From a virus (Duplodnaviria > Heunggongvirae > Uroviricota > Caudoviricetes): a stretch of DNA of 64,000 bases. The position numbers and the translations under genes are program-made. This document shows positions 1 through 64,000 of this stretch, piece by piece. The notes under the pieces are model-generated. The model was not told the origin of the DNA. It saw only the letters and a program-made list of their open reading frames with translations, and did not search any database. The stretch is from the IMG/VR virus record IMGVR_UViG_3300042914_003231, positions 1 through 64,000 of that record; one strand, written 5' to 3'. The number at the start of each line of letters is the position of its first letter. Within the stretch, counting starts at the first letter, position 1.

Positions 1-163
1 TTGGCAACTCCAGTATTACTTGAACATTGCTTGCAGTACCTTTTCCCATCCACATTCTTCCAGATATAGGCATCTTCCCCGCATCCATCACACTTTTTTT
101 TCTTCGGTTGTATTCCCATCTCCTTCGTTTTTACCTATATTTTTTTTACTTATTAACAATCCA

Positions 164-718
164 TTACCGAATGACTTGTTTAGGATAACAACTGTTGATC
201 TTACCTGAGTCAGATCGTTTTCTTGTTTTGCTAGAGCCTTCAGTATTTCTTCCTCCATTGGAGTCTCTGGACATATTAATAGGGATACTCCTTCGTTGCA
301 GATTGTTTCTACTCTCATGTGTAATAGTATTTAACTCATAGAAAACTTTAGGTAATACTTTTGTTTCAATGAGTTTGTCAATAATTTGTTTTTTTGTGAT
401 TTTTAGCATTTTGAAGCTCATGTTATTCACATACTCCGGGTCCCCAGCAATACCATAATGTTTTATAAAACATTTTGTTATTTCCATATCTGGAAACCAG
501 TTCATAAAGAATTTATTGGCCAGTATATTAACTATCTCTTGCTTCCACAGATTAATCACCTTCTGTGCTTTTTTGTAGAGTTTTATAACTCTTTGTTTTT
601 TTTCTAATGACATCTCTTGTAATTCTTTCTCTGAGTACACACTTAGGCCATAAAGGGCTCTGTTGTACAGAAAGTTTTGATGATCATTGTAATTGTTTTT
701 TTCATAATGTTTTTGCAT
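164..718 (-). CDS. hypothetical protein
   Basis: 184-aa ORF, first in the leftward co-oriented block; no recognisable motif. Confidence 0.5.
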   Translation of the reverse strand: MQKHYEKNNYNDHQNFLYNRALYGLSVYSEKELQEMSLEKKQRVIKLYKKAQKVINLWKQEIVNILANKFFMNWFPDMEITKCFIKHYGIAGDPEYVNNMSFKMLKITKKQIIDKLIETKVLPKVFYELNTITHESRNNLQRRSIPINMSRDSNGGRNTEGSSKTRKRSDSGKINSCYPKQVIR

Positions 719-799
719 AAGGGTTAAGAAGAGGGAATAGCATTGGTTAGAAAATAAGAAAAAGGGTAAAGTATAAACCTTACCCTTTTTCTTTACTTA

Positions 800-1288
800 T
801 TATAGATCAGCAGGATTGTTAGATTTGCTAGAAATACCAATAGAAATCTCATCGACCTTCTCTTTATTCTTAGCATATGCTTCTTTAATCGCGTCACCAT
901 TATTATGAGCTACTGAAATATCTTCAGAAGACATGTTAGTGGTGTAGAAAGTTTTACGATAGATAGGCTGCCCATCTTGACAGCATACTATGTTAGTCTT
1001 TCCTGCGATCTTGTAGTCGCGTTCAGGATCACTAGCATTGAATGGTTCAAGACTTTCCTTGAATATAATCTTACCAGGAAGTTCCTGATCTTTTTTCCAA
1101 CCGAAAGATTTTAGATCTTCTACTGTTCCATGCACTAAAGCACTGATTGTTTTTCTACGAGCAAAGCCATTGTCGTCAACAACAATACGATTTTGCTCTA
1201 CTCTTATGTGAGCCCATTCTGGGTTGTTCTTTGATACGATGACAACATTTCCTGCATCATCAGATGTTACTTTTACTTTTGAGTCCAT
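800..1288 (-). CDS. hypothetical protein
   Basis: 162-aa ORF; TTGAGTT leader motif about 35 nt upstream of its ATG. Confidence 0.5.
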   Translation of the reverse strand: MDSKVKVTSDDAGNVVIVSKNNPEWAHIRVEQNRIVVDDNGFARRKTISALVHGTVEDLKSFGWKKDQELPGKIIFKESLEPFNASDPERDYKIAGKTNIVCCQDGQPIYRKTFYTTNMSSEDISVAHNNGDAIKEAYAKNKEKVDEISIGISSKSNNPADL

Positions 1289-1351
1289 GATTTTTTGATT
1301 TTTGATTGTTAAACATTGATTTGATTGTTGAGTTAAATATAGTACAAATGC

Positions 1352-1378
1352 AAAAACCGAGTAACTCTCTCGGTTTTA
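1352..1378 (-). terminator. rho-independent terminator (hairpin ccgag/ctcgg flanked by A and T runs, bidirectional)
   Basis: aaaaccgag-taactct-ctcggtttt, immediately downstream of the minus gene 1406-1717. Confidence 0.5.
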
Positions 1379-1405
1379 CATATATGCTGTCATGGCCACT
1401 AACAG

Positions 1406-1717
1406 CTAATCTTGTTCTTCTGATTCTTGTAATTCTTCACTCTCTTCAGTGATTCCTACATCATCTACTGTTATTATTGCAATAGTAGTAGTGACTTGCA
1501 TAGGAATTTCTTCACTCTCTTCCTGATAGTCAATACTCTTATCATGAGTAACTTCAGTTTTCTTTTTGGGCTTTCTGATGGCTGATTCTTGCCAATGAGA
1601 CTCTGGATATTCACCAACATTACCTGCCATAAGATCTTGAATATCTTGATCTGTCATATCAAGATATTGCTCTGTAGATATATGTACAATTTTTCCGTTA
1701 GGTAGTTGGTAAATCAT
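1406..1717 (-). CDS. hypothetical acidic protein
   Basis: 103-aa ORF with a very acidic C-terminus (EESEELQESEEQD). Confidence 0.5.
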   Translation of the reverse strand: MIYQLPNGKIVHISTEQYLDMTDQDIQDLMAGNVGEYPESHWQESAIRKPKKKTEVTHDKSIDYQEESEEIPMQVTTTIAIITVDDVGITEESEELQESEEQD

Positions 1718-1721
1718 TTTA

Positions 1722-1910
1722 TTATCTCAATAGGCTAATAAGAACAATCCCTAATGCTACACAGGCAAAAAAGATATCTCTTCTTTTAATGTTCTGCTGC
1801 AGAGTGGCAATCTGTTTCTCTAAAGCTGCTACCTTCTCTTCATATTTGTCAAGGTATACATACTTTTTCTTTTTCGGCCAACCCATTCTTCTTTCTTCTT
1901 GTTCTTGCAT
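1722..1910 (-). CDS. small coiled-coil protein with C-terminal TM
   Basis: 62-aa ORF packed tightly against the upstream gene. Confidence 0.35.
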   Translation of the reverse strand: MQEQEERRMGWPKKKKYVYLDKYEEKVAALEKQIATLQQNIKRRDIFFACVALGIVLISLLR

Positions 1911-1940
1911 AGTTATTCTTTACACAAATATACACCTTTT

Positions 1941-2453
1941 TTAAAAAGGTTGATCATCTGCTGGGATAATAGGAGTTTGTTCACTTAAGGCATCCAAAAG
2001 ATCTAAAAAGGATTCTTCTTTATATGCTATGACATACTCTAATGCCTGATAAGTCACCTGTTTTATTGCTCCACTATCCATAAATGTGAAGCTAAGCACA
2101 TAAGGAGAACTATGATAAAGATTTACGTCCTCAATCTGACAAAGTAATAATCCTTCTTTATCATAAGAGGCTCCTTCTTTCCAGTGTGGCATTTTCTTAG
2201 TTTCCCGTTTATCTACCTTCCAAGATGGTAAATGACCAAACTTAACCCAGACCATATCACCCTTCTTATACTTGACTGTAGGATATATGCCTACCAAGGC
2301 TTTCATAAGCCCCGGTAAAGCATGATCTATAGTGTTTAAATAACCCACAATAACTTCTGCCAGCTTTTCATCACTAGGATCTTTTAGCCTAGTCATCAAA
2401 GCTTCTTTCACTTGATCAGGAGAGCATTCGATCATTATTTTCTTTTCACTCAT
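1941..2453 (-). CDS. hypothetical protein
   Basis: 170-aa ORF; 4-nt ATGA overlap with the next gene. Confidence 0.55.
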   Translation of the reverse strand: MSEKKIMIECSPDQVKEALMTRLKDPSDEKLAEVIVGYLNTIDHALPGLMKALVGIYPTVKYKKGDMVWVKFGHLPSWKVDKRETKKMPHWKEGASYDKEGLLLCQIEDVNLYHSSPYVLSFTFMDSGAIKQVTYQALEYVIAYKEESFLDLLDALSEQTPIIPADDQPF

Positions 2454-2797
2454 TGTGTTTCCATAAACCAGGTTATGTATTCGCGATAAAGACCGTTAGG
2501 TCTTCTGTTCTTAAACCTGTTGCTACTAATAAAGTGGAACCATACTCCAAATAGGAATATGCTACTAAATAGGACCGCATCTACCTTTAAGTTAAACCCA
2601 TTGTCAAGGGCACTTACATAAGGTACTATAGCCGGTCTTGGATTTAGTATTCCAAATATGATGAAAACCAAGGTCTCCATCACTAGTACAGGTATCAAGG
2701 ATTGCATTAGTATCCTGAATGCTATCCTCACAAAGTTTGTTGTCTTCATACTTATAATATAAATTATTGGTGATAACATCCAGTAACGAGTTATCAA
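2450..2797 (-). CDS. hypothetical membrane protein
   Basis: 115 aa, several hydrophobic helices. Confidence 0.5.
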   Translation of the reverse strand: MITRYWMLSPIIYIISMKTTNFVRIAFRILMQSLIPVLVMETLVFIIFGILNPRPAIVPYVSALDNGFNLKVDAVLFSSIFLFGVWFHFISSNRFKNRRPNGLYREYITWFMETQ

Positions 2798-2802
2798 CAG
2801 AC

Positions 2803-3027
2803 CTATGTTGATAATTTCTCATTCACTATAGTGATTTTTACCACATCATGGTGATAATGCAACCAGGCTTTTGCCTTCTTAATGTCTTCATCCGTGTGAT
2901 GACTTTCTTTAAATAGCTGGTAAGCACATCCTCCTGGACCTGCTAGATCTTCTCGGTAGAGCATATCATTGATATCTCCACCAGTTGCCCCATTGGGTCT
3001 TAGTTCTTTTAGAGTTAGAGTACTCAT
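2803..3027 (-). CDS. hypothetical protein
   Basis: 74-aa ORF. Confidence 0.4.
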   Translation of the reverse strand: MSTLTLKELRPNGATGGDINDMLYREDLAGPGGCAYQLFKESHHTDEDIKKAKAWLHYHHDVVKITIVNEKLST

Positions 3028-3187
3028 TTTGTAGAATTATTATCCACAAAATAAGTATCGGCTTCTTTTCCTACTACCAATTTAAACCTGAATGTACAGG
3101 TCAATATGGCTATTAGGATCAAGAAAGCACATGCCTTAGGATGGCTTTCTATTGCTGCTAGGAATGTTTCCATGCTGAATTCCTCCA

Positions 3188-3421
3188 TTATGTTCTTTTT
3201 TTAATGCCGAACGCTATACCTATTTGTGAGGTATAGATGAATCGGTCTGATTGTTCTGTATCTATGTGTGCCCATGGTGGTACTATCTCCTTAACCAGAG
3301 TATCAAAGTCTGAGGGTTCCATAATAACCAACAGTCTAAGATTCTCTGGCATCGGGGATAGTCTATACACATGATGGGCAAACAATTCGATATCAGCTTG
3401 TGTTTTTAGGTTGTTTTCCAT
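3188..3421 (-). CDS. hypothetical protein
   Basis: 77-aa ORF abutting the 3421-4755 gene. Confidence 0.4.
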   Translation of the reverse strand: MENNLKTQADIELFAHHVYRLSPMPENLRLLVIMEPSDFDTLVKEIVPPWAHIDTEQSDRFIYTSQIGIAFGIKKRT

Positions 3422-4755
3422 TAGAATGGTAATTCTGCAAAATCTGTTACTGGAGCCTTGTCTCCTAATGCACTTCTATAATCCAGTAAGTGCTGGGTGA
3501 TCATATCTCTCAATTCCTGTGGTGGATTGTGACCTTCTCTTCCATTACGGAAGCCTTGAAGTTGGTGCATGCGTAAGCTCTTACCTACTTCCAGAGTATA
3601 CCGGATATCCTTGTATACCATAGAGAATATACCACAGTCTCCATTGTTTATTCTGCTTGCATATGTTGCTACACAATGTTCTTGTTCAATACTTTCCTGA
3701 AGCAATCGCTTCTTGCTATCAACCTCTTCTACAGGTATAGCGAAGTCCTTGAACAGACCTTTGTAATTTTTGTGCATTTTCACATGCTTCACACCCTTTA
3801 AAATTCTTTCCCTGCTAAGCTTGCTGTGTTCATCTCGCATTCTCTTGTCTGAGGTGATCTTTAAGGAGAGCTTTTTGTCCAGCTCATAGTGGTCATTCAA
3901 CCAGTCTTCTACTAACCATGACAATTCATCCTTACCAAAGCACATCTCAGAGATGAGACAACCCAGACTATACTTACTTTTAGATCCTCCTGTAAGACCG
4001 TCTAAAAAAGATATGCGAGTCTCACGAGTCTCTTCAGCTTGTTTCTTTTCTTTTTCCAGGATAAACTGACAAACTCTGTTCATCTCTCCTGGATTCTGAA
4101 GTACTTTGCAAAGAACATCTAAACCCTTTATGCTTAACTTTTCAATAAGCAGTTTAGGTATCTTTACATTGTACATCTTCTCAATGACTTCAGCCTCATT
4201 TTTAGTGTTCATAAAGTTTCTGGTAAGAACTTTATCTAATACTGGCTGGTAGTCAATGTTAAGAACTGTTTTCAAGATCTGAGGACCATATGTATGAGGA
4301 ATGCGACCACCCTTCATTATTCTCGGGCCTCTGTATCTTCTGCTGGCTATGAACACATACAATTGTTTACTGTAACAAAAGATAGGATGGTTTTTCTTAA
4401 AAGGATAGAATCGGTTCTTTTTGTAAGCATAAGCATATCCATGCTCAAACTCGGCAATACTGATGCGATCTTTTTCTTTGTTGTAGAGTATAGAAAGAAC
4501 TGTTTTAACAGGCCTAGACCTATATCCATTGACTGCTTTCATGTATATCTCTGAGTCTGGTTCATGTTTCCAACCATGCTCTTTGAAATAGTTCTTACAG
4601 TACTCAATTGCTTTTAAGTTATCAGGAGAGGTCATGTCAAAGTAATAGGAGATGAATTGCTCATTCTCTATTACCTTAACCTCCCTTTCATCAGACTGTG
4701 GACGGTATAGATCCTTTACAGTCTCTATTATCCGGTTGAATATTTCTCTTTTCAT
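3421..4755 (-). CDS. hypothetical protein, possibly PcfJ-like
   Basis: 444 aa; the C-terminal region with EQEHCVATY...GDCGIF is reminiscent of the PcfJ-like family (from memory, unverified); TTGAGTTGG leader upstream. Confidence 0.5.
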   Translation of the reverse strand: MKREIFNRIIETVKDLYRPQSDEREVKVIENEQFISYYFDMTSPDNLKAIEYCKNYFKEHGWKHEPDSEIYMKAVNGYRSRPVKTVLSILYNKEKDRISIAEFEHGYAYAYKKNRFYPFKKNHPIFCYSKQLYVFIASRRYRGPRIMKGGRIPHTYGPQILKTVLNIDYQPVLDKVLTRNFMNTKNEAEVIEKMYNVKIPKLLIEKLSIKGLDVLCKVLQNPGEMNRVCQFILEKEKKQAEETRETRISFLDGLTGGSKSKYSLGCLISEMCFGKDELSWLVEDWLNDHYELDKKLSLKITSDKRMRDEHSKLSRERILKGVKHVKMHKNYKGLFKDFAIPVEEVDSKKRLLQESIEQEHCVATYASRINNGDCGIFSMVYKDIRYTLEVGKSLRMHQLQGFRNGREGHNPPQELRDMITQHLLDYRSALGDKAPVTDFAELPF

Positions 4756-4784
4756 GTGGGTTGGTTTTTGAGTTGGTTAATTTT

Positions 4785-5084
4785 TTATTCATTTACCCAT
4801 AACTCAACAGTCATGGTAGACATACTGATAAGTTTTACTACAAGATTCTTCTTGTGTTTGGTCAACAAGTAGTTGTAAAGGTCAAAGTATGGTTGTTTAA
4901 GATCATGTGCACCAAAGCCACTGCTCTGTGATAGTTTCTCCTCATAATGCTCTCTTTCAAACTTGAAAAGGAATCTTTGCACTTTACTGCCTTTATAATT
5001 TTCTTGAGCCTGCTTTTTCAAGCTGGCCAGAGTAGGAGCAGAAGCCTTTGCTTCTGCCCTTTTCTTGGTTGTTTTTTTTGCCAT
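4785..5084 (-). CDS. hypothetical protein with basic N-terminus
   Basis: 99 aa, starts MAKKTTKKRAEAK. Confidence 0.45.
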   Translation of the reverse strand: MAKKTTKKRAEAKASAPTLASLKKQAQENYKGSKVQRFLFKFEREHYEEKLSQSSGFGAHDLKQPYFDLYNYLLTKHKKNLVVKLISMSTMTVELWVNE

Positions 5085-5486
5085 TTATTTATTTGCTAAT
5101 GGTTTATTTGTTAGAGGAGTCAGACTATAGCCATTTTTTGTTAGCTTTAGTACAGCATCATATTCCTTATAGAAGTCTACATCTATAGTAAATGAACCGG
5201 ATTGTGTGACATCAAGCATAAGAAACTTAACATTCTGGTTCTTATCTTGGAACCTTATTAAGTACTTTGCACCTAGATCACAAGCTATGGAATAATACTT
5301 CCTAGCCTTTGTACGGTATTCACTTACAAATGTACCTTCATGATTCATCTTGTAAACAGTGAAGTTTACATTTTTCTGATGGAGAAACTCTCCTTCAAGA
5401 ATAAGATGATACGGATCTTTTGTTTTTCCTTGTACTGATATGGTACATAACAGTACCACAATTAGTGAGTTGATTAACTTTTTCAT
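5085..5486 (-). CDS. secreted protein (N-terminal signal peptide)
   Basis: MKKLINSLIVVLLCTISVQG signal-like N-terminus; TTGAGTTGAT leader upstream. Confidence 0.5.
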   Translation of the reverse strand: MKKLINSLIVVLLCTISVQGKTKDPYHLILEGEFLHQKNVNFTVYKMNHEGTFVSEYRTKARKYYSIACDLGAKYLIRFQDKNQNVKFLMLDVTQSGSFTIDVDFYKEYDAVLKLTKNGYSLTPLTNKPLANK

Positions 5487-5530
5487 TTTGAGTTGATATT
5501 AGATTGTTGCACCAACTGCCCGGTGCCGGC

Positions 5531-6514
5531 TTATTTCATGTTGAACATTGCTGAAGTATTCCCACCCAACATGGTGGTAGGATACTTACCATCCCAGTTA
5601 GAAGCTCTGATGTAATCGATATACTGTTGGCTTAACTGTGCTTGCTTAAGCTTCATAGCCTTAGATTCTGCATCTGCTTCTACTAACATGGCTTGTGCTC
5701 TACCTGAAGCTGTAATAACGGCTTTGGCTGAATCACCTCTAGCTAGGGCAATCTTGGTTTTGGCTTGTGCATCTGCAACAATAGCCTTTTGTATTTCCCC
5801 TTGAGCTAGCTGTACAGCCTTAGTCTTTTCTTCGATCGCGTTTCTTAATGCTTCTGGTGGAACAATATTAGTTCTAAGCTGAGATATGACAAACCATTTA
5901 CTAGTCCTCTTATTACATTCTGTAACAATCTCTGCTTCAAACTGCTCTCTCTTATTAAAGATGTCATCTACAGACCATCTATTTGCCACATCATTTACTG
6001 ATCCCACAATAGCTGTCATTAACCATCCTTGTTCTATATCCTTCACTCCGAGTCTTAGAGCTTCAAACATATCTCCGACTGCATCTGCTTTTAAGGAATA
6101 GTTGAAGGTTGGTTTAATAACTGCTGAGAATCCTCCCTTTGTTATGACACCCTGATCACCATATTCAATATGTTGCTGGTAAGTAGGAAATTCATACAGT
6201 TTTTCTACCCATGTATTATAAGCTACCCAACCGGTTTTATACTGGTAGTCACTGACCCCGCGTTCATCACCTGATAGTTTAACTTTAATACCTACATGAC
6301 CAGCATCTACCCTCTCAAGGGTGTAAGGTTGAAATATGGCAACAAGCATACCTATAATGAGGATCAATAAAGGCTTAATTAGCCATGCCGGATTAGTTTT
6401 TTCAACCAAGTCATTGTACCGATCCTTAGTTTTGATTTTTGCATTTTCGCGGGTGCTAAATAGCATACCGATTACAAATAGGAGCACTGCTCCAAAAATT
6501 ATCCATGAAATCAT
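5531..6514 (-). CDS. SPFH / band-7 (stomatin-prohibitin-HflK/C-like) membrane protein
   Basis: N-terminal TM helix, then an Ala/Glu/Gln-rich coiled-coil tail (AQGEIQKAIVADAQAKTKIALARGDSAKAVITASGRAQAMLVEADAESKA) typical of the SPFH family. Confidence 0.6.
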   Translation of the reverse strand: MISWIIFGAVLLFVIGMLFSTRENAKIKTKDRYNDLVEKTNPAWLIKPLLILIIGMLVAIFQPYTLERVDAGHVGIKVKLSGDERGVSDYQYKTGWVAYNTWVEKLYEFPTYQQHIEYGDQGVITKGGFSAVIKPTFNYSLKADAVGDMFEALRLGVKDIEQGWLMTAIVGSVNDVANRWSVDDIFNKREQFEAEIVTECNKRTSKWFVISQLRTNIVPPEALRNAIEEKTKAVQLAQGEIQKAIVADAQAKTKIALARGDSAKAVITASGRAQAMLVEADAESKAMKLKQAQLSQQYIDYIRASNWDGKYPTTMLGGNTSAMFNMK

Positions 6515-6729
6515 TTTTCTTCTTCTTTTTTAGGGTTATTAATGTTTAAAATTTTCTGTAGCAATCTTACTATATACCATACATAGGCTACAACCATGAT
6601 GATATAAATTACAGTAGCCATTGAAAATAGTGGTATTGGGAAAAGAGGCCTTGAGATAAGCTCAAAGTAACTATCACTTGCTCCTATTACTACCATAGTA
6701 ACAAACAGGAATATGATCAGATTCTTCAT
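6511..6729 (-). CDS. small membrane protein, possibly a truncated NfeD-like partner of the SPFH protein
   Basis: 72 aa, two hydrophobic helices; 4-nt overlap with and directly upstream of the SPFH gene in the same orientation. Confidence 0.4.
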   Translation of the reverse strand: MKNLIIFLFVTMVVIGASDSYFELISRPLFPIPLFSMATVIYIIMVVAYVWYIVRLLQKILNINNPKKEEEK

Positions 6730-7112
6730 TCTTTAGGTCCTCCCATTCCACCACCTCCTAGTATTCTTACTATTGGGTGGTTCATTTGAGATCTCATGTC
6801 AGAAATCACATACATTACATAAGCTAACTCATTTGCGTGCTTGCAGAATGTAGATGCTTCTACCATTGCTGCGGTCAGTTTATCAGTTGCTATGAATGCT
6901 TTTCTTGCATAAGACTCAAGTTCGATAAGCCTTTCTTCAGTGATACCTAGAGCCTCAAATATTTTCTCTGAGTCAGGATTGATACATTTAACATGAAGAT
7001 GTTCGGCCTTATCTACTGTACTTACATCCATCAATGTGATAGATACTTTTGTTCTTTTTACAGGAGCTTTTTTCTTTGCCGGAGCTTTTTTCTTTGTAGG
7101 TGTTTTTGCCAT
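6726..7112 (-). CDS. hypothetical protein with Lys/Ala-rich histone-like N-terminus
   Basis: starts MAKTPTKKKAPAKKKAPVKRTK; 4-nt overlap with the downstream gene. Confidence 0.5.
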   Translation of the reverse strand: MAKTPTKKKAPAKKKAPVKRTKVSITLMDVSTVDKAEHLHVKCINPDSEKIFEALGITEERLIELESYARKAFIATDKLTAAMVEASTFCKHANELAYVMYVISDMRSQMNHPIVRILGGGGMGGPKE

Positions 7113-7128
7113 ACTAATGGATTGTTTA

Positions 7129-7160
7129 AATGTTTAATGTTTAAATGTTTAAATAATAAA
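7129..7160. repeat. tandem repeat (tgtttaaa)x4 just upstream of a leftward gene start
   Basis: tgtttaaatgtttaatgtttaaatgtttaaat is visible directly. Confidence 0.8.
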
Positions 7161-7727
7161 GTCACCCAGTAAAAGAACTGATATAGACTATGGTACTGTT
7201 AAAATTAAGGTCAAAGACCTTCCCTTGTTATAAAGGCAAAGGTGAAAACCAAGTCTTGTTTATACTATCACAAGGGCCAAGCCTCTACTCTCATAGGGCA
7301 AACAAAGGTCCTCTTAATGTGATAGAGTGATCCAATTATCTCCTTTCGGAGTAACCTGTTCACTGGTTGATACTTTTTATGAAAGCTCAAAAACAATAGG
7401 GGGTTTCACAAGGGAAGCGGTTGATGGGCACACCAGGTACCCGTTTAATTTAACATGATCCAAATTCATGTCTCCATTAGCAGTGGAGTGCTATTTTTCA
7501 GATAGCGAATAATAGTTTATATGTATAGTTCTTTTACCAAGCATAAAGATCTGCAGATATCAGCTTCTGCTTCTTCTACAGATCACCTTTAGGGGAGCTC
7601 TCCCAGCGTCACCTTCCTCACAGGACCGTATGCTTAACACTTAAGTTGGTAGGACTGGTAACAGGAGAGCATAATAAAATGTGGGAGGGGCCGGGTCTTC
7701 GAAGCCCCTTTATCCCACTAGAGTGTA
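7161..7727. other. large non-coding island (about 570 nt), GC-richer than the flanks; candidate structured RNA or regulatory region
   Basis: no ORF of 60 aa or more in any frame; several hairpins, e.g. ggggccgggtcttcgaagcccc at about 7693-7714. Confidence 0.35.
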
Positions 7728-8648
7728 TTAGACCTCAGGTTCTAGTCCTTTTAAGAACTGATCAATAGTTGCCTGAAATCTAGGATCGATCTGAATACGC
7801 ATTGCTGCAGTAGTCTTGATTTGCTCCTGGCGGTCAGCTTCGAATGACTCCTTCTCTACCTTAATGGCATCAGAGTATTCATCCATAGCTTTATTCCACT
7901 CATTACGCAACTTCTCATTGCGATTGTTCACCTCAGCTTGCTTTACAGCATTCTCTTTAGCAATGCGAGCATTCTCCTCAGTCACAAGGTTCTTAACCTT
8001 GGCTTTGTAGTAGTTCACGCGTTGCTCATACTTGCGGTGAAGAGTGGCTAAAGTCTCATGATGAGCTAATAACTCTTCAGATGTGTGATGTACTTCTACC
8101 TTAATAGGTGTGCGCTCTCCATCCTTGATAGTTATCCAATCAAGAGCTTTTACCTTAGGTAATTCTTTTCTCAAGCCATCCAATATGGAGTCCTTGTGAA
8201 TGAACTGACCGATGTGAGCAGCATATGCCTCTGCTTCTATATACTCTGCATATTCTGCAGAAGTAAGTTTGTCCCAGCCCCAGTCCTCACCAATAGCTTT
8301 TGCAGCAACAAACTTTTCATAGCTTGGTTGCTCTGGAGCATCTTTTGGTGCTACATAAGACTTCATTCTCAGTTCAATAAGAAGATGGTCTTTAGCCTTA
8401 ATGTTTACCATTAAGAAAGCCTGGGTTGCATGAAGTTTTGCTTTCTCTTGCAACAAGTCAGCAACATCCTTTGGCATAGGTTTACCTACCTCTTGAGTAT
8501 AGGTATCTCCACCAATTTTGAATGTCTTAGTAGCATTATTGATACCACTTAACTTGTTGTTGATCTCTAATGCGCGCTGGTAGCACAAGTTAGAAATACT
8601 TTGAGCCTGAGAAAGGCTTAATCCGGTTTTAGACAAATGATGTCTCAT
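7728..8648 (-). CDS. hypothetical coiled-coil protein
   Basis: 306-aa ORF rich in K/E/A heptads. Confidence 0.55.
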   Translation of the reverse strand: MRHHLSKTGLSLSQAQSISNLCYQRALEINNKLSGINNATKTFKIGGDTYTQEVGKPMPKDVADLLQEKAKLHATQAFLMVNIKAKDHLLIELRMKSYVAPKDAPEQPSYEKFVAAKAIGEDWGWDKLTSAEYAEYIEAEAYAAHIGQFIHKDSILDGLRKELPKVKALDWITIKDGERTPIKVEVHHTSEELLAHHETLATLHRKYEQRVNYYKAKVKNLVTEENARIAKENAVKQAEVNNRNEKLRNEWNKAMDEYSDAIKVEKESFEADRQEQIKTTAAMRIQIDPRFQATIDQFLKGLEPEV

Positions 8649-8680
8649 GATCTTTATGGTTTCCTATACACCATTAGGTT

Positions 8681-9718
8681 TTAAGTTGTTTTATTTTCTT
8701 TCCATTGAATTCCTGGACAGTAGTTCTCTTTAACAGTCATAATATACTGCCAAAAGAATTTGAAGAACTGACCTAAGCCAGATCCTATAACTATAAAGAA
8801 TTTAGCAAATGCTACAGCTGCTTTACCAAAGGTTCTTCCAAACCATGAGTTGCATATACATACAGCACATTTAGTAAATATTCTAGCAAACATCCATACT
8901 ATAAGCACTATAATTCCTACAAATACTAAAATAATTCCAGCATTTCTTAAGAATCTCCAAAGCTTATCTGGATAAAAGTGGGCCCAAGCATAGTCAATAA
9001 CTAACCATACACCGTATGCTATAATTATTAAGAGAGCTATTGCAATAATATAACCTATCCATTTAGTATACTTTACTATATTAGTAAACATCTGTTGTGT
9101 TCTTTTCTTAGCAACTTCTCTAGCTTCCCATTCTTGTTTTTCTTTAAGAGCTAACTCTTCTTGTAGTTTTTTTCTATCTTCAGCAGCTTTTAACCAGCTA
9201 TCTTTTATTTTTTGTCTCATCTCTTTAAGCTTAAGTTCCCAATCAGGATTATCTTGCTTCCAAAGATCAAACTTCTTTCTCATAGCTTTTTTCTTATACT
9301 CTTTTGTACCATAGATAGGATCTTTACCATCTTTATCTAAGAAGTATTCATCTCTCATGAAATGATAATATTCCCAGTCAGCTTCTGAATTACTTCCACG
9401 AGTCCATTCATGATTATAGTTAACTACCCATGCTTTCATAATATCATCCTCTCCCATAATTCTAGCAGCTTGTCTAACTAAAGGTTCACAGATCTTCTGA
9501 TCAAACCAGTCTGTAGACTTCTCTATAAACCAGACAAATCCCTTAACTATTAATAGAATAAGCTTTACTAATGGTACAATAGGTATGATAAAAGTTACTA
9601 GTATACAAAAATTTGTAAGCCAGAAGTAAGGACAGAAGTTGTTGAATCTAGGCGGGTTATTAAAGACAAACCTCTGTAGTCTTCTATGCCATCCATTAGA
9701 ATTTAATGTTATTTCCAT
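8681..9718 (-). CDS. membrane protein (N- and C-terminal TM segments, central coiled coil)
   Basis: 345 aa; long hydrophobic stretches at both ends. Confidence 0.55.
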   Translation of the reverse strand: MEITLNSNGWHRRLQRFVFNNPPRFNNFCPYFWLTNFCILVTFIIPIVPLVKLILLIVKGFVWFIEKSTDWFDQKICEPLVRQAARIMGEDDIMKAWVVNYNHEWTRGSNSEADWEYYHFMRDEYFLDKDGKDPIYGTKEYKKKAMRKKFDLWKQDNPDWELKLKEMRQKIKDSWLKAAEDRKKLQEELALKEKQEWEAREVAKKRTQQMFTNIVKYTKWIGYIIAIALLIIIAYGVWLVIDYAWAHFYPDKLWRFLRNAGIILVFVGIIVLIVWMFARIFTKCAVCICNSWFGRTFGKAAVAFAKFFIVIGSGLGQFFKFFWQYIMTVKENYCPGIQWKENKTT

Positions 9719-9730
9719 ATTTGTTTTTAA

Positions 9731-9759
9731 TTTTAAAGTTTAAATATTTTAAAGTTTAA
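9731..9759. repeat. tandem repeat (ttttaaagtttaa)x2 upstream of a leftward gene start
   Basis: ttttaaagtttaaatattttaaagtttaa. Confidence 0.7.
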
Positions 9760-9948
9760 CTATCAGCAGTCCTTGTACTGTATCTGCTGTTTTATAAGGA
9801 AATAGTTAATAGGTATTGACTGTCTAGTAAGGGCTCCATATAAAGCACTCTCGAGAACTCTGTTACGTATGCACCAAGAGACAGTCAAAAAGATGGGCTA
9901 GGAGATTGCTCTCCTATTGGCTGGTATGAGACAGCTCAATGCCCAATG

Positions 9949-10404
9949 TTATTTGTGTAAATAGTATCTCCATTCACTGGATCCTCCAGCTTCAGAGAAT
10001 ACAAACTTTGTACTGGTCAGTTGAATAATAGGAAAAGTGGAAGTGCTAAGTTCAAAATACCCGGCATTAGGTGCTTTCCAAGAATACTTTTTTAAGTTAC
10101 ACCATATATGTCCATCATCTACATTGTAAAAACCGGTTGAGTTGTTTATATAATCAGTATCATAAAACTGCATCCTACAAGAGGTTGTATTACTTGATAC
10201 AGATACACTCTGCCTTATGTTATTGTCATACCTTACAACAGAGTCCAATAACCATAAACCTAATAAGCTTTGTTCTTGAGCTGTTAGATTGTTATTACTG
10301 TTGTTCTGATTGGTAGAAGGTGATGGATTAGTAGTCGGTGCTGGTGAGTTCTTATTGCAGGCCATCATTACAATCAGGCTTAGCAAGCAAAATAGTTTTT
10401 TCAT
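9949..10404 (-). CDS. lipoprotein
   Basis: MKKLFCLLSLIVMMAC lipobox-like signal followed by an N/S/T/P-rich linker. Confidence 0.55.
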   Translation of the reverse strand: MKKLFCLLSLIVMMACNKNSPAPTTNPSPSTNQNNSNNNLTAQEQSLLGLWLLDSVVRYDNNIRQSVSVSSNTTSCRMQFYDTDYINNSTGFYNVDDGHIWCNLKKYSWKAPNAGYFELSTSTFPIIQLTSTKFVFSEAGGSSEWRYYLHK

Positions 10405-10424
10405 TTGAGTTGTTGTTTAATTGG

Positions 10425-10643
10425 TTAATAAATTACTCCACATTTCTTACACTTAGTATGTCCGTGATTGGATTCACCCCATTCATGTACACATGTAGAA
10501 GGAGCTGGTGTATCTTGTTTAAGTTCATAGTTCTCATTTATTAGACTGATAATTACATCAGCTGAGGCTTCTGGAGTTCTGTCTCCATTCTCCACGGCTC
10601 TTAATAGCTTGCGAAGATAGTCTCTTTGAATATGTGTTGCCAT
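10425..10643 (-). CDS. small protein with C-terminal zinc-ribbon-like Cys/His cluster
   Basis: CVHEWGESNHGHTKCKKCGVIY at the C-terminus; AACTCAA leader. Confidence 0.4.
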   Translation of the reverse strand: MATHIQRDYLRKLLRAVENGDRTPEASADVIISLINENYELKQDTPAPSTCVHEWGESNHGHTKCKKCGVIY

Positions 10644-11021
10644 AGTTTGAGTTGATTTTAGAGTTGATTAATAAAATGAGAGGGCTTTCTTTCGGTACCC
10701 TCTCTGACTTTACCTGCTTGCTAAGACTTTACTGTTGGCTCTCACATCCCAAAGCTATAAGGGAAAGGCACATGTTGTGTGTTTTCATACCTGGTCTTAA
10801 CCTGTTGATAGTACAACAGTGGTAGGCCCCAGTACACGCCTACTCTAATTCCGGTTATTGTATCAGCCGGTAGATTGTTAATAGATAGGTTCCCCATAAA
10901 GGGTTGGAAGTCAAAACGCTACACTTCCCGCCAGGGTGCGACCCTGTGTTTTCATCGAATGCCATGCTAAAGACCTAGAGGCGACCACCGTTACTAGATC
11001 TAGAGTTGATGCTAGAGTATA
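10644..11021. other. non-coding island (about 380 nt), GC-richer, several hairpins
   Basis: no ORF; hairpins gagggc...gccctc and cagggtgcgaccctg followed by a T-run. Confidence 0.3.
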
Positions 11022-11576
11022 TTAGAGTTCAAGTAATTTGTTGATATACAATACCATCTCCTTGTAAGTGATCAAGTGATTACCCAAGTATCTTTTGATC
11101 TTAGGCCACTCAGCCTTATACTTCTCATACATAGAGGAATTCTCTAGTAATGAGTACTTTATGTTTGCGATGATATCGCAGAGCTTAACAAACACAGCTA
11201 GTTCATTCTCGACTAGTGTCCGGTAGAACTCTTCATTCTTTCTTTCGGCCCTGTTCCTACCCCTCATCTCAGTACATAAGAAAATGATCTCGGCTAATTC
11301 TTCAGCCTCCTGTTGTGCCATTCCCTTCTTCCTACCTATCTCTATGATATCATTGTATGTAACCCGAGCATCTTCGATCATATCATGACCATAGCAAGCT
11401 GCCTTGACTAAGAACAGTTTATCTCCCGGTATTAGATGACTGAACTTTTTAGCTTGTGCATGCACATAGTGCAAGTGTTGGGAATAAGGTAGAACCTTAG
11501 CATACTTCTGGTTACATACCTCATCATGCCGGCTCATACACCAGTCCCTAAAGTATTCAAATGTTATAATATCCAT
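11022..11576 (-). CDS. HD-domain metal-dependent phosphohydrolase
   Basis: H...GHDMIED motif (HD then ED) as in SpoT/RelA-type HD hydrolases. Confidence 0.5.
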   Translation of the reverse strand: MDIITFEYFRDWCMSRHDEVCNQKYAKVLPYSQHLHYVHAQAKKFSHLIPGDKLFLVKAACYGHDMIEDARVTYNDIIEIGRKKGMAQQEAEELAEIIFLCTEMRGRNRAERKNEEFYRTLVENELAVFVKLCDIIANIKYSLLENSSMYEKYKAEWPKIKRYLGNHLITYKEMVLYINKLLEL

Positions 11577-11642
11577 GACTAATGGTTTTAGTAGTTAAAC
11601 AATGGGATGATATGGTATAGGCTCTATGAGAGCTCGTGTTAG

Positions 11643-11858
11643 TTAGTAATTATCAGCCATAGAAGCTAGTATAAGTATTGCACCAATGACTATTAGTATG
11701 ATGGCCAGTGGGAAACATAAGTTCCACCAGCTTAATACAGCTATGGTGACTAGCATAACTCTTGGTTTGATTTCGGTGGCGGTCTCTATATCATATAGAA
11801 TACCTGCTATTATACCTATAAGAGATAGAATAGCAATTGTTAAAATGATCTTGTCCAT
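11643..11858 (-). CDS. small membrane protein
   Basis: 71 aa, two hydrophobic helices. Confidence 0.4.
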   Translation of the reverse strand: MDKIILTIAILSLIGIIAGILYDIETATEIKPRVMLVTIAVLSWWNLCFPLAIILIVIGAILILASMADNY

Positions 11859-12173
11859 GGTTTATAGGTTTAAATGGTTATACAATAAGAGCTGAGTCAG
11901 CCTCGGTTAATATCTTTAAAGCTGTGGTGATCCTTTCCTACCTATATAAGGATATAGTAATAGGTATAGATATAGAGATAGTAGTATATAGGGTAATATC
12001 TTTAAGCAAGTAAACCTATTAGGTTTATTAGCTATATGGTGCACGCTCGCCTAAAGGGTGATTGAGGGCTTATTGATCATGGTATCAAAGTGTTGTAGGG
12101 AGTTCACCCCACCTCATGCACACTCTTTTCTTACACATTATCAACTAGTTAGCTGGTTTTTTGTTTGCTTTAG

Positions 12174-12356
12174 ACCTGATGAGATCTATTCAACCGGTGT
12201 TATTCTCCCTATATATAGAGATAAGATAACCACCAAGTACTAAACCTGACACAACTATGCGAAGAAATATTCAAAGTGTTTGTCCTATATATAGGGAAAC
12301 ATCTACCAACTATACCATAGACCTGATAAGACTATGCGAAGACTATTTAAAAACAC
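12174..12356. repeat. three degenerate direct repeats of about 50-55 bp (iteron-like)
   Basis: each copy begins acctga and carries actatgcgaaga and/or cctatatatag(g); an AT-rich tata tract lies upstream at 11935-12010. Confidence 0.55.
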
Positions 12357-12369
12357 AGTAGATACCAAG

Positions 12370-12416
12370 AAAAGAAAAAGAAAAGGAACATAGGGATATT
12401 ACTCCCTATATTCCTC
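12370..12416 (-). terminator. rho-independent terminator for the 12434-12883 gene
   Basis: hairpin agggatattactccct, then a T-rich stretch in the minus-strand reading direction. Confidence 0.45.
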
Positions 12417-12433
12417 TGTCCCCTCTTTATCTC

Positions 12434-12883
12434 CTACATTTTGTCAACACCGCCTTTAACAGCCGCATTCTTTGCTTGCAACTTGGCAATGTTAGCTGAG
12501 CGATTGCTAGCCAATGTGCCTGCAAAACGCTTTAGTTCAGCAAGCTTATCTTGTGCATAAGCTGCTTTGGTAGCCTCATCAGCACCGCTGATTAAGTCGG
12601 CCAATTGCTTCTCTACTGAGTTATCAGTAAACCAGATGATTTCTCCTGAAGCACTTACTGTACGCTCCAATGTTGCCGAAGTACCATACTTAACAGCGGC
12701 TTTTGCTGTGAAGTGGATTAATGGGTTGCCCTCATCGTCCTGACTGTCAATACCTTTAGCCAATTGGTCTTGGCGGTATTGTTCTGCACCCTCGCCAGTT
12801 ACCTTGTAACTAACCATTGGTGTTCCTGTTTCCTTAGCTTTGTAAGGATTTGGGTTGCTGATTGTGATTGTTTTCTTTTCCAT
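12434..12883 (-). CDS. hypothetical protein
   Basis: 149-aa ORF; CCAACTCAAA leader directly before the ATG. Confidence 0.55.
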   Translation of the reverse strand: MEKKTITISNPNPYKAKETGTPMVSYKVTGEGAEQYRQDQLAKGIDSQDDEGNPLIHFTAKAAVKYGTSATLERTVSASGEIIWFTDNSVEKQLADLISGADEATKAAYAQDKLAELKRFAGTLASNRSANIAKLQAKNAAVKGGVDKM

Positions 12884-12930
12884 TTTGAGTTGGTTTTTAA
12901 GTTATGACATTATTGTCAAGGTAGTTAATG

Positions 12931-12962
12931 GGATACAAGAGAAAGAAGATACAAGAGAAAGA
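12931..12962. repeat. 16-bp tandem repeat gatacaagagaaagaa x2
   Basis: overlaps the first copy of the atgggata motif. Confidence 0.7.
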
Positions 12963-13375
12963 ATACACACAGAAGAATGCACACAGGTAGCCATTGCTAT
13001 CCCATGTGCATGTCCATGACAACAAAGAACGATCACCTCAAGTCGAGGCAAATAGACCCATTGATCTTAACCACTGATTTCTTCAGTGATCTGGCCAGTG
13101 TGGTGGCTGAGTCTAATGATGGATATTGTGCTATATATTGTAGCACATGTTTGCTACTAGCCTTATCCCACACTTGTTTAAATACCTGATACATAAGCCT
13201 TTATTTAAGTTAGTTAATGTGATACTACAGCCATAACTATGGCCGAGTCAATAACAGCAAGCCAAAGCATTGCTATTATTTTTTTGATTACTGTCCAGTC
13301 CTTTGCATCAGATAATGCAACACCTAGACCTAATGATAGTGTTATCATAGCTTTAAGTTTTTGAATAACAGTGGA

Positions 13376-13579
13376 TTATTCTCCACTGTTATTTGAGTTA
13401 TCTTTATCCCAAGCATTGTGTCCTGCAATGCTGTTAGAGATGGTGCCGTCTATATTTCTATAGAATGACTGTTTACCTGTGTATCCTTCTTTAGGAGTGA
13501 ATGCTGGTCTTTGCTTTACAGGAGACTTGGTCTCTACTGATGGCACTTGCATGAAGCCGATTACTGGTACATTTCTCAT
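13376..13579 (-). CDS. hypothetical small protein
   Basis: 67-aa ORF, last of the leftward block. Confidence 0.3.
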   Translation of the reverse strand: MRNVPVIGFMQVPSVETKSPVKQRPAFTPKEGYTGKQSFYRNIDGTISNSIAGHNAWDKDNSNNSGE

Positions 13580-13740
13580 ATGATGTTGGTTTGTGTTAAA
13601 ATAATGATCAAGTGCTACAGGGTGTACATTCCCTGCTCACTATTCTAGGACTCCCTCTCGTAGGTGTATTAAGTAGTAGCCACGACTGGCCTTACTCCCC
13701 CGAATAGTCTCTCAGGATTTCTCCTGTCTTGAGCACTTGA

Positions 13741-13957
13741 TCAATCAAGTTGATGGGATAAAGAAGAAAGAATAGAGTAAGGTGATGAGTGGATCTCTCC
13801 ACTCGCGGCCTTATATAGTTTGTCGTTGCCCTACACATGCAACTATTAAGTATGCAGGGATCGTCCTTGGTTGGCTACATGCTCAAGGATGCATGGATGA
13901 CATGATACCATCTCATCAATCAAGTTCATGGGATAAAAAAAGACAGAACTTTTTCTC
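13741..13957. repeat. two copies of the 25-nt motif tcaatcaagtt(g/c)atgggataaa in the divergent region
   Basis: 13741-13765 and 13925-13949 match at 24 of 25 positions; a related copy gttaatgggatacaaga lies at 12924. Confidence 0.7.
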
Positions 13958-14012
13958 CAAGGAAAAAAGTTTCTTACCAGGCTGAATTAGGAAAATGTTT
14001 TTTTCAGACCCT

Positions 14013-14058
14013 GGGGGTAGGGGGTACTATGAAACACGGGGGGAGGTTGTTGGGGAGG
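14013..14058 (+). other. G-run tract with G-quadruplex potential
   Basis: GGGGG-ta-GGGGG-13 nt-GGGGGG-a-GG-ttgtt-GGGG-a-GG inside an otherwise AT-rich genome. Confidence 0.4.
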
Positions 14059-14140
14059 ACCCAATCCACAAACACTATTATGTAAAATACCCACCCCGGG
14101 ATATTATATTCTATTGATCAGGTATTGCTTATCTTAGAAT

Positions 14141-14902
14141 TTGAGTTATATTTGTCCTATGAAAAAAAGTACAATATGGGTTATTGTGGGACTGATAGGA
14201 GTCTTGCTTATTACCCTGGCTTGGATTATGATTTATTCTAAGCCTAAACCTATTCCGGATATAAAAAATGGAGTAACCTATCATAAGATTTATAATCATA
14301 CTAAGGATTCGGTATTGGTATGGGTTACTTTGGGGGCAACCCCGGGGTGTCTGCAGGATGTGACTAAGATACCTTTTGTTACTTCTGGATCAGGGTTAGT
14401 AGGATCCTTCTACCTAGCAGCTGGTGATTCTACTATTTGGTATGCACCGGACTCAGTTGGATTCAATGGAGTATTTAGCTTTAATTATCAGCCAGATAAC
14501 TGCCCAGCTCCTACGTATCCTAACGGTATTAACCAGTATGAGTTTATAGTGAACAATGCATTCCAAGCAGGACAACCTCAAGAGAGTATCAATATCTCAT
14601 GTGTTCATGGGGTGAACTGTGTTATTCGTGTAGATATAATTACTAGTAATCCATTTAATGCCGGCTCTAAAGTTCCTGTTGTGGAAAGCTTTGCTAATAC
14701 ACTTGATCGGAATCAACTTGGTATCCCTGGTGTATACCCGTATGCGTGCACACATTGTACAGACTACATAGGAGCCCCCGGCTGTATCTCTACTCCTCAG
14801 CCTGTTTCTAAAGAACAAATCTGCCAGGTACAAAGACCAGCTAACCAATCAGGAGGAATGATAAAAGTTATATATTTAGGAAATGAAGAACCTGCAAAAT
14901 AA
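14141..14902 (+). CDS. membrane-anchored Cys-containing protein
   Basis: N-terminal TM helix; first gene of the rightward block. Confidence 0.55.
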   Translation: MSYICPMKKSTIWVIVGLIGVLLITLAWIMIYSKPKPIPDIKNGVTYHKIYNHTKDSVLVWVTLGATPGCLQDVTKIPFVTSGSGLVGSFYLAAGDSTIWYAPDSVGFNGVFSFNYQPDNCPAPTYPNGINQYEFIVNNAFQAGQPQESINISCVHGVNCVIRVDIITSNPFNAGSKVPVVESFANTLDRNQLGIPGVYPYACTHCTDYIGAPGCISTPQPVSKEQICQVQRPANQSGGMIKVIYLGNEEPAK

Positions 14903-14903
14903 A

Positions 14904-14936
14904 TTTGCATAATTAAAAAAACTATATTATATTTGT
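14904..14936 (+). promoter_or_regulatory. candidate Bacteroidota-type promoter (TTTG -33 box, 21-nt spacer, TATATTTG -7 box)
   Basis: matches the TTTG-N19-21-TAnnTTTG consensus; located upstream of the tRNA array. Confidence 0.3.
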
Positions 14937-15047
14937 AACATGAAACTGTTTTTCTTATCGTTTAGTTGTTTATGGTATCTCTCACAAGGAGGCAGCCCGG
15001 GCATTTCATGATAGGTTTTTCATAGTTAAACATGATTAATTGACAAA

Positions 15048-15078
15048 ATCCCTGGGCTGATTACCCGGGGATTTTTTT
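15048..15078 (+). terminator. rho-independent terminator
   Basis: 9-bp stem atccctggg/cccggggat followed by a run of 8 T. Confidence 0.55.
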
Positions 15079-15151
15079 TGGACTCATAGCTCAGTAGGTA
15101 GAGCGCAGGACTGAAAATCCTGCCGCACTGGTTCGATTCCAGTTGAGTCCA
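15079..15151 (+). tRNA. tRNA-Phe (GAA)
   Basis: acceptor ggactca/tgagtcc, anticodon loop cuGAAaa, T-loop ggttcgattcc. Confidence 0.8.
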
Positions 15152-15156
15152 CACAA

Positions 15157-15239
15157 GCCGACACTGTAGAGTGGGAGATCTACACCAGACTGTAAATCTG
15201 GAGTCTTAGACTTTGGGAGTTCGAATCTCTCTGGCGGCA
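15157..15239 (+). tRNA. tRNA-Tyr (GTA), long variable arm
   Basis: anticodon stem ccaga/tctgg with loop ctGTAaa; one acceptor mismatch. Confidence 0.7.
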
Positions 15240-15244
15240 CAAAA

Positions 15245-15331
15245 GGAAGGTTGGCAGAGCCTGGCCGATTGCACCAGTCTTGAAAACTGGAGGTCCCTTG
15301 GATCCGTGAGTTCGAATCTCACACCTTCCTC
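15245..15331 (+). tRNA. tRNA-Ser (TGA), long variable arm
   Basis: acceptor ggaaggt/accttcc; loop ctTGAaa. Confidence 0.75.
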
Positions 15332-15333
15332 AA

Positions 15334-15371
15334 CATGCATAGAAAAATGCACTTTTCTATACATGTTTTTT
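15334..15371 (+). terminator. rho-independent terminator inside the tRNA array
   Basis: 13-bp stem catgcatagaaaa/ttttctatacatg followed by TTTTTT. Confidence 0.55.
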
Positions 15372-15392
15372 GAAAGTGCATAAAAACTATAC

Positions 15393-15440
15393 ATCTCTAG
15401 CTCAACTGGCGGAGCAGCGGTCTCCAAAACCATAAAGCAG
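15393..15440 (+). pseudogene. truncated tRNA-Trp-like fragment (D-arm plus anticodon arm only)
   Basis: tagctcaactggcggagc D-arm and ggtctccaaaacc shared with the intact tRNA-Trp downstream; no T-arm or acceptor 3' strand. Confidence 0.45.
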
Positions 15441-15469
15441 TTTGGATACTGAAGTAAAAACATGTATAT

Positions 15470-15817
15470 TTGTACATGCCTTCAAAAAATAAAGAAATAC
15501 TAAAAAAGCATAGAGATGCTTGGTATAAAAAGAATAAAAAAAAACAGATTACTAACCAGCTTGAAAAAAGACAGGAATTAAAGAAATGGTTTCAGGAATA
15601 TAAGAGATCATTATCTTGTAAAGAGTGTGGATTTAGCTTTGAATTATTTCCAGAATGTTGTGATTTCCATCACAGAGATGGAGATACAAAGAAAGATGTA
15701 GTAAGCAGATTGCTACCAATGGGAATAAAAGCACTAAAGAAAGAGATTGAAAAATGTGATCCTCTTTGTGCTAATTGTCATAGAAAGCTCCATGCAAAAT
15801 TAGAATATACAGGTTAG
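15470..15817 (+). CDS. HNH homing endonuclease
   Basis: CDFHHRDGD...N...LCANCHRKLH HNH motif. Confidence 0.8.
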   Translation: MYMPSKNKEILKKHRDAWYKKNKKKQITNQLEKRQELKKWFQEYKRSLSCKECGFSFELFPECCDFHHRDGDTKKDVVSRLLPMGIKALKKEIEKCDPLCANCHRKLHAKLEYTG

Positions 15818-15880
15818 CTTATTGGAAGCACCAGGTCTCCAAAACCTCGGATGGAAGGAGTTCGATTCTCTTAACCTGTG
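15809..15880 (+). tRNA. tRNA-Trp (CCA)
   Basis: acceptor acaggtt/aacctgt, loop cuCCAaa, T-loop ttcgatt; overlaps the HNH stop codon. Confidence 0.6.
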
Positions 15881-15885
15881 CACAA

Positions 15886-15957
15886 GGTACCGTGGGTGAG
15901 GGGTTTAGCCTCAGGTCTGCAAAACCTGCTACGTCTGTTCGAATCAGACCGGTACCT
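15886..15957 (+). tRNA. tRNA-Cys (GCA)
   Basis: acceptor ggtaccg/cggtacc, anticodon stem caggt/acctg, loop ctGCAaa. Confidence 0.75.
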
Positions 15958-15958
15958 C

Positions 15959-16174
15959 ATGAAAGAGATAGATGAAGAGTTCAACTTACTTCAGTTGTAC
16001 ATCTATGATTGCATCAACCGGATGTGTTTGAATGCATACATAGATAAGACTAAGTGTTCTCATCACCCTTTGTATACTTTTGAAGAATACAAAACGGCAA
16101 TATGGGATCCTTGGACTGGAGAGACTGTAGCAAGTAGAACAAGATGGGCTTTAAATATTAAGCCTTTATTTTAG
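15959..16174 (+). CDS. hypothetical small protein embedded in the tRNA array
   Basis: 71 aa starting at the first ATG after tRNA-Cys; its stop codon abuts tRNA-Ser. Confidence 0.4.
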   Translation: MKEIDEEFNLLQLYIYDCINRMCLNAYIDKTKCSHHPLYTFEEYKTAIWDPWTGETVASRTRWALNIKPLF

Positions 16175-16257
16175 AGAAGTGGCTGAGTGGCTTAAGGCAC
16201 CGCACTGCTAACGCGGAGGATGTAACAGTTCCACCGGTTCGAATCCGGTCTTCTCTG
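16173..16257 (+). tRNA. tRNA-Ser (GCT), long variable arm
   Basis: acceptor agagaag/cttctct; loop ctGCTaa. Confidence 0.7.
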
Positions 16258-16262
16258 CAAAT

Positions 16263-16343
16263 GCCCATATGGTGGAATGGTAGACGCGCTGGTCTTAGGA
16301 ACCAGTACCGTAAGGTATGTAGGTTCGAGTCCTACTATGGGTA
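16263..16343 (+). tRNA. tRNA-Leu (TAG)
   Basis: anticodon stem ctggt/accag, loop ctTAGga, long variable arm. Confidence 0.75.
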
Positions 16344-16348
16344 CATAT

Positions 16349-16431
16349 ACTCCTGTGGTGTAATTGGTAGCCGCGCTAGGCTTAAGACTCAGTGGACTTA
16401 GTCCGTGCCGGTTCGAGTCCGGCCAGGAGTA
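16349..16431 (+). tRNA. tRNA-Leu (TAA)
   Basis: acceptor actcctg/caggagt; loop ctTAAga; long variable arm. Confidence 0.7.
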
Positions 16432-16682
16432 CTTTGCTCACCTGATTAATAAAGTGACCAAAAATTATTACACTGTCTACCAATCAGTTAGACCTTCTGA
16501 AGAAAATATTTTTGGTAGACTCAAACAAACCTATTATATTTGTCTTGCAAATGAAACGCATACAACATATCCAGATGGCCAATACAGGCAGAAATACGGT
16601 GGAGATTAAAGATCCGACCGTGTCCATGGGTGTTGCATGTAGTTTTAGATAAGACATTTTTAGTTAGCTAAACCGCATTAAA

Positions 16683-16709
16683 CCCCTGGACAAGTTCTAG
16701 GGGTTTTTT
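16683..16709 (+). terminator. rho-independent terminator
   Basis: stem cccctgg/ctagggg followed by TTTTTT. Confidence 0.55.
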
Positions 16710-16718
16710 GTTTTACCC

Positions 16719-16791
16719 CGGGATGTAGATCAGTTGGTAGATTGCGTGCTTTGGGAGCATGAGGTCGCAGGTTCGAGCCCTGTCATCCCGA
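16719..16791 (+). tRNA. tRNA-Pro (TGG)
   Basis: acceptor cgggatg/catcccg; loop ttTGGga. Confidence 0.75.
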
Positions 16792-16847
16792 CTAGCAGAA
16801 GTGGTACTCCAGTGCCCGTACTGAAAACCAAACAAAACTGGAGACAT

Positions 16848-16920
16848 GGGGTTCAAGCACAAGCGGACGTGCATTAGCTTTGCAAGCTAGAGGATCTCGG
16901 TTCGAGGCCGAGGAGCTCCA
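16848..16920 (+). tRNA. tRNA-Ala (TGC) with G3:U70
   Basis: acceptor ggggttc/gagctcc carrying the G3:U70 wobble identity pair; D-arm gcac-aagcggac-gtgc; loop ttTGCaa; T-arm ctcgg-ttcgagg-ccgag. Confidence 0.65.
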
Positions 16921-16921
16921 C

Positions 16922-17083
16922 ATGAATGAAGAACTATATAATTGGCTGGAGAAGATGTTTATGTTCTCCAATATCCCTAAGTACAGGAAGTACTTTAAGG
17001 AATGGGTGGACAACATAACTGAAGATCAGATCACCGGTTTTCAGAGAATGATGGGAGCCAACTATAAGATTAAGCAGGAATAG
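16922..17083 (+). CDS. hypothetical small protein embedded in the tRNA array
   Basis: 53 aa, from the first ATG after tRNA-Ala; its stop codon overlaps the start of tRNA-Gly. Confidence 0.35.
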   Translation: MNEELYNWLEKMFMFSNIPKYRKYFKEWVDNITEDQITGFQRMMGANYKIKQE

Positions 17084-17148
17084 CTCATCCTTGGTAGAGC
17101 TCCAGTCTTCCAAACTGGAGGTGGCGAGTTCGAGCCTCGCTTCCTGCT
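17074..17148 (+). tRNA. tRNA-Gly (TCC)
   Basis: acceptor gcaggaa/ttcctgc; loop ctTCCaa. Confidence 0.75.
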
Positions 17149-17331
17149 CACAACTGCAGTGCCCATGTACAGTGGGGGTACAATCACTGCAGGTAGAAGA
17201 GTGCTAAGAAATCCGGTGTTGGGTTAGCTCTGGACACTAAGGTAAGGAGTGGGTAAGGACCACAGTCCCCGTCTAACAGGGACAAAGTTTTGCAAAAGCC
17301 TTCCCTGGGATGGAGCACTCTTCATGATATT

Positions 17332-17407
17332 GGTCTGTTAGGGGAGTCCGGCCGTCCCTACCTCACTGTCTATGAGGGGATCACGGGTTCGAATCCCGTA
17401 CAGACCG
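17332..17407 (+). tRNA. tRNA-Asp (GTC)
   Basis: acceptor ggtctgt/acagacc; anticodon stem cctca/tgagg, loop ctGTCta. Confidence 0.7.
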
Positions 17408-17518
17408 CTGGGCGGTAGTCTAATGAGCAGGGTTAGTAGCGTGCTGACTAACTAGTCTTAGGACGATCATCTTATGGGATGATAGATATCAGTAACCATT
17501 CTGATCTGCCCCACCAAT

Positions 17519-17590
17519 TGCCCCTTAGCTCAGCGGTAGAGCAAAACCCTGTTAAGGTTGAGGTCCTAGGTTCAATCCCTAGAGGGGCAG
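17519..17590 (+). tRNA. tRNA-Asn (GTT)
   Basis: acceptor tgcccct/aggggca; loop ctGTTaa. Confidence 0.7.
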
Positions 17591-17595
17591 CAAAT

Positions 17596-17670
17596 AGACG
17601 AGTAGCTCAGCCTGGTTAGAGCGCCCGCCTGATACGCGGAGGGTCACAGGTTCAAATCCTGTCTTGTCTA
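17596..17670 (+). tRNA. tRNA-Ile (GAT)
   Basis: loop ctGATac; T-loop ttcaaat. Confidence 0.7.
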
Positions 17671-17727
17671 CTTTGGGACCGTTTGGTAGTGACATAGTCT
17701 TGAACTAGATCATAGAAACTATCACAT

Positions 17728-17800
17728 AGGAGTATAGCTCAGTTGGGAGAGCATCCGGTTTACATCCGGACGGTCCAAGGTTCGAGTCCTTGTATTCCTA
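17728..17800 (+). tRNA. tRNA-Val (TAC)
   Basis: anticodon stem tccgg/ccgga, loop ttTACat. Confidence 0.75.
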
Positions 17801-17885
17801 CAAACTTTAAAGATTTAAACTTATAATGTTTACACTATTAAAATATAAGGTTATAAAGAGAAGGATAAAACCTTAACTCATTATT

Positions 17886-17957
17886 CCCTCATAGCTTAGT
17901 GGTAAAGCAGTATACTTTTAATATACGGAGCGGCAGTTCGATTCTGCCTGGGGGAAC
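17886..17957 (+). tRNA. tRNA-Lys (TTT)
   Basis: perfect anticodon stem gtata/tatac, loop ctTTTaa. Confidence 0.75.
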
Positions 17958-17963
17958 TTTAAA

Positions 17964-18035
17964 CCCCCGTAGCTCAATGGAAGAGTAAGAGACTTCTAAG
18001 CTCAAGGTTACCAGTTCGAGTCTGGTCGGGGGTTC
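17964..18035 (+). tRNA. tRNA-Arg (TCT)
   Basis: acceptor acccccg/cgggggt; loop ctTCTaa (anticodon stem imperfect). Confidence 0.6.
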
Positions 18036-18041
18036 TGAATA

Positions 18042-18114
18042 GGCCCTTAGCTCAGTTGGTTAGAGCAGTACTCTTATAAGGTAAAGGTCACCGGTTCAAA
18101 CCCGGTAGGGCCTA
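18042..18114 (+). tRNA. tRNA-Ile (TAT), reads AUA
   Basis: acceptor aggccct/agggcct; loop ctTATaa. Confidence 0.6.
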
Positions 18115-18124
18115 CATAATATTT

Positions 18125-18199
18125 AGCGGGGTGACTGGAGTTGGTTCCAGCACAGCCTCATAAACTGTACAGACGCGGGTTCGAGTCCCGCCCCCGCTA
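18125..18199 (+). tRNA. tRNA-Met (CAT)
   Basis: acceptor agcgggg/ccccgct; loop ctCATaa. Confidence 0.7.
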
Positions 18200-18265
18200 C
18201 AATGAGTGCTAATGACACCTGATAAAGGAGGGGATATATTACCAGGTCCCCCGACACTCAGTAAC

Positions 18266-18337
18266 GCTCCCATCATCTAGGGGTCAGGATATCAGGTTTT
18301 CGACCTGAGCACCAGGGTTCGAATCCCTGTGGGAGTA
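18266..18337 (+). tRNA. tRNA-Glu (TTC)
   Basis: anticodon stem tcagg/cctga, loop ttTTCga. Confidence 0.7.
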
Positions 18338-18342
18338 CTTAA

Positions 18343-18415
18343 GCTTGAGTAGCACAATTGGTAGTGCACCTCCCTTGTAAGGAGAAGGTTGTCAGTTCGA
18401 GTCTGACCTCAAGCT
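18343..18415 (+). tRNA. tRNA-Thr (TGT)
   Basis: acceptor gcttgag/ctcaagc; loop ctTGTaa. Confidence 0.75.
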
Positions 18416-18417
18416 CT

Positions 18418-18491
18418 GTGTCTGTAGAGGAATTGGTAGACTCCCCGGAATGTGGATCCGGTGCTTGTGGGTTCAAGTCCCATCAGACACC
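18418..18491 (+). tRNA. tRNA-His (GTG)
   Basis: acceptor gtgtctg/cagacac; anticodon stem ccgga/tccgg, loop atGTGga. Confidence 0.7.
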
Positions 18492-18497
18492 CCATTA

Positions 18498-18571
18498 GTT
18501 CTCATAGCTCAATTGGATAGAGTCCTTGACTACGGATCAAGAGGTTGAAGGTTCGACTCCTTCTGAGAACA
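18498..18571 (+). tRNA. tRNA-Arg (ACG)
   Basis: acceptor gttctca/tgagaac; anticodon stem cttga/tcaag, loop ctACGga. Confidence 0.75.
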
Positions 18572-18576
18572 CATAA

Positions 18577-18647
18577 TGCCCTTTCGTCTAACGGCAGGAC
18601 CTGTGGTTTTGGGCCACATGATCGAGGTTCGAATCCTTGAGGGGCAA
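18577..18647 (+). tRNA. tRNA-Gln (TTG)
   Basis: anticodon stem tgtgg/ccaca, loop ttTTGgg. Confidence 0.65.
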
Positions 18648-18716
18648 CTAGTTTTTTATTGTTTGCACATCCAAAGTTTTTTTGTATATTAGCAATAATT
18701 TTCATATATTATTAAT

Positions 18717-19607
18717 ATGGATGTAGTAAACTTTGATGCTCTCAAAGCACAGGGCAAAATTATAAAAATATCAGATGTGAATCCTGATGAGGATTACTTC
18801 ATCATTGGTCATTATGATCCGCGAAGAAGAGAATTTAAAGCTACTGATTACCCTATCTATGCTATAAAAGCACGTGATGTTTTAAATTCTTCAAATGCTT
18901 TTAATAATCCTTTTGATTTCTATTTAGATGGTAATGCTCCTGCAGGAGGGGATGGCTCAGCAAGTAATCCTTTTAATTTATTTTCTCAAGCCGTTGCCTA
19001 TATTAATACACTTCCTTCAGCAACATATACTCTATATGTATTGCCGTACAGTTATACAGAATCATCCCCGGTTATTAATCTACCAAACAATTCTGCTCTA
19101 AATATAATAGGAGTAGTAGCTAATTCTTGTAGCTTTAATTTTAATGTACAATTTACCGCAATACCAGCTTCCTCATATGCTGTATGGTATGAAAATATTG
19201 CTTTTAGTAATTTTGAACTAGATCTTTCTTTAGCATCTTTTGCTTCTATATCCTTTACAGGTTCTAAGGTAGATCTTATAAGAACAGATTCTAATCCTTC
19301 TACTATAGTGACATTACAAGGTGCAATGTTTGCCTCTACCCTTTCCGGTAGAGTTTTATGGTTAAATGGTGTAATGTTTGGTGATATTAATGTTCAAACA
19401 AATGGTGAGTTGTTTTGTAATACGGTATTACAACTACAAGGACAATTTAAGTTAACAGGATCTGCTAAGTTAAAAACTTTAAGTATGCCAAACCCTACAC
19501 CTAATGGTGTAGATGGTATTCCTGTAGGTTTGAATATACCGGTTTGGAGAACTGATGCTGCAAGTGATGAAACTTTTACAGGAACTCTTACAAAAATAAT
19601 ATATTAA
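18717..19607 (+). CDS. tail-fibre-like structural protein (paralog 1)
   Basis: N-terminal 60 aa closely resemble the next ORF (MDVVNFDALKAQGKIIKISD versus MEILNIESLIAQGKILKASE ...DYxIIG...Y.IKA.D). Confidence 0.55.
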   Translation: MDVVNFDALKAQGKIIKISDVNPDEDYFIIGHYDPRRREFKATDYPIYAIKARDVLNSSNAFNNPFDFYLDGNAPAGGDGSASNPFNLFSQAVAYINTLPSATYTLYVLPYSYTESSPVINLPNNSALNIIGVVANSCSFNFNVQFTAIPASSYAVWYENIAFSNFELDLSLASFASISFTGSKVDLIRTDSNPSTIVTLQGAMFASTLSGRVLWLNGVMFGDINVQTNGELFCNTVLQLQGQFKLTGSAKLKTLSMPNPTPNGVDGIPVGLNIPVWRTDAASDETFTGTLTKIIY

Positions 19608-19609
19608 TT

Positions 19610-20287
19610 ATGGAAATTTTAAACATAGAATCTTTAATAGCTCAAGGGAAAATTTTGAAAGCATCAGAATTAGATTCTCAAAATGACTATTTGATAATAG
19701 GAAAGTATCAAACTGGTAACAGAAAAAAGGCTGGTGATTTTAATGCTTATCCTGCTTATGTTATTAAAGCAGGGGATTTTAGCACACCTAAGATTTTTGC
19801 AGAATTTTCTGATAAATTAACACAATCCACTCCTAATGCTAATGAAGCATCGGCTATTGAACTTAACAGTTCTGCATCTTTTAATAGTCCTGAGATTACT
19901 ACTATTTTAGATACAAATAATAAATTAACTATTATAAATTTTAGCAAGCCCGGTATTTATAATGTTGAGTTCAACATTCAGATCGCTAGAGTTTCTACAG
20001 GATTAAGTAATGATAATGTTAGATTATGGATTAGGCAAAATGGTATAAATATATCAAGAACTCTTAGAGTAATTAACATACAAAGAAATGTAGATGAATC
20101 TGAAATTATACTTTCTGGTAATTATTTTATAGAAATACAAAATATTAACGATACTGTTCAGTTAATGTGGAATACTACAGATAGAAATGTTGTATTACAA
20201 CCTATACCTGGAGCATTTGCTCAACCTGATGTTAGAGCTTATCCAGACGGATATTCAGTATTAGTAACTATTAATAAAGTTAATTAA
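19610..20287 (+). CDS. tail-fibre-like structural protein (paralog 2)
   Basis: shares the N-terminal domain with 18717-19607; divergent C-terminus. Confidence 0.55.
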   Translation: MEILNIESLIAQGKILKASELDSQNDYLIIGKYQTGNRKKAGDFNAYPAYVIKAGDFSTPKIFAEFSDKLTQSTPNANEASAIELNSSASFNSPEITTILDTNNKLTIINFSKPGIYNVEFNIQIARVSTGLSNDNVRLWIRQNGINISRTLRVINIQRNVDESEIILSGNYFIEIQNINDTVQLMWNTTDRNVVLQPIPGAFAQPDVRAYPDGYSVLVTINKVN

Positions 20288-20622
20288 TGTCAATAGGTAA
20301 TTTAAAAACTAACGGAAATAAGGGGAACAATTTTCCTTATCAACTAGCAGTATTAGAGTTGCTAAGACAAATAGCTTCTGGTACAGGAGGATCTGGTGTT
20401 GCAAGAGCTTCATCTATGATCAGAAGTTCTTCTGCAGGTTCTATTTCTGCAGGTGCAAAATCTGTTTCTTTTTACAATTCAGGAACTGTAAATGCTACAG
20501 TTTTAGGAAGTGCTCTTAAACCAGGTGAACAAGTAACTTTTAGTGTAGAAAATCCAGACACACTTCAAACTATTCCTTATTCAGGTGTAGGAACTGATTT
20601 ATTAATAACTACAATAGTATAA
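20287..20622 (+). CDS. small structural protein (MSIGNLK family, copy 1)
   Basis: N-terminus MSIGNLKTNGNKGNNFPYQLAVLELL is near-identical to the 23007 ORF. Confidence 0.5.
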   Translation: MSIGNLKTNGNKGNNFPYQLAVLELLRQIASGTGGSGVARASSMIRSSSAGSISAGAKSVSFYNSGTVNATVLGSALKPGEQVTFSVENPDTLQTIPYSGVGTDLLITTIV

Positions 20623-20623
20623 G

Positions 20624-21361
20624 ATGCCAAAAACAGACATAAGACAATTTTGTATACCACCTTATGCAGCTCCGGCATTTACTGGTTTTTCCATACAGGG
20701 ACAGCCTAGTATTATTGAAGTAGGTGTTCCTTTATCAGGTGTAAAAACTTTTTTATGGTCTACAAGTAATAGTAGTAATGTACAACCAAATACTAATGTT
20801 ATTAGGGATGTAACAAACAATATTATACTAGCTTCTGGTTTACCTAATACCGGATCTTCTATTCAGAATATAGGTACTATAGTTAATACTGCTCCTATGA
20901 GTCACTCTTGGAGAGGTGAGGCTGTAGATACACAATCTACTTTATTTATATCATCAAACTTTACAATATCTAGTATCTATCCTTATTTTTGGGGAAAGGT
21001 TTCTAGTGGTGGAGCAGCTCCAGGAGTTAATAGACCTGTTTCTAATCAAGCACTAATTAATAGTGGAAACAAGGTTGTTGCCAGTTCGGCAGGAACAATA
21101 ACTATAAACTTTAATACCACTTCTGATGATTATTTTTGGTTTGCTGTACCGGCTAGCATGCCTATAAAAACAAATTGGTATGTTAATGTGATTAACAACG
21201 GTAGTATTGGTGGTCCTGTTTCTTTGGGGGGTAATTTGTTTCCGGCACCTGATTCTGTAATTATAAATAGTCCTTCCGCTTTATGGAACAATATATTATA
21301 CAACATATATGTAACAAACTATCAAAGTGCAATAACTGTTCCTATGAATCTTAACAATTAG
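20624..21361 (+). CDS. hypothetical structural protein
   Basis: 245-aa ORF sitting inside the fibre module. Confidence 0.5.
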   Translation: MPKTDIRQFCIPPYAAPAFTGFSIQGQPSIIEVGVPLSGVKTFLWSTSNSSNVQPNTNVIRDVTNNIILASGLPNTGSSIQNIGTIVNTAPMSHSWRGEAVDTQSTLFISSNFTISSIYPYFWGKVSSGGAAPGVNRPVSNQALINSGNKVVASSAGTITINFNTTSDDYFWFAVPASMPIKTNWYVNVINNGSIGGPVSLGGNLFPAPDSVIINSPSALWNNILYNIYVTNYQSAITVPMNLNN

Positions 21362-21364
21362 ACA

Positions 21365-22756
21365 ATGGCAATATTATTAAGTGATAATTTACAAAACAAT
21401 AGTCCAAAACCTTTAGATGCAAAATATCTAAATGGAGTTACTCCTTGGGCATCTGTTGCTGCAGCTAATGCCGGTATAGCTCTTACTGAAAGATCTATAG
21501 GTTTAACAGTTAATATAAACAATGTAGAATATTGGTATGCTGCAGGAATCACTAATAGTGATCTTGTTATTAAATCAGGAGGTTCTGGATCACTACCAAT
21601 TGTAAGATATGTATATCTAGTACAAGATGCTTCTGATGCAACTAAAATGGGTGGTACTTTAAACAACGTGTATACTACATTTCAATCAGCTTATAATGCT
21701 GCAAATGTTTTACAAGTGTCGTTGGGAGGCTCTAATATTGTTGTTGTTCAAGTAGGAAATATTACAGCAGCTGCTGCTGGAGATTTAACATTAACCAGTA
21801 ATTATAATAGATTTGTGCAGTTTTCTGGAATAAGTATTGTTTCTTCTGTATTAGGAAATATAATTGCAACAAATTCTTCTGGAAATGGGTATACTGTAGG
21901 TAACGGTACCTTACAACCAGTTTTTTTTACTAATATAAGAATAGGAAACATAAATACAAACGCTACCGGCATTAGTGGTAATTCTGGAAATGTTTCTTTA
22001 AGAGTTAATAGTGTTCAGGTTGGAAACATAGATACTTCAATAACAAACGTAACTAACACAACAGGAAATGGAGGTTCTTTCACTTATAATGTAAATACAA
22101 ATAATTTTGCTGTTTTCGGAAATATAACTACATCAAGTCAAGGTTCTCTTAGTAGTGCTGGAAGTGTAAGCATATCATCTTCTAATTTTGTTTTTTCTAA
22201 CATAACTACTAGCAACGGAAATCAAGGTGGAGTAATCTCAATAGATGCTTCTTCTGGAAGATTTTTAGGAACTTCAATAACTATAAATACTACAAGTACA
22301 GTAAGTGCTAATATATTGACTTTGAGAAATGGAAATGTTAATAATATAAATGTAACAAGTGATAAAAATATAAACATTACAAATTGCACTTTAATATCAG
22401 CAACTTTCTCTAATTCAATAATTCAAAATACTTTAAATATAGTCAGTTCAATTATTAGTGGAGTTTTAACAACTAATCCTTTAACAAAATCAATAATTAA
22501 ATTATCTTCTTTGTCTAATATTATTAATTTAGGAGATGATTCTTTTATTGTAAATACTGTAGTTGATTTTCAAAATACAGTTACACCTGCTATAAACGGA
22601 ATAGGTTCAAACTGTACAATAGTAAATTCATCTATATTAGGTGGTAGTTTAAGTATAGATAATAGCACTCCTCAAATAGTTCAAATAAGCGGAGTATCTT
22701 CAACTCCATTAATTTATATTCAAAACACAATAGGAGTAAATATAACCTTAGCTTAA
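21365..22756 (+). CDS. N/S/T-rich beta-helix-like tail fibre or spike protein
   Basis: 463 aa of degenerate repeats with the pattern (N/S)I(T/S)xxNxx...GNI. Confidence 0.55.
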   Translation: MAILLSDNLQNNSPKPLDAKYLNGVTPWASVAAANAGIALTERSIGLTVNINNVEYWYAAGITNSDLVIKSGGSGSLPIVRYVYLVQDASDATKMGGTLNNVYTTFQSAYNAANVLQVSLGGSNIVVVQVGNITAAAAGDLTLTSNYNRFVQFSGISIVSSVLGNIIATNSSGNGYTVGNGTLQPVFFTNIRIGNINTNATGISGNSGNVSLRVNSVQVGNIDTSITNVTNTTGNGGSFTYNVNTNNFAVFGNITTSSQGSLSSAGSVSISSSNFVFSNITTSNGNQGGVISIDASSGRFLGTSITINTTSTVSANILTLRNGNVNNINVTSDKNINITNCTLISATFSNSIIQNTLNIVSSIISGVLTTNPLTKSIIKLSSLSNIINLGDDSFIVNTVVDFQNTVTPAINGIGSNCTIVNSSILGGSLSIDNSTPQIVQISGVSSTPLIYIQNTIGVNITLA

Positions 22757-22767
22757 AAACAAAGTTT

Positions 22768-23010
22768 ATGAAAATAACATTTAACATAAAAACAATAAAA
22801 ATAAAACCAGCTACTGAAGCAGAAATTGCTGAAGTTTCTGAAGCTGAATTAATTTCAATATCTGACATGCCAACTGAAAAAAAAATAGTAGCTTTAGTAA
22901 ATGTGCTAGGAATAGATAGAGTTATTACGTTATGGGAAGATGAAGCTTATGATAAAGTAGGAGATTGGAGTCAAGAACAAGCAAACCAAAAAATAATAGA
23001 ATTATTATGA
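22768..23010 (+). CDS. small acidic protein
   Basis: 80-aa ORF. Confidence 0.4.
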   Translation: MKITFNIKTIKIKPATEAEIAEVSEAELISISDMPTEKKIVALVNVLGIDRVITLWEDEAYDKVGDWSQEQANQKIIELL

Positions 23011-23510
23011 GTATAGGAAACTTAAAAAATAATGGTAATAAAGGTAACAATTTTCCTTATCAATTAGCGGTCTTAGAATTGCTTAATAGTATAGCAAATT
23101 CTGGATCAAATCCTTGTTGCCCTACTGCTGCCACAGAAGCTACACTTTTAACTAGATTAAGTAAAGCAGACTTTGAAGCAAGGATTAATACTCTTGGTCA
23201 AAAGACTATGAATGAATCTACTCCAGTAACTTTAGCTATTGATCAATCTTCTATTCCGGTTACCCTACCTGCAGGTGTATCTCTTACTCCAAGTCTTGTA
23301 CTTGTTCCTGCTAATACAGCACTTACAAATACAGTAGCTGGTAAGAAGCAGGTGAGTATGCGCGCTAGTGGAGGAAATGTAACAATAGGGGGTGTAGCTG
23401 TACCTAACGGAACTACTCTTACTTATACAGCTGAAGGAAATAATACTATAGGATCTATATCTTATCAAACTGGTGCAGGCTCAACAATATTAATCTCTTA
23501 TTTGACATAA
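23007..23510 (+). CDS. structural protein (MSIGNLK family, copy 2)
   Basis: start moved to the internal ATG that gives MSIGNLKNNGNKGNNFPYQLAVLELL. Confidence 0.5.
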   Translation: MSIGNLKNNGNKGNNFPYQLAVLELLNSIANSGSNPCCPTAATEATLLTRLSKADFEARINTLGQKTMNESTPVTLAIDQSSIPVTLPAGVSLTPSLVLVPANTALTNTVAGKKQVSMRASGGNVTIGGVAVPNGTTLTYTAEGNNTIGSISYQTGAGSTILISYLT

Positions 23511-23511
23511 C

Positions 23512-24375
23512 ATGGTAGGAATAGAACAACAACTTGACGGTAATATTGTAGATGGATTATATGCAGCTAATACGCCATCTACAAGTAATCCTGTAGCAAC
23601 AATGGCTGATGTTGGACAAGGTATACCTCCTTTTGCAGATCAAAGACAATATGTTCAAGTTACAAATTTTGATACTGGTAGTTTACCAGTTGGATGGACA
23701 GGTAGTGTTACTGGAACAGGTGCTTCAATAGTATATACTCAAGTAAGCGACTCAGGAGTATCACCAGGTTTAGCTTTAGCCACTCTAGGTACAGCAGTAA
23801 ATGCAAGAGTATCTATTCTAACTGGTTCTGGTTTTCAGTACATGAGAACCTTTACAGATGGTCCTGAGTCAACTTGTTTTATTCAAATGAGGTGGAGTGG
23901 TGTGCCAAGCCCTACTAATTGCGCCCAAATTCTTGGGTGGATAAATTCAAATAGTTTTTCGCCATTACCTACAATGGGAAATGCACTTGCCATTATGTAC
24001 GACCCATCAAACGCAAGTACATTTAATCCAGGGCTTATAACTAATTTATTCCTTATTGCAAGATCAAATTATAATGGTCCAACAGCAAATACTATTGTTG
24101 ATTTAGGTTTTACTTTCGATGCTTCTAATTGGCATTCTTACAAAATCACATATAACACTGTTTTAAATCAAGTAGAAGTTTATAGAGATAATATTCTAAT
24201 AACAACATTAACAAATTTGAATAATGTTCCAGGTGGATCTATAAGAGGTGTAATTCCTACAGGAGCTACTAACGGTTTACAAGCTGGTTTTTATATAGGA
24301 AATGGAGCCGTTGCCCCTGCAACAGGAACAGCAATAAGAGTGTCAAAGATTAGCGTATTTAAAAGATATTCATAA
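23512..24375 (+). CDS. possible lectin/ConA-like receptor-binding protein
   Basis: 287 aa; C-terminal beta-rich region (GFTFDASNWHSYKITYNTVLNQVEVYRDN); the fold call is a guess. Confidence 0.45.
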   Translation: MVGIEQQLDGNIVDGLYAANTPSTSNPVATMADVGQGIPPFADQRQYVQVTNFDTGSLPVGWTGSVTGTGASIVYTQVSDSGVSPGLALATLGTAVNARVSILTGSGFQYMRTFTDGPESTCFIQMRWSGVPSPTNCAQILGWINSNSFSPLPTMGNALAIMYDPSNASTFNPGLITNLFLIARSNYNGPTANTIVDLGFTFDASNWHSYKITYNTVLNQVEVYRDNILITTLTNLNNVPGGSIRGVIPTGATNGLQAGFYIGNGAVAPATGTAIRVSKISVFKRYS

Positions 24376-24920
24376 TGGACTTAAAGATATTTCAGATAAA
24401 CTCAGTAATGAATAGTGGTATAGCCACTGTCCAACTTATTAACTATAGACACATTGGCTTGTTTAAAAAGACAATCCAGGATAAAGGACTTGATGTAAAA
24501 ACTGAGTTCTATCAGTACTATGACAACAATGTCTACAGCAATCTTATTGTTGAAGAAGTCTATACCTACATAGAGCAAAATCCTTTGTATTTAGGAATCA
24601 CTACGCAGGTTAACTGGTATGATCTTATTGACACTATAGGAGAAACACAGTCTTTTACTTACATGTTCTTACCAAATGAGATCATTGAGTTTGGTATCAA
24701 GAAGAGAGGAAATATGCTTTCTAATGCTAAGTTGTACGCGTTCCAGCAACTTGGAGTTAATGCTTATACCTTGTTGGATAACTGTGCTGTGGAGATGTCG
24801 ATCTATGTACAAGGTAATACCGCACCTCTTGTAGCTAAGGTAAATACTCAAGTAGGTGTTATACCCGGATTTACTCAACAATTAGCAAATAACATTAATA
24901 ACATATTAACAAATTTATGA
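24375..24920 (+). CDS. hypothetical protein
   Basis: 181-aa ORF translationally coupled on both sides. Confidence 0.5.
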   Translation: MDLKIFQINSVMNSGIATVQLINYRHIGLFKKTIQDKGLDVKTEFYQYYDNNVYSNLIVEEVYTYIEQNPLYLGITTQVNWYDLIDTIGETQSFTYMFLPNEIIEFGIKKRGNMLSNAKLYAFQQLGVNAYTLLDNCAVEMSIYVQGNTAPLVAKVNTQVGVIPGFTQQLANNINNILTNL

Positions 24921-25384
24921 AAGAATTAGCAATAGGTATATGGAGCCTTTTATGGGCAATAATAGTAAGTATTCTGATGTTTAGTATTGGTACATTATAT
25001 TCTTTAATGTATTCTATTTACATGTCTATAACATTTAAAAACAAATGGATGTTTTTTAAATTTTGGTGGAGATTAATTGATGGTTTTGCAGCGGCTATCG
25101 GACATGCTCTTTATGAAATAGCTTATGCTTTGGACCTAGGGTGGAATGTAAATGGAGAAATTTTAGAAGATATGATTACTGCCAAGGAGAATACAAATTT
25201 CTCACATAAAAATATTTCTGTATCAGCAACTACTGGAAAGTTGGAAATTGATGAAGATCTTAATACCTTTGGTAAAGGATTTAGCAAAGCATTGAACTTT
25301 TTCTTTGGTCAAAAACAACATGCTAAAGATGCTTGGTTGTATACTAAAGCCAAAAAAGAATTAAAAGAAGAGTATTTTAAATAA
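24917..25384 (+). CDS. membrane protein
   Basis: 155 aa; N-terminal TM helices. Confidence 0.5.
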   Translation: MKELAIGIWSLLWAIIVSILMFSIGTLYSLMYSIYMSITFKNKWMFFKFWWRLIDGFAAAIGHALYEIAYALDLGWNVNGEILEDMITAKENTNFSHKNISVSATTGKLEIDEDLNTFGKGFSKALNFFFGQKQHAKDAWLYTKAKKELKEEYFK

Positions 25385-25388
25385 AATT

Positions 25389-25796
25389 ATGAATACATCA
25401 ATATTAGGACAAAAATCAAATATGGAAATACTTAAATTTTATTTATTTACTTTTTTTTACTGGTTATTAATATACTTTCAACCTACTCTCGAGTTTGTAT
25501 TATTAGTAGGATTTTTTGTAGTTATGGATACTATTACTGGAATAGCTGGTGCAATAAAAACTGAACAAGCTATTACATCAAAAAAATTTAGAGCCATATT
25601 CCCTAAATTTATAGTATATGGAGCAGCCGTACTTACAGCTCATGTTTTACAAAAGCAATTTTTTCCTGATTTTCCGGCTATGAAAATAGTAGCCGGATTT
25701 GTTGCTTATAGTGAACTCATGTCTATAGATGAGAACATTCAAAAGATTACCGGTTTCAGTGTATTTAAATTCTTTATCAAAAAACTTAAAAAATAA
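25389..25796 (+). CDS. putative holin
   Basis: 135 aa with 3 predicted TM helices and a charged C-terminus (KKLKK); directly precedes the endolysin with a 1-nt overlap. Confidence 0.45.
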   Translation: MNTSILGQKSNMEILKFYLFTFFYWLLIYFQPTLEFVLLVGFFVVMDTITGIAGAIKTEQAITSKKFRAIFPKFIVYGAAVLTAHVLQKQFFPDFPAMKIVAGFVAYSELMSIDENIQKITGFSVFKFFIKKLKK

Positions 25797-26287
25797 TGGA
25801 TAAAATAACTTTAGATAGAATAGCTTTATTACATCCTCAACTGAGAGATGAAGCTTTAGAAATGTACAAAGAGATATGTGACAGATTAGGTAAAAATGTA
25901 ATCTGCAGATTTTCTCATACTTTAAGAACTTTTAAAGAGCAAAATGATCTTTATGCTCAAGGAAGAAGTAAACCTGGAAAAATTGTAACCTTTGCTAAAG
26001 GAGGTCAAAGTTACCATAACTATGGTCTTGCTATTGATATTGTATTTCTTATAGATAAAGATGGCAATGGATCTTATGAAACAGCTTCTTGGGATATATC
26101 AACAGATTGGGATAAAGATGGTACTACTGATTGGAAAGAAGTAGATTTTGTTTTCAACATGTATGGATGGAAAGGTTTGTATAAAGATGGTAAAAGATGG
26201 GACTTCCCGCATTTTCAAAAAGACTTTGGTCTAAATATTGTTAAATTACAAAAACTACCTTTAGTAGGTGGTTATCCTAAACTATAA
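25796..26287 (+). CDS. endolysin, peptidase M15 family (L-Ala-D-Glu or D-Ala-D-Ala peptidase-like)
   Basis: SHTLRTFKEQNDLYAQGR...SYHNYGLAIDIV...DFPHFQ matches the VanY/M15 zinc-peptidase signature. Confidence 0.7.
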   Translation: MDKITLDRIALLHPQLRDEALEMYKEICDRLGKNVICRFSHTLRTFKEQNDLYAQGRSKPGKIVTFAKGGQSYHNYGLAIDIVFLIDKDGNGSYETASWDISTDWDKDGTTDWKEVDFVFNMYGWKGLYKDGKRWDFPHFQKDFGLNIVKLQKLPLVGGYPKL

Positions 26288-26298
26288 AAACACAGATT

Positions 26299-26547
26299 AT
26301 GAAATTACTGAAACAGTATTATTTACCTACTCCTGCTAAATGGAGAAGAATCGGAGATGCATTATTAGCTTCTGCTGGTGTAGTAGGTGGTGGTGGATTA
26401 TTAGCTTTTGATGAGTTAAAAGAAATCTTTGATGCTCATGAACTCAAATTAATTATTGGTGGAGTACTTATCTTAGGTATTAGCGGTAAATTTATTACAA
26501 ACTTCTTTGGCCCAGAGAAAAAAGAAGATCAGACACCAAATGCCTAA
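26299..26547 (+). CDS. small membrane protein of the lysis cassette
   Basis: 82 aa; Gly-rich TM segments. Confidence 0.4.
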   Translation: MKLLKQYYLPTPAKWRRIGDALLASAGVVGGGGLLAFDELKEIFDAHELKLIIGGVLILGISGKFITNFFGPEKKEDQTPNA

Positions 26548-26884
26548 GAAAGTTAGTAATATGACCTGGGCATTTCTAGGTGCAATGGGTGTTATTCTGA
26601 TCCTTGTCCTTATTCTGATATTTAGGAATCCGGAGGTAATTATGCAAGGGCCTGACCGAACTAAAGCACTTCGAGACAGTATCAATTTATTGACCGAACA
26701 GATTAAGGATGAGAAAAGCTACACAGAAAGATATAAGTACATGGCCGATAGTGTTATGAACTTGCCTCCAAAAGTAAAAGTATTCTACTATGAAAAAAAA
26801 CAGTTTGTTACTCGTGCTACTATTAGCCAATTGGACAGTATTATTCGGACAGGTTCCAAACTTCCAATACGGACCACCTATTAA
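26540..26884 (+). CDS. i-spanin-like protein (N-terminal TM plus periplasmic helical domain)
   Basis: start placed at the internal ATG (MPKKVSNMTWAFLGAMGVILILVLILIF); the next ORF starts inside it in another frame. Confidence 0.4.
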   Translation: MPKKVSNMTWAFLGAMGVILILVLILIFRNPEVIMQGPDRTKALRDSINLLTEQIKDEKSYTERYKYMADSVMNLPPKVKVFYYEKKQFVTRATISQLDSIIRTGSKLPIRTTY

Positions 26885-27209
26885 AGATAGTCTAACTTGT
26901 TATACTCCTACAGAACTTCGAGCTGTAGCTTTAACTATTGTTAATGGCCAAGAGTGTGATACCTTATTAAAAATTGCTCACCAGGCTATCTCATATAAAG
27001 ACACTATTATAAGTTCCCAAGGAAGAACTATTGAAAAACAAGAAGTTAAACAGTTTACTACCCAATTGTTAGCTGACCAGTACAAATTCCAAAAGGAAGC
27101 AGCTGAAAGTGCACTAAAAGATGAAAAGACAAAAAAGAAGTGGCTCTTAGCCGGTTGGGGAGGAACTACAGTTTTTCTTACTGTCATAACTATTTTAGCA
27201 CTTTTATAA
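26790..27209 (+). CDS. o-spanin-like or accessory lysis protein overlapping the previous gene
   Basis: signal-like N-terminus and a C-terminal TM helix; 95-nt out-of-frame overlap; no clear lipobox. Confidence 0.35.
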   Translation: MKKNSLLLVLLLANWTVLFGQVPNFQYGPPIKDSLTCYTPTELRAVALTIVNGQECDTLLKIAHQAISYKDTIISSQGRTIEKQEVKQFTTQLLADQYKFQKEAAESALKDEKTKKKWLLAGWGGTTVFLTVITILALL

Positions 27210-27329
27210 ATAAATTTGGTAAGTTTAAACTATACACCTTTTAAATACTACTAGTCTGCAAAATAAATATTTAACATTTAAACTTGTATAGTTTATAGAA
27301 AAACATTATATTTGTTTAAACTTTAAACT

Positions 27330-27614
27330 ATGTCAGAAGAAACCAACACTGAAGAACAAGGTAAAAAACTTACCTCAGAGGAATTAGCTGAGAGACGCAA
27401 AAACCTCATCACTTTCTACAAGAGCCAAGTAGAACTTCTTAAGCACCAAGAATCTTACGAAAAACTAGTAGCTGATATTGAAGAGCACAAGCTTCGCGGT
27501 CTAGTTGCTATGGTCCGTCAGGGTCAGATCATGAGCCCTCCAGATAAAACCGATAACCCGGATACACATGCTGAAAATGAAGAGAAAAAAGAAAGAACCT
27601 TAAAAAAATCATAA
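27330..27614 (+). CDS. hypothetical protein
   Basis: 94 aa, charged; preceded by TTTAAAC repeats and a TATATTTG box. Confidence 0.5.
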   Translation: MSEETNTEEQGKKLTSEELAERRKNLITFYKSQVELLKHQESYEKLVADIEEHKLRGLVAMVRQGQIMSPPDKTDNPDTHAENEEKKERTLKKS

Positions 27615-27631
27615 GCCAAAAATAAACCAAC

Positions 27632-28054
27632 ATGGCTCAGTTTAAAATAGTAGATAAAAAAGTGCAAATGTCACAGGAACAGATTATCAAGTTCCAACTA
27701 ATTACATATTGCTATCTTAACAAGATCAGCATCAGTGAATCTGATCTTGCTTGCCTTACTCTTCTTGCTCTTAATGAGAAAGCAGAATTATCTGACTTTT
27801 GCAATGCTTGTTGCTTATCTGAGTTTCGCGATAAAGACACAAGTCTTACTTATACAAAAGTTATTTTTAAAACTCCACAGACTGTAAGAAACTGTCTTAC
27901 TAAGATGGTCAATTACAACATTATTACTAAAGAAGGTCTTGGTCATGGAAAGCTTATTGAACTTAATCCGGAGATAAAGCTTCAGGCTAAAGGTAATGTA
28001 TTGTTAAACTATAAAATGTTCAGCATTGGTACCGAAGAAAGCCAAGGAGTTTAA
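27632..28054 (+). CDS. hypothetical protein
   Basis: 140-aa ORF. Confidence 0.5.
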   Translation: MAQFKIVDKKVQMSQEQIIKFQLITYCYLNKISISESDLACLTLLALNEKAELSDFCNACCLSEFRDKDTSLTYTKVIFKTPQTVRNCLTKMVNYNIITKEGLGHGKLIELNPEIKLQAKGNVLLNYKMFSIGTEESQGV

Positions 28055-28448
28055 GAAAGAAGTCGCTGAAGAACTAGGCCTTTCCGAAGAAATGGTCAGT
28101 CATGTAATAGACTTCTACTGGGAAACATTAAGAAAAAAAATGTCCAGTTTATCAGAACCTGCAATAGAGATCCCAAATTTTGGTATCTTTAGGATCAAGC
28201 ACTGGGGAATTGATGGGGAGATAGAAAAGCTTAAGAGAATTATTGCAAGCTATGAAGGAAACTTTAAACACTACGCTCGCAGAAAAGATCTTGAAGATAA
28301 GATATCAGCTTTAGAAAAGATTAAGGCTTTAGTAACAGAAGAGAAAACAAAATTTAAAGAAATAAGAGAAAAAAGATATGTTAAATATAAAAACGATTTG
28401 GAACAACAGAAAGCTAATCTGGGAGGGTCTGAAGAACAAGATCTTTAG
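28026..28448 (+). CDS. hypothetical protein
   Basis: 140 aa, K/E-rich; overlaps the previous ORF by 29 nt. Confidence 0.5.
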   Translation: MVPKKAKEFKKEVAEELGLSEEMVSHVIDFYWETLRKKMSSLSEPAIEIPNFGIFRIKHWGIDGEIEKLKRIIASYEGNFKHYARRKDLEDKISALEKIKALVTEEKTKFKEIREKRYVKYKNDLEQQKANLGGSEEQDL

Positions 28449-28455
28449 AACCGAC

Positions 28456-28662
28456 ATGGTAGAGGATGTATATCAAATGCGGATGAAGATCTGCAAGAAA
28501 TGCCCGAGCATTGATCCTGAAGGAAGCAAATGTATGGTAGCTGGAACTAAACCATGCTGTGGAGTTTGTGGTTGTAGCCTTTCTTTAAAACTCCGCTCTA
28601 TGGATTCATCATGTCCACATCCAGATGGTCCTAAGTGGAAGGAGGTACAAATTGAGCAATGA
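28456..28662 (+). CDS. small Cys-rich (zinc-binding-like) protein
   Basis: CKKC...C...CCGVCGC...C...H..D; start set at the internal ATG to avoid a long overlap. Confidence 0.4.
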   Translation: MVEDVYQMRMKICKKCPSIDPEGSKCMVAGTKPCCGVCGCSLSLKLRSMDSSCPHPDGPKWKEVQIEQ

Positions 28663-28714
28663 TGTAACACTAGTATCAGGGATTATCCTACCTAGTTATC
28701 CAAACAAGGAACAA

Positions 28715-28870
28715 ATGGTCCTAGCTCAAGTAGTAAATTATTATGTTGATCAAAAGACTATAGAATCAGAAGAAGGAGATAAGCTCATAAATATGATTAA
28801 GTCTCCAGATGAAGAAAATGTAGAACTGGCAAAAGTCATATTACAAACTAAATACCAGGTATTGAAATGA
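28715..28870 (+). CDS. small protein, SPDxEN paralog 1
   Basis: C-terminal motif IKSPDEENVELAKVIL shared with the next two ORFs. Confidence 0.4.
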   Translation: MVLAQVVNYYVDQKTIESEEGDKLINMIKSPDEENVELAKVILQTKYQVLK

Positions 28871-29175
28871 GTGAATTGATGGATGAAATAGAAAGCAAAG
28901 GTCTTTCAGTAGGTTATGTGAAATTAACTACTTATAGTATTAGAGAACTTATGGTAAATGTTGCTAAAAATACACACATGCAAGGAAGAGAGTTTGTGTT
29001 ACTGTCCGGAGGAGAGCTTACTGACTCTATAGAAAAAGAAGCTTTCTCGATGATGCTTGAAACATCTAGGACTAAATATTCTATTGAAGAATATGTAAGA
29101 CTTAAAGGTATGATTGAATCCCCAGACCGGGAAAACTTTGAGATTGCCAAACTTATAATAAAGAATAAGAAATGA
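28867..29175 (+). CDS. small protein, SPDxEN paralog 2
   Basis: IESPDRENFEIAKLII. Confidence 0.45.
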   Translation: MSELMDEIESKGLSVGYVKLTTYSIRELMVNVAKNTHMQGREFVLLSGGELTDSIEKEAFSMMLETSRTKYSIEEYVRLKGMIESPDRENFEIAKLIIKNKK

Positions 29176-29366
29176 ATTCAGAGTTTGAGTTATATAAGAG
29201 AAACTGCATAGATCTTCTTGAGTTCTTAGAAGCTAAAGGAGAAGTATCAGAAAATGAGAAAGCTACTGCACTAACAATGCTTAACTCATCAGATGATGAA
29301 AATGTGTACTTAGGTATTACAATTGTAAATGAGATACAGAAAAAGTTTAAGATCCGGAGAGTGTAG
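29172..29366 (+). CDS. small protein, SPDxEN paralog 3
   Basis: LNSSDDENVYLGITIV. Confidence 0.4.
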   Translation: MNSEFELYKRNCIDLLEFLEAKGEVSENEKATALTMLNSSDDENVYLGITIVNEIQKKFKIRRV

Positions 29367-29419
29367 TATTAGCTCAAGAGATCATAAAAGTAAAACTACA
29401 GGAAGTAAAATTATAAAAC

Positions 29420-30238
29420 ATGTCAGTAATATTTAAAGCAGAGAACCACAAGTATGAAAGCCTAGATCCTAATGATAGGATAGACTGGGTGAGTGTAACA
29501 AAATTTGTAAGCCAATTCAAACAACCATTTGATCCAGTAAAGCAGTCTATTAAGTCTTCAAAAAATCCTAGATCAAAATGGTATGGTATGAAGCCTGAGG
29601 ATATACAAGCTCAATGGGTTAAAGAAGCAGACCGTGCTGTAACAGCTGGTTCCTTCTACCATGATCAAAGAGAGTCTGATCTTACAAGCATTGAGACTAT
29701 TCAAAGATCCGGAGTAAATATCCCTATTATTAAACCTATATGGGAAGGTGGAGTAAAACATGCTCCTGATCAAAAGCTTACTGAAGGAATCTATCCTGAG
29801 CACTTTGTCTTCCTTAAGTCTGCAGGTATCTGTGGACAATCCGATCGGGTGGAAGTAATAAAAGACACTGTGGATATTATTGACTACAAAACCAATAAGG
29901 AGATTAAGATAGCCGGCTTTACAAACTGGGAAGGTAAGGTTACAAAAATGCTGGGACCATGTGAGCACCTAGATGATTGTAACTTTAATCACTATGCTCT
30001 ACAGCTTAGTACATATATGTACATTATTTTAAAACACAACCCAAGATACCGTGCAGGAAAAATGTGGTTACATCACATCATCTTCGAAAAAGAAGGAGAA
30101 GATAAGTTTGGTAATCCAATTAACAAGAAAGATGCTAGAGGAGAACCTATAGTTAAAACTGTGGTACCATATGAAGTACCTTATCTGAAGTCTGAAGTTA
30201 TTGCAATGATTGATTATACTAAAACTAATAAAAAATGA
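29420..30238 (+). CDS. PD-(D/E)xK-type nuclease (phage exonuclease or Cas4-like fold)
   Basis: GQSDRVEV...DIIDYKT gives the D, (D/E)-x-K pattern. Confidence 0.45.
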   Translation: MSVIFKAENHKYESLDPNDRIDWVSVTKFVSQFKQPFDPVKQSIKSSKNPRSKWYGMKPEDIQAQWVKEADRAVTAGSFYHDQRESDLTSIETIQRSGVNIPIIKPIWEGGVKHAPDQKLTEGIYPEHFVFLKSAGICGQSDRVEVIKDTVDIIDYKTNKEIKIAGFTNWEGKVTKMLGPCEHLDDCNFNHYALQLSTYMYIILKHNPRYRAGKMWLHHIIFEKEGEDKFGNPINKKDARGEPIVKTVVPYEVPYLKSEVIAMIDYTKTNKK

Positions 30239-30552
30239 GTCATCCAAAATTAAAAGGTATAAGATGGTTAGATGATGAGTTACCTGACTTAATAGCCATT
30301 AAAATAACCTTAGTAAACAAAAGCATTCAAGATTTAGATATTCCAGGAATGGAAATTCCAGAAACCTATGCTGAAATGAAAGTAGATCTTTCTAAGCTAG
30401 CTGCTGTAAGTCCTTGGTATCCTAAAGGTTCGGATGACCCCGCTGAAAATGCGTGTTTAGTAGACATTGAAGGTGTAGCAAATTTTGTAGCTGATACAAG
30501 TGAAAAAGATATTATTCAAGCTTGGATTTATTATAAAAGATGTAAGAAATGA
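30235..30552 (+). CDS. hypothetical protein
   Basis: 105-aa ORF. Confidence 0.45.
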   Translation: MSHPKLKGIRWLDDELPDLIAIKITLVNKSIQDLDIPGMEIPETYAEMKVDLSKLAAVSPWYPKGSDDPAENACLVDIEGVANFVADTSEKDIIQAWIYYKRCKK

Positions 30553-30743
30553 GTAGTACTGATGTATACCAACAGAAACACTTCTTTGAAGAAGATCCTT
30601 TTCCCGCTCGGTGTGTGCAAAGAGATGAACAAGGAAACTGTTTAATGAGCATGAAATGGGTGATTATTGATTTTAGTGAGCCTTTTTGTAAACAAGTAAA
30701 AGATAAGAAAAATGATAAAGCTATTAGACCTGCAGAACGGTAA
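30549..30743 (+). CDS. hypothetical small protein
   Basis: 64-aa ORF. Confidence 0.35.
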   Translation: MSSTDVYQQKHFFEEDPFPARCVQRDEQGNCLMSMKWVIIDFSEPFCKQVKDKKNDKAIRPAER

Positions 30744-31227
30744 GGTTGTTCCTACAGAACACTGTCACACCTTAGCATTCCTTAAAGATATCATGGATGC
30801 TTACCCGGAGAATCATATTCCTATCTATGGATACTTGTTCTATATGACATGTCCTAATGATGAGCTTAACCCATTCTTCAACATGCCGGCCGATGATAAG
30901 GAAGAGATGATCTTGAAAGAACTGAATGCTGACTTCAGCACAGAAGATGATCTCATACATAGAGCTCTTGAAATGTGTGAGAAGCTTTATGAAACTCCTA
31001 CAGTAAGAGCTTATCGAGGTATTAGTAACATGTTAGATAGATTAGGTATTTACATGGAGAAAACTCCAATTTCTCATGGTAGAGATGGTAACATCAACTC
31101 TCTGGTGTCTGCTGCTAAAAACTTTGAAGGTATTAGAAACTCCTTCAAGGGTGTATACAAAGATCTTAAAGAAGAACAAAATGCTAGAACCCGCGGTGGT
31201 GGAGAGCTAGCTTATGACCAAAAATAA
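30712..31227 (+). CDS. hypothetical protein
   Basis: 171-aa ORF. Confidence 0.45.
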   Translation: MIKLLDLQNGKVVPTEHCHTLAFLKDIMDAYPENHIPIYGYLFYMTCPNDELNPFFNMPADDKEEMILKELNADFSTEDDLIHRALEMCEKLYETPTVRAYRGISNMLDRLGIYMEKTPISHGRDGNINSLVSAAKNFEGIRNSFKGVYKDLKEEQNARTRGGGELAYDQK

Positions 31228-31232
31228 AAACT

Positions 31233-31442
31233 ATGGATGCATTATATGACTGGTTGTTTCATTACAACCCACACACAAAATCATGGGCAGCTTTTAGAAG
31301 AGAGCACATGCAAAATTACTTTAATGGTGATCATGAGAATGTAGTAAAAAGCAAGTCTCAAAAAACTTTAGAAGAGCTTATCATTTCTAATGAGGGAGAT
31401 CTTGAAAGAATTCATAAATTTGTAAGTAAGCTAAAAAGCTAA
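31233..31442 (+). CDS. hypothetical small protein (terminase small-subunit position)
   Basis: 69 aa immediately upstream of TerL. Confidence 0.35.
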   Translation: MDALYDWLFHYNPHTKSWAAFRREHMQNYFNGDHENVVKSKSQKTLEELIISNEGDLERIHKFVSKLKS

Positions 31443-33649
31443 TGAATTCTTTTTTCTATACTGACATACCTACCTGGGATAATGGTGAATGGAAAACCAC
31501 CAGCTTTGGCAGCCATGAAGATTTTCGGGTCTTCATAAAAAGTGTGTTCAAAGAACCCGGTAAGTATGAGTTTGATGAGACTTCAAAACTATTTAATGCT
31601 GAGGCCACTAAGTGGAATCAACAAAAGTTTTATTGTGCTGCCCCTAGGAATACTAAGGACTACATTCTTTATTGGGATGATCAAAAAGCTAAGTGTAGAA
31701 AAGGAGTTATTTTCACCCAGAAAGGAAAGACTTGGTTTCTCCCGCGCGAGTACTACATGTGGTTGAATTTCCTACCTATCAACAACAAAGAGAAAAGATT
31801 ATTTTCTTTCCCGGATATAAGAGATGCTCAGTATCACATGGCCTTGTATAATCTATTGGCTGAGTTATTCTACAAGCATTCTGCTATCCTTAAAAAACGT
31901 CAGATAGCCTCTTCTTACTATCATGCCGCCAAACTAATCAACTACTTATGGTTTGAAGAAACTCCTATCTTAAAAATGGGAGCTTCTCTAAAAGCTTATG
32001 TATTGGATACCTGGAGATTTGTAGTAGAGTACAAGAACTTTTTGGATGAACACACAGCATGGTACCGTGATATGAATCCTAAAAAACCTTTGGATTGGCA
32101 GCAACAAGTTGAGACTGAGATTCCAGGTACCACCAGAAAGATCTTAAAAGGTTTAAAGGGAGTTCTTAAAGGAACTTCTTTTGAACAAGAACCTACGGCA
32201 GGTGTAGGTGGACCTTGTACCTACTTCTTCCATGAAGAAGCTGGTGTAGCTCCTGATATGATGGAGACTTTTGGTTACATGAAACCCGCCTTAAAATCAG
32301 GTATGATCACAACTGGTACATTTATTGCTGCAGGATCTGTAGGTGACTTAGATCAGTGTGAGCCATTACGCGAGATGATCATGAGACCCGATGCCAATGA
32401 TATTTATCCTGTAACCACTAATCTTCTTGATGATAGAGGTACAGTTGGTGAATCAGGTCTTTTTATTCCTGAGCAATGGTCGATGCCTCCTTGTATAGAT
32501 GAGTTTGGAAACTCACTTGTAGAGGATGCATTAAAAATGCTGGATGATTACTTTGCCGATCTTAAGAAAAAGCTTTCTCCAGAATCATACCAGTTAGAAG
32601 TATCTCAGCATCCGCGTAACATTGAAGAAGCTTTTGCAGCCAGAACTGTTTCAATATTCCCTACTCACTTGGTTGCTTCTCAAAAGAGAAGAATCTTGGA
32701 TAAAGAATATAGCATAGAGTATGTAGATCTTGCAAGAGGAGTTGATGGTAAATGGTTGGTGGATAAATCTAAGAAAATACCTATTTCAGAGTTCCCTGTT
32801 AGCAAAGCCACAGAAGATAAAACAGGAGTAATTTGTGTATATGAAAGACCTGATCCTAAAGCTGAGTGGGGTACATACTATGCTTCTATTGACCCGGTCG
32901 CTCAAGGTAAGACAAATACTTCAGAATCTCTATGCTCTATTTATGTTTACAAAATTCCTATTGAAGTAACAAGAATCGATGGTGAAGAAGTGAAAACTTA
33001 CATAGAAGAGGATAAGATTGTTTGTTCTTGGACTGGCCGATTTGATGATATAAACAAAACCTACAAGAGACTAGAAGATATCATTGAGTGGTACAATGCA
33101 TGGACTTTAATAGAAAACAACGTACCTGGTTTCATCACCTACATGATCAGTAAGAGAAAACAAAAGTATCTGGTACCAAAAAGTCAGGTAACCTTCCGTA
33201 AAGATGTGGAGTATGTGCAACATGGTCCAGAAGAATATGGTTGGAGAAACACCGGTACTCTTTTCAAGACTTACATCCTACCTTACCTGGTAGACTATTG
33301 TAAAGAAGAAATAGATGTTATCAAAAAACAGGACAGCGAAGATATTGTAAAGATCAAGTATGGTATTGAGAGGATTCCGGATATCATGGCCATGAAAGAA
33401 ATGGAGATGTATAGAGAAGGGTTGAACGTTGACCGCTTGACAGCTCTGGGAGCTTTAATTGCTTTTGCTAAAGTGCAGGAAGCTAACAGAGGTATACGAA
33501 AAAGGATAGACCGGACAACAGATAAGAAACAGTTGCAAAAGTCAGAAAAAATCAGTACATTTACTAATAGTCCCTTTAGACATATTGGAATGAATAACGG
33601 GTCATCAGGAAAAAGACCTCCTAGAAACCCTTTTAAAAATATACGATGA
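31442..33649 (+). CDS. terL: terminase large subunit
   Basis: deviant Walker A (FTQKGKT); C-terminal nuclease motif YASIDPVAQG; sits upstream of the portal gene. Confidence 0.6.
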   Translation: MNSFFYTDIPTWDNGEWKTTSFGSHEDFRVFIKSVFKEPGKYEFDETSKLFNAEATKWNQQKFYCAAPRNTKDYILYWDDQKAKCRKGVIFTQKGKTWFLPREYYMWLNFLPINNKEKRLFSFPDIRDAQYHMALYNLLAELFYKHSAILKKRQIASSYYHAAKLINYLWFEETPILKMGASLKAYVLDTWRFVVEYKNFLDEHTAWYRDMNPKKPLDWQQQVETEIPGTTRKILKGLKGVLKGTSFEQEPTAGVGGPCTYFFHEEAGVAPDMMETFGYMKPALKSGMITTGTFIAAGSVGDLDQCEPLREMIMRPDANDIYPVTTNLLDDRGTVGESGLFIPEQWSMPPCIDEFGNSLVEDALKMLDDYFADLKKKLSPESYQLEVSQHPRNIEEAFAARTVSIFPTHLVASQKRRILDKEYSIEYVDLARGVDGKWLVDKSKKIPISEFPVSKATEDKTGVICVYERPDPKAEWGTYYASIDPVAQGKTNTSESLCSIYVYKIPIEVTRIDGEEVKTYIEEDKIVCSWTGRFDDINKTYKRLEDIIEWYNAWTLIENNVPGFITYMISKRKQKYLVPKSQVTFRKDVEYVQHGPEEYGWRNTGTLFKTYILPYLVDYCKEEIDVIKKQDSEDIVKIKYGIERIPDIMAMKEMEMYREGLNVDRLTALGALIAFAKVQEANRGIRKRIDRTTDKKQLQKSEKISTFTNSPFRHIGMNNGSSGKRPPRNPFKNIR

Positions 33650-34278
33650 GTAATAACTATGTATACAGACATATTCGGCTAGATAAGAATGAGCCTTTTT
33701 ACATAGGTATAGGTTCTGGAGATTCCTATAAGAGAGCACATTCTAAAAGAGGTAGAAGTAGGTTTTGGACAGCTATTTCTAAAAAAGGATATGTTGTGCA
33801 GATCTTAGCTGAAAATCTAATTAGAGAAGAAGCTTCTATAAAGGAAAAAGAGTTTATAGAGCTATATGGAAGATTGGATTTAAAAACCGGAAGCTTGTGC
33901 AACTTTACAACAGGTGGTGATAATAATTATTCTCTATCTTGTTTGACAAAGGAAAAAATGAGAAAAGCTCACACCGGTCTTAAGCAATCTACAGGCTGTG
34001 TAGAAAAAAGAGTGGAAAAATTAAAAGGTAAGAAAAGAACACCAGAGTTTTGTGAAAGAATAAGGCTTATAAAGTTAGGATCTAAACTTCCTTCTTTAAG
34101 GAGAAAAAGACCTGAGATAAGTATAGCAAAGCAACAAAAAGTTATGAATACAGATACTCATGAAATATATGAATCTGTTAATGATATGGCTAAAGCTCTT
34201 CATATTCATCCTTTAACTGCTACTAGATGGTTGAAAAATCCAGACAAGCCTTTCATAAAAGTTAAAAATATAAGATAA
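33646..34278 (+). CDS. GIY-YIG homing endonuclease
   Basis: VYRHIRLDKNEPFYIGIGSG...R GIY-YIG motif; inserted between terL and the portal gene with a 4-nt overlap. Confidence 0.75.
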   Translation: MSNNYVYRHIRLDKNEPFYIGIGSGDSYKRAHSKRGRSRFWTAISKKGYVVQILAENLIREEASIKEKEFIELYGRLDLKTGSLCNFTTGGDNNYSLSCLTKEKMRKAHTGLKQSTGCVEKRVEKLKGKKRTPEFCERIRLIKLGSKLPSLRRKRPEISIAKQQKVMNTDTHEIYESVNDMAKALHIHPLTATRWLKNPDKPFIKVKNIR

Positions 34279-34279
34279 T

Positions 34280-37048
34280 ATGCAAGTATTAAATGCCTTA
34301 CAACTAAAAGGTGGAAAAAAAGCAGAATATAATAGGATGGGATCGATCACCCAACCTCTGCAATTTCTTCCCAGAAAAGATAAAGATCCTGAGTGGAGAG
34401 CTTGGAATATTGACTGGTTAGAATGGAATGGTCTTAAGCAAATCCGTAGAAATGCAAGAAGACTTAGTAAAAACTACAAGCTTGCTAAAGGCGTAATTGA
34501 TAAAACCGACTATATTGTTGAGGATGACAATGAGATGAGAGATCTTGTTGACACTCTTATGAAAGAAGATGTAAGTGCATTGGAACTAAAATTTTACCCT
34601 ATTATACCGAATGTAATCAATGTATTGGTTTCTGAATTTGCAAAAAGAAATAGCAAGATCACTTTCCAGGCAAAAGATGAATACTCCTACAATGAAATGC
34701 TGGAGCAAAAGCGTTCTCAAATAGAGCAAGTGCTTTATTCGCGTGCTGAACAAAAACTCTTAGCAAAGATGTTAGAACAGGGTTTGGACCCTAATGATCC
34801 AGAAGTACAGGAACAGATGCAACAGCAGACTTCTCCGGAAGCTATGAAAACTCTTCCTGAAATCCAGGAATTCTTTGATAAGAGTTATAGAAGTTTAGCT
34901 GAGCAATGGGCTACTCACCAGTTTAAGATCGATGAAGAAAGATTTAGAATGGATGAGCTTGAAGAAAGAGCCTTCCGAGACATGCTTATCACCGATCGCG
35001 AGTTCTGGCACTTTAAGATGAATGATGATGACTATGATATTGAGCTTTGGAATCCAATGCTTACTTTCTACCACAAGTCTCCTGATGCGCGTTATATCTC
35101 TCAGGGTAACTGGGTAGGTAAGATCGATATGATGACTGTGGCCGATGTTGTGGATAAGTACGGCTACATGATGACTGAAGAACAATTGGCATCTCTTGAA
35201 GCTATTTATCCGGTAAGATCTGCAGGTTATCCGTTAGCTGGTTATCAGAATGATGGTTCTTACTATGATGCTACTAAGTCTCATGAGTGGAATACCAATA
35301 TGCCAGGCTTAGCCTACAGACAGTTTGTTTCCATGTATGATAACTTCATCTACAATGGTGGAGATATTATTAACTGGATCATGGCTGAAGGTGAAGACTA
35401 TGCTCCTATGGGGTCTGCTTTTTTACTTCGTGTAACAACAGCTTACTGGAAGTCTCAAAGAAAAGTTGGGCACCTAACAAAAGTAAATGAAAGTGGAGAT
35501 GTAGAAACTGATATTGTAAGTGAAGAATACAAAGTAACTGACAAGCCTATCTATGACACTACTCTTATCAAGAATAAAACTAAGGACACTCTAGTATTTG
35601 GAGAGCACATTGACTGGATCTGGATCAACCAGGTTTGGGGTGGTGTAAAGATTGGCCCTAACCATCCTTCCTTCTGGGGTATGAACAATCCGGGTGGTAT
35701 TAATCCTATGTATTTAGGTATTGATCAGAATCAGATCGGTCCTCTTAAGTTCCAGTTCAAAGGTGACAATACTCTCTATGGATGCAAACTTCCTGTAGAA
35801 GGTGCTGTATTCAATGACAGAAATACAAGATCTACTGCGATGGTAGACTTAATGAAACCTTTTCAAATTGGCTATAATATTGTAAATAACCAAATAGCAG
35901 ATATCTTGGTAGATGAACTCGGTACCGTGATTATGCTTGATCAAAATGCTCTTCCTAAACATTCATTGGGAGAAGACTGGGGTAAGAACAACTTCCAAAA
36001 GGCTTATGTAGCCATGAAGAATTTCCAGATGCTTCCTTTAGATACTACTATTACCAACACTGAGAATGCATTAAACTTCCAGCACTTCCAGGTAATGAAC
36101 CTTGAGCAAACACAAAGAATGCTATCAAGGGTTCAATTGGCCAACTTCTTTAAGCAGCAATGTTTTGAAGTGATCGGTATCACTCCTCAAAGACTTGGTC
36201 AACAGATTGGACAAACTGATACTGCAAAAGGTATTGAGCAGGCTATAATTGGATCATATGCTCAGACTGAGACATACTTTATCCAGCACTCTGATTACTT
36301 AATGCCTCGCGTACATCAGATGAGAACTGACTTAGCTCAGTACTACTGTTCTAAAAAGCCGTCACTAAGACTTCAGTACATGCTTTCCACAGATGAAAAA
36401 GTTAACTTTGAGATGAATGGTACAGAACTTCTTTTAAGAGACATTAATGTATATGCTACAACAAAAGCTAACCAGCGCGCTATTCTAGAGCAAATGAAAC
36501 AACTTGCTGTAGGTAACAATACAACCGGTGCCACTATCTATGATCTTGGTGAGGTTATGCAATCCGAATCTCTTGGTGAACTTACCAACAAGCTTAAAGG
36601 TCTTGATAAGAAAGCACAAGCTCTTCGTCAAGAACAAATGCAGCATGAGCAACAACTTCAAAAGCAAGCTGATGACAGCCGTCTTAAGGAGAAACAACTT
36701 GAGCTTGACTACAAAGCACAAGAAGCTGAGAAAGATCGTAGAAAAGATATCCTTATTGCTGAGATCAAGTCTGCCGGCTATGGAGCTATGCAAGATATTA
36801 ACCAGAACCAACAGTCTGATTACTTGGATGCTTTAGCACAAATAAAGTCTTCTGAAGAGTTTCAGGAGTCTATGAATCTGCAGAACACTAAAGAGAACAA
36901 CCGTATGGCTGCAGACCGTGATAAAGCTCAGATAGAGCGCGAGAAAATGCAAGCTGCCATGAGAATGAAAGAAATGGATGTGGCAATAGCCAGAGAAAAT
37001 AAGAATAAATATGATGCAAAGAAAAAAGATGAGAAAAAGAAAAAGTAG
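34280..37048 (+). CDS. putative portal protein (large, with Lys-rich coiled-coil C-terminus)
   Basis: 922 aa directly after terL and the homing endonuclease, ahead of the scaffold-like gene; called by position only. Confidence 0.4.
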   Translation: MQVLNALQLKGGKKAEYNRMGSITQPLQFLPRKDKDPEWRAWNIDWLEWNGLKQIRRNARRLSKNYKLAKGVIDKTDYIVEDDNEMRDLVDTLMKEDVSALELKFYPIIPNVINVLVSEFAKRNSKITFQAKDEYSYNEMLEQKRSQIEQVLYSRAEQKLLAKMLEQGLDPNDPEVQEQMQQQTSPEAMKTLPEIQEFFDKSYRSLAEQWATHQFKIDEERFRMDELEERAFRDMLITDREFWHFKMNDDDYDIELWNPMLTFYHKSPDARYISQGNWVGKIDMMTVADVVDKYGYMMTEEQLASLEAIYPVRSAGYPLAGYQNDGSYYDATKSHEWNTNMPGLAYRQFVSMYDNFIYNGGDIINWIMAEGEDYAPMGSAFLLRVTTAYWKSQRKVGHLTKVNESGDVETDIVSEEYKVTDKPIYDTTLIKNKTKDTLVFGEHIDWIWINQVWGGVKIGPNHPSFWGMNNPGGINPMYLGIDQNQIGPLKFQFKGDNTLYGCKLPVEGAVFNDRNTRSTAMVDLMKPFQIGYNIVNNQIADILVDELGTVIMLDQNALPKHSLGEDWGKNNFQKAYVAMKNFQMLPLDTTITNTENALNFQHFQVMNLEQTQRMLSRVQLANFFKQQCFEVIGITPQRLGQQIGQTDTAKGIEQAIIGSYAQTETYFIQHSDYLMPRVHQMRTDLAQYYCSKKPSLRLQYMLSTDEKVNFEMNGTELLLRDINVYATTKANQRAILEQMKQLAVGNNTTGATIYDLGEVMQSESLGELTNKLKGLDKKAQALRQEQMQHEQQLQKQADDSRLKEKQLELDYKAQEAEKDRRKDILIAEIKSAGYGAMQDINQNQQSDYLDALAQIKSSEEFQESMNLQNTKENNRMAADRDKAQIEREKMQAAMRMKEMDVAIARENKNKYDAKKKDEKKKK

Positions 37049-37166
37049 CCTGTAGCCATATATTGCCAAATATTTTTATAGGCCCCTTACAAAGTTTCAA
37101 ATCTATTAAGTTTATTTCATTATTTTTGTTATATTATAATAAGTCAGTCAATAAACCAACCAACAT

Positions 37167-38468
37167 ATGAGTGATACAAAAGATACCACAGTAATTCAAA
37201 CAGCAGACATAGATCTGAATGAACTACTTGGAACACCAGGAGGAGACAATGTAATGCTTCCTGAAGGCCAACAGGCAAAACCTAGTTTATTTACTAGAAA
37301 ACCTGAAGACCTATCGTTCCTTGACAAACCTGAAAAAAATGATACAGCAGCTGCTCAAGCTAAGCCAGCTGAAGAAACTGATCCTGCTAAAAAAGAGAAA
37401 AGTAATAATCCGAACCCAGAAGGTACCCCCAATCCAGAAGGAAAGAAAGATGACATCCTTGATGAAATCATTCAAAACACTCCTGAAGGTGGTGCTAAAC
37501 AAGATGCAGATGATGGTAAAAAAAGTGGTCGTCCTACAGGTCTTGTAGAGCTTGGAACTAAACTTATTGAAAAAGGCATCATTACTCCTTTCGAAGGAGA
37601 AGAAGATGTTAGTAAATACACCCTTAAAGACTGGGAAGAACTTTTTGAAGCTAATGAAAAAGAGAAAGCTAAGAAACTTGAAGAACAAGTATCTGCCGGT
37701 TTTTTTGAATCATTGCCTGAAGAACTTCAGGTTGCTGCCCAATATGTAGCAAATGGCGGACAAGATCTTAAGTCTTTATTTCAGTCATTAGCTGCGGTAG
37801 AAGAAATTCGCCAGTTGGACACTAAGACTGAAGAAGGTCAGGAACAAATTGTAAGAAGCTATCTTCATGCAACTCGTTTTGGTACTCCAGAAGAAATCGA
37901 AGCAGAGTTAGAAGATTGGAAAGATCGTGATCAACTAGAAGCTAAAGCTAACCAGTTTAAGCCAAAACTTGATGCTATGCAAGAACAGATTGTTCAAAGA
38001 AAACTTCAAGAACAAGAAAAGATGCGTGCTGCTCAGCAAAAGCAAGCTAAAGTATACACTGATAATATCTACAAAACCCTTGAGCCAGGTGAATTAAATG
38101 GTCTTAAGTTAGACAAAAAAACCCAGAACATGTTGTTTGCTGGTTTAACTCAAGGTAACTATCCATCAATATCAGGGCGTTCTACCAATTTACTAGGTCA
38201 CTTATTAGAAAAGTACCAGTATCAAGAACCGAATCATGCATTAATAACTGAAGCTCTTTGGTTATTAGCTGATCCAGAAGGATACCGTGCTAAAGTAAAA
38301 GAAGGCGGAAAGAAAGAAGTTGTAGCAAATACAGTGCGTACATTAAAACAGGAACAAAGTAACAGAATTGCATCAGGATCTCAAGAGGACGATGATGATT
38401 CATCAAGAGGTGGTAAGAAGACCAGTGGTATTCCTAGACCTAGTGGTGGAAATTTCTTTAAAAGATAA
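37167..38468 (+). CDS. putative scaffolding protein
   Basis: 433 aa, highly charged, coiled-coil-rich; lies between the portal and capsid candidates. Confidence 0.4.
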   Translation: MSDTKDTTVIQTADIDLNELLGTPGGDNVMLPEGQQAKPSLFTRKPEDLSFLDKPEKNDTAAAQAKPAEETDPAKKEKSNNPNPEGTPNPEGKKDDILDEIIQNTPEGGAKQDADDGKKSGRPTGLVELGTKLIEKGIITPFEGEEDVSKYTLKDWEELFEANEKEKAKKLEEQVSAGFFESLPEELQVAAQYVANGGQDLKSLFQSLAAVEEIRQLDTKTEEGQEQIVRSYLHATRFGTPEEIEAELEDWKDRDQLEAKANQFKPKLDAMQEQIVQRKLQEQEKMRAAQQKQAKVYTDNIYKTLEPGELNGLKLDKKTQNMLFAGLTQGNYPSISGRSTNLLGHLLEKYQYQEPNHALITEALWLLADPEGYRAKVKEGGKKEVVANTVRTLKQEQSNRIASGSQEDDDDSSRGGKKTSGIPRPSGGNFFKR

Positions 38469-38507
38469 TAACATTAACAATTATAAACTAAAAACAAAAA
38501 ACAAAAA

Positions 38508-40133
38508 ATGGCAACTCCAGTATTAAACAATGGTATATTCTTGCGCGACACGAATTACCATGCTACATCACATGTAGACAGTTATCACCTTCAGAACATG
38601 TTAAAAGATGCTGAACCAATGGATATGGGACCGGTAGATATTTGGGCAATGACTCAAAAGGTAGAAATGCCTCTTTACCAGTTATCATCTTTTGGTGGTA
38701 AAAATATCATCATGGTTGATAATGTCCGTGGTGAATATAAATGGCAAACTCCTGTATCACAGGATTTACCTTACATTATTGAGGACATCGAGCCTACAAA
38801 CTTAGCTAAAGGTCAGGATGGCACAACCTTCCGTATCAAGATTAACAAGCGTGAGTTTGGTCATGGTGATATCATCACTTATGACAAATACAATGGTGTC
38901 GAGTTATACATTACTGCTGATGATATCTTACCTATGGGTGACGGTTTCATCTACACTGTGCAGTTGGTAAACAATGACAACTACAAATTCTTAGACAACA
39001 AGTATTTAGTTCCTCAAACCAAATTATTCCGTAAAGGTTCTGCCCGCGGTGAGTATGGAGAAAGATTCTCTGACATCCAAACTCGCTCTGGCTTCCGTGA
39101 GTTCTACAACTTCGTAGGAGGAGCAGAAGCACATGTTCACTACTCTATCAGCTCTCGTGCTGACTTACAAATCAAGGGTGGTATGAATGCAGATGGTACA
39201 GTTCCTGTAACTGAGATCTGGAGAAACTTTGATAAACAATTAGACCCTTCAATCAGTAAGATCGAAGACATCGCTTCAAAGATGGGTAAAGACTACTTGA
39301 AGCGTGCAGTGGGTAATGGTACCTTAACCCGTACCTTCTTAACCTCTATGGAGGCTGCTCACTTAACTAAGATTTCTACTGACATTGAGACCTATTTAAT
39401 GTGGGGTCATGGTGGACGCGTTAAGCAAGATGGACCAGATGACATCCGTATGTCAGTGGGTCTATGGAAACAGCTTGACAACTCTTACAAGCGCGTATAC
39501 AACAAGTCAAGCTTTAGCTTAGAATTGTTCCGTGCTGAGTTATACAACTTCTATGCAGGTCGTGTTGAGTTCCAAGGTCCGGATCCAAAACGCTCATTGA
39601 TTGTACAAACAGGTATGGGTGGTATGCGCTTAGTAAATGAGGCTATCAAGCGTGAAGCTGTAAACTCAGGTTTAGTTATCCAAGCTGCTAGCAACAATGG
39701 TATTGGTGCTATCACAGGTCAAGGTATGGACTTAAACTATGGCTTTGCATTCACAAGCTATGTAATTCCATTCTTAGCAAATGTTAAGTTTGTGTTAAAC
39801 CCTGCGTTTGACAACTTACATACTAATGACATTGAGAACCCAATCATTGATGGTAACCCATTATCATCATACAGCTTTGTGATCTTCGACATCACAGACA
39901 CTGGTAACGACAACATCTACATGTTGAAGTTATCTTGGGATAACCAATTAAAATGGTGGTACCAGAATGGTACAATGGACTACATGGGACGTACCCAAGG
40001 CTTCCAGTCTTCTGGACAGTTTAACGGTTACCGTGTATACATGAGCCAAACTATGCCAGCTATCTGGGTGAAAGACCCTACCAAAGTGTTGAAGATTGTT
40101 ATGCGCAATCCGATCACTGGTGGTTCTTTCTAA
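38508..40133 (+). CDS. putative major capsid protein
   Basis: 541 aa directly after the scaffold gene; followed by a GC-rich hairpin element. Confidence 0.4.
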   Translation: MATPVLNNGIFLRDTNYHATSHVDSYHLQNMLKDAEPMDMGPVDIWAMTQKVEMPLYQLSSFGGKNIIMVDNVRGEYKWQTPVSQDLPYIIEDIEPTNLAKGQDGTTFRIKINKREFGHGDIITYDKYNGVELYITADDILPMGDGFIYTVQLVNNDNYKFLDNKYLVPQTKLFRKGSARGEYGERFSDIQTRSGFREFYNFVGGAEAHVHYSISSRADLQIKGGMNADGTVPVTEIWRNFDKQLDPSISKIEDIASKMGKDYLKRAVGNGTLTRTFLTSMEAAHLTKISTDIETYLMWGHGGRVKQDGPDDIRMSVGLWKQLDNSYKRVYNKSSFSLELFRAELYNFYAGRVEFQGPDPKRSLIVQTGMGGMRLVNEAIKREAVNSGLVIQAASNNGIGAITGQGMDLNYGFAFTSYVIPFLANVKFVLNPAFDNLHTNDIENPIIDGNPLSSYSFVIFDITDTGNDNIYMLKLSWDNQLKWWYQNGTMDYMGRTQGFQSSGQFNGYRVYMSQTMPAIWVKDPTKVLKIVMRNPITGGSF

Positions 40134-40261
40134 GAACTCGTGCTCTAGAGGGAGTCTTCCATGCTCCCTCTTACATGAGCACCTTGCCCGGGGATGCGTT
40201 CACCACAGAGCTCGCAACTCTGCCCGGGAACAAAACTTTACAACTTTTAAAAACTAAAACA
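40134..40261 (+). other. GC-rich structured element (nested hairpin plus duplicated gcccggg palindromes)
   Basis: cgtgctc-tagagggag...ctccctc...gagcac nested inverted repeats; cccggg occurs twice. Confidence 0.4.
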
Positions 40262-41053
40262 ATGAAACTATTCACTAATCAGATTGCCAATACATTTTCT
40301 ACTGTAAAACAATTTGTAACATTTGTCGGTGGAAACCGTGCATATGCAACTGTAGCACAGCTTAATGAAATTATCACTAAGCTTTCTCCTATGTATAAAG
40401 TCACAACTTATCCTAATAACATTGTTGCTAAAGATTTTTCTTTAAACAATCCAGTTCTTTCAAGTAGAGAAAAATTTGTTTATAATACAGTTTTTAAACC
40501 TTCTGTTTTTACAGCTTTAAATCCTGGTTTTAAATTGAATATTATTGACATAGAAAATCAATCAGAGTTAACATCTGTTGAAAGACTTGAAGTTGTAATA
40601 GGATATGAAGGCTTAAATAATTGGGATGGTGGAGATTTTCAACTTTGGTTAGGAAATTCTCTTGTTGCAACTATTCCTTCAGCTACTATGACTAATACTA
40701 GTGGAACACCTAATTATTCAAAATCATTACTTGTACCTATTACAAATGTTATAGAACTAGCTACTGGTACTTATACAGCAGGAGTTTCTGGAAGAGGTAT
40801 TCAATTTAACAATCCTAAAACAATGTTTAACATCAGATTAACTTCTAAAACTACTAGTTTTATAGGAGCTGTAGGATTAAATATGATTGTTGCAAAACAA
40901 AATAATGCGGGATGTGGTACATGGTGTGAAACAACTTGTAATTTTAATGATCCTGCTAGTACTGTTTATTGTAGTATTATAGCAGGTAATAAATGTAGCT
41001 ATTGCAAAATTCCAAATGGAGCTTGGGATTCAGGTGATGTAAATCCTGTATAA
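40262..41053 (+). CDS. structural protein
   Basis: start moved to the ATG after the hairpin element (MKLFTNQ...). Confidence 0.45.
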   Translation: MKLFTNQIANTFSTVKQFVTFVGGNRAYATVAQLNEIITKLSPMYKVTTYPNNIVAKDFSLNNPVLSSREKFVYNTVFKPSVFTALNPGFKLNIIDIENQSELTSVERLEVVIGYEGLNNWDGGDFQLWLGNSLVATIPSATMTNTSGTPNYSKSLLVPITNVIELATGTYTAGVSGRGIQFNNPKTMFNIRLTSKTTSFIGAVGLNMIVAKQNNAGCGTWCETTCNFNDPASTVYCSIIAGNKCSYCKIPNGAWDSGDVNPV

Positions 41054-41081
41054 CCTTATAAACCAACAATAAACCAACAAT

Positions 41082-42101
41082 ATGAGTACAGTAACAATCG
41101 TCTCTACTGCAGAGACAGCAAAATCAGGTGGTATATCCATCAAACCGTTCTTTGATCCAAACAAACAAAATATGGGCCTTGAAAAATACGGCCTTGCTTT
41201 GTTTGATGGCATTTTTCATGAAGAGCAATTAGCTTGCCTTGAAAGAAATGGTCAAAAAAGATACTTAACCGGACTTAATGAGTTTTCTCCAGATGTAAAA
41301 AACATCCCTAATCCTGAAGACAGGGAAGCAAAGATCAAAGAGATTCGTACTGTAGTAGCTCAACTTGAGAGAGAATTGGCTTCTAATGTTATTGATCCTA
41401 AAGATCCCGAGTTCTGGAACAAGGTTCAGTTACTTAGACCAGATAATGATGATTTGTGGTCTAAGATCACAATTCGTTGTGGTAATGAACCAGTAATTCT
41501 TGATCCTTCTAGAGAACCGTATGATCTTATCAAAATCTATGCTATTGAAGCCGGTGGATTTTCTCTTGTAGCTAAAAGCTATGAGGATGCGCGTAGCAGA
41601 GCTGTATCACCAAAATTCTTTTTGGATAAATACACAGAAACTGTATCTACCAAAACAGAAGTTACCAAGATCCGTAACAAAGCCTTGGCTGAGCTTATCA
41701 AGTTATTTGATAAGAACCAGAACAAGTTATTCTTAGTTGCAAAAGTTGTGGATGGTAATAGTGTTCAGTACAAGAAGTCTACTCCTAATGATATTGTTTA
41801 TGATAACATGGACCGCTTCATTACAGGACAAGGTGTTGAGAAAAACATGAAGCGTGCTGCTCAGAGCTTTATCGATGCTTGTGCTATGAGCATGGAAGAA
41901 TTAAAGATCAAAGCCTTGATCAAAGATTCTACCTACTACAAGTTTATTCAGTTAAAAGCTGATGGCTTTATCTACCACACAGACACTTCTACTCTAATGG
42001 GTAAGAATGTATCAGACTGTTTTGAGTTCTTGAAGAATCCTTTACACGATGCAGTGTTACTGGATCTTACTCAAAAGGTAGAAAAGTACTGGAATGTGTA
42101 A
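41082..42101 (+). CDS. hypothetical structural protein
   Basis: 339-aa ORF. Confidence 0.5.
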   Translation: MSTVTIVSTAETAKSGGISIKPFFDPNKQNMGLEKYGLALFDGIFHEEQLACLERNGQKRYLTGLNEFSPDVKNIPNPEDREAKIKEIRTVVAQLERELASNVIDPKDPEFWNKVQLLRPDNDDLWSKITIRCGNEPVILDPSREPYDLIKIYAIEAGGFSLVAKSYEDARSRAVSPKFFLDKYTETVSTKTEVTKIRNKALAELIKLFDKNQNKLFLVAKVVDGNSVQYKKSTPNDIVYDNMDRFITGQGVEKNMKRAAQSFIDACAMSMEELKIKALIKDSTYYKFIQLKADGFIYHTDTSTLMGKNVSDCFEFLKNPLHDAVLLDLTQKVEKYWNV

Positions 42102-42119
42102 TAAGAAAAACAACATACA

Positions 42120-42338
42120 ATGGCAACAAAAAAAATGAAAACTGGTGGGATGACAAATCCTAATAAAGCAGTAACAGTGAGCAAGACTCCTACTAAGTAT
42201 ACTGGCGGAAAGAATGCTTCGGCTTCGGTACAAAAAGTTACTCCTAAAGCAAGTGTAACTAAAGGCTCTAATGCTTCGGCAAAAGTGTCTCCATCTAAGA
42301 AGATGGGTGGTTCTACAAAAAGTAAGAAAAGTTGTTAA
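42120..42338 (+). CDS. small basic Lys-rich protein 1 (C-terminal KKMGGSTKSKKSC)
   Basis: 72 aa, K/T/S-rich. Confidence 0.5.
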   Translation: MATKKMKTGGMTNPNKAVTVSKTPTKYTGGKNASASVQKVTPKASVTKGSNASAKVSPSKKMGGSTKSKKSC

Positions 42339-42387
42339 ACCAGAAATGGCCCCAGAGAAATCTGGGGTCTTTCTATAAACCAAACAC

Positions 42388-42591
42388 ATGGCAAAAATAA
42401 CAAATAAAGTAGATAAAGAGTACCAAGCTAAATGGGATCTTGATACGCTAAGACAAGCTAAAGAAATTCAAAGCAATACTGCTAGAATGAAAGCTGCTCA
42501 AAACTATGCTAAAGAACAAGTAAAAATGTTAGGTGGTATTGTATCTGACAAAGGTAAAGCACCCGCAAGAAAATCTTCTAGGAAGAAATAA
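42388..42591 (+). CDS. small basic Lys-rich protein 2
   Basis: 67 aa, ends ...GGIVSDKGKAPARKSSRKK. Confidence 0.5.
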   Translation: MAKITNKVDKEYQAKWDLDTLRQAKEIQSNTARMKAAQNYAKEQVKMLGGIVSDKGKAPARKSSRKK

Positions 42592-42592
42592 T

Positions 42593-42751
42593 ATGTCTGA
42601 TAAAAAATGGATCCAAAAAGCCACAGCTTCCATCAAACGTAGAGGAACTGAAGGCAAATGTACTCCTATTACAAAACCAGGATGTACAGGTAAAGCAAAA
42701 GCTTTAGCAAAAACTTTTAAAAAAATGGCAGCAGCCAGAAAAGGAAAATAA
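42593..42751 (+). CDS. small basic Lys-rich protein 3
   Basis: 52 aa from the internal ATG (MSDKKWIQKATASIKRRGTEGKCTPITKPGCTGKAKALAKTFKKMAAARKGK). Confidence 0.45.
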   Translation: MSDKKWIQKATASIKRRGTEGKCTPITKPGCTGKAKALAKTFKKMAAARKGK

Positions 42752-42752
42752 C

Positions 42753-42980
42753 ATGGCAAAGAAATTAATAAAAAAACAAACTGGTGGAGTAAGTTCCGGA
42801 CAAAGAGCTCAACAAAAAATGGATTCCTTGTACAATGCTAATAAAGCAAGAACAAAGGCTATGTATGATTCTATGATGAAAAGCGTACCTAAAGCACAAG
42901 CTCCGAAAGCTAAAGATAGTACAAAAGTCACAATAACCAAGAAAAAAATGGGTGGTTCAAGTAAATCTAAAAAATGTTAG
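42753..42980 (+). CDS. small basic Lys-rich protein 4 (C-terminal KKKMGGSSKSKKC)
   Basis: C-terminal tail paralogous to protein 1. Confidence 0.5.
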   Translation: MAKKLIKKQTGGVSSGQRAQQKMDSLYNANKARTKAMYDSMMKSVPKAQAPKAKDSTKVTITKKKMGGSSKSKKC

Positions 42981-42981
42981 C

Positions 42982-43266
42982 ATGGCAAAAAAAACACCAG
43001 CATGGACAAGAAAAGAAGGTAAGAATCCTTCTGGAGGCTTGAATAAAAAAGGAGTAGCTTCATACAGAAAAGAAAATCCAGGTAGTAAATTGCAAACTGC
43101 AGTAACTACTAAACCTTCAAAATTAGATCCTGATAGTAAGGATGCTAAAAGAAGAAGCTCTTTTTGTTCTAGAATGGAAGGTATGAAGAAAAAACTTACT
43201 TCATCTAAAACAGCAAAAGATCCTAACTCAAGAATTAACAAGTCATTAAGAAAATGGAATTGTTAA
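42982..43266 (+). CDS. small basic Lys-rich protein 5
   Basis: start at the internal ATG (MAKKTPAWTRKEGKNPSGG...). Confidence 0.45.
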   Translation: MAKKTPAWTRKEGKNPSGGLNKKGVASYRKENPGSKLQTAVTTKPSKLDPDSKDAKRRSSFCSRMEGMKKKLTSSKTAKDPNSRINKSLRKWNC

Positions 43267-43340
43267 ATTTAAGATTTATGAATACACTTTATTAAAGGTG
43301 GTAAAAACAAGTAGTAAAATAAAATTTAAAAAGAAATAAC

Positions 43341-43520
43341 ATGTCCGGATTAAAAAAAGGCTCTAAGAGCACAGGTGGTATAGATGCTACAAACCTTAAA
43401 GTGATCAAGCACTATAATGATACATTTGAGGACAATAACAAAAAAAGAAATCAACCTCGAGTAGAGGTGATGCAAGAATTCTTTCCTAATGGGAAAGCTC
43501 CTAAAGCTAAAAGAAAATAA
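43341..43520 (+). CDS. small basic Lys-rich protein 6 (59 aa, absent from the ORF track)
   Basis: ATG at 43341 to TAA at 43518-43520: MSGLKKGSKSTGGIDATNLK...KAPKAKRK. Confidence 0.4.
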   Translation: MSGLKKGSKSTGGIDATNLKVIKHYNDTFEDNNKKRNQPRVEVMQEFFPNGKAPKAKRK

Positions 43521-44224
43521 TGCAAAATTCCGCTATACTCATAAAGGTTCAGGAAAGGTTGAACAAGATCTCTAGCAGTGACTATGATAACATAGAACCG
43601 TGGCAGATTATTGAAGCCTTCTGTAAGGCCCAAGTCGATTGGTGCCGTAGAAATCTTCATGGTTTGAACATTAAAAAAGAAGGTGATGAACAGTCAACTA
43701 GAAGAATAGATGACCTTCAGAAATTGTTGATTGCATCTCCTATAATAATGAATAACAAGCAAACCTATTATGAGAGTGTAACCTTTCCTGCTGATTACTT
43801 ACAATGGAAAAGAGTATCTTGTCAAGCAACAAGTGAATGCTGCTCTAGTCCTAAACCTATGGTTGTTTATTTAGCTGAAGTAGCTAATGAAGATGAACTT
43901 TTAAGAGATCTTAATAAACAACCTAGTTTTGAGTGGGGAGAAACATTTGCTACTCTATTAAATAATACTTTAAGAATCTACACTAATGGTTTATTTACTC
44001 CGGTTCAGGTAGAGTTTTACTATTACCGTCAACCAAGAAGAATTCAAATAGCCGGTGTTGTAGATCCTTACACAGGAAATACATCTGCTACAGATGTTAT
44101 ATCAGAATTCAAAGATGACCTAGTAGAGGTTATGATCGATGAAGCTGTTAAGATCTTAGCTGGTGATATAGAGTCAATGACTCAATACCAAAGAGCAAGT
44201 CAATCTGTAGAAAACAATAATTAA
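43520..44224 (+). CDS. hypothetical structural protein
   Basis: 234-aa ORF. Confidence 0.5.
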   Translation: MQNSAILIKVQERLNKISSSDYDNIEPWQIIEAFCKAQVDWCRRNLHGLNIKKEGDEQSTRRIDDLQKLLIASPIIMNNKQTYYESVTFPADYLQWKRVSCQATSECCSSPKPMVVYLAEVANEDELLRDLNKQPSFEWGETFATLLNNTLRIYTNGLFTPVQVEFYYYRQPRRIQIAGVVDPYTGNTSATDVISEFKDDLVEVMIDEAVKILAGDIESMTQYQRASQSVENNN

Positions 44225-44226
44225 CA

Positions 44227-44649
44227 ATGACAATAACTAGACCATTAAAAGGAACAAACAATAAGGAATCTCTTGAAGGTTCTGTTGCAAATTGTGTAAC
44301 TGAGCTAATGAATGCAGCTACAACATTTCATAAATTGCATCTTAAAGTAAGAGGTACTGGAGCATATGCTGCTCACAAAGCTCTTAATGAACTTTATACC
44401 GCATTACCCGAGCATGCAGATGCATTAGCTGAAGGATTCCAAGGAGCTTGTGAAAAGCTATTAGAGTGTTCAGATATGATCCCAAGAAAGGTTGAATCAG
44501 TAGATGAGGCAATAACTTACATAAGAGATCTTACTACTATGGTGAATAATCTTCAGAGTAAAATGCCATATTCAGAAATAGTGAATGAACTTGACACAGT
44601 TAAGGATACTTTTAACTCTGCCAAGTACAAATTATTATTTTTAAAATAA
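44227..44649 (+). CDS. hypothetical protein
   Basis: 140-aa ORF. Confidence 0.5.
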   Translation: MTITRPLKGTNNKESLEGSVANCVTELMNAATTFHKLHLKVRGTGAYAAHKALNELYTALPEHADALAEGFQGACEKLLECSDMIPRKVESVDEAITYIRDLTTMVNNLQSKMPYSEIVNELDTVKDTFNSAKYKLLFLK

Positions 44650-44719
44650 ATTTGCACAAAAGATAAAGATTTTGTATATTAGTATTATTATTTATTTATA
44701 AACCTAAAAAAGAAAAAAA

Positions 44720-46114
44720 ATGAGTTATTTTAACCATGCCTTCTCCAAGCAATTTCTTGGAACCGGCCCAACCCGCAACCTGGTTAGTACTGGCGCAGCT
44801 GCTTCAGTAACCAACCCTTTTTCAAACGGTGGTTTCATCTTGACCCCTGGTACAAGCACAACCACTTTATCAAATCTTCCAGCAGGTACTACTAACTTGC
44901 CTAAATCAGGTTACTTTGGATTTTTTGATCCAAACACTTACCTGTCTATTGATCCAACATTGACGACTTACAACTGTTGTCCTTTAGTGTTAGCTTCGGC
45001 TTCATTATTGACTAATGACAAGATTGGTCCTTTTCACGGTGGTTACCGCGAGACTAACAAATCTAAGGTAATTAATCCTAAGTATGTACAAAAAGCATAC
45101 AAGGTTACTACTTGCGTTCCTCAACAAACTGTAGTTTCTGTAGGTAGCACTCCTCAAACTCTTTTACCAACTGTTCCTGAAAAATTCCAAGGTGGTACAA
45201 CTTCTGCAACATGTTGTTTTACTTTCCTTTGTGGTGAAACATACTACTTACGCGTAGATATTAAAGGTTCTCCTGCACTTCGTGCTTTGAATCACAATGC
45301 TTACCAAACAGTAGATGCTTATACAGGTTGCTGTGCAGGACCTACTCCAACACCGGTTGACTCTACTTTAGTGTTCATTCAGTGGGCTGAGCAAATCATT
45401 CAAAATAACTACTTAAAGCCTTTTGTGCTTCCAGTAGTATTTGATCAAACTGGTGCTGCATGGTATGCTCCTGGTACTACAGTAGATCCTATTACTTTAG
45501 CTCCAGTATTACCAGCTCAGTGGTGGACTGCTTATGTGTCTCCAGGATATACTACAGGTGCTTGTGGTGGTATGCGTTTATTCGGTGCCTTTGTTGAGAC
45601 AAAGTTTGGTAACTGTACTTTCCAAGTAACTGATTTCTTCGAGAAAGAGCCAATTAAGATTTATGCCTCTATGGTTGACTACACTGGTGATCCTTGTGTA
45701 TTCGAAGGAATTTGTGTGTATAACGACTGCCTTGGCTTACAAGGTATGGGCTTTGGTGAACAAGTTGTTCGTGACTTGATCCTTTCTGAATCATACTTAC
45801 AAAACTTCTTTGCAAGTAATGACTTCCGTGTGAGAGAGATCACTCAAGGTTATGACATCTTGAACTCTGTAAACCGTAATGCATTGTACACTCGTTACTT
45901 CTTGTTACATAGTGTGCCTCGTTTCAACAACCCTACTGGTGTGTTTGATAATGATCGTTACATGCTTGAGATTATTGTTCCTGAGGTTAACCCTCTTGTG
46001 CCGGTAGGAAATCCAGCATTGGATACCTTCTTGACCAACTGGTTAGCAAGTTGTGCAAACTGTGTACCTTTTGAAACACAATCTTGTACATACTGTACTC
46101 CAGAAAACAACTAA
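44720..46114 (+). CDS. abundant virion structural protein (alternative major capsid or major tail candidate)
   Basis: 464 aa; followed by a very strong terminator. Confidence 0.5.
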   Translation: MSYFNHAFSKQFLGTGPTRNLVSTGAAASVTNPFSNGGFILTPGTSTTTLSNLPAGTTNLPKSGYFGFFDPNTYLSIDPTLTTYNCCPLVLASASLLTNDKIGPFHGGYRETNKSKVINPKYVQKAYKVTTCVPQQTVVSVGSTPQTLLPTVPEKFQGGTTSATCCFTFLCGETYYLRVDIKGSPALRALNHNAYQTVDAYTGCCAGPTPTPVDSTLVFIQWAEQIIQNNYLKPFVLPVVFDQTGAAWYAPGTTVDPITLAPVLPAQWWTAYVSPGYTTGACGGMRLFGAFVETKFGNCTFQVTDFFEKEPIKIYASMVDYTGDPCVFEGICVYNDCLGLQGMGFGEQVVRDLILSESYLQNFFASNDFRVREITQGYDILNSVNRNALYTRYFLLHSVPRFNNPTGVFDNDRYMLEIIVPEVNPLVPVGNPALDTFLTNWLASCANCVPFETQSCTYCTPENN

Positions 46115-46131
46115 AATTATAAGCCTAGAAA

Positions 46132-46161
46132 GAAGGGGAGGGGGGAACTCCTCCCTTTTTT
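46132..46161 (+). terminator. strong rho-independent terminator
   Basis: ggggagg...cctccc followed by TTTTTT. Confidence 0.65.
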
Positions 46162-46167
46162 GTTAAT

Positions 46168-46488
46168 ATGCAGTCTATTCTTAGATGTAAAAAGCCGAGT
46201 TGCTCAAATAGTTTCGAGCAAACTAGAAAAGACAGAGTCTATTGTTCTAGACACTGTAAGACTACGCATAAGACTAACAAAAGCAAGAAGAAAAAGCAAA
46301 AGCCCTATACAATTTTTAAAAAAGATATTTGTGAAAATTGTAAATTTGTACCTATCCATTCTTGCCAGTTAGATGTAGATCATATTGATGGTGATAATAA
46401 TAACAATCAGCCATACAATCTGAGAACCTTATGTGCAAACTGTCATAGGCTAAAAACATTTATGAGTGAGGATTGGAAAAAAGTTTAA
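46168..46488 (+). CDS. HNH homing endonuclease (second copy)
   Basis: LDVDHIDGDNNNNQPYNLRTLCANCHRLK. Confidence 0.75.
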   Translation: MQSILRCKKPSCSNSFEQTRKDRVYCSRHCKTTHKTNKSKKKKQKPYTIFKKDICENCKFVPIHSCQLDVDHIDGDNNNNQPYNLRTLCANCHRLKTFMSEDWKKV

Positions 46489-47063
46489 TAAATTTCATCA
46501 TGTCAAGACACGTTTTAAGTCTGGAAATACCAGACACACTCAATAAGTGTATTCTAAGGGTAGTTGACACTAGTGTCTATGACCCAAACATAGCTGTTAC
46601 TTGTCCTCTGTTACAAGTAACTACACCTGGTTTTATACATCCTGTTAATTTTTCTGAGCCTCAAATTTTTCCCGGATTCATGGCGAACTTAACAGCTTGT
46701 GATCTAGGCCTTCAAACAGCAGATTGTAATACTGTGTTCTTTGATATTCCTGATGGGATTTATATCATAAAGTATAGTGTTGAACCAAAAAAGTTTGTGT
46801 ATGTTGAATACAATCACTTAAGAACAACTTGTGCTTTAAATCGAATCAATAAGATTCGATGCTCTCTAAACCTTGGAGCTTGTGAACCTCCTACAGATGT
46901 TTTACAAAAGCTTCAACAAATTGGTCTAATTGAACAATACATTAAAGCTGCTAAAGCCTATGTAGAAGATTGTCATGATCCTAAAAAAGGTATGGAAATC
47001 TTTAAGTATGCTGTAAAGCTAATTGATAAGTTATCTTGTTCAACTGGATGTGAAACTTGCTAA
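46473..47063 (+). CDS. Cys-containing structural protein
   Basis: 196-aa ORF. Confidence 0.45.
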   Translation: MEKSLINFIMSRHVLSLEIPDTLNKCILRVVDTSVYDPNIAVTCPLLQVTTPGFIHPVNFSEPQIFPGFMANLTACDLGLQTADCNTVFFDIPDGIYIIKYSVEPKKFVYVEYNHLRTTCALNRINKIRCSLNLGACEPPTDVLQKLQQIGLIEQYIKAAKAYVEDCHDPKKGMEIFKYAVKLIDKLSCSTGCETC

Positions 47064-47085
47064 ATAATTTTTAAAACCAACAAAT

Positions 47086-47277
47086 ATGAATTGTACAAAC
47101 TGTGGAGCTAAATTAGGATGTGGTTGTCAAAAAAGAATTGCTAGTGATGGCAGATCTTGTTGTGCTAACTGCATTTCAGCATACGAAGCCGGTCTTAAAA
47201 AAACCAATTTAAGTATGCCAGGAACTAAACCTTCTAATGTAAGTGTGTTTTACACAGCTCCAAAAAAGACAAACTAA
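47086..47277 (+). CDS. small Cys-rich protein
   Basis: MNCTNCGAKLGCGCQKRIASDGRSCCANC. Confidence 0.4.
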   Translation: MNCTNCGAKLGCGCQKRIASDGRSCCANCISAYEAGLKKTNLSMPGTKPSNVSVFYTAPKKTN

Positions 47278-47280
47278 CAA

Positions 47281-50200
47281 ATGGCATGTTACGAAATACA
47301 AAATTGTCAGACTAATACTACTAGTATAATTAGTTATGCAGGACCTAGTTTAACACTTGGGGATATTATTAAACCTACACCTTCTATCGATCCGCCAAAT
47401 GTTAGTGCTGATTGCTGGACGGTTATTGGGGGTCCTATCCCTTGTGACAGTTTGCCTTTTGTAACAGTTACCAGTGTTGTTATTTATAATAGTTGCTCAC
47501 CTTGTATTGCAACACAACTTCCTACTTGTTATGAACTTACTGATTGTTCAGGAACTGTTGTATACTATACTAATGATAATCTATCATCTTTTGTAGGTAA
47601 CTATGTTTCTAGCCCTCTTTATCCGGGATATTGCTTTTATGTAGCAGTATCTCAAACTTGTACTAATCCTGTAGCTTTTAGTAATCCTGTTGCTTGTACT
47701 TGTACTTGTTATACTTTAACTGATTGTGAAGGAATTATTCCCCCATTTAATACATTCTCTAACTTAGCAGCTTATTTTGGTCAGGTAATTCAAATTAATG
47801 AAAATGGTGGATGTGCTGGACCATGTTTCTTTGTTAGTGTTAACACTGGAACATGTGGTGAACCTCGTGCTGCTACTGTTACACTTAATTGTCAACCGTG
47901 TCCTCCTTGTAATGATTGTTATGTACTACTTGACTGTACTACAAGACAACCGTTTCTCACTCTTTCAAACCCTACAGCAAATGGTATTGACTTATCTACT
48001 CTTATTGGTCAAGTTATTGGTCAAGTTTGTCTTGGCCCTAATAATACGCAATGTACAAATGGTTGTTGGGAAATTCAACAAGCTTCATCATGTGCTGGAT
48101 CAGTAAATGCTTATGTATATAACATATTCCAAGATTGTGTATCATGTAATGCAGTATGTTATAAGTTTACAAATTGTCAAACCTTACAAGAGATACTTGT
48201 TACTTACACTGTTCCGAATATTACTCTACCGAATCCATCAACTCTTTTAGGTAATACATTAGGTTCTTTATGTTTTAAACCTCCTACAAATTGTTTATCT
48301 GGGTGCTGGAATGTATCACTTAATGATACTGCAGATTGTTCAGGAGCTATTGATTGGACCGCTGCTCTTAGTTACACAGAGTTTGCAAATTGTACTCAGT
48401 GTCAGCCTGCGTGTTACCTTCTTACTGAATGTGCTCCGGCAATTACTCCTCCTTTTATTGTGAGTAATGACTTGAGTCTTTATGTAGGAAATGTTGTTAA
48501 AATATGTGACTCTCAAGGTAATTGTAATTGCTATAATGTAGAACTTGCACAAACTTGTGATGGATCTATTGTTATAGATAATGCTAATGCAAGCTTTACT
48601 ACTTGTGAAGAATGTAATTCTTGTGATTGTCCTCCAGGTTATACTAAGATTGATGACTATTGTCAAAAAATTACTAGTGTTCCTGCTATCTTAAATCCTT
48701 CTATTTATAACTCAGCTCCAGGAAGTATTAATGATAACTACGGTAGTCTTGGTACAAGATTCTATCCGAATGTTACAAGTCTTCCTTATCCTTTAACAGC
48801 TGTTACTGGACCAGATAGATTTGTTGATTTTGCTAATGTTAATGTTTCTTATACATCAAGTGTAGTAGGTATATGGGGTGGTCCTGTCGGATCAAGATTA
48901 AGTACGGTTGGTATATGGACATCTGTTGCTCCTAATCCTATAAACGAATGGATCGGTTTTGCACAGTGTATTAATATTCCTACAACCGGAACTTATTGTG
49001 TAGGTATTGGTGGTGATGATTGTGTAAGAGTAAAACTTGACGGAGTTATTATTGCAGAGGCTTGTATAGGATTTTTTGATTTTAGATACTGGCATGTATT
49101 TGAGTTAAATCTTACAGCAGGAACTCATGTGATTGTTGTTGAAGGAAATAGTGGAGGTGGACCTGCAGCCTTTGGTGCTGAAATTTATCAAACTAACATT
49201 GTTGCTTTACAAGCAATAACTACTGTCCCAGCTTTACAAGCTATTACTGTGTTTAGTACTTTCCCAATGAGAAGTACTCCAACACCATTCCAAACCGGTC
49301 AAACATCTGGTTACTCTTGTCCTCCAGGTTCAACACTTAATTTGTGTGGAACACCTAGTTGTACAATTATTGAAACTATTCCTTTTGTTTCTTGTGCTCC
49401 AACATTCAGAGTAACTGATTGTGCAGGTATTATGGAACCTTTTATTACTAATACAGATCTTTCTTCTTACCTAACAGGTATTCATAAAACTTGTATTACA
49501 ACTGCTAATTATAGTACTACTTGTTACTTATTAAGAGACTGTAACCGATTAGTAGATGAAGTTATTACAACAAGTAATATGGAGTCTTATCTATGGACTT
49601 CTGTTTCTCTTAATGAATATCCGGGATCATGCTTTTTAGTATTACCTTTACCTTCAAATACCACATGTGTAACTAATCCTGTAACATTAAGTTCTAATCC
49701 TTGTGTTTGCCCTAATGCTCAACAGCCTTGGCCAAATGGTTGCTATTGTGTTACAGTAGAAGAAATACTTATACCAGAAGTAGCTCCAGATTTTCTTGGA
49801 GTATTCCAAAATCAACTTTATAACTGCTGTGAGGACTGTCTTCGCGTGTGCTATTTACTTACAGATTGTCAAGGAGCCCTTGACCCAGTAGTAGTATGTA
49901 ATGATCTAGAACTATATATAGGAAAAATAATTCAGATTGAAGGTTGTGGTGATACTTGTTGGCAAGTTGCAACATCAAACAATTGTAATAGCAATACAAT
50001 CTTTGCTGGAGCTATTACCAGTTTCGAAACATGTGAAGATTGTCTTCCGCCAATTCCTCCAGCTCCACTTTTAGAGTTGCACCCAAGAAGAATTAAACCA
50101 GGGTACTTCAGCCCTAACTGTAAGATTCCTTTAGAATATATTGAAAAAGTAAACTGTACTTTTGCTAGACAAGTTTATGACAGTATGCTTATATTAAGAT

Positions 50201-51525
50201 ATGGTATAACAGTTTGTTGTGATCATGACTTACCTCTTTGGGCCAATCGAAAAGCAATTCTTGATTATGAGATGTTAATCGATCCTAGCTTATGTAAGTC
50301 TACATTATGTTATTGTCCAAAACCTTGTCTCATCAGTGTGGAAATTGTATTACTTCCTACATGTGTTGCTCCTGTAATAGTAAATACTTTGATAGATTTT
50401 GTATGTCCTGCTCCAGTAGTTATTGATGCAGTAATTGAATACAATCCAGTTACGGCTGATTGTAATTGCTATACAATAACTCCTCTGGAACAACCTATAG
50501 AAATGTTGTATTTGGATTGCTGTTGTGCTTTACAAAGAATAATAATTGATAATTTAGAACCAATAAATATTTGTGCTAGTACAACTCCTGCTATTTATCC
50601 ACAATCAGGTAGTGCTACTGTAGTACTTAATGGTGATTGTAACGATCTTGGTCCATGTAATCCTCCAATATGTTATTGTTGGAAGGTAACTAATACTAAT
50701 TCTCCAGGTTCACCTGATGGTGAAGCTTCATTTGATGCATGCTCTACAGGGCCATCCCAAACAAGTGTGTCTGCTTTTGTATCTGCTGGAAGCTTTATTT
50801 CTAATTGTGCATTTAACCCACCTACAGTTAGTTCAGGATTAGTTGTTGAAAACATGGGGCCGTGTGTTAATGGTCGTTGTGTACCTCCTCCATGTCAGTG
50901 TTATGAAGTAACATCTATGGTATCATGCCTATACAATTATACAAACTGTGATGGACAACCTGCTACTATACTAACAACTCCTGGTATTTCATACATCTGT
51001 TCTCAGACTTTACCATTTCCAGATGCTATTTGTTCAAACGAAAGTTCAGTAATTCTTACATCTTACCCTTGTGATCCACTACTTGGTACTTGTGGTCCAC
51101 CTCCTCCATGTGTTTGTTATATTGTAACAATTCAAACTCCGGGTGGTCAAGGTTGTAGTATAGATTATACTCCGTGTGGAGAATCACCTAGATCACAAAT
51201 ATTCCCTGATGGCCTAAACTATATCTGTTCACAAACTCCTCCTGTGCAAAGCGTTGGATCAACTTGCACAGTAACTATTCAGTCTACATCACTGAATTGT
51301 GGTTTAGGAGAATGTAATGATTTTGTATTACCTTGTAATTGTTATACATTTACAGTTCAAGGTAGTAATTTTGCATTCCAAAGTATAATAGACTGTTCAG
51401 GAAATCCTGGTGAAATAGGAGGTGCACCTGGAACAGTAGGTGTTGCTTGTGTACAAAATTTTGGGCCACCTAACCCTAATATTATTATATCCGCTACACC
51501 AGGAGCTTGTGGATCAACCTGCTAA
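47281..51525 (+). CDS. giant Cys-rich repeat protein with PA14-like domain (putative adhesin or receptor-binding fibre)
   Basis: about 8 repeats of roughly 100 aa starting C(Y)xLTDC; a second repeat family C.CYxVT; GTYCVGIGGDDCVRVKLDGVII resembles the PA14 core. Confidence 0.65.
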   Translation: MACYEIQNCQTNTTSIISYAGPSLTLGDIIKPTPSIDPPNVSADCWTVIGGPIPCDSLPFVTVTSVVIYNSCSPCIATQLPTCYELTDCSGTVVYYTNDNLSSFVGNYVSSPLYPGYCFYVAVSQTCTNPVAFSNPVACTCTCYTLTDCEGIIPPFNTFSNLAAYFGQVIQINENGGCAGPCFFVSVNTGTCGEPRAATVTLNCQPCPPCNDCYVLLDCTTRQPFLTLSNPTANGIDLSTLIGQVIGQVCLGPNNTQCTNGCWEIQQASSCAGSVNAYVYNIFQDCVSCNAVCYKFTNCQTLQEILVTYTVPNITLPNPSTLLGNTLGSLCFKPPTNCLSGCWNVSLNDTADCSGAIDWTAALSYTEFANCTQCQPACYLLTECAPAITPPFIVSNDLSLYVGNVVKICDSQGNCNCYNVELAQTCDGSIVIDNANASFTTCEECNSCDCPPGYTKIDDYCQKITSVPAILNPSIYNSAPGSINDNYGSLGTRFYPNVTSLPYPLTAVTGPDRFVDFANVNVSYTSSVVGIWGGPVGSRLSTVGIWTSVAPNPINEWIGFAQCINIPTTGTYCVGIGGDDCVRVKLDGVIIAEACIGFFDFRYWHVFELNLTAGTHVIVVEGNSGGGPAAFGAEIYQTNIVALQAITTVPALQAITVFSTFPMRSTPTPFQTGQTSGYSCPPGSTLNLCGTPSCTIIETIPFVSCAPTFRVTDCAGIMEPFITNTDLSSYLTGIHKTCITTANYSTTCYLLRDCNRLVDEVITTSNMESYLWTSVSLNEYPGSCFLVLPLPSNTTCVTNPVTLSSNPCVCPNAQQPWPNGCYCVTVEEILIPEVAPDFLGVFQNQLYNCCEDCLRVCYLLTDCQGALDPVVVCNDLELYIGKIIQIEGCGDTCWQVATSNNCNSNTIFAGAITSFETCEDCLPPIPPAPLLELHPRRIKPGYFSPNCKIPLEYIEKVNCTFARQVYDSMLILRYGITVCCDHDLPLWANRKAILDYEMLIDPSLCKSTLCYCPKPCLISVEIVLLPTCVAPVIVNTLIDFVCPAPVVIDAVIEYNPVTADCNCYTITPLEQPIEMLYLDCCCALQRIIIDNLEPINICASTTPAIYPQSGSATVVLNGDCNDLGPCNPPICYCWKVTNTNSPGSPDGEASFDACSTGPSQTSVSAFVSAGSFISNCAFNPPTVSSGLVVENMGPCVNGRCVPPPCQCYEVTSMVSCLYNYTNCDGQPATILTTPGISYICSQTLPFPDAICSNESSVILTSYPCDPLLGTCGPPPPCVCYIVTIQTPGGQGCSIDYTPCGESPRSQIFPDGLNYICSQTPPVQSVGSTCTVTIQSTSLNCGLGECNDFVLPCNCYTFTVQGSNFAFQSIIDCSGNPGEIGGAPGTVGVACVQNFGPPNPNIIISATPGACGSTC

Positions 51526-51575
51526 TAAGATTTGCTAAATTGATAAAAAATAAGTATATTTAATAAACAAGAATA

Positions 51576-53045
51576 ATGAAGCCACTTAACATAGACAAAA
51601 CCGGTTGCAGTAATATATCATCTAATTGTGTTACATGGCAAGGTCCTGATATTGAGTGTATTAATTTATGTAAGGGTGACTCCGTTACTGAAGTAGTATA
51701 TAAATTAGCCCTTGAATTATGTAATCTTATGGACACTTTTGATCTTAAGAATTATGATCTTAAGTGCTTTTCTACCGGAGTGTGCCAACCTAAAGATTTT
51801 AAAGACTTCTTAAACATTTTAATCACCAAAGTATGTGCACTACAAGATTGCACTGGTTGCGGTGATAATTGTAATCCTTGCCCTACACCAACTATTCCTT
51901 CAACTAATGGGACAAATGGTGATCCTAATCCAGTAATGAAAGTGGCTCCTGCTTTTTACTATACTAATCAGTATGGTGATCAGGTTACTACCATGTCAAT
52001 GCAGGATTATGTAACTACTATTGGCAATCGTGTTTCTACACAAGTAAGCCAGATTCAGAATATTCAGGCTACTTTACTGCAGCAAAATGAGCGTATTACA
52101 AATCTTGAAAATAAACCAGATCCTAGTTTTAGTATGCCTCAAATTGTACAAGATGGGAATTTAGTTAATCTGGATGTTGTTTTACAAACATTAAGCAGTG
52201 AGTTTTCTCAGCTTGAAAATGCAACGGGTGATCCTAATTCCATCTACACAAACATGCAAAAAGTAGATGCTAATTTGTCCAACACGCCTAGTTTAGCTAC
52301 CCCTGGTGCTACTATGGGATCTTTACCAGGATGGACAGTAAATCCTTCTAACCAAGCTGAAAGCTTTGGTAACATGTGGAAAACTATCTTAGATATAAGA
52401 AATGCTGTTCAAAACTTAATCAATAATTATGTTCCAAATATCTGCTCTAGTATCTCTATTAGCTTAGTTGCTACTTATGACTCTAATGTTAACCAAGTAA
52501 CTCTTTACTTTACTGGTGCTATTCCTACAGATTTTGTTAACACAATCCCTGGAGGAACAACTTTTACAATAGCTGACGTATATAATAATACTACAACAGT
52601 ATTGATTGATATTCAAAGTGTAATTAATAATGTAGCTGGTTATGTTGTTCCTCTTGGAGGAACTCGTTTAAATACAGCAGGTAACTTGATTATATCAGCT
52701 AGTCCTTCTTATAATAGCAGATCAACAGGTTCTCAGTGTGTATCTACTCTAAACTTTACTATTGTAAATACAGGAGCCTGCCCTTCTGCAACTTACACTC
52801 CTACTAACAACTCTATTGAGTATTCATTTACTACAGAGTCAGGAACAAGAACATATACTGTTGAATTATCAAATAGTGGCGGTGGCCTACCTCCTACTAT
52901 ACAAACATTCACAACTACTAGTGTACAAAACATTACAAGTGTGTTTGCAGGATTAACTTCATTGACTAATTACACAGTAAGAATAACAGTAACTGTAAAT
53001 GGTGTATCAACAGCTTGTCCAATTACAGCAGTAACAACATTATAA
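51576..53045 (+). CDS. Cys-rich structural protein
   Basis: 489 aa; N-terminal Cys cluster then an S/T/N-rich region. Confidence 0.5.
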   Translation: MKPLNIDKTGCSNISSNCVTWQGPDIECINLCKGDSVTEVVYKLALELCNLMDTFDLKNYDLKCFSTGVCQPKDFKDFLNILITKVCALQDCTGCGDNCNPCPTPTIPSTNGTNGDPNPVMKVAPAFYYTNQYGDQVTTMSMQDYVTTIGNRVSTQVSQIQNIQATLLQQNERITNLENKPDPSFSMPQIVQDGNLVNLDVVLQTLSSEFSQLENATGDPNSIYTNMQKVDANLSNTPSLATPGATMGSLPGWTVNPSNQAESFGNMWKTILDIRNAVQNLINNYVPNICSSISISLVATYDSNVNQVTLYFTGAIPTDFVNTIPGGTTFTIADVYNNTTTVLIDIQSVINNVAGYVVPLGGTRLNTAGNLIISASPSYNSRSTGSQCVSTLNFTIVNTGACPSATYTPTNNSIEYSFTTESGTRTYTVELSNSGGGLPPTIQTFTTTSVQNITSVFAGLTSLTNYTVRITVTVNGVSTACPITAVTTL

Positions 53046-53056
53046 AATAAACTAAA

Positions 53057-54271
53057 ATGAGCGATTGTACAAAATGTGGAAAATGTCAAGAAGACTGCGG
53101 GTGCATTCCTAGAGGTATGACAACTCCTAACTATTGCCCTGGAGATCTTCCGCCTTGTCCTGAGCCTTCACCATGTAATGAAACATTTGATAGCAAGTGT
53201 GTTATCTATACAGGAGAAGATCTTCCTTGTATTGGAGTAGAACAGGGTAATTCGATAGAGCAAGTTATTCTTGCTTTAAATGAAAAACTGTCTCCTCTGT
53301 TTTGTTTAGAGTGTCCTAGTTTAAATATCCCGGCTAATAATGCTGTGAATATCCCTTATGATCAAACTCTAAACTGGAATGCTGTTCCAGGAGCTACATC
53401 TTATGATGTGTACTTTGGAACAACTGCTGTTAATCCTCCTCTTGTATCAGCTGGTCAAATTTCAACAGCATATACTTATCCGTATCCGTTGCTTCCAGGA
53501 ACTGATTATTACTGGAAAGTAGTACCTAAGAATGCTACAAGTGCTGCACAAAATTGTGCTACTTACCAATTCAAGACTAAAGAAGTTACTTGTGTAAATC
53601 CTTTATCTTACATGCTTGAGTATGTAATGAGTGAGCAACCTTTAAACAGTGTGTTTAATCCTGGAACTTTAGTTGACTCTATAGTTGATTTTTTGAATAA
53701 TGGTGAGTTAATCACTAACTGTAATTTTTGTTGTCCTGATTGTAAAGATACTAACAGATATGTATTAGCTTCTGCTCCTTTGTACGCGTTACACTATAGC
53801 CAATTCTATAGTCTTCCTAATTGTCCTCCAATATGCTGTACAGAAGTAGATGCTTCTTTAACAGCTATGATTGCTACATTCAATAATGCTTCTCCATCTT
53901 TATCTGAAGCCTTTAAAGATATTCCTCCTGTGACAAACTGTTGTGGAACAAACTTCAGCGAATGTGCTGATTCTTTAAAAGTTTCTTTAGGTACATCACG
54001 GGATGCTATTTTCAAATTATTAGGTGTAGTAGAAGAATCTACAATTAGTAATACAACGCAGCTTTGTGTACTATCTACATTCTTAAACTCATTACCGCCA
54101 GCAGTTACTGATGCTCAAAAAGCTTCAATTATTGCTGCAATTCTTAACAATGGATTTGTTGTAGATTGCCGTCCAGAGGGTACTATTATTTCAGGAATTC
54201 AGAAATACAAACAATACATAACAGCTGTTCAAGATGGCTGCTTATGTTATAAACCATGTATAACACCATAA
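53057..54271 (+). CDS. Cys-rich protein with fibronectin type III domain
   Basis: NWNAVPGATSYDVYFG...DYYWKVVPKN is the classic Fn3 signature. Confidence 0.55.
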   Translation: MSDCTKCGKCQEDCGCIPRGMTTPNYCPGDLPPCPEPSPCNETFDSKCVIYTGEDLPCIGVEQGNSIEQVILALNEKLSPLFCLECPSLNIPANNAVNIPYDQTLNWNAVPGATSYDVYFGTTAVNPPLVSAGQISTAYTYPYPLLPGTDYYWKVVPKNATSAAQNCATYQFKTKEVTCVNPLSYMLEYVMSEQPLNSVFNPGTLVDSIVDFLNNGELITNCNFCCPDCKDTNRYVLASAPLYALHYSQFYSLPNCPPICCTEVDASLTAMIATFNNASPSLSEAFKDIPPVTNCCGTNFSECADSLKVSLGTSRDAIFKLLGVVEESTISNTTQLCVLSTFLNSLPPAVTDAQKASIIAAILNNGFVVDCRPEGTIISGIQKYKQYITAVQDGCLCYKPCITP

Positions 54272-54282
54272 ACCAATAAAAC

Positions 54283-55014
54283 ATGCTAACACCAGCAACA
54301 TTAACAGTAACATTCACAGCTAACTATGCAGGACCACACAGAATCTGTTGGAGAATCCAAGGATCTACAGGACCATATGTGTGCACTAATATAGTAAACT
54401 GCGCGGGAGGGGGAAACGTCTGCCAAGCAGTGGTATCCATAATGGTGGATCCTGAAAGTTGTGATCCAGTTACCTACGAAGGATATATTCAAGCAACTTG
54501 TAATCCGGAAGGATCTCCTGTAGATCAAGTACCTTGGGTGGCTACTTTTACACCTAATCCAGTATGTAAAATGTATAGTATTAGATCTACACCTAATGTG
54601 CTTTGTACAACTCCTCCACAATTGCTTCCGTTAATTCCTGCTACCACAATGGGTCTGAACTGTAATGGTACAGCTAGACCAGCTGTTCAGCTTTTTTGTG
54701 CTAAACCTGTTTATTTGTGTGCAGTAGGTATCATCCCTAATTTACCTCCAGAGTATGTTATGACATTATTTGATGGTTGCTGTTATGATTGTACTGAATA
54801 TGATGTTACTATTTCACCAGCTTGTCCTGGTTGTGTACTTAATGGATCAAGCATATATTACATAGATTGCAATACAAAAGAATTAATAAGACAAGACTTT
54901 ACTGGTAATACTGCTGTAACAATTTCCGGTATTTGTGCTGTTACTGGTTCTGTATCTTTACAAACGACTGAGGAAGCTAATGGTGTAATTACACCAATCG
55001 GACCTTGTTCATAA
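54283..55014 (+). CDS. Cys-rich protein
   Basis: 243 aa with many Cys pairs. Confidence 0.5.
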   Translation: MLTPATLTVTFTANYAGPHRICWRIQGSTGPYVCTNIVNCAGGGNVCQAVVSIMVDPESCDPVTYEGYIQATCNPEGSPVDQVPWVATFTPNPVCKMYSIRSTPNVLCTTPPQLLPLIPATTMGLNCNGTARPAVQLFCAKPVYLCAVGIIPNLPPEYVMTLFDGCCYDCTEYDVTISPACPGCVLNGSSIYYIDCNTKELIRQDFTGNTAVTISGICAVTGSVSLQTTEEANGVITPIGPCS

Positions 55015-55161
55015 TATTATGATGTCACGGTTTGTTGGTTTCAACGTGGCTGACAAGCAAAGTCCCTGGTTAAATTATACTGGGGACTTTTGCATTTAAA
55101 GAATTGTACTTTACACTATAAAAGTTTATTTTTAAACTTTCAAAAAAATGTGTATATTTAT

Positions 55162-55764
55162 ATGGGAGATATGATGTTAAAAAAATTTAGAAAACCTGAC
55201 GTTAAGGCTCCTAGATGTAGACCTGGAGCAAGTAGACTAGTTAACAAAACTTTTCTAGATGAGCTTGCTAGTTGCCATCCTGAAACAAAAGACTTAGGAA
55301 TAGCCGATGTAAATAAAATATTACAAACAATGCATGGTAAAATGTGGGACCATGCTGCTAACTATCGAGATGGAATAGAGCTTTTTGAACAGCTTGGTTT
55401 TGTATTTGTTGGTACCTGCAATTCTCCAAAGAAGTACAATGTGGATTATGGTAACTCTATTAAGAATGGATCTACTCTAAGACACAGAAATTTTGAGTCT
55501 GATAATTATTTAGCTAAGATCTTCTATACAAACTTTGCTTCTAAGTATAAGTTTAAAAATAGAGATATGTGGATGTTTGAACCAACGCGTGCATTTCAAA
55601 GAACTGTATCTAAGATATATCCTGAGAAGTGGAAGATTTTTGTTCAAGTAGAGAACAACAGAAATATCTCAAGATACATAGAAAAAGCTATGAAATCTTC
55701 TTTTATAAAAAAGAGATCTATGCTGCCAGTAGATGATAACTATGATGAATTCAATTTGGACTAA
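55162..55764 (+). CDS. hypothetical protein
   Basis: start placed at the internal ATG (MGDMMLKK), which is preceded by tatattta. Confidence 0.45.
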   Translation: MGDMMLKKFRKPDVKAPRCRPGASRLVNKTFLDELASCHPETKDLGIADVNKILQTMHGKMWDHAANYRDGIELFEQLGFVFVGTCNSPKKYNVDYGNSIKNGSTLRHRNFESDNYLAKIFYTNFASKYKFKNRDMWMFEPTRAFQRTVSKIYPEKWKIFVQVENNRNISRYIEKAMKSSFIKKRSMLPVDDNYDEFNLD

Positions 55765-56435
55765 TGACAACAATAGGTGATTCAATATCAAGGGTTAGAA
55801 ACCTAGTTAAAGGTGTTAAGGAAGATGCTTTCCTTACTGACCGACTTATCTTTTCTCTAATCGAGAAGTATGGTAAGCTTCTTATTAAAAGACAAGATGA
55901 TCAGAACAAGATCATGAAGTTTCAGTCTTTGTTTGAGAAACTACCTTGTGTAGAACTTATTGAAGTAGATAAAATAGAAGCTTGTTGTGCTGGCATAAAA
56001 TCCGGTTGTACAATTCGAAGAACTAAAGAAAAATTACCTACAGTCCTTGAAGGAGCATATGGTCCATTGTTTAGAACAATATCATCTATTGATGGCTCTA
56101 TTGAGTTTTTTAAAACTTATCCTACTACTTATGTAGCAATGACACATAGTACTAATTTTAAGTACAATAAAAATAAGTATTATTGGTATTTAGGTGGGCA
56201 TCTTTATTTTCCAAATATCGATTGGGATTCTGTTTCTGTAGAAGGCTTATGGGATGGAAGTATTCAAAGATATATTTGTGGTGGAGATGTTTGCTTGCCA
56301 AGACAACAACAAAAAATTCCTCTTCCGGAATACATGTTTGCTGACATAGAAAATATGGTTATTAAAGATCTTCTTACTACTATACAGTTACCGGTTGAAA
56401 ATAATGATGATAATCAAAACATCTTAAGAACATAA
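55764..56435 (+). CDS. hypothetical structural protein
   Basis: 223-aa ORF. Confidence 0.5.
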   Translation: MTTIGDSISRVRNLVKGVKEDAFLTDRLIFSLIEKYGKLLIKRQDDQNKIMKFQSLFEKLPCVELIEVDKIEACCAGIKSGCTIRRTKEKLPTVLEGAYGPLFRTISSIDGSIEFFKTYPTTYVAMTHSTNFKYNKNKYYWYLGGHLYFPNIDWDSVSVEGLWDGSIQRYICGGDVCLPRQQQKIPLPEYMFADIENMVIKDLLTTIQLPVENNDDNQNILRT

Positions 56436-56439
56436 TATC

Positions 56440-57462
56440 ATGAGTTACAACTATACCCTGAAATATAAGACATTCAACCAGTTGCTAGAAGAAATACATG
56501 TGGATTTTCAGAATTACAACTTAGAATCTTTTATCGAACCTCAACAATTAATTAAGGTTGCTAAGCGTGTTAGTTATGAACTCGGCTTAAGAGTTCTTAT
56601 GACAAAAGAAGCTCTAGTAGAAATTCATAATGGAAAAGTAAGACTACCTGATGATTTTTATGTTCTTAACTACGCTTTGGTGTGTGATCATCTTACTATT
56701 AATGAGCCGGTGATTCAAGGAACTAATATGCAAGAAATTCCTTTAGCTCCTCCTCGTTATGAAACTTCTGCTATTATTGATCCTTGTACAGATGCTATTC
56801 CAAATTGCCAAACTTGTGGGGTACCTACATATCCATGCGCATGTCCTAGTCCGTCTAATTGCCTACCTCCGCCTCCTAATGAAGTAAATTGCACTAAGCC
56901 TAGAATAGTACTTACTTGTAAAGGTAATAATTATGAGCTAGTTCAAGTTGTGAAGACTCAAACTAGAACTTTTAGAAGATTATGGGCTTTACAATTTCTT
57001 GCTAATGATCAGACTATTGCTTGCAACTGTCCAAATCTTTATGTGAAGAGTCCTAACCATGCTTGGATACGAGATGGTTTTTTGTTTACTAATTTAGAAA
57101 ATGCTAATATATACATTAGTTATCAAGGAATGTTAGAAGATGATGAAGGAAACCTTTTAGTTCCGGACCATGATCTTATCAATGAATACTATGAGTATGC
57201 TCTTAAAAAAAGAATTCTTGAAAATCTTATCATGAATGATGAGAATGTTTCTCAGGCAAAGATTCAACTTATTGAAAATGGTTATAGAACATCTAGAAAT
57301 TTAGCTATGAGTGTTGTAAATACTCCTAACTTTGCTGAAATGAAAGAAATGTGGTGGCAAAATAGAAAAGCTCAGTATGGTAAATATTATGATATGTTTT
57401 CTAGCTATCCATGGAATCAAGCTTTCAATATTAATGTTCAAGGACAAATGAACCAATACTAA
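56440..57462 (+). CDS. hypothetical structural protein (Cys/Pro cluster)
   Basis: 340 aa; contains CQTCGVPTYPCACPSPSNC. Confidence 0.5.
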   Translation: MSYNYTLKYKTFNQLLEEIHVDFQNYNLESFIEPQQLIKVAKRVSYELGLRVLMTKEALVEIHNGKVRLPDDFYVLNYALVCDHLTINEPVIQGTNMQEIPLAPPRYETSAIIDPCTDAIPNCQTCGVPTYPCACPSPSNCLPPPPNEVNCTKPRIVLTCKGNNYELVQVVKTQTRTFRRLWALQFLANDQTIACNCPNLYVKSPNHAWIRDGFLFTNLENANIYISYQGMLEDDEGNLLVPDHDLINEYYEYALKKRILENLIMNDENVSQAKIQLIENGYRTSRNLAMSVVNTPNFAEMKEMWWQNRKAQYGKYYDMFSSYPWNQAFNINVQGQMNQY

Positions 57463-60400
57463 TGGCACAAGAACAGAATACAAGCAATAATCAAGTAAGA
57501 ACTTTTGATAAGTCTCTTAATGAAGATGTTAATGACTTTCATTTGCCATCCAATGAATGGACTCATGGTAGAAATGTGATCAATAACTCTGTAACTGGTG
57601 ACTTAGGTAAACTTGGAAACGAGCCTGCAAACATTCTTTGTGTTCAAGCACCTTATCCTATTATCGGGTTTATTCATATTATTGAAGATCGATGGGCAGT
57701 TTTCTCTACTGATGGAACTAACTCCGAGATTGGTCTGTTTATAGAAGGTAATTGTGGTACTTTGGAGCCAGCATATTATACTATTGTAAATGCTCCGTGC
57801 TTAAAGTTCAATATAGAAAAGCTAATCATTGGTGTTTCCCGTCCTACAAGTACTTGTACTTACAAGTTATATTGGGATGATGGTATCAATCCTTCACGCG
57901 TTCTTGAGATAGACATAGATAATCCTAGCAGAAACTGGTATACTGATCCTAATAGTACTCTTCCTTGGGTACAGAATTGTGTAGATAGTAATGGTCCTTC
58001 TCCTGGTGGATGTATCATTTGTACTAATACTCCGGTGTTAGACTGTGATAAGATCAGACTAGCATTATTTATCAATCCTATTTGTCCTCGCGTAGAGAAT
58101 GGGACACAAGGTGGAAACCTTCTTAATGGTTCTTACATGGTTGCTATGGCCTATGCAATAAAGGGTCAGAAGATATCTGATTGGTATGTTTCCAATGTAC
58201 AGTCATTATGGACTCATCAGAATTCATCAGGCTCTATTGATGTGTTCATCGATAGTATTGATCCTGATTTTGATGAAGTAATTGTTACTGTGATCTCTGT
58301 TACTAACCAGCAAACTGTTGCAAGACAAGCTGGAGTATACAGCACGCGTCAAACTCGCTTAGGCTTTGATATTATATCAGACACATGGCCGGCTGTCCCT
58401 ATTGAACAGCTTCCTCTAATGACTCCTATTATTGATAAGTCAGATGCTATGTACAATGTTGGTGACTATCTTATTCGTGTAGGACCAACATCAAAAGAAG
58501 ATTTCAATTATCAGCCTCTGGCAAATCAGATTGTTTCTAAGTGGCAATCTGTAGAATACCCAGCTGACTACTATTATAAAGGAAACAATAAGACCGGTTA
58601 CATGAGAGATGAGGTTTATCCTTTTTTCATTGTGTGGGAATATGATACAGGTGATGAATCTGCAGCATATCACATTCCTGGCCGTCCTGCTTTTTCTTCA
58701 GATCTTACACCTCCTGCAGGTAATGTGATTGCTGGAGAAACACAAACTTGGCAAGTATACAATACAGCAACTCAAACTGCTACTCCTGGTACTGTATTAC
58801 CGGATGGTGGTGTAGTTATTGCTGAAGGCTTAATGGGCTACTGGCAATCAACAGAATACTATCCTGATAAAAAGCCTCAAGTATGGAATGCAAGCGCACA
58901 TTGTTGGTCATCTCTGAACCCGGGCTCGATCCCAGGATGCTTAGAACCAACTCCACCTATACCGTATACAGGTACTGCTTCAGGCCTAGCATCATTCGAT
59001 TTATGTGGTACTCCAATACGACATCATAAGTTTCCTGAAGATAGTCTTACAACTCAAACAAACCGTTTTAATGCTGGTGTAGGAAACAAGATTAGAATTA
59101 TGGGTGTGAAGTTTGAAAACATCAGAGCTCCTAGAAGAAGTGATGGAAGTCTTATTCCTGGTATTATAGGATACAAGATCATGCGTGGTACTCGTAATGG
59201 TAACAAAACTGTTATTGCTAAGGGTATGATCAATAACACACATGAGTATGATATTCCTGGAGCACCGGGCACTAAAGGCTATTATCCTAACTACCCATTT
59301 AATGATCTTAGAGATGATCCATTTTTAAGTACTACTCAGACAAGTACAGCATCTATTTTAAATCCTGCTTTACCAGGAGGAGATATAAAAAATTACAATG
59401 CTATGCCTGGAGGATTTGGTACAGGTAGATTCAGTCCTAATCTAGTAACATTTCATTCACCAGAAACTAACTTCAACAATCCTTATTTAGCTACAAAAGA
59501 GCTAAGGATCTATCAAGGTATTAATGGTAATGTGAAAGGCAAGTTTGAAATATCAGAACAGCATCCTAAAGAAAAACTTATTACTGATATGGCTTTTATC
59601 ATAGCTTCTATTGGAGGTTTAGGTGTTGCTGCTTTGGCTACAAATGGTAATAGAAGAGTTCATAGAGAATATCCTAACTATCAAGGTTTCTCACAAGAGC
59701 CTAATTACTTTACTAAGAATACTTATAACTTAAATGAGAATGGTTCAATAAATGGTACTGACACTTCTACTCAAGCTCCTTATCCAGAAGCAGGTACTGA
59801 AACCGGTGGTCCTTTACCTACACCTGTTGCAACAGCCAATCTGATAACACCTACTCCGATCATTACTACTTTAAATGAAACAACTACTAATAATGTAAAT
59901 GGGACTACTGATTTGAGTGTTCCTCAGAAAACTAATATAATATCTCAGCCAGCACCAACTCATTTACCTATTATGAGTCCTGCTTTAGTTGCAGTGTTTT
60001 CAGCTTTTACAGGATATGATGCAGTTAAAAATTCAGGAGCCTCTTTAGCTTTAACTATTGTTCCAGGAACTACAGATGATGTAGCTCAAGAAGCCGGAAT
60101 GAATACAGCAAATACAGCAGCTACAAGTTCACTTACAGGTGTATCAAGTGCTCAGATAACTATTGAAAATGAAGATGGTGATTACCAAGGTATCCCGCAA
60201 CCATTTAGAACAATAAGTTCTTTTCCATTATTCTTAAACTACTATAGTGATGGTACAGACAGTTTGATAAGACTTATCCGTGCTATCATCCGTTACAAGG
60301 ATTATGTAGTAAGATATCATTCACATGGTTTCTACAACAGAACAGAAAACAGACCTGTTACTTTTAGAACAGCTTTATCTGATCAGCAATATATTGATCC

Positions 60401-62831
60401 TGAGATTGTGGATTATAGTTCTTCTATACGAATCAATAACTTATATAGACAAAGAACTGTTGCCTTAGCTACTATTACTCCGTTTGGATCAGGTATAGGT
60501 TTACCGACAGTAGCTGATAAAACTCGTTATGATTATGCAGGATTGGCTCCTAGCTTCTGGCCTACAGGTATTTTAGGTTCTAATTGGACTCACACAGCAG
60601 AAGCTCTTTGTTCAAAATGGATCGATGGATCTAGCACTGTAGATGGGGCTAACAATGGCCAAGTTGCTTCTTCATGGTATGGTGCTCTTAAAGTAAGAAT
60701 TGACAATCAGTATGGACAATTAAACAATATTGTTCAGGTACCAATCAGTCATTGCTTTACACCAGTGACTATTAATAGAGTAACTAAACAGATTACTAGT
60801 GGATCTTCTACTGGACCATTATTTGGTGGAGACATTTATGTAAACAGATATACTGAGAAGAATACTTTCTTGTTTTTCTATGACTGGCTTTATGGTCAGC
60901 TAGATGGAGCTCAGTTAGATTATCTACAACATCAGATGATTCCTTATCCTAAGTACTGGTGTAACTTCAATCAATTCCAGACTAATGATTTTACTTCTAC
61001 TATCTTCCAAAACTTAATAACTTGGAACTGGCCTTCAGGTACTGTTTTTACTCCAAGTAGTTATTATGCTGTAGACGGTCCAGGTAATGTACCATTAGCA
61101 GGATGGAATATTTTAGCAAACATTGCTAATGCTTTCTTCTTAGATAAAAAAGGCTGGATGTATCTATCTAACTGTGGAGTGAGAGACTTCTTTGTAGAGA
61201 GTGAGATAAACTTAGCTCAACGCGATTATGGTGATATACCTGAGCAAAAATTTTACAATCCATATAATGGAGGAAGTACTAAAGACTTATTCAGCACTGG
61301 TATTATCAAGTCTGGTAATTACTACAAGTATGATCAGTCTTTAAGTATCTCTAAGTTGTTCATCAATTATGCATCTTGGTCTTCTACTCAGTCTCCAAGT
61401 TATGATCCTTATATTGCAGAGACATGTTTTGTGTATCGACCTACAAGAGTAATATATTCTTTACCAGCGCAGTTTGAAGGGCTTAGAGATGGTTGGATGG
61501 TATTTTTACCTAATAACTATTATGACTTTATTAATTTGGTCACATGCATTAAACCCGTGAATAAAAACGGTGCTATGATATTCTTTAATGCTGCTAGTCC
61601 AGTTCAATTCCAAGGATTAGATCAGCTTCAGACAGATCTTGGTACCAAGCTTACTATTGGAGATGGTGGCTTATTCTCACAGCCTTTACAACAAATTATA
61701 AATGTAGATGCTTCTCATGAGTATGCTTCTTGTCAAAATAGAATGAGTGTGATCAATACTCCAGCCGGCTTATATTGGATAAGTCAGAACCAGGGTAAGA
61801 TTTTTAATTATGCAGGAGGTCTTAAAGAGATTTCTAACATTGATCTTAAGTGGTGGTTTGCTCAATACTTACCTTATACTCTTACAAAAGATTTCCCATC
61901 TTTTGAACTAGTAGATAATCCGGTTATGGGTATAGGATGTCAGTCAGTATATGATAATGAAAACAGTTTAGTATATTTCTCTAAGAGAGATTTCAGACTT
62001 AAGCTAGAATATACTCCTGATCAATTTGAGTATTTAGGCGGCTATCAATTCAGATATCTTGTAACAGGTCTTTTAATTGACCTTGGTGACCCTGATTTTT
62101 TTGATGATACATCTTGGACAGCTAGTTTTGATCCTAAAACTAATGCTTGGTTAGGATGGCATGATTGGCATCAAACATTAAATATGCCAGGTAAAAATAC
62201 TTTCATGACTGTAAATCCGATAGACAAAAGAGGTATCTGGATTCATAATGAAAGATGTGATCTTTATTGCAACTACTATGGAGTAGATTATCCTTTTGAA
62301 GTAGAATTCAAAGTTAATACAGGAGGTACTGTAAATACTTTAAGAAGTATTGAGTATATCATGGAAGTGTACAAGTATGCATTAAATTGCTATGATCGAT
62401 TCCATGTATTAGACTTCAACTTCGATGAGGCTATTGTTTATAATACAGAGCAAGTATCTGGATTATTGAGATTGAACCTTAAGCCTAAACAAGATCCAAG
62501 TCAGATCTTGCAATACCCTATTGTCAATCTTACAAACATTGATATTATCTTTTCTAAGGAAGAGAACAAGTATAGATTCAACCAGTTCTGGGATATTACT
62601 GCAGATCGCGGTGAGTACAATCCGGCTGCACAAAGAGTGATTTGGGATACTGCTCCTAATGGTTATGCTGCAGTACTCAATCCATTCAACTTAGATTATG
62701 CTAAACCTCCTATGCAAAGAAAGAAATTCAGACATTATACGGTCACAATCCGTCTGAGAAGAAATGTATCTGGAGATAGAAAGATGTTAGTAATGCTAGC
62801 TGATATTAAAAATCTTTATTCACCAAGATAA
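57462..62831 (+). CDS. giant virion structural protein (tail or baseplate candidate)
   Basis: 1789-aa uninterrupted ORF translationally coupled to the previous gene. Confidence 0.6.
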   Translation: MAQEQNTSNNQVRTFDKSLNEDVNDFHLPSNEWTHGRNVINNSVTGDLGKLGNEPANILCVQAPYPIIGFIHIIEDRWAVFSTDGTNSEIGLFIEGNCGTLEPAYYTIVNAPCLKFNIEKLIIGVSRPTSTCTYKLYWDDGINPSRVLEIDIDNPSRNWYTDPNSTLPWVQNCVDSNGPSPGGCIICTNTPVLDCDKIRLALFINPICPRVENGTQGGNLLNGSYMVAMAYAIKGQKISDWYVSNVQSLWTHQNSSGSIDVFIDSIDPDFDEVIVTVISVTNQQTVARQAGVYSTRQTRLGFDIISDTWPAVPIEQLPLMTPIIDKSDAMYNVGDYLIRVGPTSKEDFNYQPLANQIVSKWQSVEYPADYYYKGNNKTGYMRDEVYPFFIVWEYDTGDESAAYHIPGRPAFSSDLTPPAGNVIAGETQTWQVYNTATQTATPGTVLPDGGVVIAEGLMGYWQSTEYYPDKKPQVWNASAHCWSSLNPGSIPGCLEPTPPIPYTGTASGLASFDLCGTPIRHHKFPEDSLTTQTNRFNAGVGNKIRIMGVKFENIRAPRRSDGSLIPGIIGYKIMRGTRNGNKTVIAKGMINNTHEYDIPGAPGTKGYYPNYPFNDLRDDPFLSTTQTSTASILNPALPGGDIKNYNAMPGGFGTGRFSPNLVTFHSPETNFNNPYLATKELRIYQGINGNVKGKFEISEQHPKEKLITDMAFIIASIGGLGVAALATNGNRRVHREYPNYQGFSQEPNYFTKNTYNLNENGSINGTDTSTQAPYPEAGTETGGPLPTPVATANLITPTPIITTLNETTTNNVNGTTDLSVPQKTNIISQPAPTHLPIMSPALVAVFSAFTGYDAVKNSGASLALTIVPGTTDDVAQEAGMNTANTAATSSLTGVSSAQITIENEDGDYQGIPQPFRTISSFPLFLNYYSDGTDSLIRLIRAIIRYKDYVVRYHSHGFYNRTENRPVTFRTALSDQQYIDPEIVDYSSSIRINNLYRQRTVALATITPFGSGIGLPTVADKTRYDYAGLAPSFWPTGILGSNWTHTAEALCSKWIDGSSTVDGANNGQVASSWYGALKVRIDNQYGQLNNIVQVPISHCFTPVTINRVTKQITSGSSTGPLFGGDIYVNRYTEKNTFLFFYDWLYGQLDGAQLDYLQHQMIPYPKYWCNFNQFQTNDFTSTIFQNLITWNWPSGTVFTPSSYYAVDGPGNVPLAGWNILANIANAFFLDKKGWMYLSNCGVRDFFVESEINLAQRDYGDIPEQKFYNPYNGGSTKDLFSTGIIKSGNYYKYDQSLSISKLFINYASWSSTQSPSYDPYIAETCFVYRPTRVIYSLPAQFEGLRDGWMVFLPNNYYDFINLVTCIKPVNKNGAMIFFNAASPVQFQGLDQLQTDLGTKLTIGDGGLFSQPLQQIINVDASHEYASCQNRMSVINTPAGLYWISQNQGKIFNYAGGLKEISNIDLKWWFAQYLPYTLTKDFPSFELVDNPVMGIGCQSVYDNENSLVYFSKRDFRLKLEYTPDQFEYLGGYQFRYLVTGLLIDLGDPDFFDDTSWTASFDPKTNAWLGWHDWHQTLNMPGKNTFMTVNPIDKRGIWIHNERCDLYCNYYGVDYPFEVEFKVNTGGTVNTLRSIEYIMEVYKYALNCYDRFHVLDFNFDEAIVYNTEQVSGLLRLNLKPKQDPSQILQYPIVNLTNIDIIFSKEENKYRFNQFWDITADRGEYNPAAQRVIWDTAPNGYAAVLNPFNLDYAKPPMQRKKFRHYTVTIRLRRNVSGDRKMLVMLADIKNLYSPR

Positions 62832-63370
62832 TGAGTAAGAATGGTCAAGATATAAGACGAGCAATGCAGGATGCAAAGCTTGAGCCTGAAAAGAAAAATC
62901 CTTTCAGAAAGGATGTTATTGTTGATCCTATGGGTCAGTGGAAGTACCCTGGTCAAGTGACTAAGATACCTTCTAACCAGATCACAATGCAAGGAGTTCC
63001 TTATCCGGTCCTTGGAGTGGATGACTTAGGTAACCAACAGATGATGTTTCCTGGTATGGAATATCAGTTTGCCGGTCAGCATGTGACTGAGTATCCTATG
63101 CCTTTTGGCGGCCAGAATTCTAAGACGGGTACCCATTTTGAAGGAGGTGGTTGGCTAGATGAGTTTGAAGAAGAGTTTAAAAGAGGTGGTATGACAAATC
63201 CTTTAATGAGATCTCGAAGTAAAAGAGCTACAACTAAGAAAAATATACAGTCCTCTATAAACAAGATATTCTTAAGAAATAAAGATATATTTGGTCCAGG
63301 AGGAAAAAATGTATATGACCCTAAATCAAAGTACCAAATGGGTGGTGGTTGGCTTGATAATCTCGAGTAA
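62831..63370 (+). CDS. hypothetical protein with GGGWLD repeats
   Basis: FEGGGWLDEFEE ... QMGGGWLDNLE; also GGMTNP. Confidence 0.5.
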   Translation: MSKNGQDIRRAMQDAKLEPEKKNPFRKDVIVDPMGQWKYPGQVTKIPSNQITMQGVPYPVLGVDDLGNQQMMFPGMEYQFAGQHVTEYPMPFGGQNSKTGTHFEGGGWLDEFEEEFKRGGMTNPLMRSRSKRATTKKNIQSSINKIFLRNKDIFGPGGKNVYDPKSKYQMGGGWLDNLE

Positions 63371-63388
63371 TTTTAGTATATTTGTAAT

Positions 63389-64000
63389 ATGACCAAAGAA
63401 GATATCTTAAACGGCATGTCAGAAGATGAGTTCTACCAACTCTATCCGACAAAGGAAGCCTGGGAGCAAGCTACTCAAATGAAGCTTGGAGGCCTGAGTG
63501 GTGCGCCTCATAATGGTCAGCCTACTGCTGATCAATTCTTTAACTATGGCTCACATGCCTTAGATAAGTTCAATATTCCTTTTGGTCATTTTGCTTATGG
63601 CGGTGGTCCTATTTATCCGGCTAAGCTTGGAGGTCTTCCCTGTCATGAATGTGGAGGAATGCACAAAGCTCAGTATGGATTCAACAGTGGAGTGAACTAT
63701 GGTTCATTTACGGTACCTATGCAGGTAGGAGGAGATCCTACATCTGTATGGTTAGCTGGAGAACAAATGGCTCTTCAGAAAAAAACTAAGGCTGCTATTC
63801 CTTCTGATGTAAAACCTACAGGTACAAATCCTTTATACTATAATCCTTTTTTAAAAGGAAGTGATATTGCTAAACCAGATTCAATGCATACAAGTCCTTA
63901 TGATCCTAACATTGCTGCTTATTTTAAAGGTGATAAGGTAATTGCGGGACCGGCTACAGATACTGGTAAAGCTAAGCAAGCTGCGATGAAGCTTAATAAA
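63389..64000 (+). CDS. Gly-rich structural protein, 3' end truncated by the window edge
   Basis: open frame from the ATG at 63389 to the end of the window. Confidence 0.45.
   Translation, partial: MTKEDILNGMSEDEFYQLYPTKEAWEQATQMKLGGLSGAPHNGQPTADQFFNYGSHALDKFNIPFGHFAYGGGPIYPAKLGGLPCHECGGMHKAQYGFNSGVNYGSFTVPMQVGGDPTSVWLAGEQMALQKKTKAAIPSDVKPTGTNPLYYNPFLKGSDIAKPDSMHTSPYDPNIAAYFKGDKVIAGPATDTGKAKQAAMKLNK

Follow-up and report, generated by a model that had tools for sequence, protein, structure and literature searches.

A cysteine-rich beads-on-a-string protein built around a PA14-like domain in an environmental crAss-like phage

Several described systems resemble in part the cysteine-rich protein analysed here. 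In the same virus order as its source phage, PhiCrAss001 carries a tail fibre apparatus (gp22-gp26) docked on the hub proteins gp38 and gp39. Like our protein, these fibres are large and composed of several domains, including lectin- or hydrolase-like ones, and tail parts of PhiCrAss001 are stabilised by disulfides. However, there is no sequence homology between the two, and they have neither cysteine content nor domain families in common. The gene place differs as well: our gene follows the capsid genes, whereas the fibre genes gp22-26 of PhiCrAss001 lie between portal and capsid. The BACON-repeat protein of p-crAssphage is thought to mediate adhesion. This protein and other phage tandem carbohydrate-binding repeats consist of tandem small beta modules, as does ours, with a repeat number that varies between lineages. 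In contrast, no BACON or other Pfam repeat family was detected in our protein (E<=0.1), whose modules are defined by conserved cysteines.

Calcium-dependent lectin beta-sandwiches of the PA14/GLEYA/CBM67 type are among the closest counterparts; they include Flo5, Epa1, Cea1, MpIBP and the PA14 domain of the Lap RTX-adhesin, as well as 3w5n, which we take to be the CBM67 of a Streptomyces rhamnosidase. Compared with these lectins, the central domain of our protein is larger (261 aa), with an extra N-terminal sheet and cysteine hairpins on both sides. The Pfam PA14 profile misses it altogether, its calcium and sugar binding are putative, and the extender modules are cysteine-rich (T1 and T2 below) rather than Ig-like. 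One hairpin, CDCPPGYTKIDDYC, fits the EGF_2 signature of eukaryotic EGF-like/cEGF modules, but only as a half-motif. Finally, the freshwater cyanophage Pam3 is an environmental phage with disulfides in its host-recognition apparatus, in line with the disulfide reading favoured here. In Pam3, a few such bonds link subunits where fibre and baseplate join, whereas our protein has about 61 potential intramodule pairs along its whole length.

Architecture of the protein

The window (the whole stretch of DNA analysed, 64,000 nt) contains one real ORF for a 1414-aa cysteine-rich protein, as the sequence-only reading had claimed (Table 1). Cysteines make up 8.6% of its residues; for the capsid and portal proteins encoded in this window, the figure is 0-0.3%. 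Nine type-1 (T1) modules, which flank a central domain, are followed by a proline linker, a helical segment and five type-2 (T2) modules. Neither T1 nor T2 has been described before; these cysteine-rich modules are arranged as beads on a string around the PA14-like domain. The whole protein gave no match in Pfam (E<=0.1), PHROGs or NCBIfam, none by tblastn against 50,697 deposited phage records, and no meaningful match to any solved structure when PDB sequences were searched by phmmer and with profiles. The only match among 185,579 species genomes of cellular organisms was on a 17-kb contig assigned to a 'Micavibrio' MAG, which is probably phage DNA binned by mistake. We identified 34 near-full-length homologues, with 41-64% identity to the protein and nearly all cysteines invariant.

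Table 1. Features of the locus, with positions in the window
Feature	Position	Strand	Details
Cys-rich gene block	44720..55014	+	464, 196, 63, 1414, 489, 404 and 243 aa; interrupted by an HNH ORF
63-aa Cys-rich ORF (7 Cys)	47086..47277	+	ends 3 nt before the 1414-aa ORF
Whole ORF	47281..51525	+	1414 aa, 122 Cys
Six tandem T1 modules	47287..48615	+	aa 3-79, 83-142, 143-212, 213-292, 293-377, 378-445
Central PA14-like beta-sandwich domain	48616..49398	+	aa 446-706, 261 aa, Cys hairpins on flanks
EGF-type hairpin CDCPPGYTKIDDYC capping the PA14-like domain	48622..48663	+	aa 448-461
PA14 core motif GTYCVGIGGDDCVRVKLDGVIIAEA	48988..49062	+	aa 570-594; candidate calcium-binding pair D579-D580
Split T1 module	49402..49848	+	aa 708-747 plus 815-856
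Nested complete T1 module inside the split one	49522..49722	+	aa 748-814
Ninth T1 module	49849..50055	+	aa 857-925; HMM E 1.3e-28; pLDDT 74-89
Proline-rich linker and HEL	50056..50442	+	linker aa 926-947; conserved helical segment HEL aa 948-1054
Five T2 Cys modules	50443..51522	+	aa 1055-1124, 1125-1198, 1199-1270, 1271-1345, 1346-1414
Tail ring protein 2, ring protein 1, muzzle protein	55764..62831	+	Pfam and phmmer

The protein starts straight away with a T1 module (MACYEIQNC). T1 units measure about 70 aa (60-85), open with CYxLTDC and end with CxxC or CxC. The T1 HMM detects all copies at E 1e-7 to 1e-30 (3e-7 to 3e-30 for the six N-terminal ones), and the motif C[YFW]x[LFIV][TLRN][DEN]C is found 7 times, as compared with an expected 0.008 in shuffled sequences. 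The motifs previously quoted for these repeats were all located (CYELTDCSG at aa 83, CYTLTDCEG at 143, CYVLLDCTT at 213, CYLLTECAP at 378 and CYLLTDCQG at 857), but the estimate of about eight units of some 100 aa filling the first 900 aa has to be revised to nine shorter ones, which share this region with the non-repeat central domain. One module is split by another, complete one; joining its two halves restores a full-length match to the T1 HMM (E 1.7e-8), the relative P0002 contains its uninterrupted form, and AF2 pLDDT is about 90 throughout the split and nested region. Four cysteines, at module positions 7, 37, 62 and 65, are invariant in the T1 alignment (A4); across 371 distinct repeats, they are conserved at 100%, 100%, 98% and 95%, respectively. 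Divergent family members contain CPxxCW...CxxC. At least 752 protein clusters contain T1 modules, for which Pfam, PHROGs and NCBIfam gave no matching family.

The central domain has a PA14-type beta-sandwich fold. The string that had been proposed as its PA14 core, GTYCVGIGGDDCVRVKLDGVIIAEA, was found where expected and includes GGDD (aa 577-580), in which D579 is invariant in all 34 homologues and residue 580 varies (24 D, 9 N, 1 E). Lectin-type PA14 domains have a conserved Asp-Asp (DcisD) pair for calcium in their core motif, and D579-D580 are candidates for it. The fold is thus as suggested, but the Pfam check that came with the suggestion failed: PF07691 matched neither the whole protein nor the isolated domain, even at E<=10. 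In the relatives P0015, P0025, P0037 and P0038, the equivalent stretch matches positions 50-85 of the profile. Single domains score 20.1 bits (orthologous central domain of P0015), 20.6 bits (P0038) and 23.1 bits (paralogous second copy of P0015), and none in the family reaches the gathering score of 24 bits; P0011 and P0015 exceed it (32-38 bits) only as whole proteins, with two copies summed. The core of the paralogous copy was aligned to the stretch GTYQFRVRADDGYRIEVNG of 6m8m, a Lap PA14 structure, placing ADDGY over RADDGY in a weak alignment (E 0.89).

The hairpin capping this domain matches C-x-C-x2-[GP]-[FYW]-x4,8-C (chance expectation 0.05), its residues C448, C450, P451 and C461 are invariant among homologues, and 58 of 70 family domains have an EGF-type hairpin in the equivalent position. 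A full six-cysteine EGF domain above the Pfam EGF/cEGF threshold is absent, and cEGF matches in relatives are weak (18-23 bits for a cutoff of 26.6). The element is probably a convergent or minimal hairpin.

Linker and HEL together keep a length of 125-126 aa in every one of the 34 homologues, with 58-69% identity. AF2 predicts, at low to moderate confidence, helices at aa 951-974 and 984-1000. Three or four T1 modules followed by HEL are found in 107 of 145 representative family members, and linker and HEL form a candidate site for oligomerisation or docking. The T2 unit (about 72 aa) opens with PPxCxCYxVT; each copy is detected by its HMM at E 1e-22 to 1e-28 and is predicted to form beta strands, with pLDDT mostly 75-90. 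A second, C-terminal repeat type had been noticed from the sequence, and CxCYx[VFI]T indeed lies at aa 1061, 1205, 1277 and 1352, followed in two cases by YICSQTxP; its extent is about 360 aa (1055-1414, five copies) rather than 300. We rejected the idea that T2 is a diverged T1, as hhalign detected no kinship (probability 6%).

Gene slot and variation among relatives

Judged from its genes, the source is an uncultured environmental crAss-like phage (podovirus): the window encodes TerL, portal, Crass_capsid, Ring_2, Ring_1 and muzzle proteins. Our gene is located between the capsid genes and the ring/muzzle genes, the latter identified by PF25702 (E 2.6e-22), PF24228 (E 5e-12), PF25731 (on a 1789-aa product) and phmmer matches to PhiCrAss001 gp40, gp43 and gp44. 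It lies inside a block of genes encoding 3.3-11% cysteine, as compared with 0-0.3% for the major capsid and portal proteins. The order of this block is kept in related loci, and we propose that it is an appendage module. All six related loci examined (L001, L003/L004, L005, L007, L008 and L009) carry a small cysteine-rich ORF and then a T1-module protein, with ring and muzzle genes downstream wherever the contig extends far enough. The slot upstream of Ring_2, Ring_1 and muzzle is conserved in these loci, and the gene thus belongs to a structural module, adjoins tail genes and keeps its place. An ORF of 56-68 aa is equally placed upstream of every T1-module protein examined, and the product of the 63-aa ORF is a possible partner or assembly factor. 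The interval between portal and capsid contains a single 433-aa gene, unlike that of PhiCrAss001, and the fibre genes of the source phage must therefore be elsewhere.

Identity among homologues is lowest in the T2 modules (34-39%), followed by the N-terminal T1 modules (37-42%), and the PA14-like domain ranks among the most conserved parts. Homologues have two to five T2 copies, and module numbers also differ between T1-family proteins, with gains and losses at exact module borders. In seven variants of P0028 (>=90% identity), there are 59 substitutions per 100 aa in the first T1 module and 47 in the last T2 module, but only 0-5 in the core formed by the PA14-like domain, three T1 modules and HEL. 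Domains and modules have been swapped across the family, the T1 scaffold carrying PA14-like domains, DUF285/BspA repeats, VWA, sortilin/BNR or cEGF. The comparison of repeat number across relatives thus confirmed that copy number varies, and the proposed repeat-mediated variation holds on an evolutionary time scale but not as a fast switch. Indeed, recent slippage or recombination between repeats can be rejected: the longest DNA repeats in the gene are at most 40 nt, at 60-78% identity, and repeats within one protein share a median identity of 27% (maximum 57%, whole family).

Cysteine chemistry

Disulfides are favoured in the T1 and T2 modules, short of proof, because cysteines are gained and lost in pairs, cysteine counts are even (6 or 8 per module) and the EGF-type hairpin signature is present. 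T1 cysteine positions 1 and 46 co-vary (both present in 318 repeats, neither in 33; r 0.75), and position 17 is seen only together with position 33. The pairing of the four invariant cysteines could not be read from incomplete repeats, which are alignment truncations. Dense cysteines had already suggested disulfide-stabilised modules to the sequence-only reading, which thought them unusual for a phage fibre; this is true of their density, extreme here, but not of their kind, since disulfides are known from the virion of PhiCrAss001 and from the fibres of cyanophage Pam3.

Zinc instead of disulfides, at least at the four invariant cysteines of each T1 module, would give metal-stapled modules able to fold in the reducing cytoplasm. 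The near invariance of these cysteines, of which the last two form a CxxC knuckle, and the CPxxCW...CxxC of divergent members would fit this alternative. So would the N-terminus (MACYEIQNCQTN), which lacks a hydrophobic segment; neither the protein nor the family consensus MACYKLxSC has a signal peptide. The 45 other ORFs of the window, from a genome that extends further, revealed neither a thiol oxidase nor a Dsb protein. However, the terminal knuckle alternates between CxxC and CxC, the remaining cysteines come and go pairwise to even totals, an EGF-type disulfide hairpin signature lies beside the central domain, histidine is nearly absent (0.4%) and disulfides are documented in the virion of a crassvirus. 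We consider zinc the less likely alternative. Still, the protein lacks a signal peptide and is made in a reducing cytoplasm, so that the formation of up to 61 disulfides is unexplained and counts against our main explanation. If the disulfide reading is true, such a number implies an unrecognised maturation route, which could rely on post-lysis oxidation, on zinc giving way to disulfides, or on an oxidase of phage or host. Tentatively, T1 and T2 may represent two new phage-specific families of extracellular-type, disulfide-knotted beta modules, with about 61 disulfides when the hairpins are included, and may define the host-recognition apparatus of a large environmental crAss-like lineage that is wholly uncultured.

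Proposed function and significance

We lean towards a surface appendage, a tail-associated fibre or adhesin with which the crAss-like phage would recognise the host surface, because of the gene position, the slot conserved in six related loci and the swapped adhesion-type domains. The invariance of D579, the exact-border gain and loss of modules and the substitutions piled at both ends of P0028 also argue for a fibre, with the disulfide-stabilised tail parts of PhiCrAss001 and Pam3 as precedents. We infer that the protein is part of the virion, binds glycans and contains disulfides, as well as what its core and ends do, a glycan-binding virion fibre being the best reading; the earlier suggestion of an adhesin or receptor-binding protein is plausible. 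In such a fibre, the small beta-rich modules (nine T1 and five T2, with 6-8 cysteines each) would act as rigid spacers resisting proteases and harsh conditions. The PA14-like lectin-type beta-sandwich, inserted between T1 modules 6 and 7 and capped by EGF-like hairpins, may bind a host-surface glycan through its conserved GDD motif, probably via calcium. The three T1 modules, proline linker and helical segment (aa 708-1054) that form the common core of the family may serve in oligomerisation or tail docking, and the fast-evolving ends of varying module number (N-terminal T1, C-terminal T2) could tune reach or strain specificity.

Some observations count against a fibre. No hub-docking N-terminus is recognisable, the N-terminus being itself a variable repeat, and phmmer against PhiCrAss001 gp20-gp46 gave no match at E<=1, hence no homology to its fibres. 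The lack of homology in PHROGs, NCBIfam, deposited phage genomes and solved structures speaks against it too, as do single-domain PA14 scores below the Pfam cutoff. Moreover, a conserved rather than most variable PA14-like domain is atypical of a specificity-determining receptor-binding tip. It would suit the generic ligand of a head fibre or capsid decoration, which would bind environmental polymers (mucus, particles, exopolysaccharide) and raise encounter rates instead of engaging an infection receptor. The gene does come after capsid-proximal genes, and PhiCrAss001 has two kinds of head fibres with Ig-like or lectin-like tips, but known crassvirus head fibres are far smaller (about 100-120 aa), our protein has no homology to gp21 or gp29, and its gene adjoins the ring/muzzle genes in a block of large cysteine-rich genes. 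The match of P0002 to Head_fiber_dimeric is very weak and not significant (E 0.2), and a head fibre appears rather improbable to us. A non-virion protein released onto the host surface or neighbouring cells, like the T9SS-targeted PA14 proteins already reported from a cryoconite phage, would explain the cysteines by an oxidising compartment but is very improbable, as the gene is tightly packed in the structural block in the same orientation, and T9SS-secreted cargo can be rejected since there is neither a signal peptide nor a T9SS C-terminal sorting domain, nor any other match (Pfam, NCBIfam).

A tail-associated fibre or adhesin would be of interest since no close relative of the source phage among environmental crAss-like phages has been cultured. 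T1 and T2 occur in hundreds of protein clusters and in none of the domain databases searched, and merit being defined as families. So extreme a cysteine load in a protein made in the cytoplasm also raises the question of where disulfides or metals in phage particles come from. The best candidate for host recognition is the conserved but fast-evolving slot marked by T1-module proteins, and the defined lectin-like domain is an expressible handle for finding the receptor. The T1 family may thus provide a handle for host prediction and for tracking strain-level arms races in metagenomes.

Modular organization and evolution of the 1414-aa protein

The 1414-aa protein contains 122 Cys residues (8.6%) and is also rich in Thr, Pro, Ser and Asn, with His being scarce (0.4%). 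The strings quoted in the sequence-only reading were all found in it, where that reading had placed them. The motif that opens the repeats, C[YFW]x[LFIV][TLRN][DEN]C, is present in seven instances, as compared with 0.008 expected from composition-preserving shuffles. An HMM built from the 7 obvious copies recovers nine modules, hereafter type 1 (T1), of about 70 aa (range 60-85), instead of the roughly eight repeats of about 100 aa previously proposed for the first 900 aa. The partial copy (see table) represents the N-terminal half of a module, which continues with its C-terminal half at aa 815-856. Once spliced, the two halves fit the whole T1 profile (E 1.7e-8), and the homologue P0002 carries the same module in uninterrupted form, indicating that the intervening T1 copy is nested within another one. 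The segment that starts with the proline-rich linker has a constant length of 125-126 aa in 34/34 homologues and is partly helical in an AlphaFold prediction of low to moderate confidence. The C-terminal arm is formed by type 2 (T2) modules, for which hhalign detected no relationship with the T1 profile (probability 6%). No DNA repeat longer than 40 nt is present inside the gene; the repetition is thus old and detectable at the protein level only.

Features of the window and of the 1414-aa protein
Feature	Position	Strand	Details
tRNA array	15080-18648	+	24 tRNAs; tRNA-Cys(GCA) at 15886-15958
Regions of further ORFs (pooled family scan)	1-13000	-
	18700-31200	+
Homing endonuclease gene	33646-34278	+	phrog_314, E 1e-18
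DUF5856 gene	44227-44649	+	140 aa, E 1e-14
Cys-rich gene block	44720-55014	+	3.3-11% Cys, all genes
Apparent HNH-type ORF	46168-46488	+	106 aa
Small Cys-rich ORF	47086-47277	+	63 aa, 7 Cys (CxxC...CxC...CC..C); ends 3 nt upstream of the next ORF
ORF of the 1414-aa protein	47281..51525	+	single ORF
Six T1 modules	aa 3-79, 83-142, 143-212, 213-292, 293-377, 378-448		HMM; N-terminal to central domain
Central non-repeat domain	aa 446-706
Partial T1 copy	aa 708-746		HMM
Full T1 copies	aa 748-814, 857-925		HMM; C-terminal to central domain
Proline-rich linker	aa 926-947		after last T1
Partly helical segment	aa 926-1050		includes linker
Five T2 modules	aa 1055-1414 (C-terminus)		about 72 aa each, opening PPxCxCYxVT

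T1 is described in none of Pfam, PHROGs and NCBIfam. Searched against 1.84 billion representative proteins, its profile matches at least 752 at E<=1e-3, of which 470 reach E<=1e-10 and 115 reach E<=1e-30, and T1 thus defines a sizeable domain family, all database copies of which are annotated 'hypothetical protein'. For the 1414-aa protein itself, 185,579 species-representative genomes yielded a single match, on a contig of 17 kb (CAZVSN010000038.1; 55% identity over aa 1-1346) from a MAG labelled 'uncultured Micavibrio sp.'; this is probably a mis-binned phage contig.

Nearly every Cys is kept in 34 near-full-length homologues (41-64% identity), in which the number of modules varies from 7 to 12 for T1 and from 2 to 5 for T2, and N-terminal extensions come in increments of about 72-75 aa. 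A common core of three or four T1 modules followed by the helical segment is shared by 107 of the 145 best representatives; their variable N-terminal parts include a PA14-like domain in 31 cases, and their variable C-terminal parts carry zero to seven T2 modules. DUF285/BspA-type repeats, VWA, sortilin/BNR and cEGF domains are further partners within the family. Conservation peaks in the middle of the protein (58-69% for the last N-terminal T1, the PA14-like domain, the three following T1, the linker and the helical segment), with the exception of the nested T1 (48%), and is lowest at the ends (37-42% for the first two T1, 34-39% for T2). Among seven variants with at least 90% identity to the homologue P0028, substitutions likewise reach 59 per 100 aa in the first T1 and 47 per 100 in the last T2, as compared with 0-5 per 100 in the core formed by the PA14-like domain, three T1 and the helical segment. 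Repeats inside one protein share a median identity of 27% (family maximum 57%). They are old, and module number therefore shifts over evolutionary time and not by frequent slippage; the repeat-mediated variation envisaged earlier holds for differences in module number among homologues, but not for slippage.

Cysteine chemistry and the central domain

In an alignment of 371 distinct T1 modules of the family, Cys is universal at positions 7 and 37 (100%) and nearly so at positions 62 (98%) and 65 (95%). These four residues include a terminal CxxC knuckle, and divergent members exhibit a CPxxCW...CxxC pattern, which could be a Cys4 zinc site. However, Cys residues are gained and lost in pairs, the usual disulfide signature: positions 1 and 46 covary (both Cys in 318 modules, neither in 33; r = 0.75), and the optional Cys 17 is always accompanied by Cys 33 (34/34). 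The modules contain 6 or 8 Cys each. Moreover, the sequence that caps the central domain on its N-terminal side, CDCPPGYTKIDDYC, matches the EGF_2 disulfide-hairpin signature (0.05 expected by chance), a pattern found in 58/70 family domains, and relatives of the protein give weak cEGF matches. Judging from these sequence patterns, the T1 cysteines would probably form disulfides. Since disulfides have been documented in crassvirus tails and cyanophage fibres, such stabilisation is not new in kind, and the sequence-only reading went too far in calling it unusual for a phage fibre; its density here is nonetheless exceptional. No thiol oxidase that could introduce disulfides into this cytoplasmic protein was found among 45 other ORFs of the 64-kb window.

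We conclude that the central domain is a PA14-like lectin-type sandwich, likely homologous to PA14. It scored 8.5 against the Streptomyces rhamnosidase 3w5n (the comparison output does not give the aligned domain, which we take to be the CBM67 sugar-binding module), 7.9 against the distal tail protein of phage Chi, 7.6 against a Pleurotus ostreatus lectin, and 6.2, 5.6, 5.4, 5.3 and 4.9 against the PA14 domains of RsgI3, Cea1, MpIBP, Lap and Flo5, respectively. The earlier PA14 assignment thus stands for the type of fold but not for Pfam membership, as PF07691 does not match the protein even at E<=10. Isolated orthologous domains match positions 50-85 of this profile, corresponding to the motif first noticed, with scores below the gathering score of 24 bits: 20.1 bits (E 5.7e-4) for the central domain of the homologue P0015, 20.6 bits for P0038 and 23.1 bits (E 7e-5) for a second copy in the C-terminal arm of P0015, itself recognised by the central-domain profile (E 1e-30). 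The whole proteins P0011 and P0015 exceed the threshold only with their two copies summed. In the GGDD motif, D579 is invariant and residue 580 is D, N or E; the ADDGY of the paralogous copy aligns, in a weak match, with RADDGY of the Lap PA14 structure.

The second, diverged copy is a full domain with both Cys hairpins, set among the T2 modules in P0011, P0012 and P0015. The same domain occurs at aa 1375-1656 of P0049, a 1773-aa muzzle-family protein (PF25731) with cadherin domains, indicating that it is mobile among different tail proteins within crAss-like phages.

Genomic context and proposed role

The products encoded in the window, which belongs to a crAss-like phage, include TerL (phrog_6681, E 5e-58), a portal protein (phrog_6547, E 1.5e-91), Crass_capsid (PF23898, E 7e-32), CrAss_Ring_2, CrAss_Ring_1 and a muzzle protein of 1789 aa (PF25731), and these match gp20, gp32, gp40, gp43 and gp44 of PhiCrAss001 (phmmer). 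Among cultured phages, the closest capsid protein is encoded by Leptolyngbya phage Lbo-JY46 (28% identity), whose genome likewise has a large tRNA array that includes two tRNA-Cys; the array of the window covers nearly all amino acids. A homing endonuclease gene separates the terminase large subunit and portal genes. The pooled scan, whose families are assigned to regions and not to individual ORFs, recovered Band_7/SPFH, holin, VanY/M15 peptidase, PcfJ-like, HU-like DNA-binding and PD-(D/E)XK nuclease proteins.

In PhiCrAss001, the fibre proteins gp22-26 are encoded between portal and capsid. In contrast, this interval holds a single 433-aa gene in the window phage, whose appendage genes must therefore lie elsewhere. 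The obvious candidate is the Cys-rich block beside the ring genes, to which the gene of the 1414-aa protein belongs; outside it, Cys amounts to 0-0.3% in the major capsid and portal proteins and to 0-2% across capsid, portal and most replication genes. The 1414-aa protein has no homologue in PhiCrAss001 (phmmer), and the 489-, 404- and 243-aa products of the block have no family match in Pfam, PHROGs or NCBIfam. At all six related loci examined (6/6), the T1 protein follows a Cys-rich ORF of 56-68 aa, and wherever the contig extends far enough its slot precedes the genes for Ring_2, Ring_1 and the muzzle protein. The 63-aa ORF of the window may encode a partner, adaptor or assembly factor.

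The 106-aa ORF, which seems to be of the HNH type from the presence of CxxC and HNH-like motifs, lies between 464-aa and 196-aa structural genes; an 84-nt gap replaces it in the syntenic locus L001, so that it resembles the insertion of a free-standing homing endonuclease. The DUF5856 protein, encoded among structural genes, shows weak ferritin/Dps-like similarity, and its 174-aa counterpart in L001 is ferritin/rubrerythrin-like. In another locus, L005, the gene directly downstream of the T1-module gene (12480-14561) encodes a protein of 693 aa that includes an ice-binding domain (PF11999), suggestive of cold surroundings or of a further adhesion module.

The slot is conserved within the structural module, the scaffold consists of robust small modules, and the adhesion-type domains are interchangeable, with fast-evolving ends; a host-recognition or adhesion appendage would be expected to show this pattern. 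We lean slightly towards a fibre or adhesin of the virion that carries a PA14-like, putatively glycan-binding domain. The less likely alternatives are a decoration fibre borne on the capsid and a non-virion protein, the latter being disfavoured by the lack of a signal peptide and of a sorting domain. The biological role would then be of a known kind, that of a phage adhesin or fibre carrying a lectin-like domain, and we claim no novel mechanism. T1, T2 and the helical core, from an uncultured lineage, are building blocks unmatched in the domain libraries searched, and they offer a solid basis on which new domain families can be defined and receptors sought.
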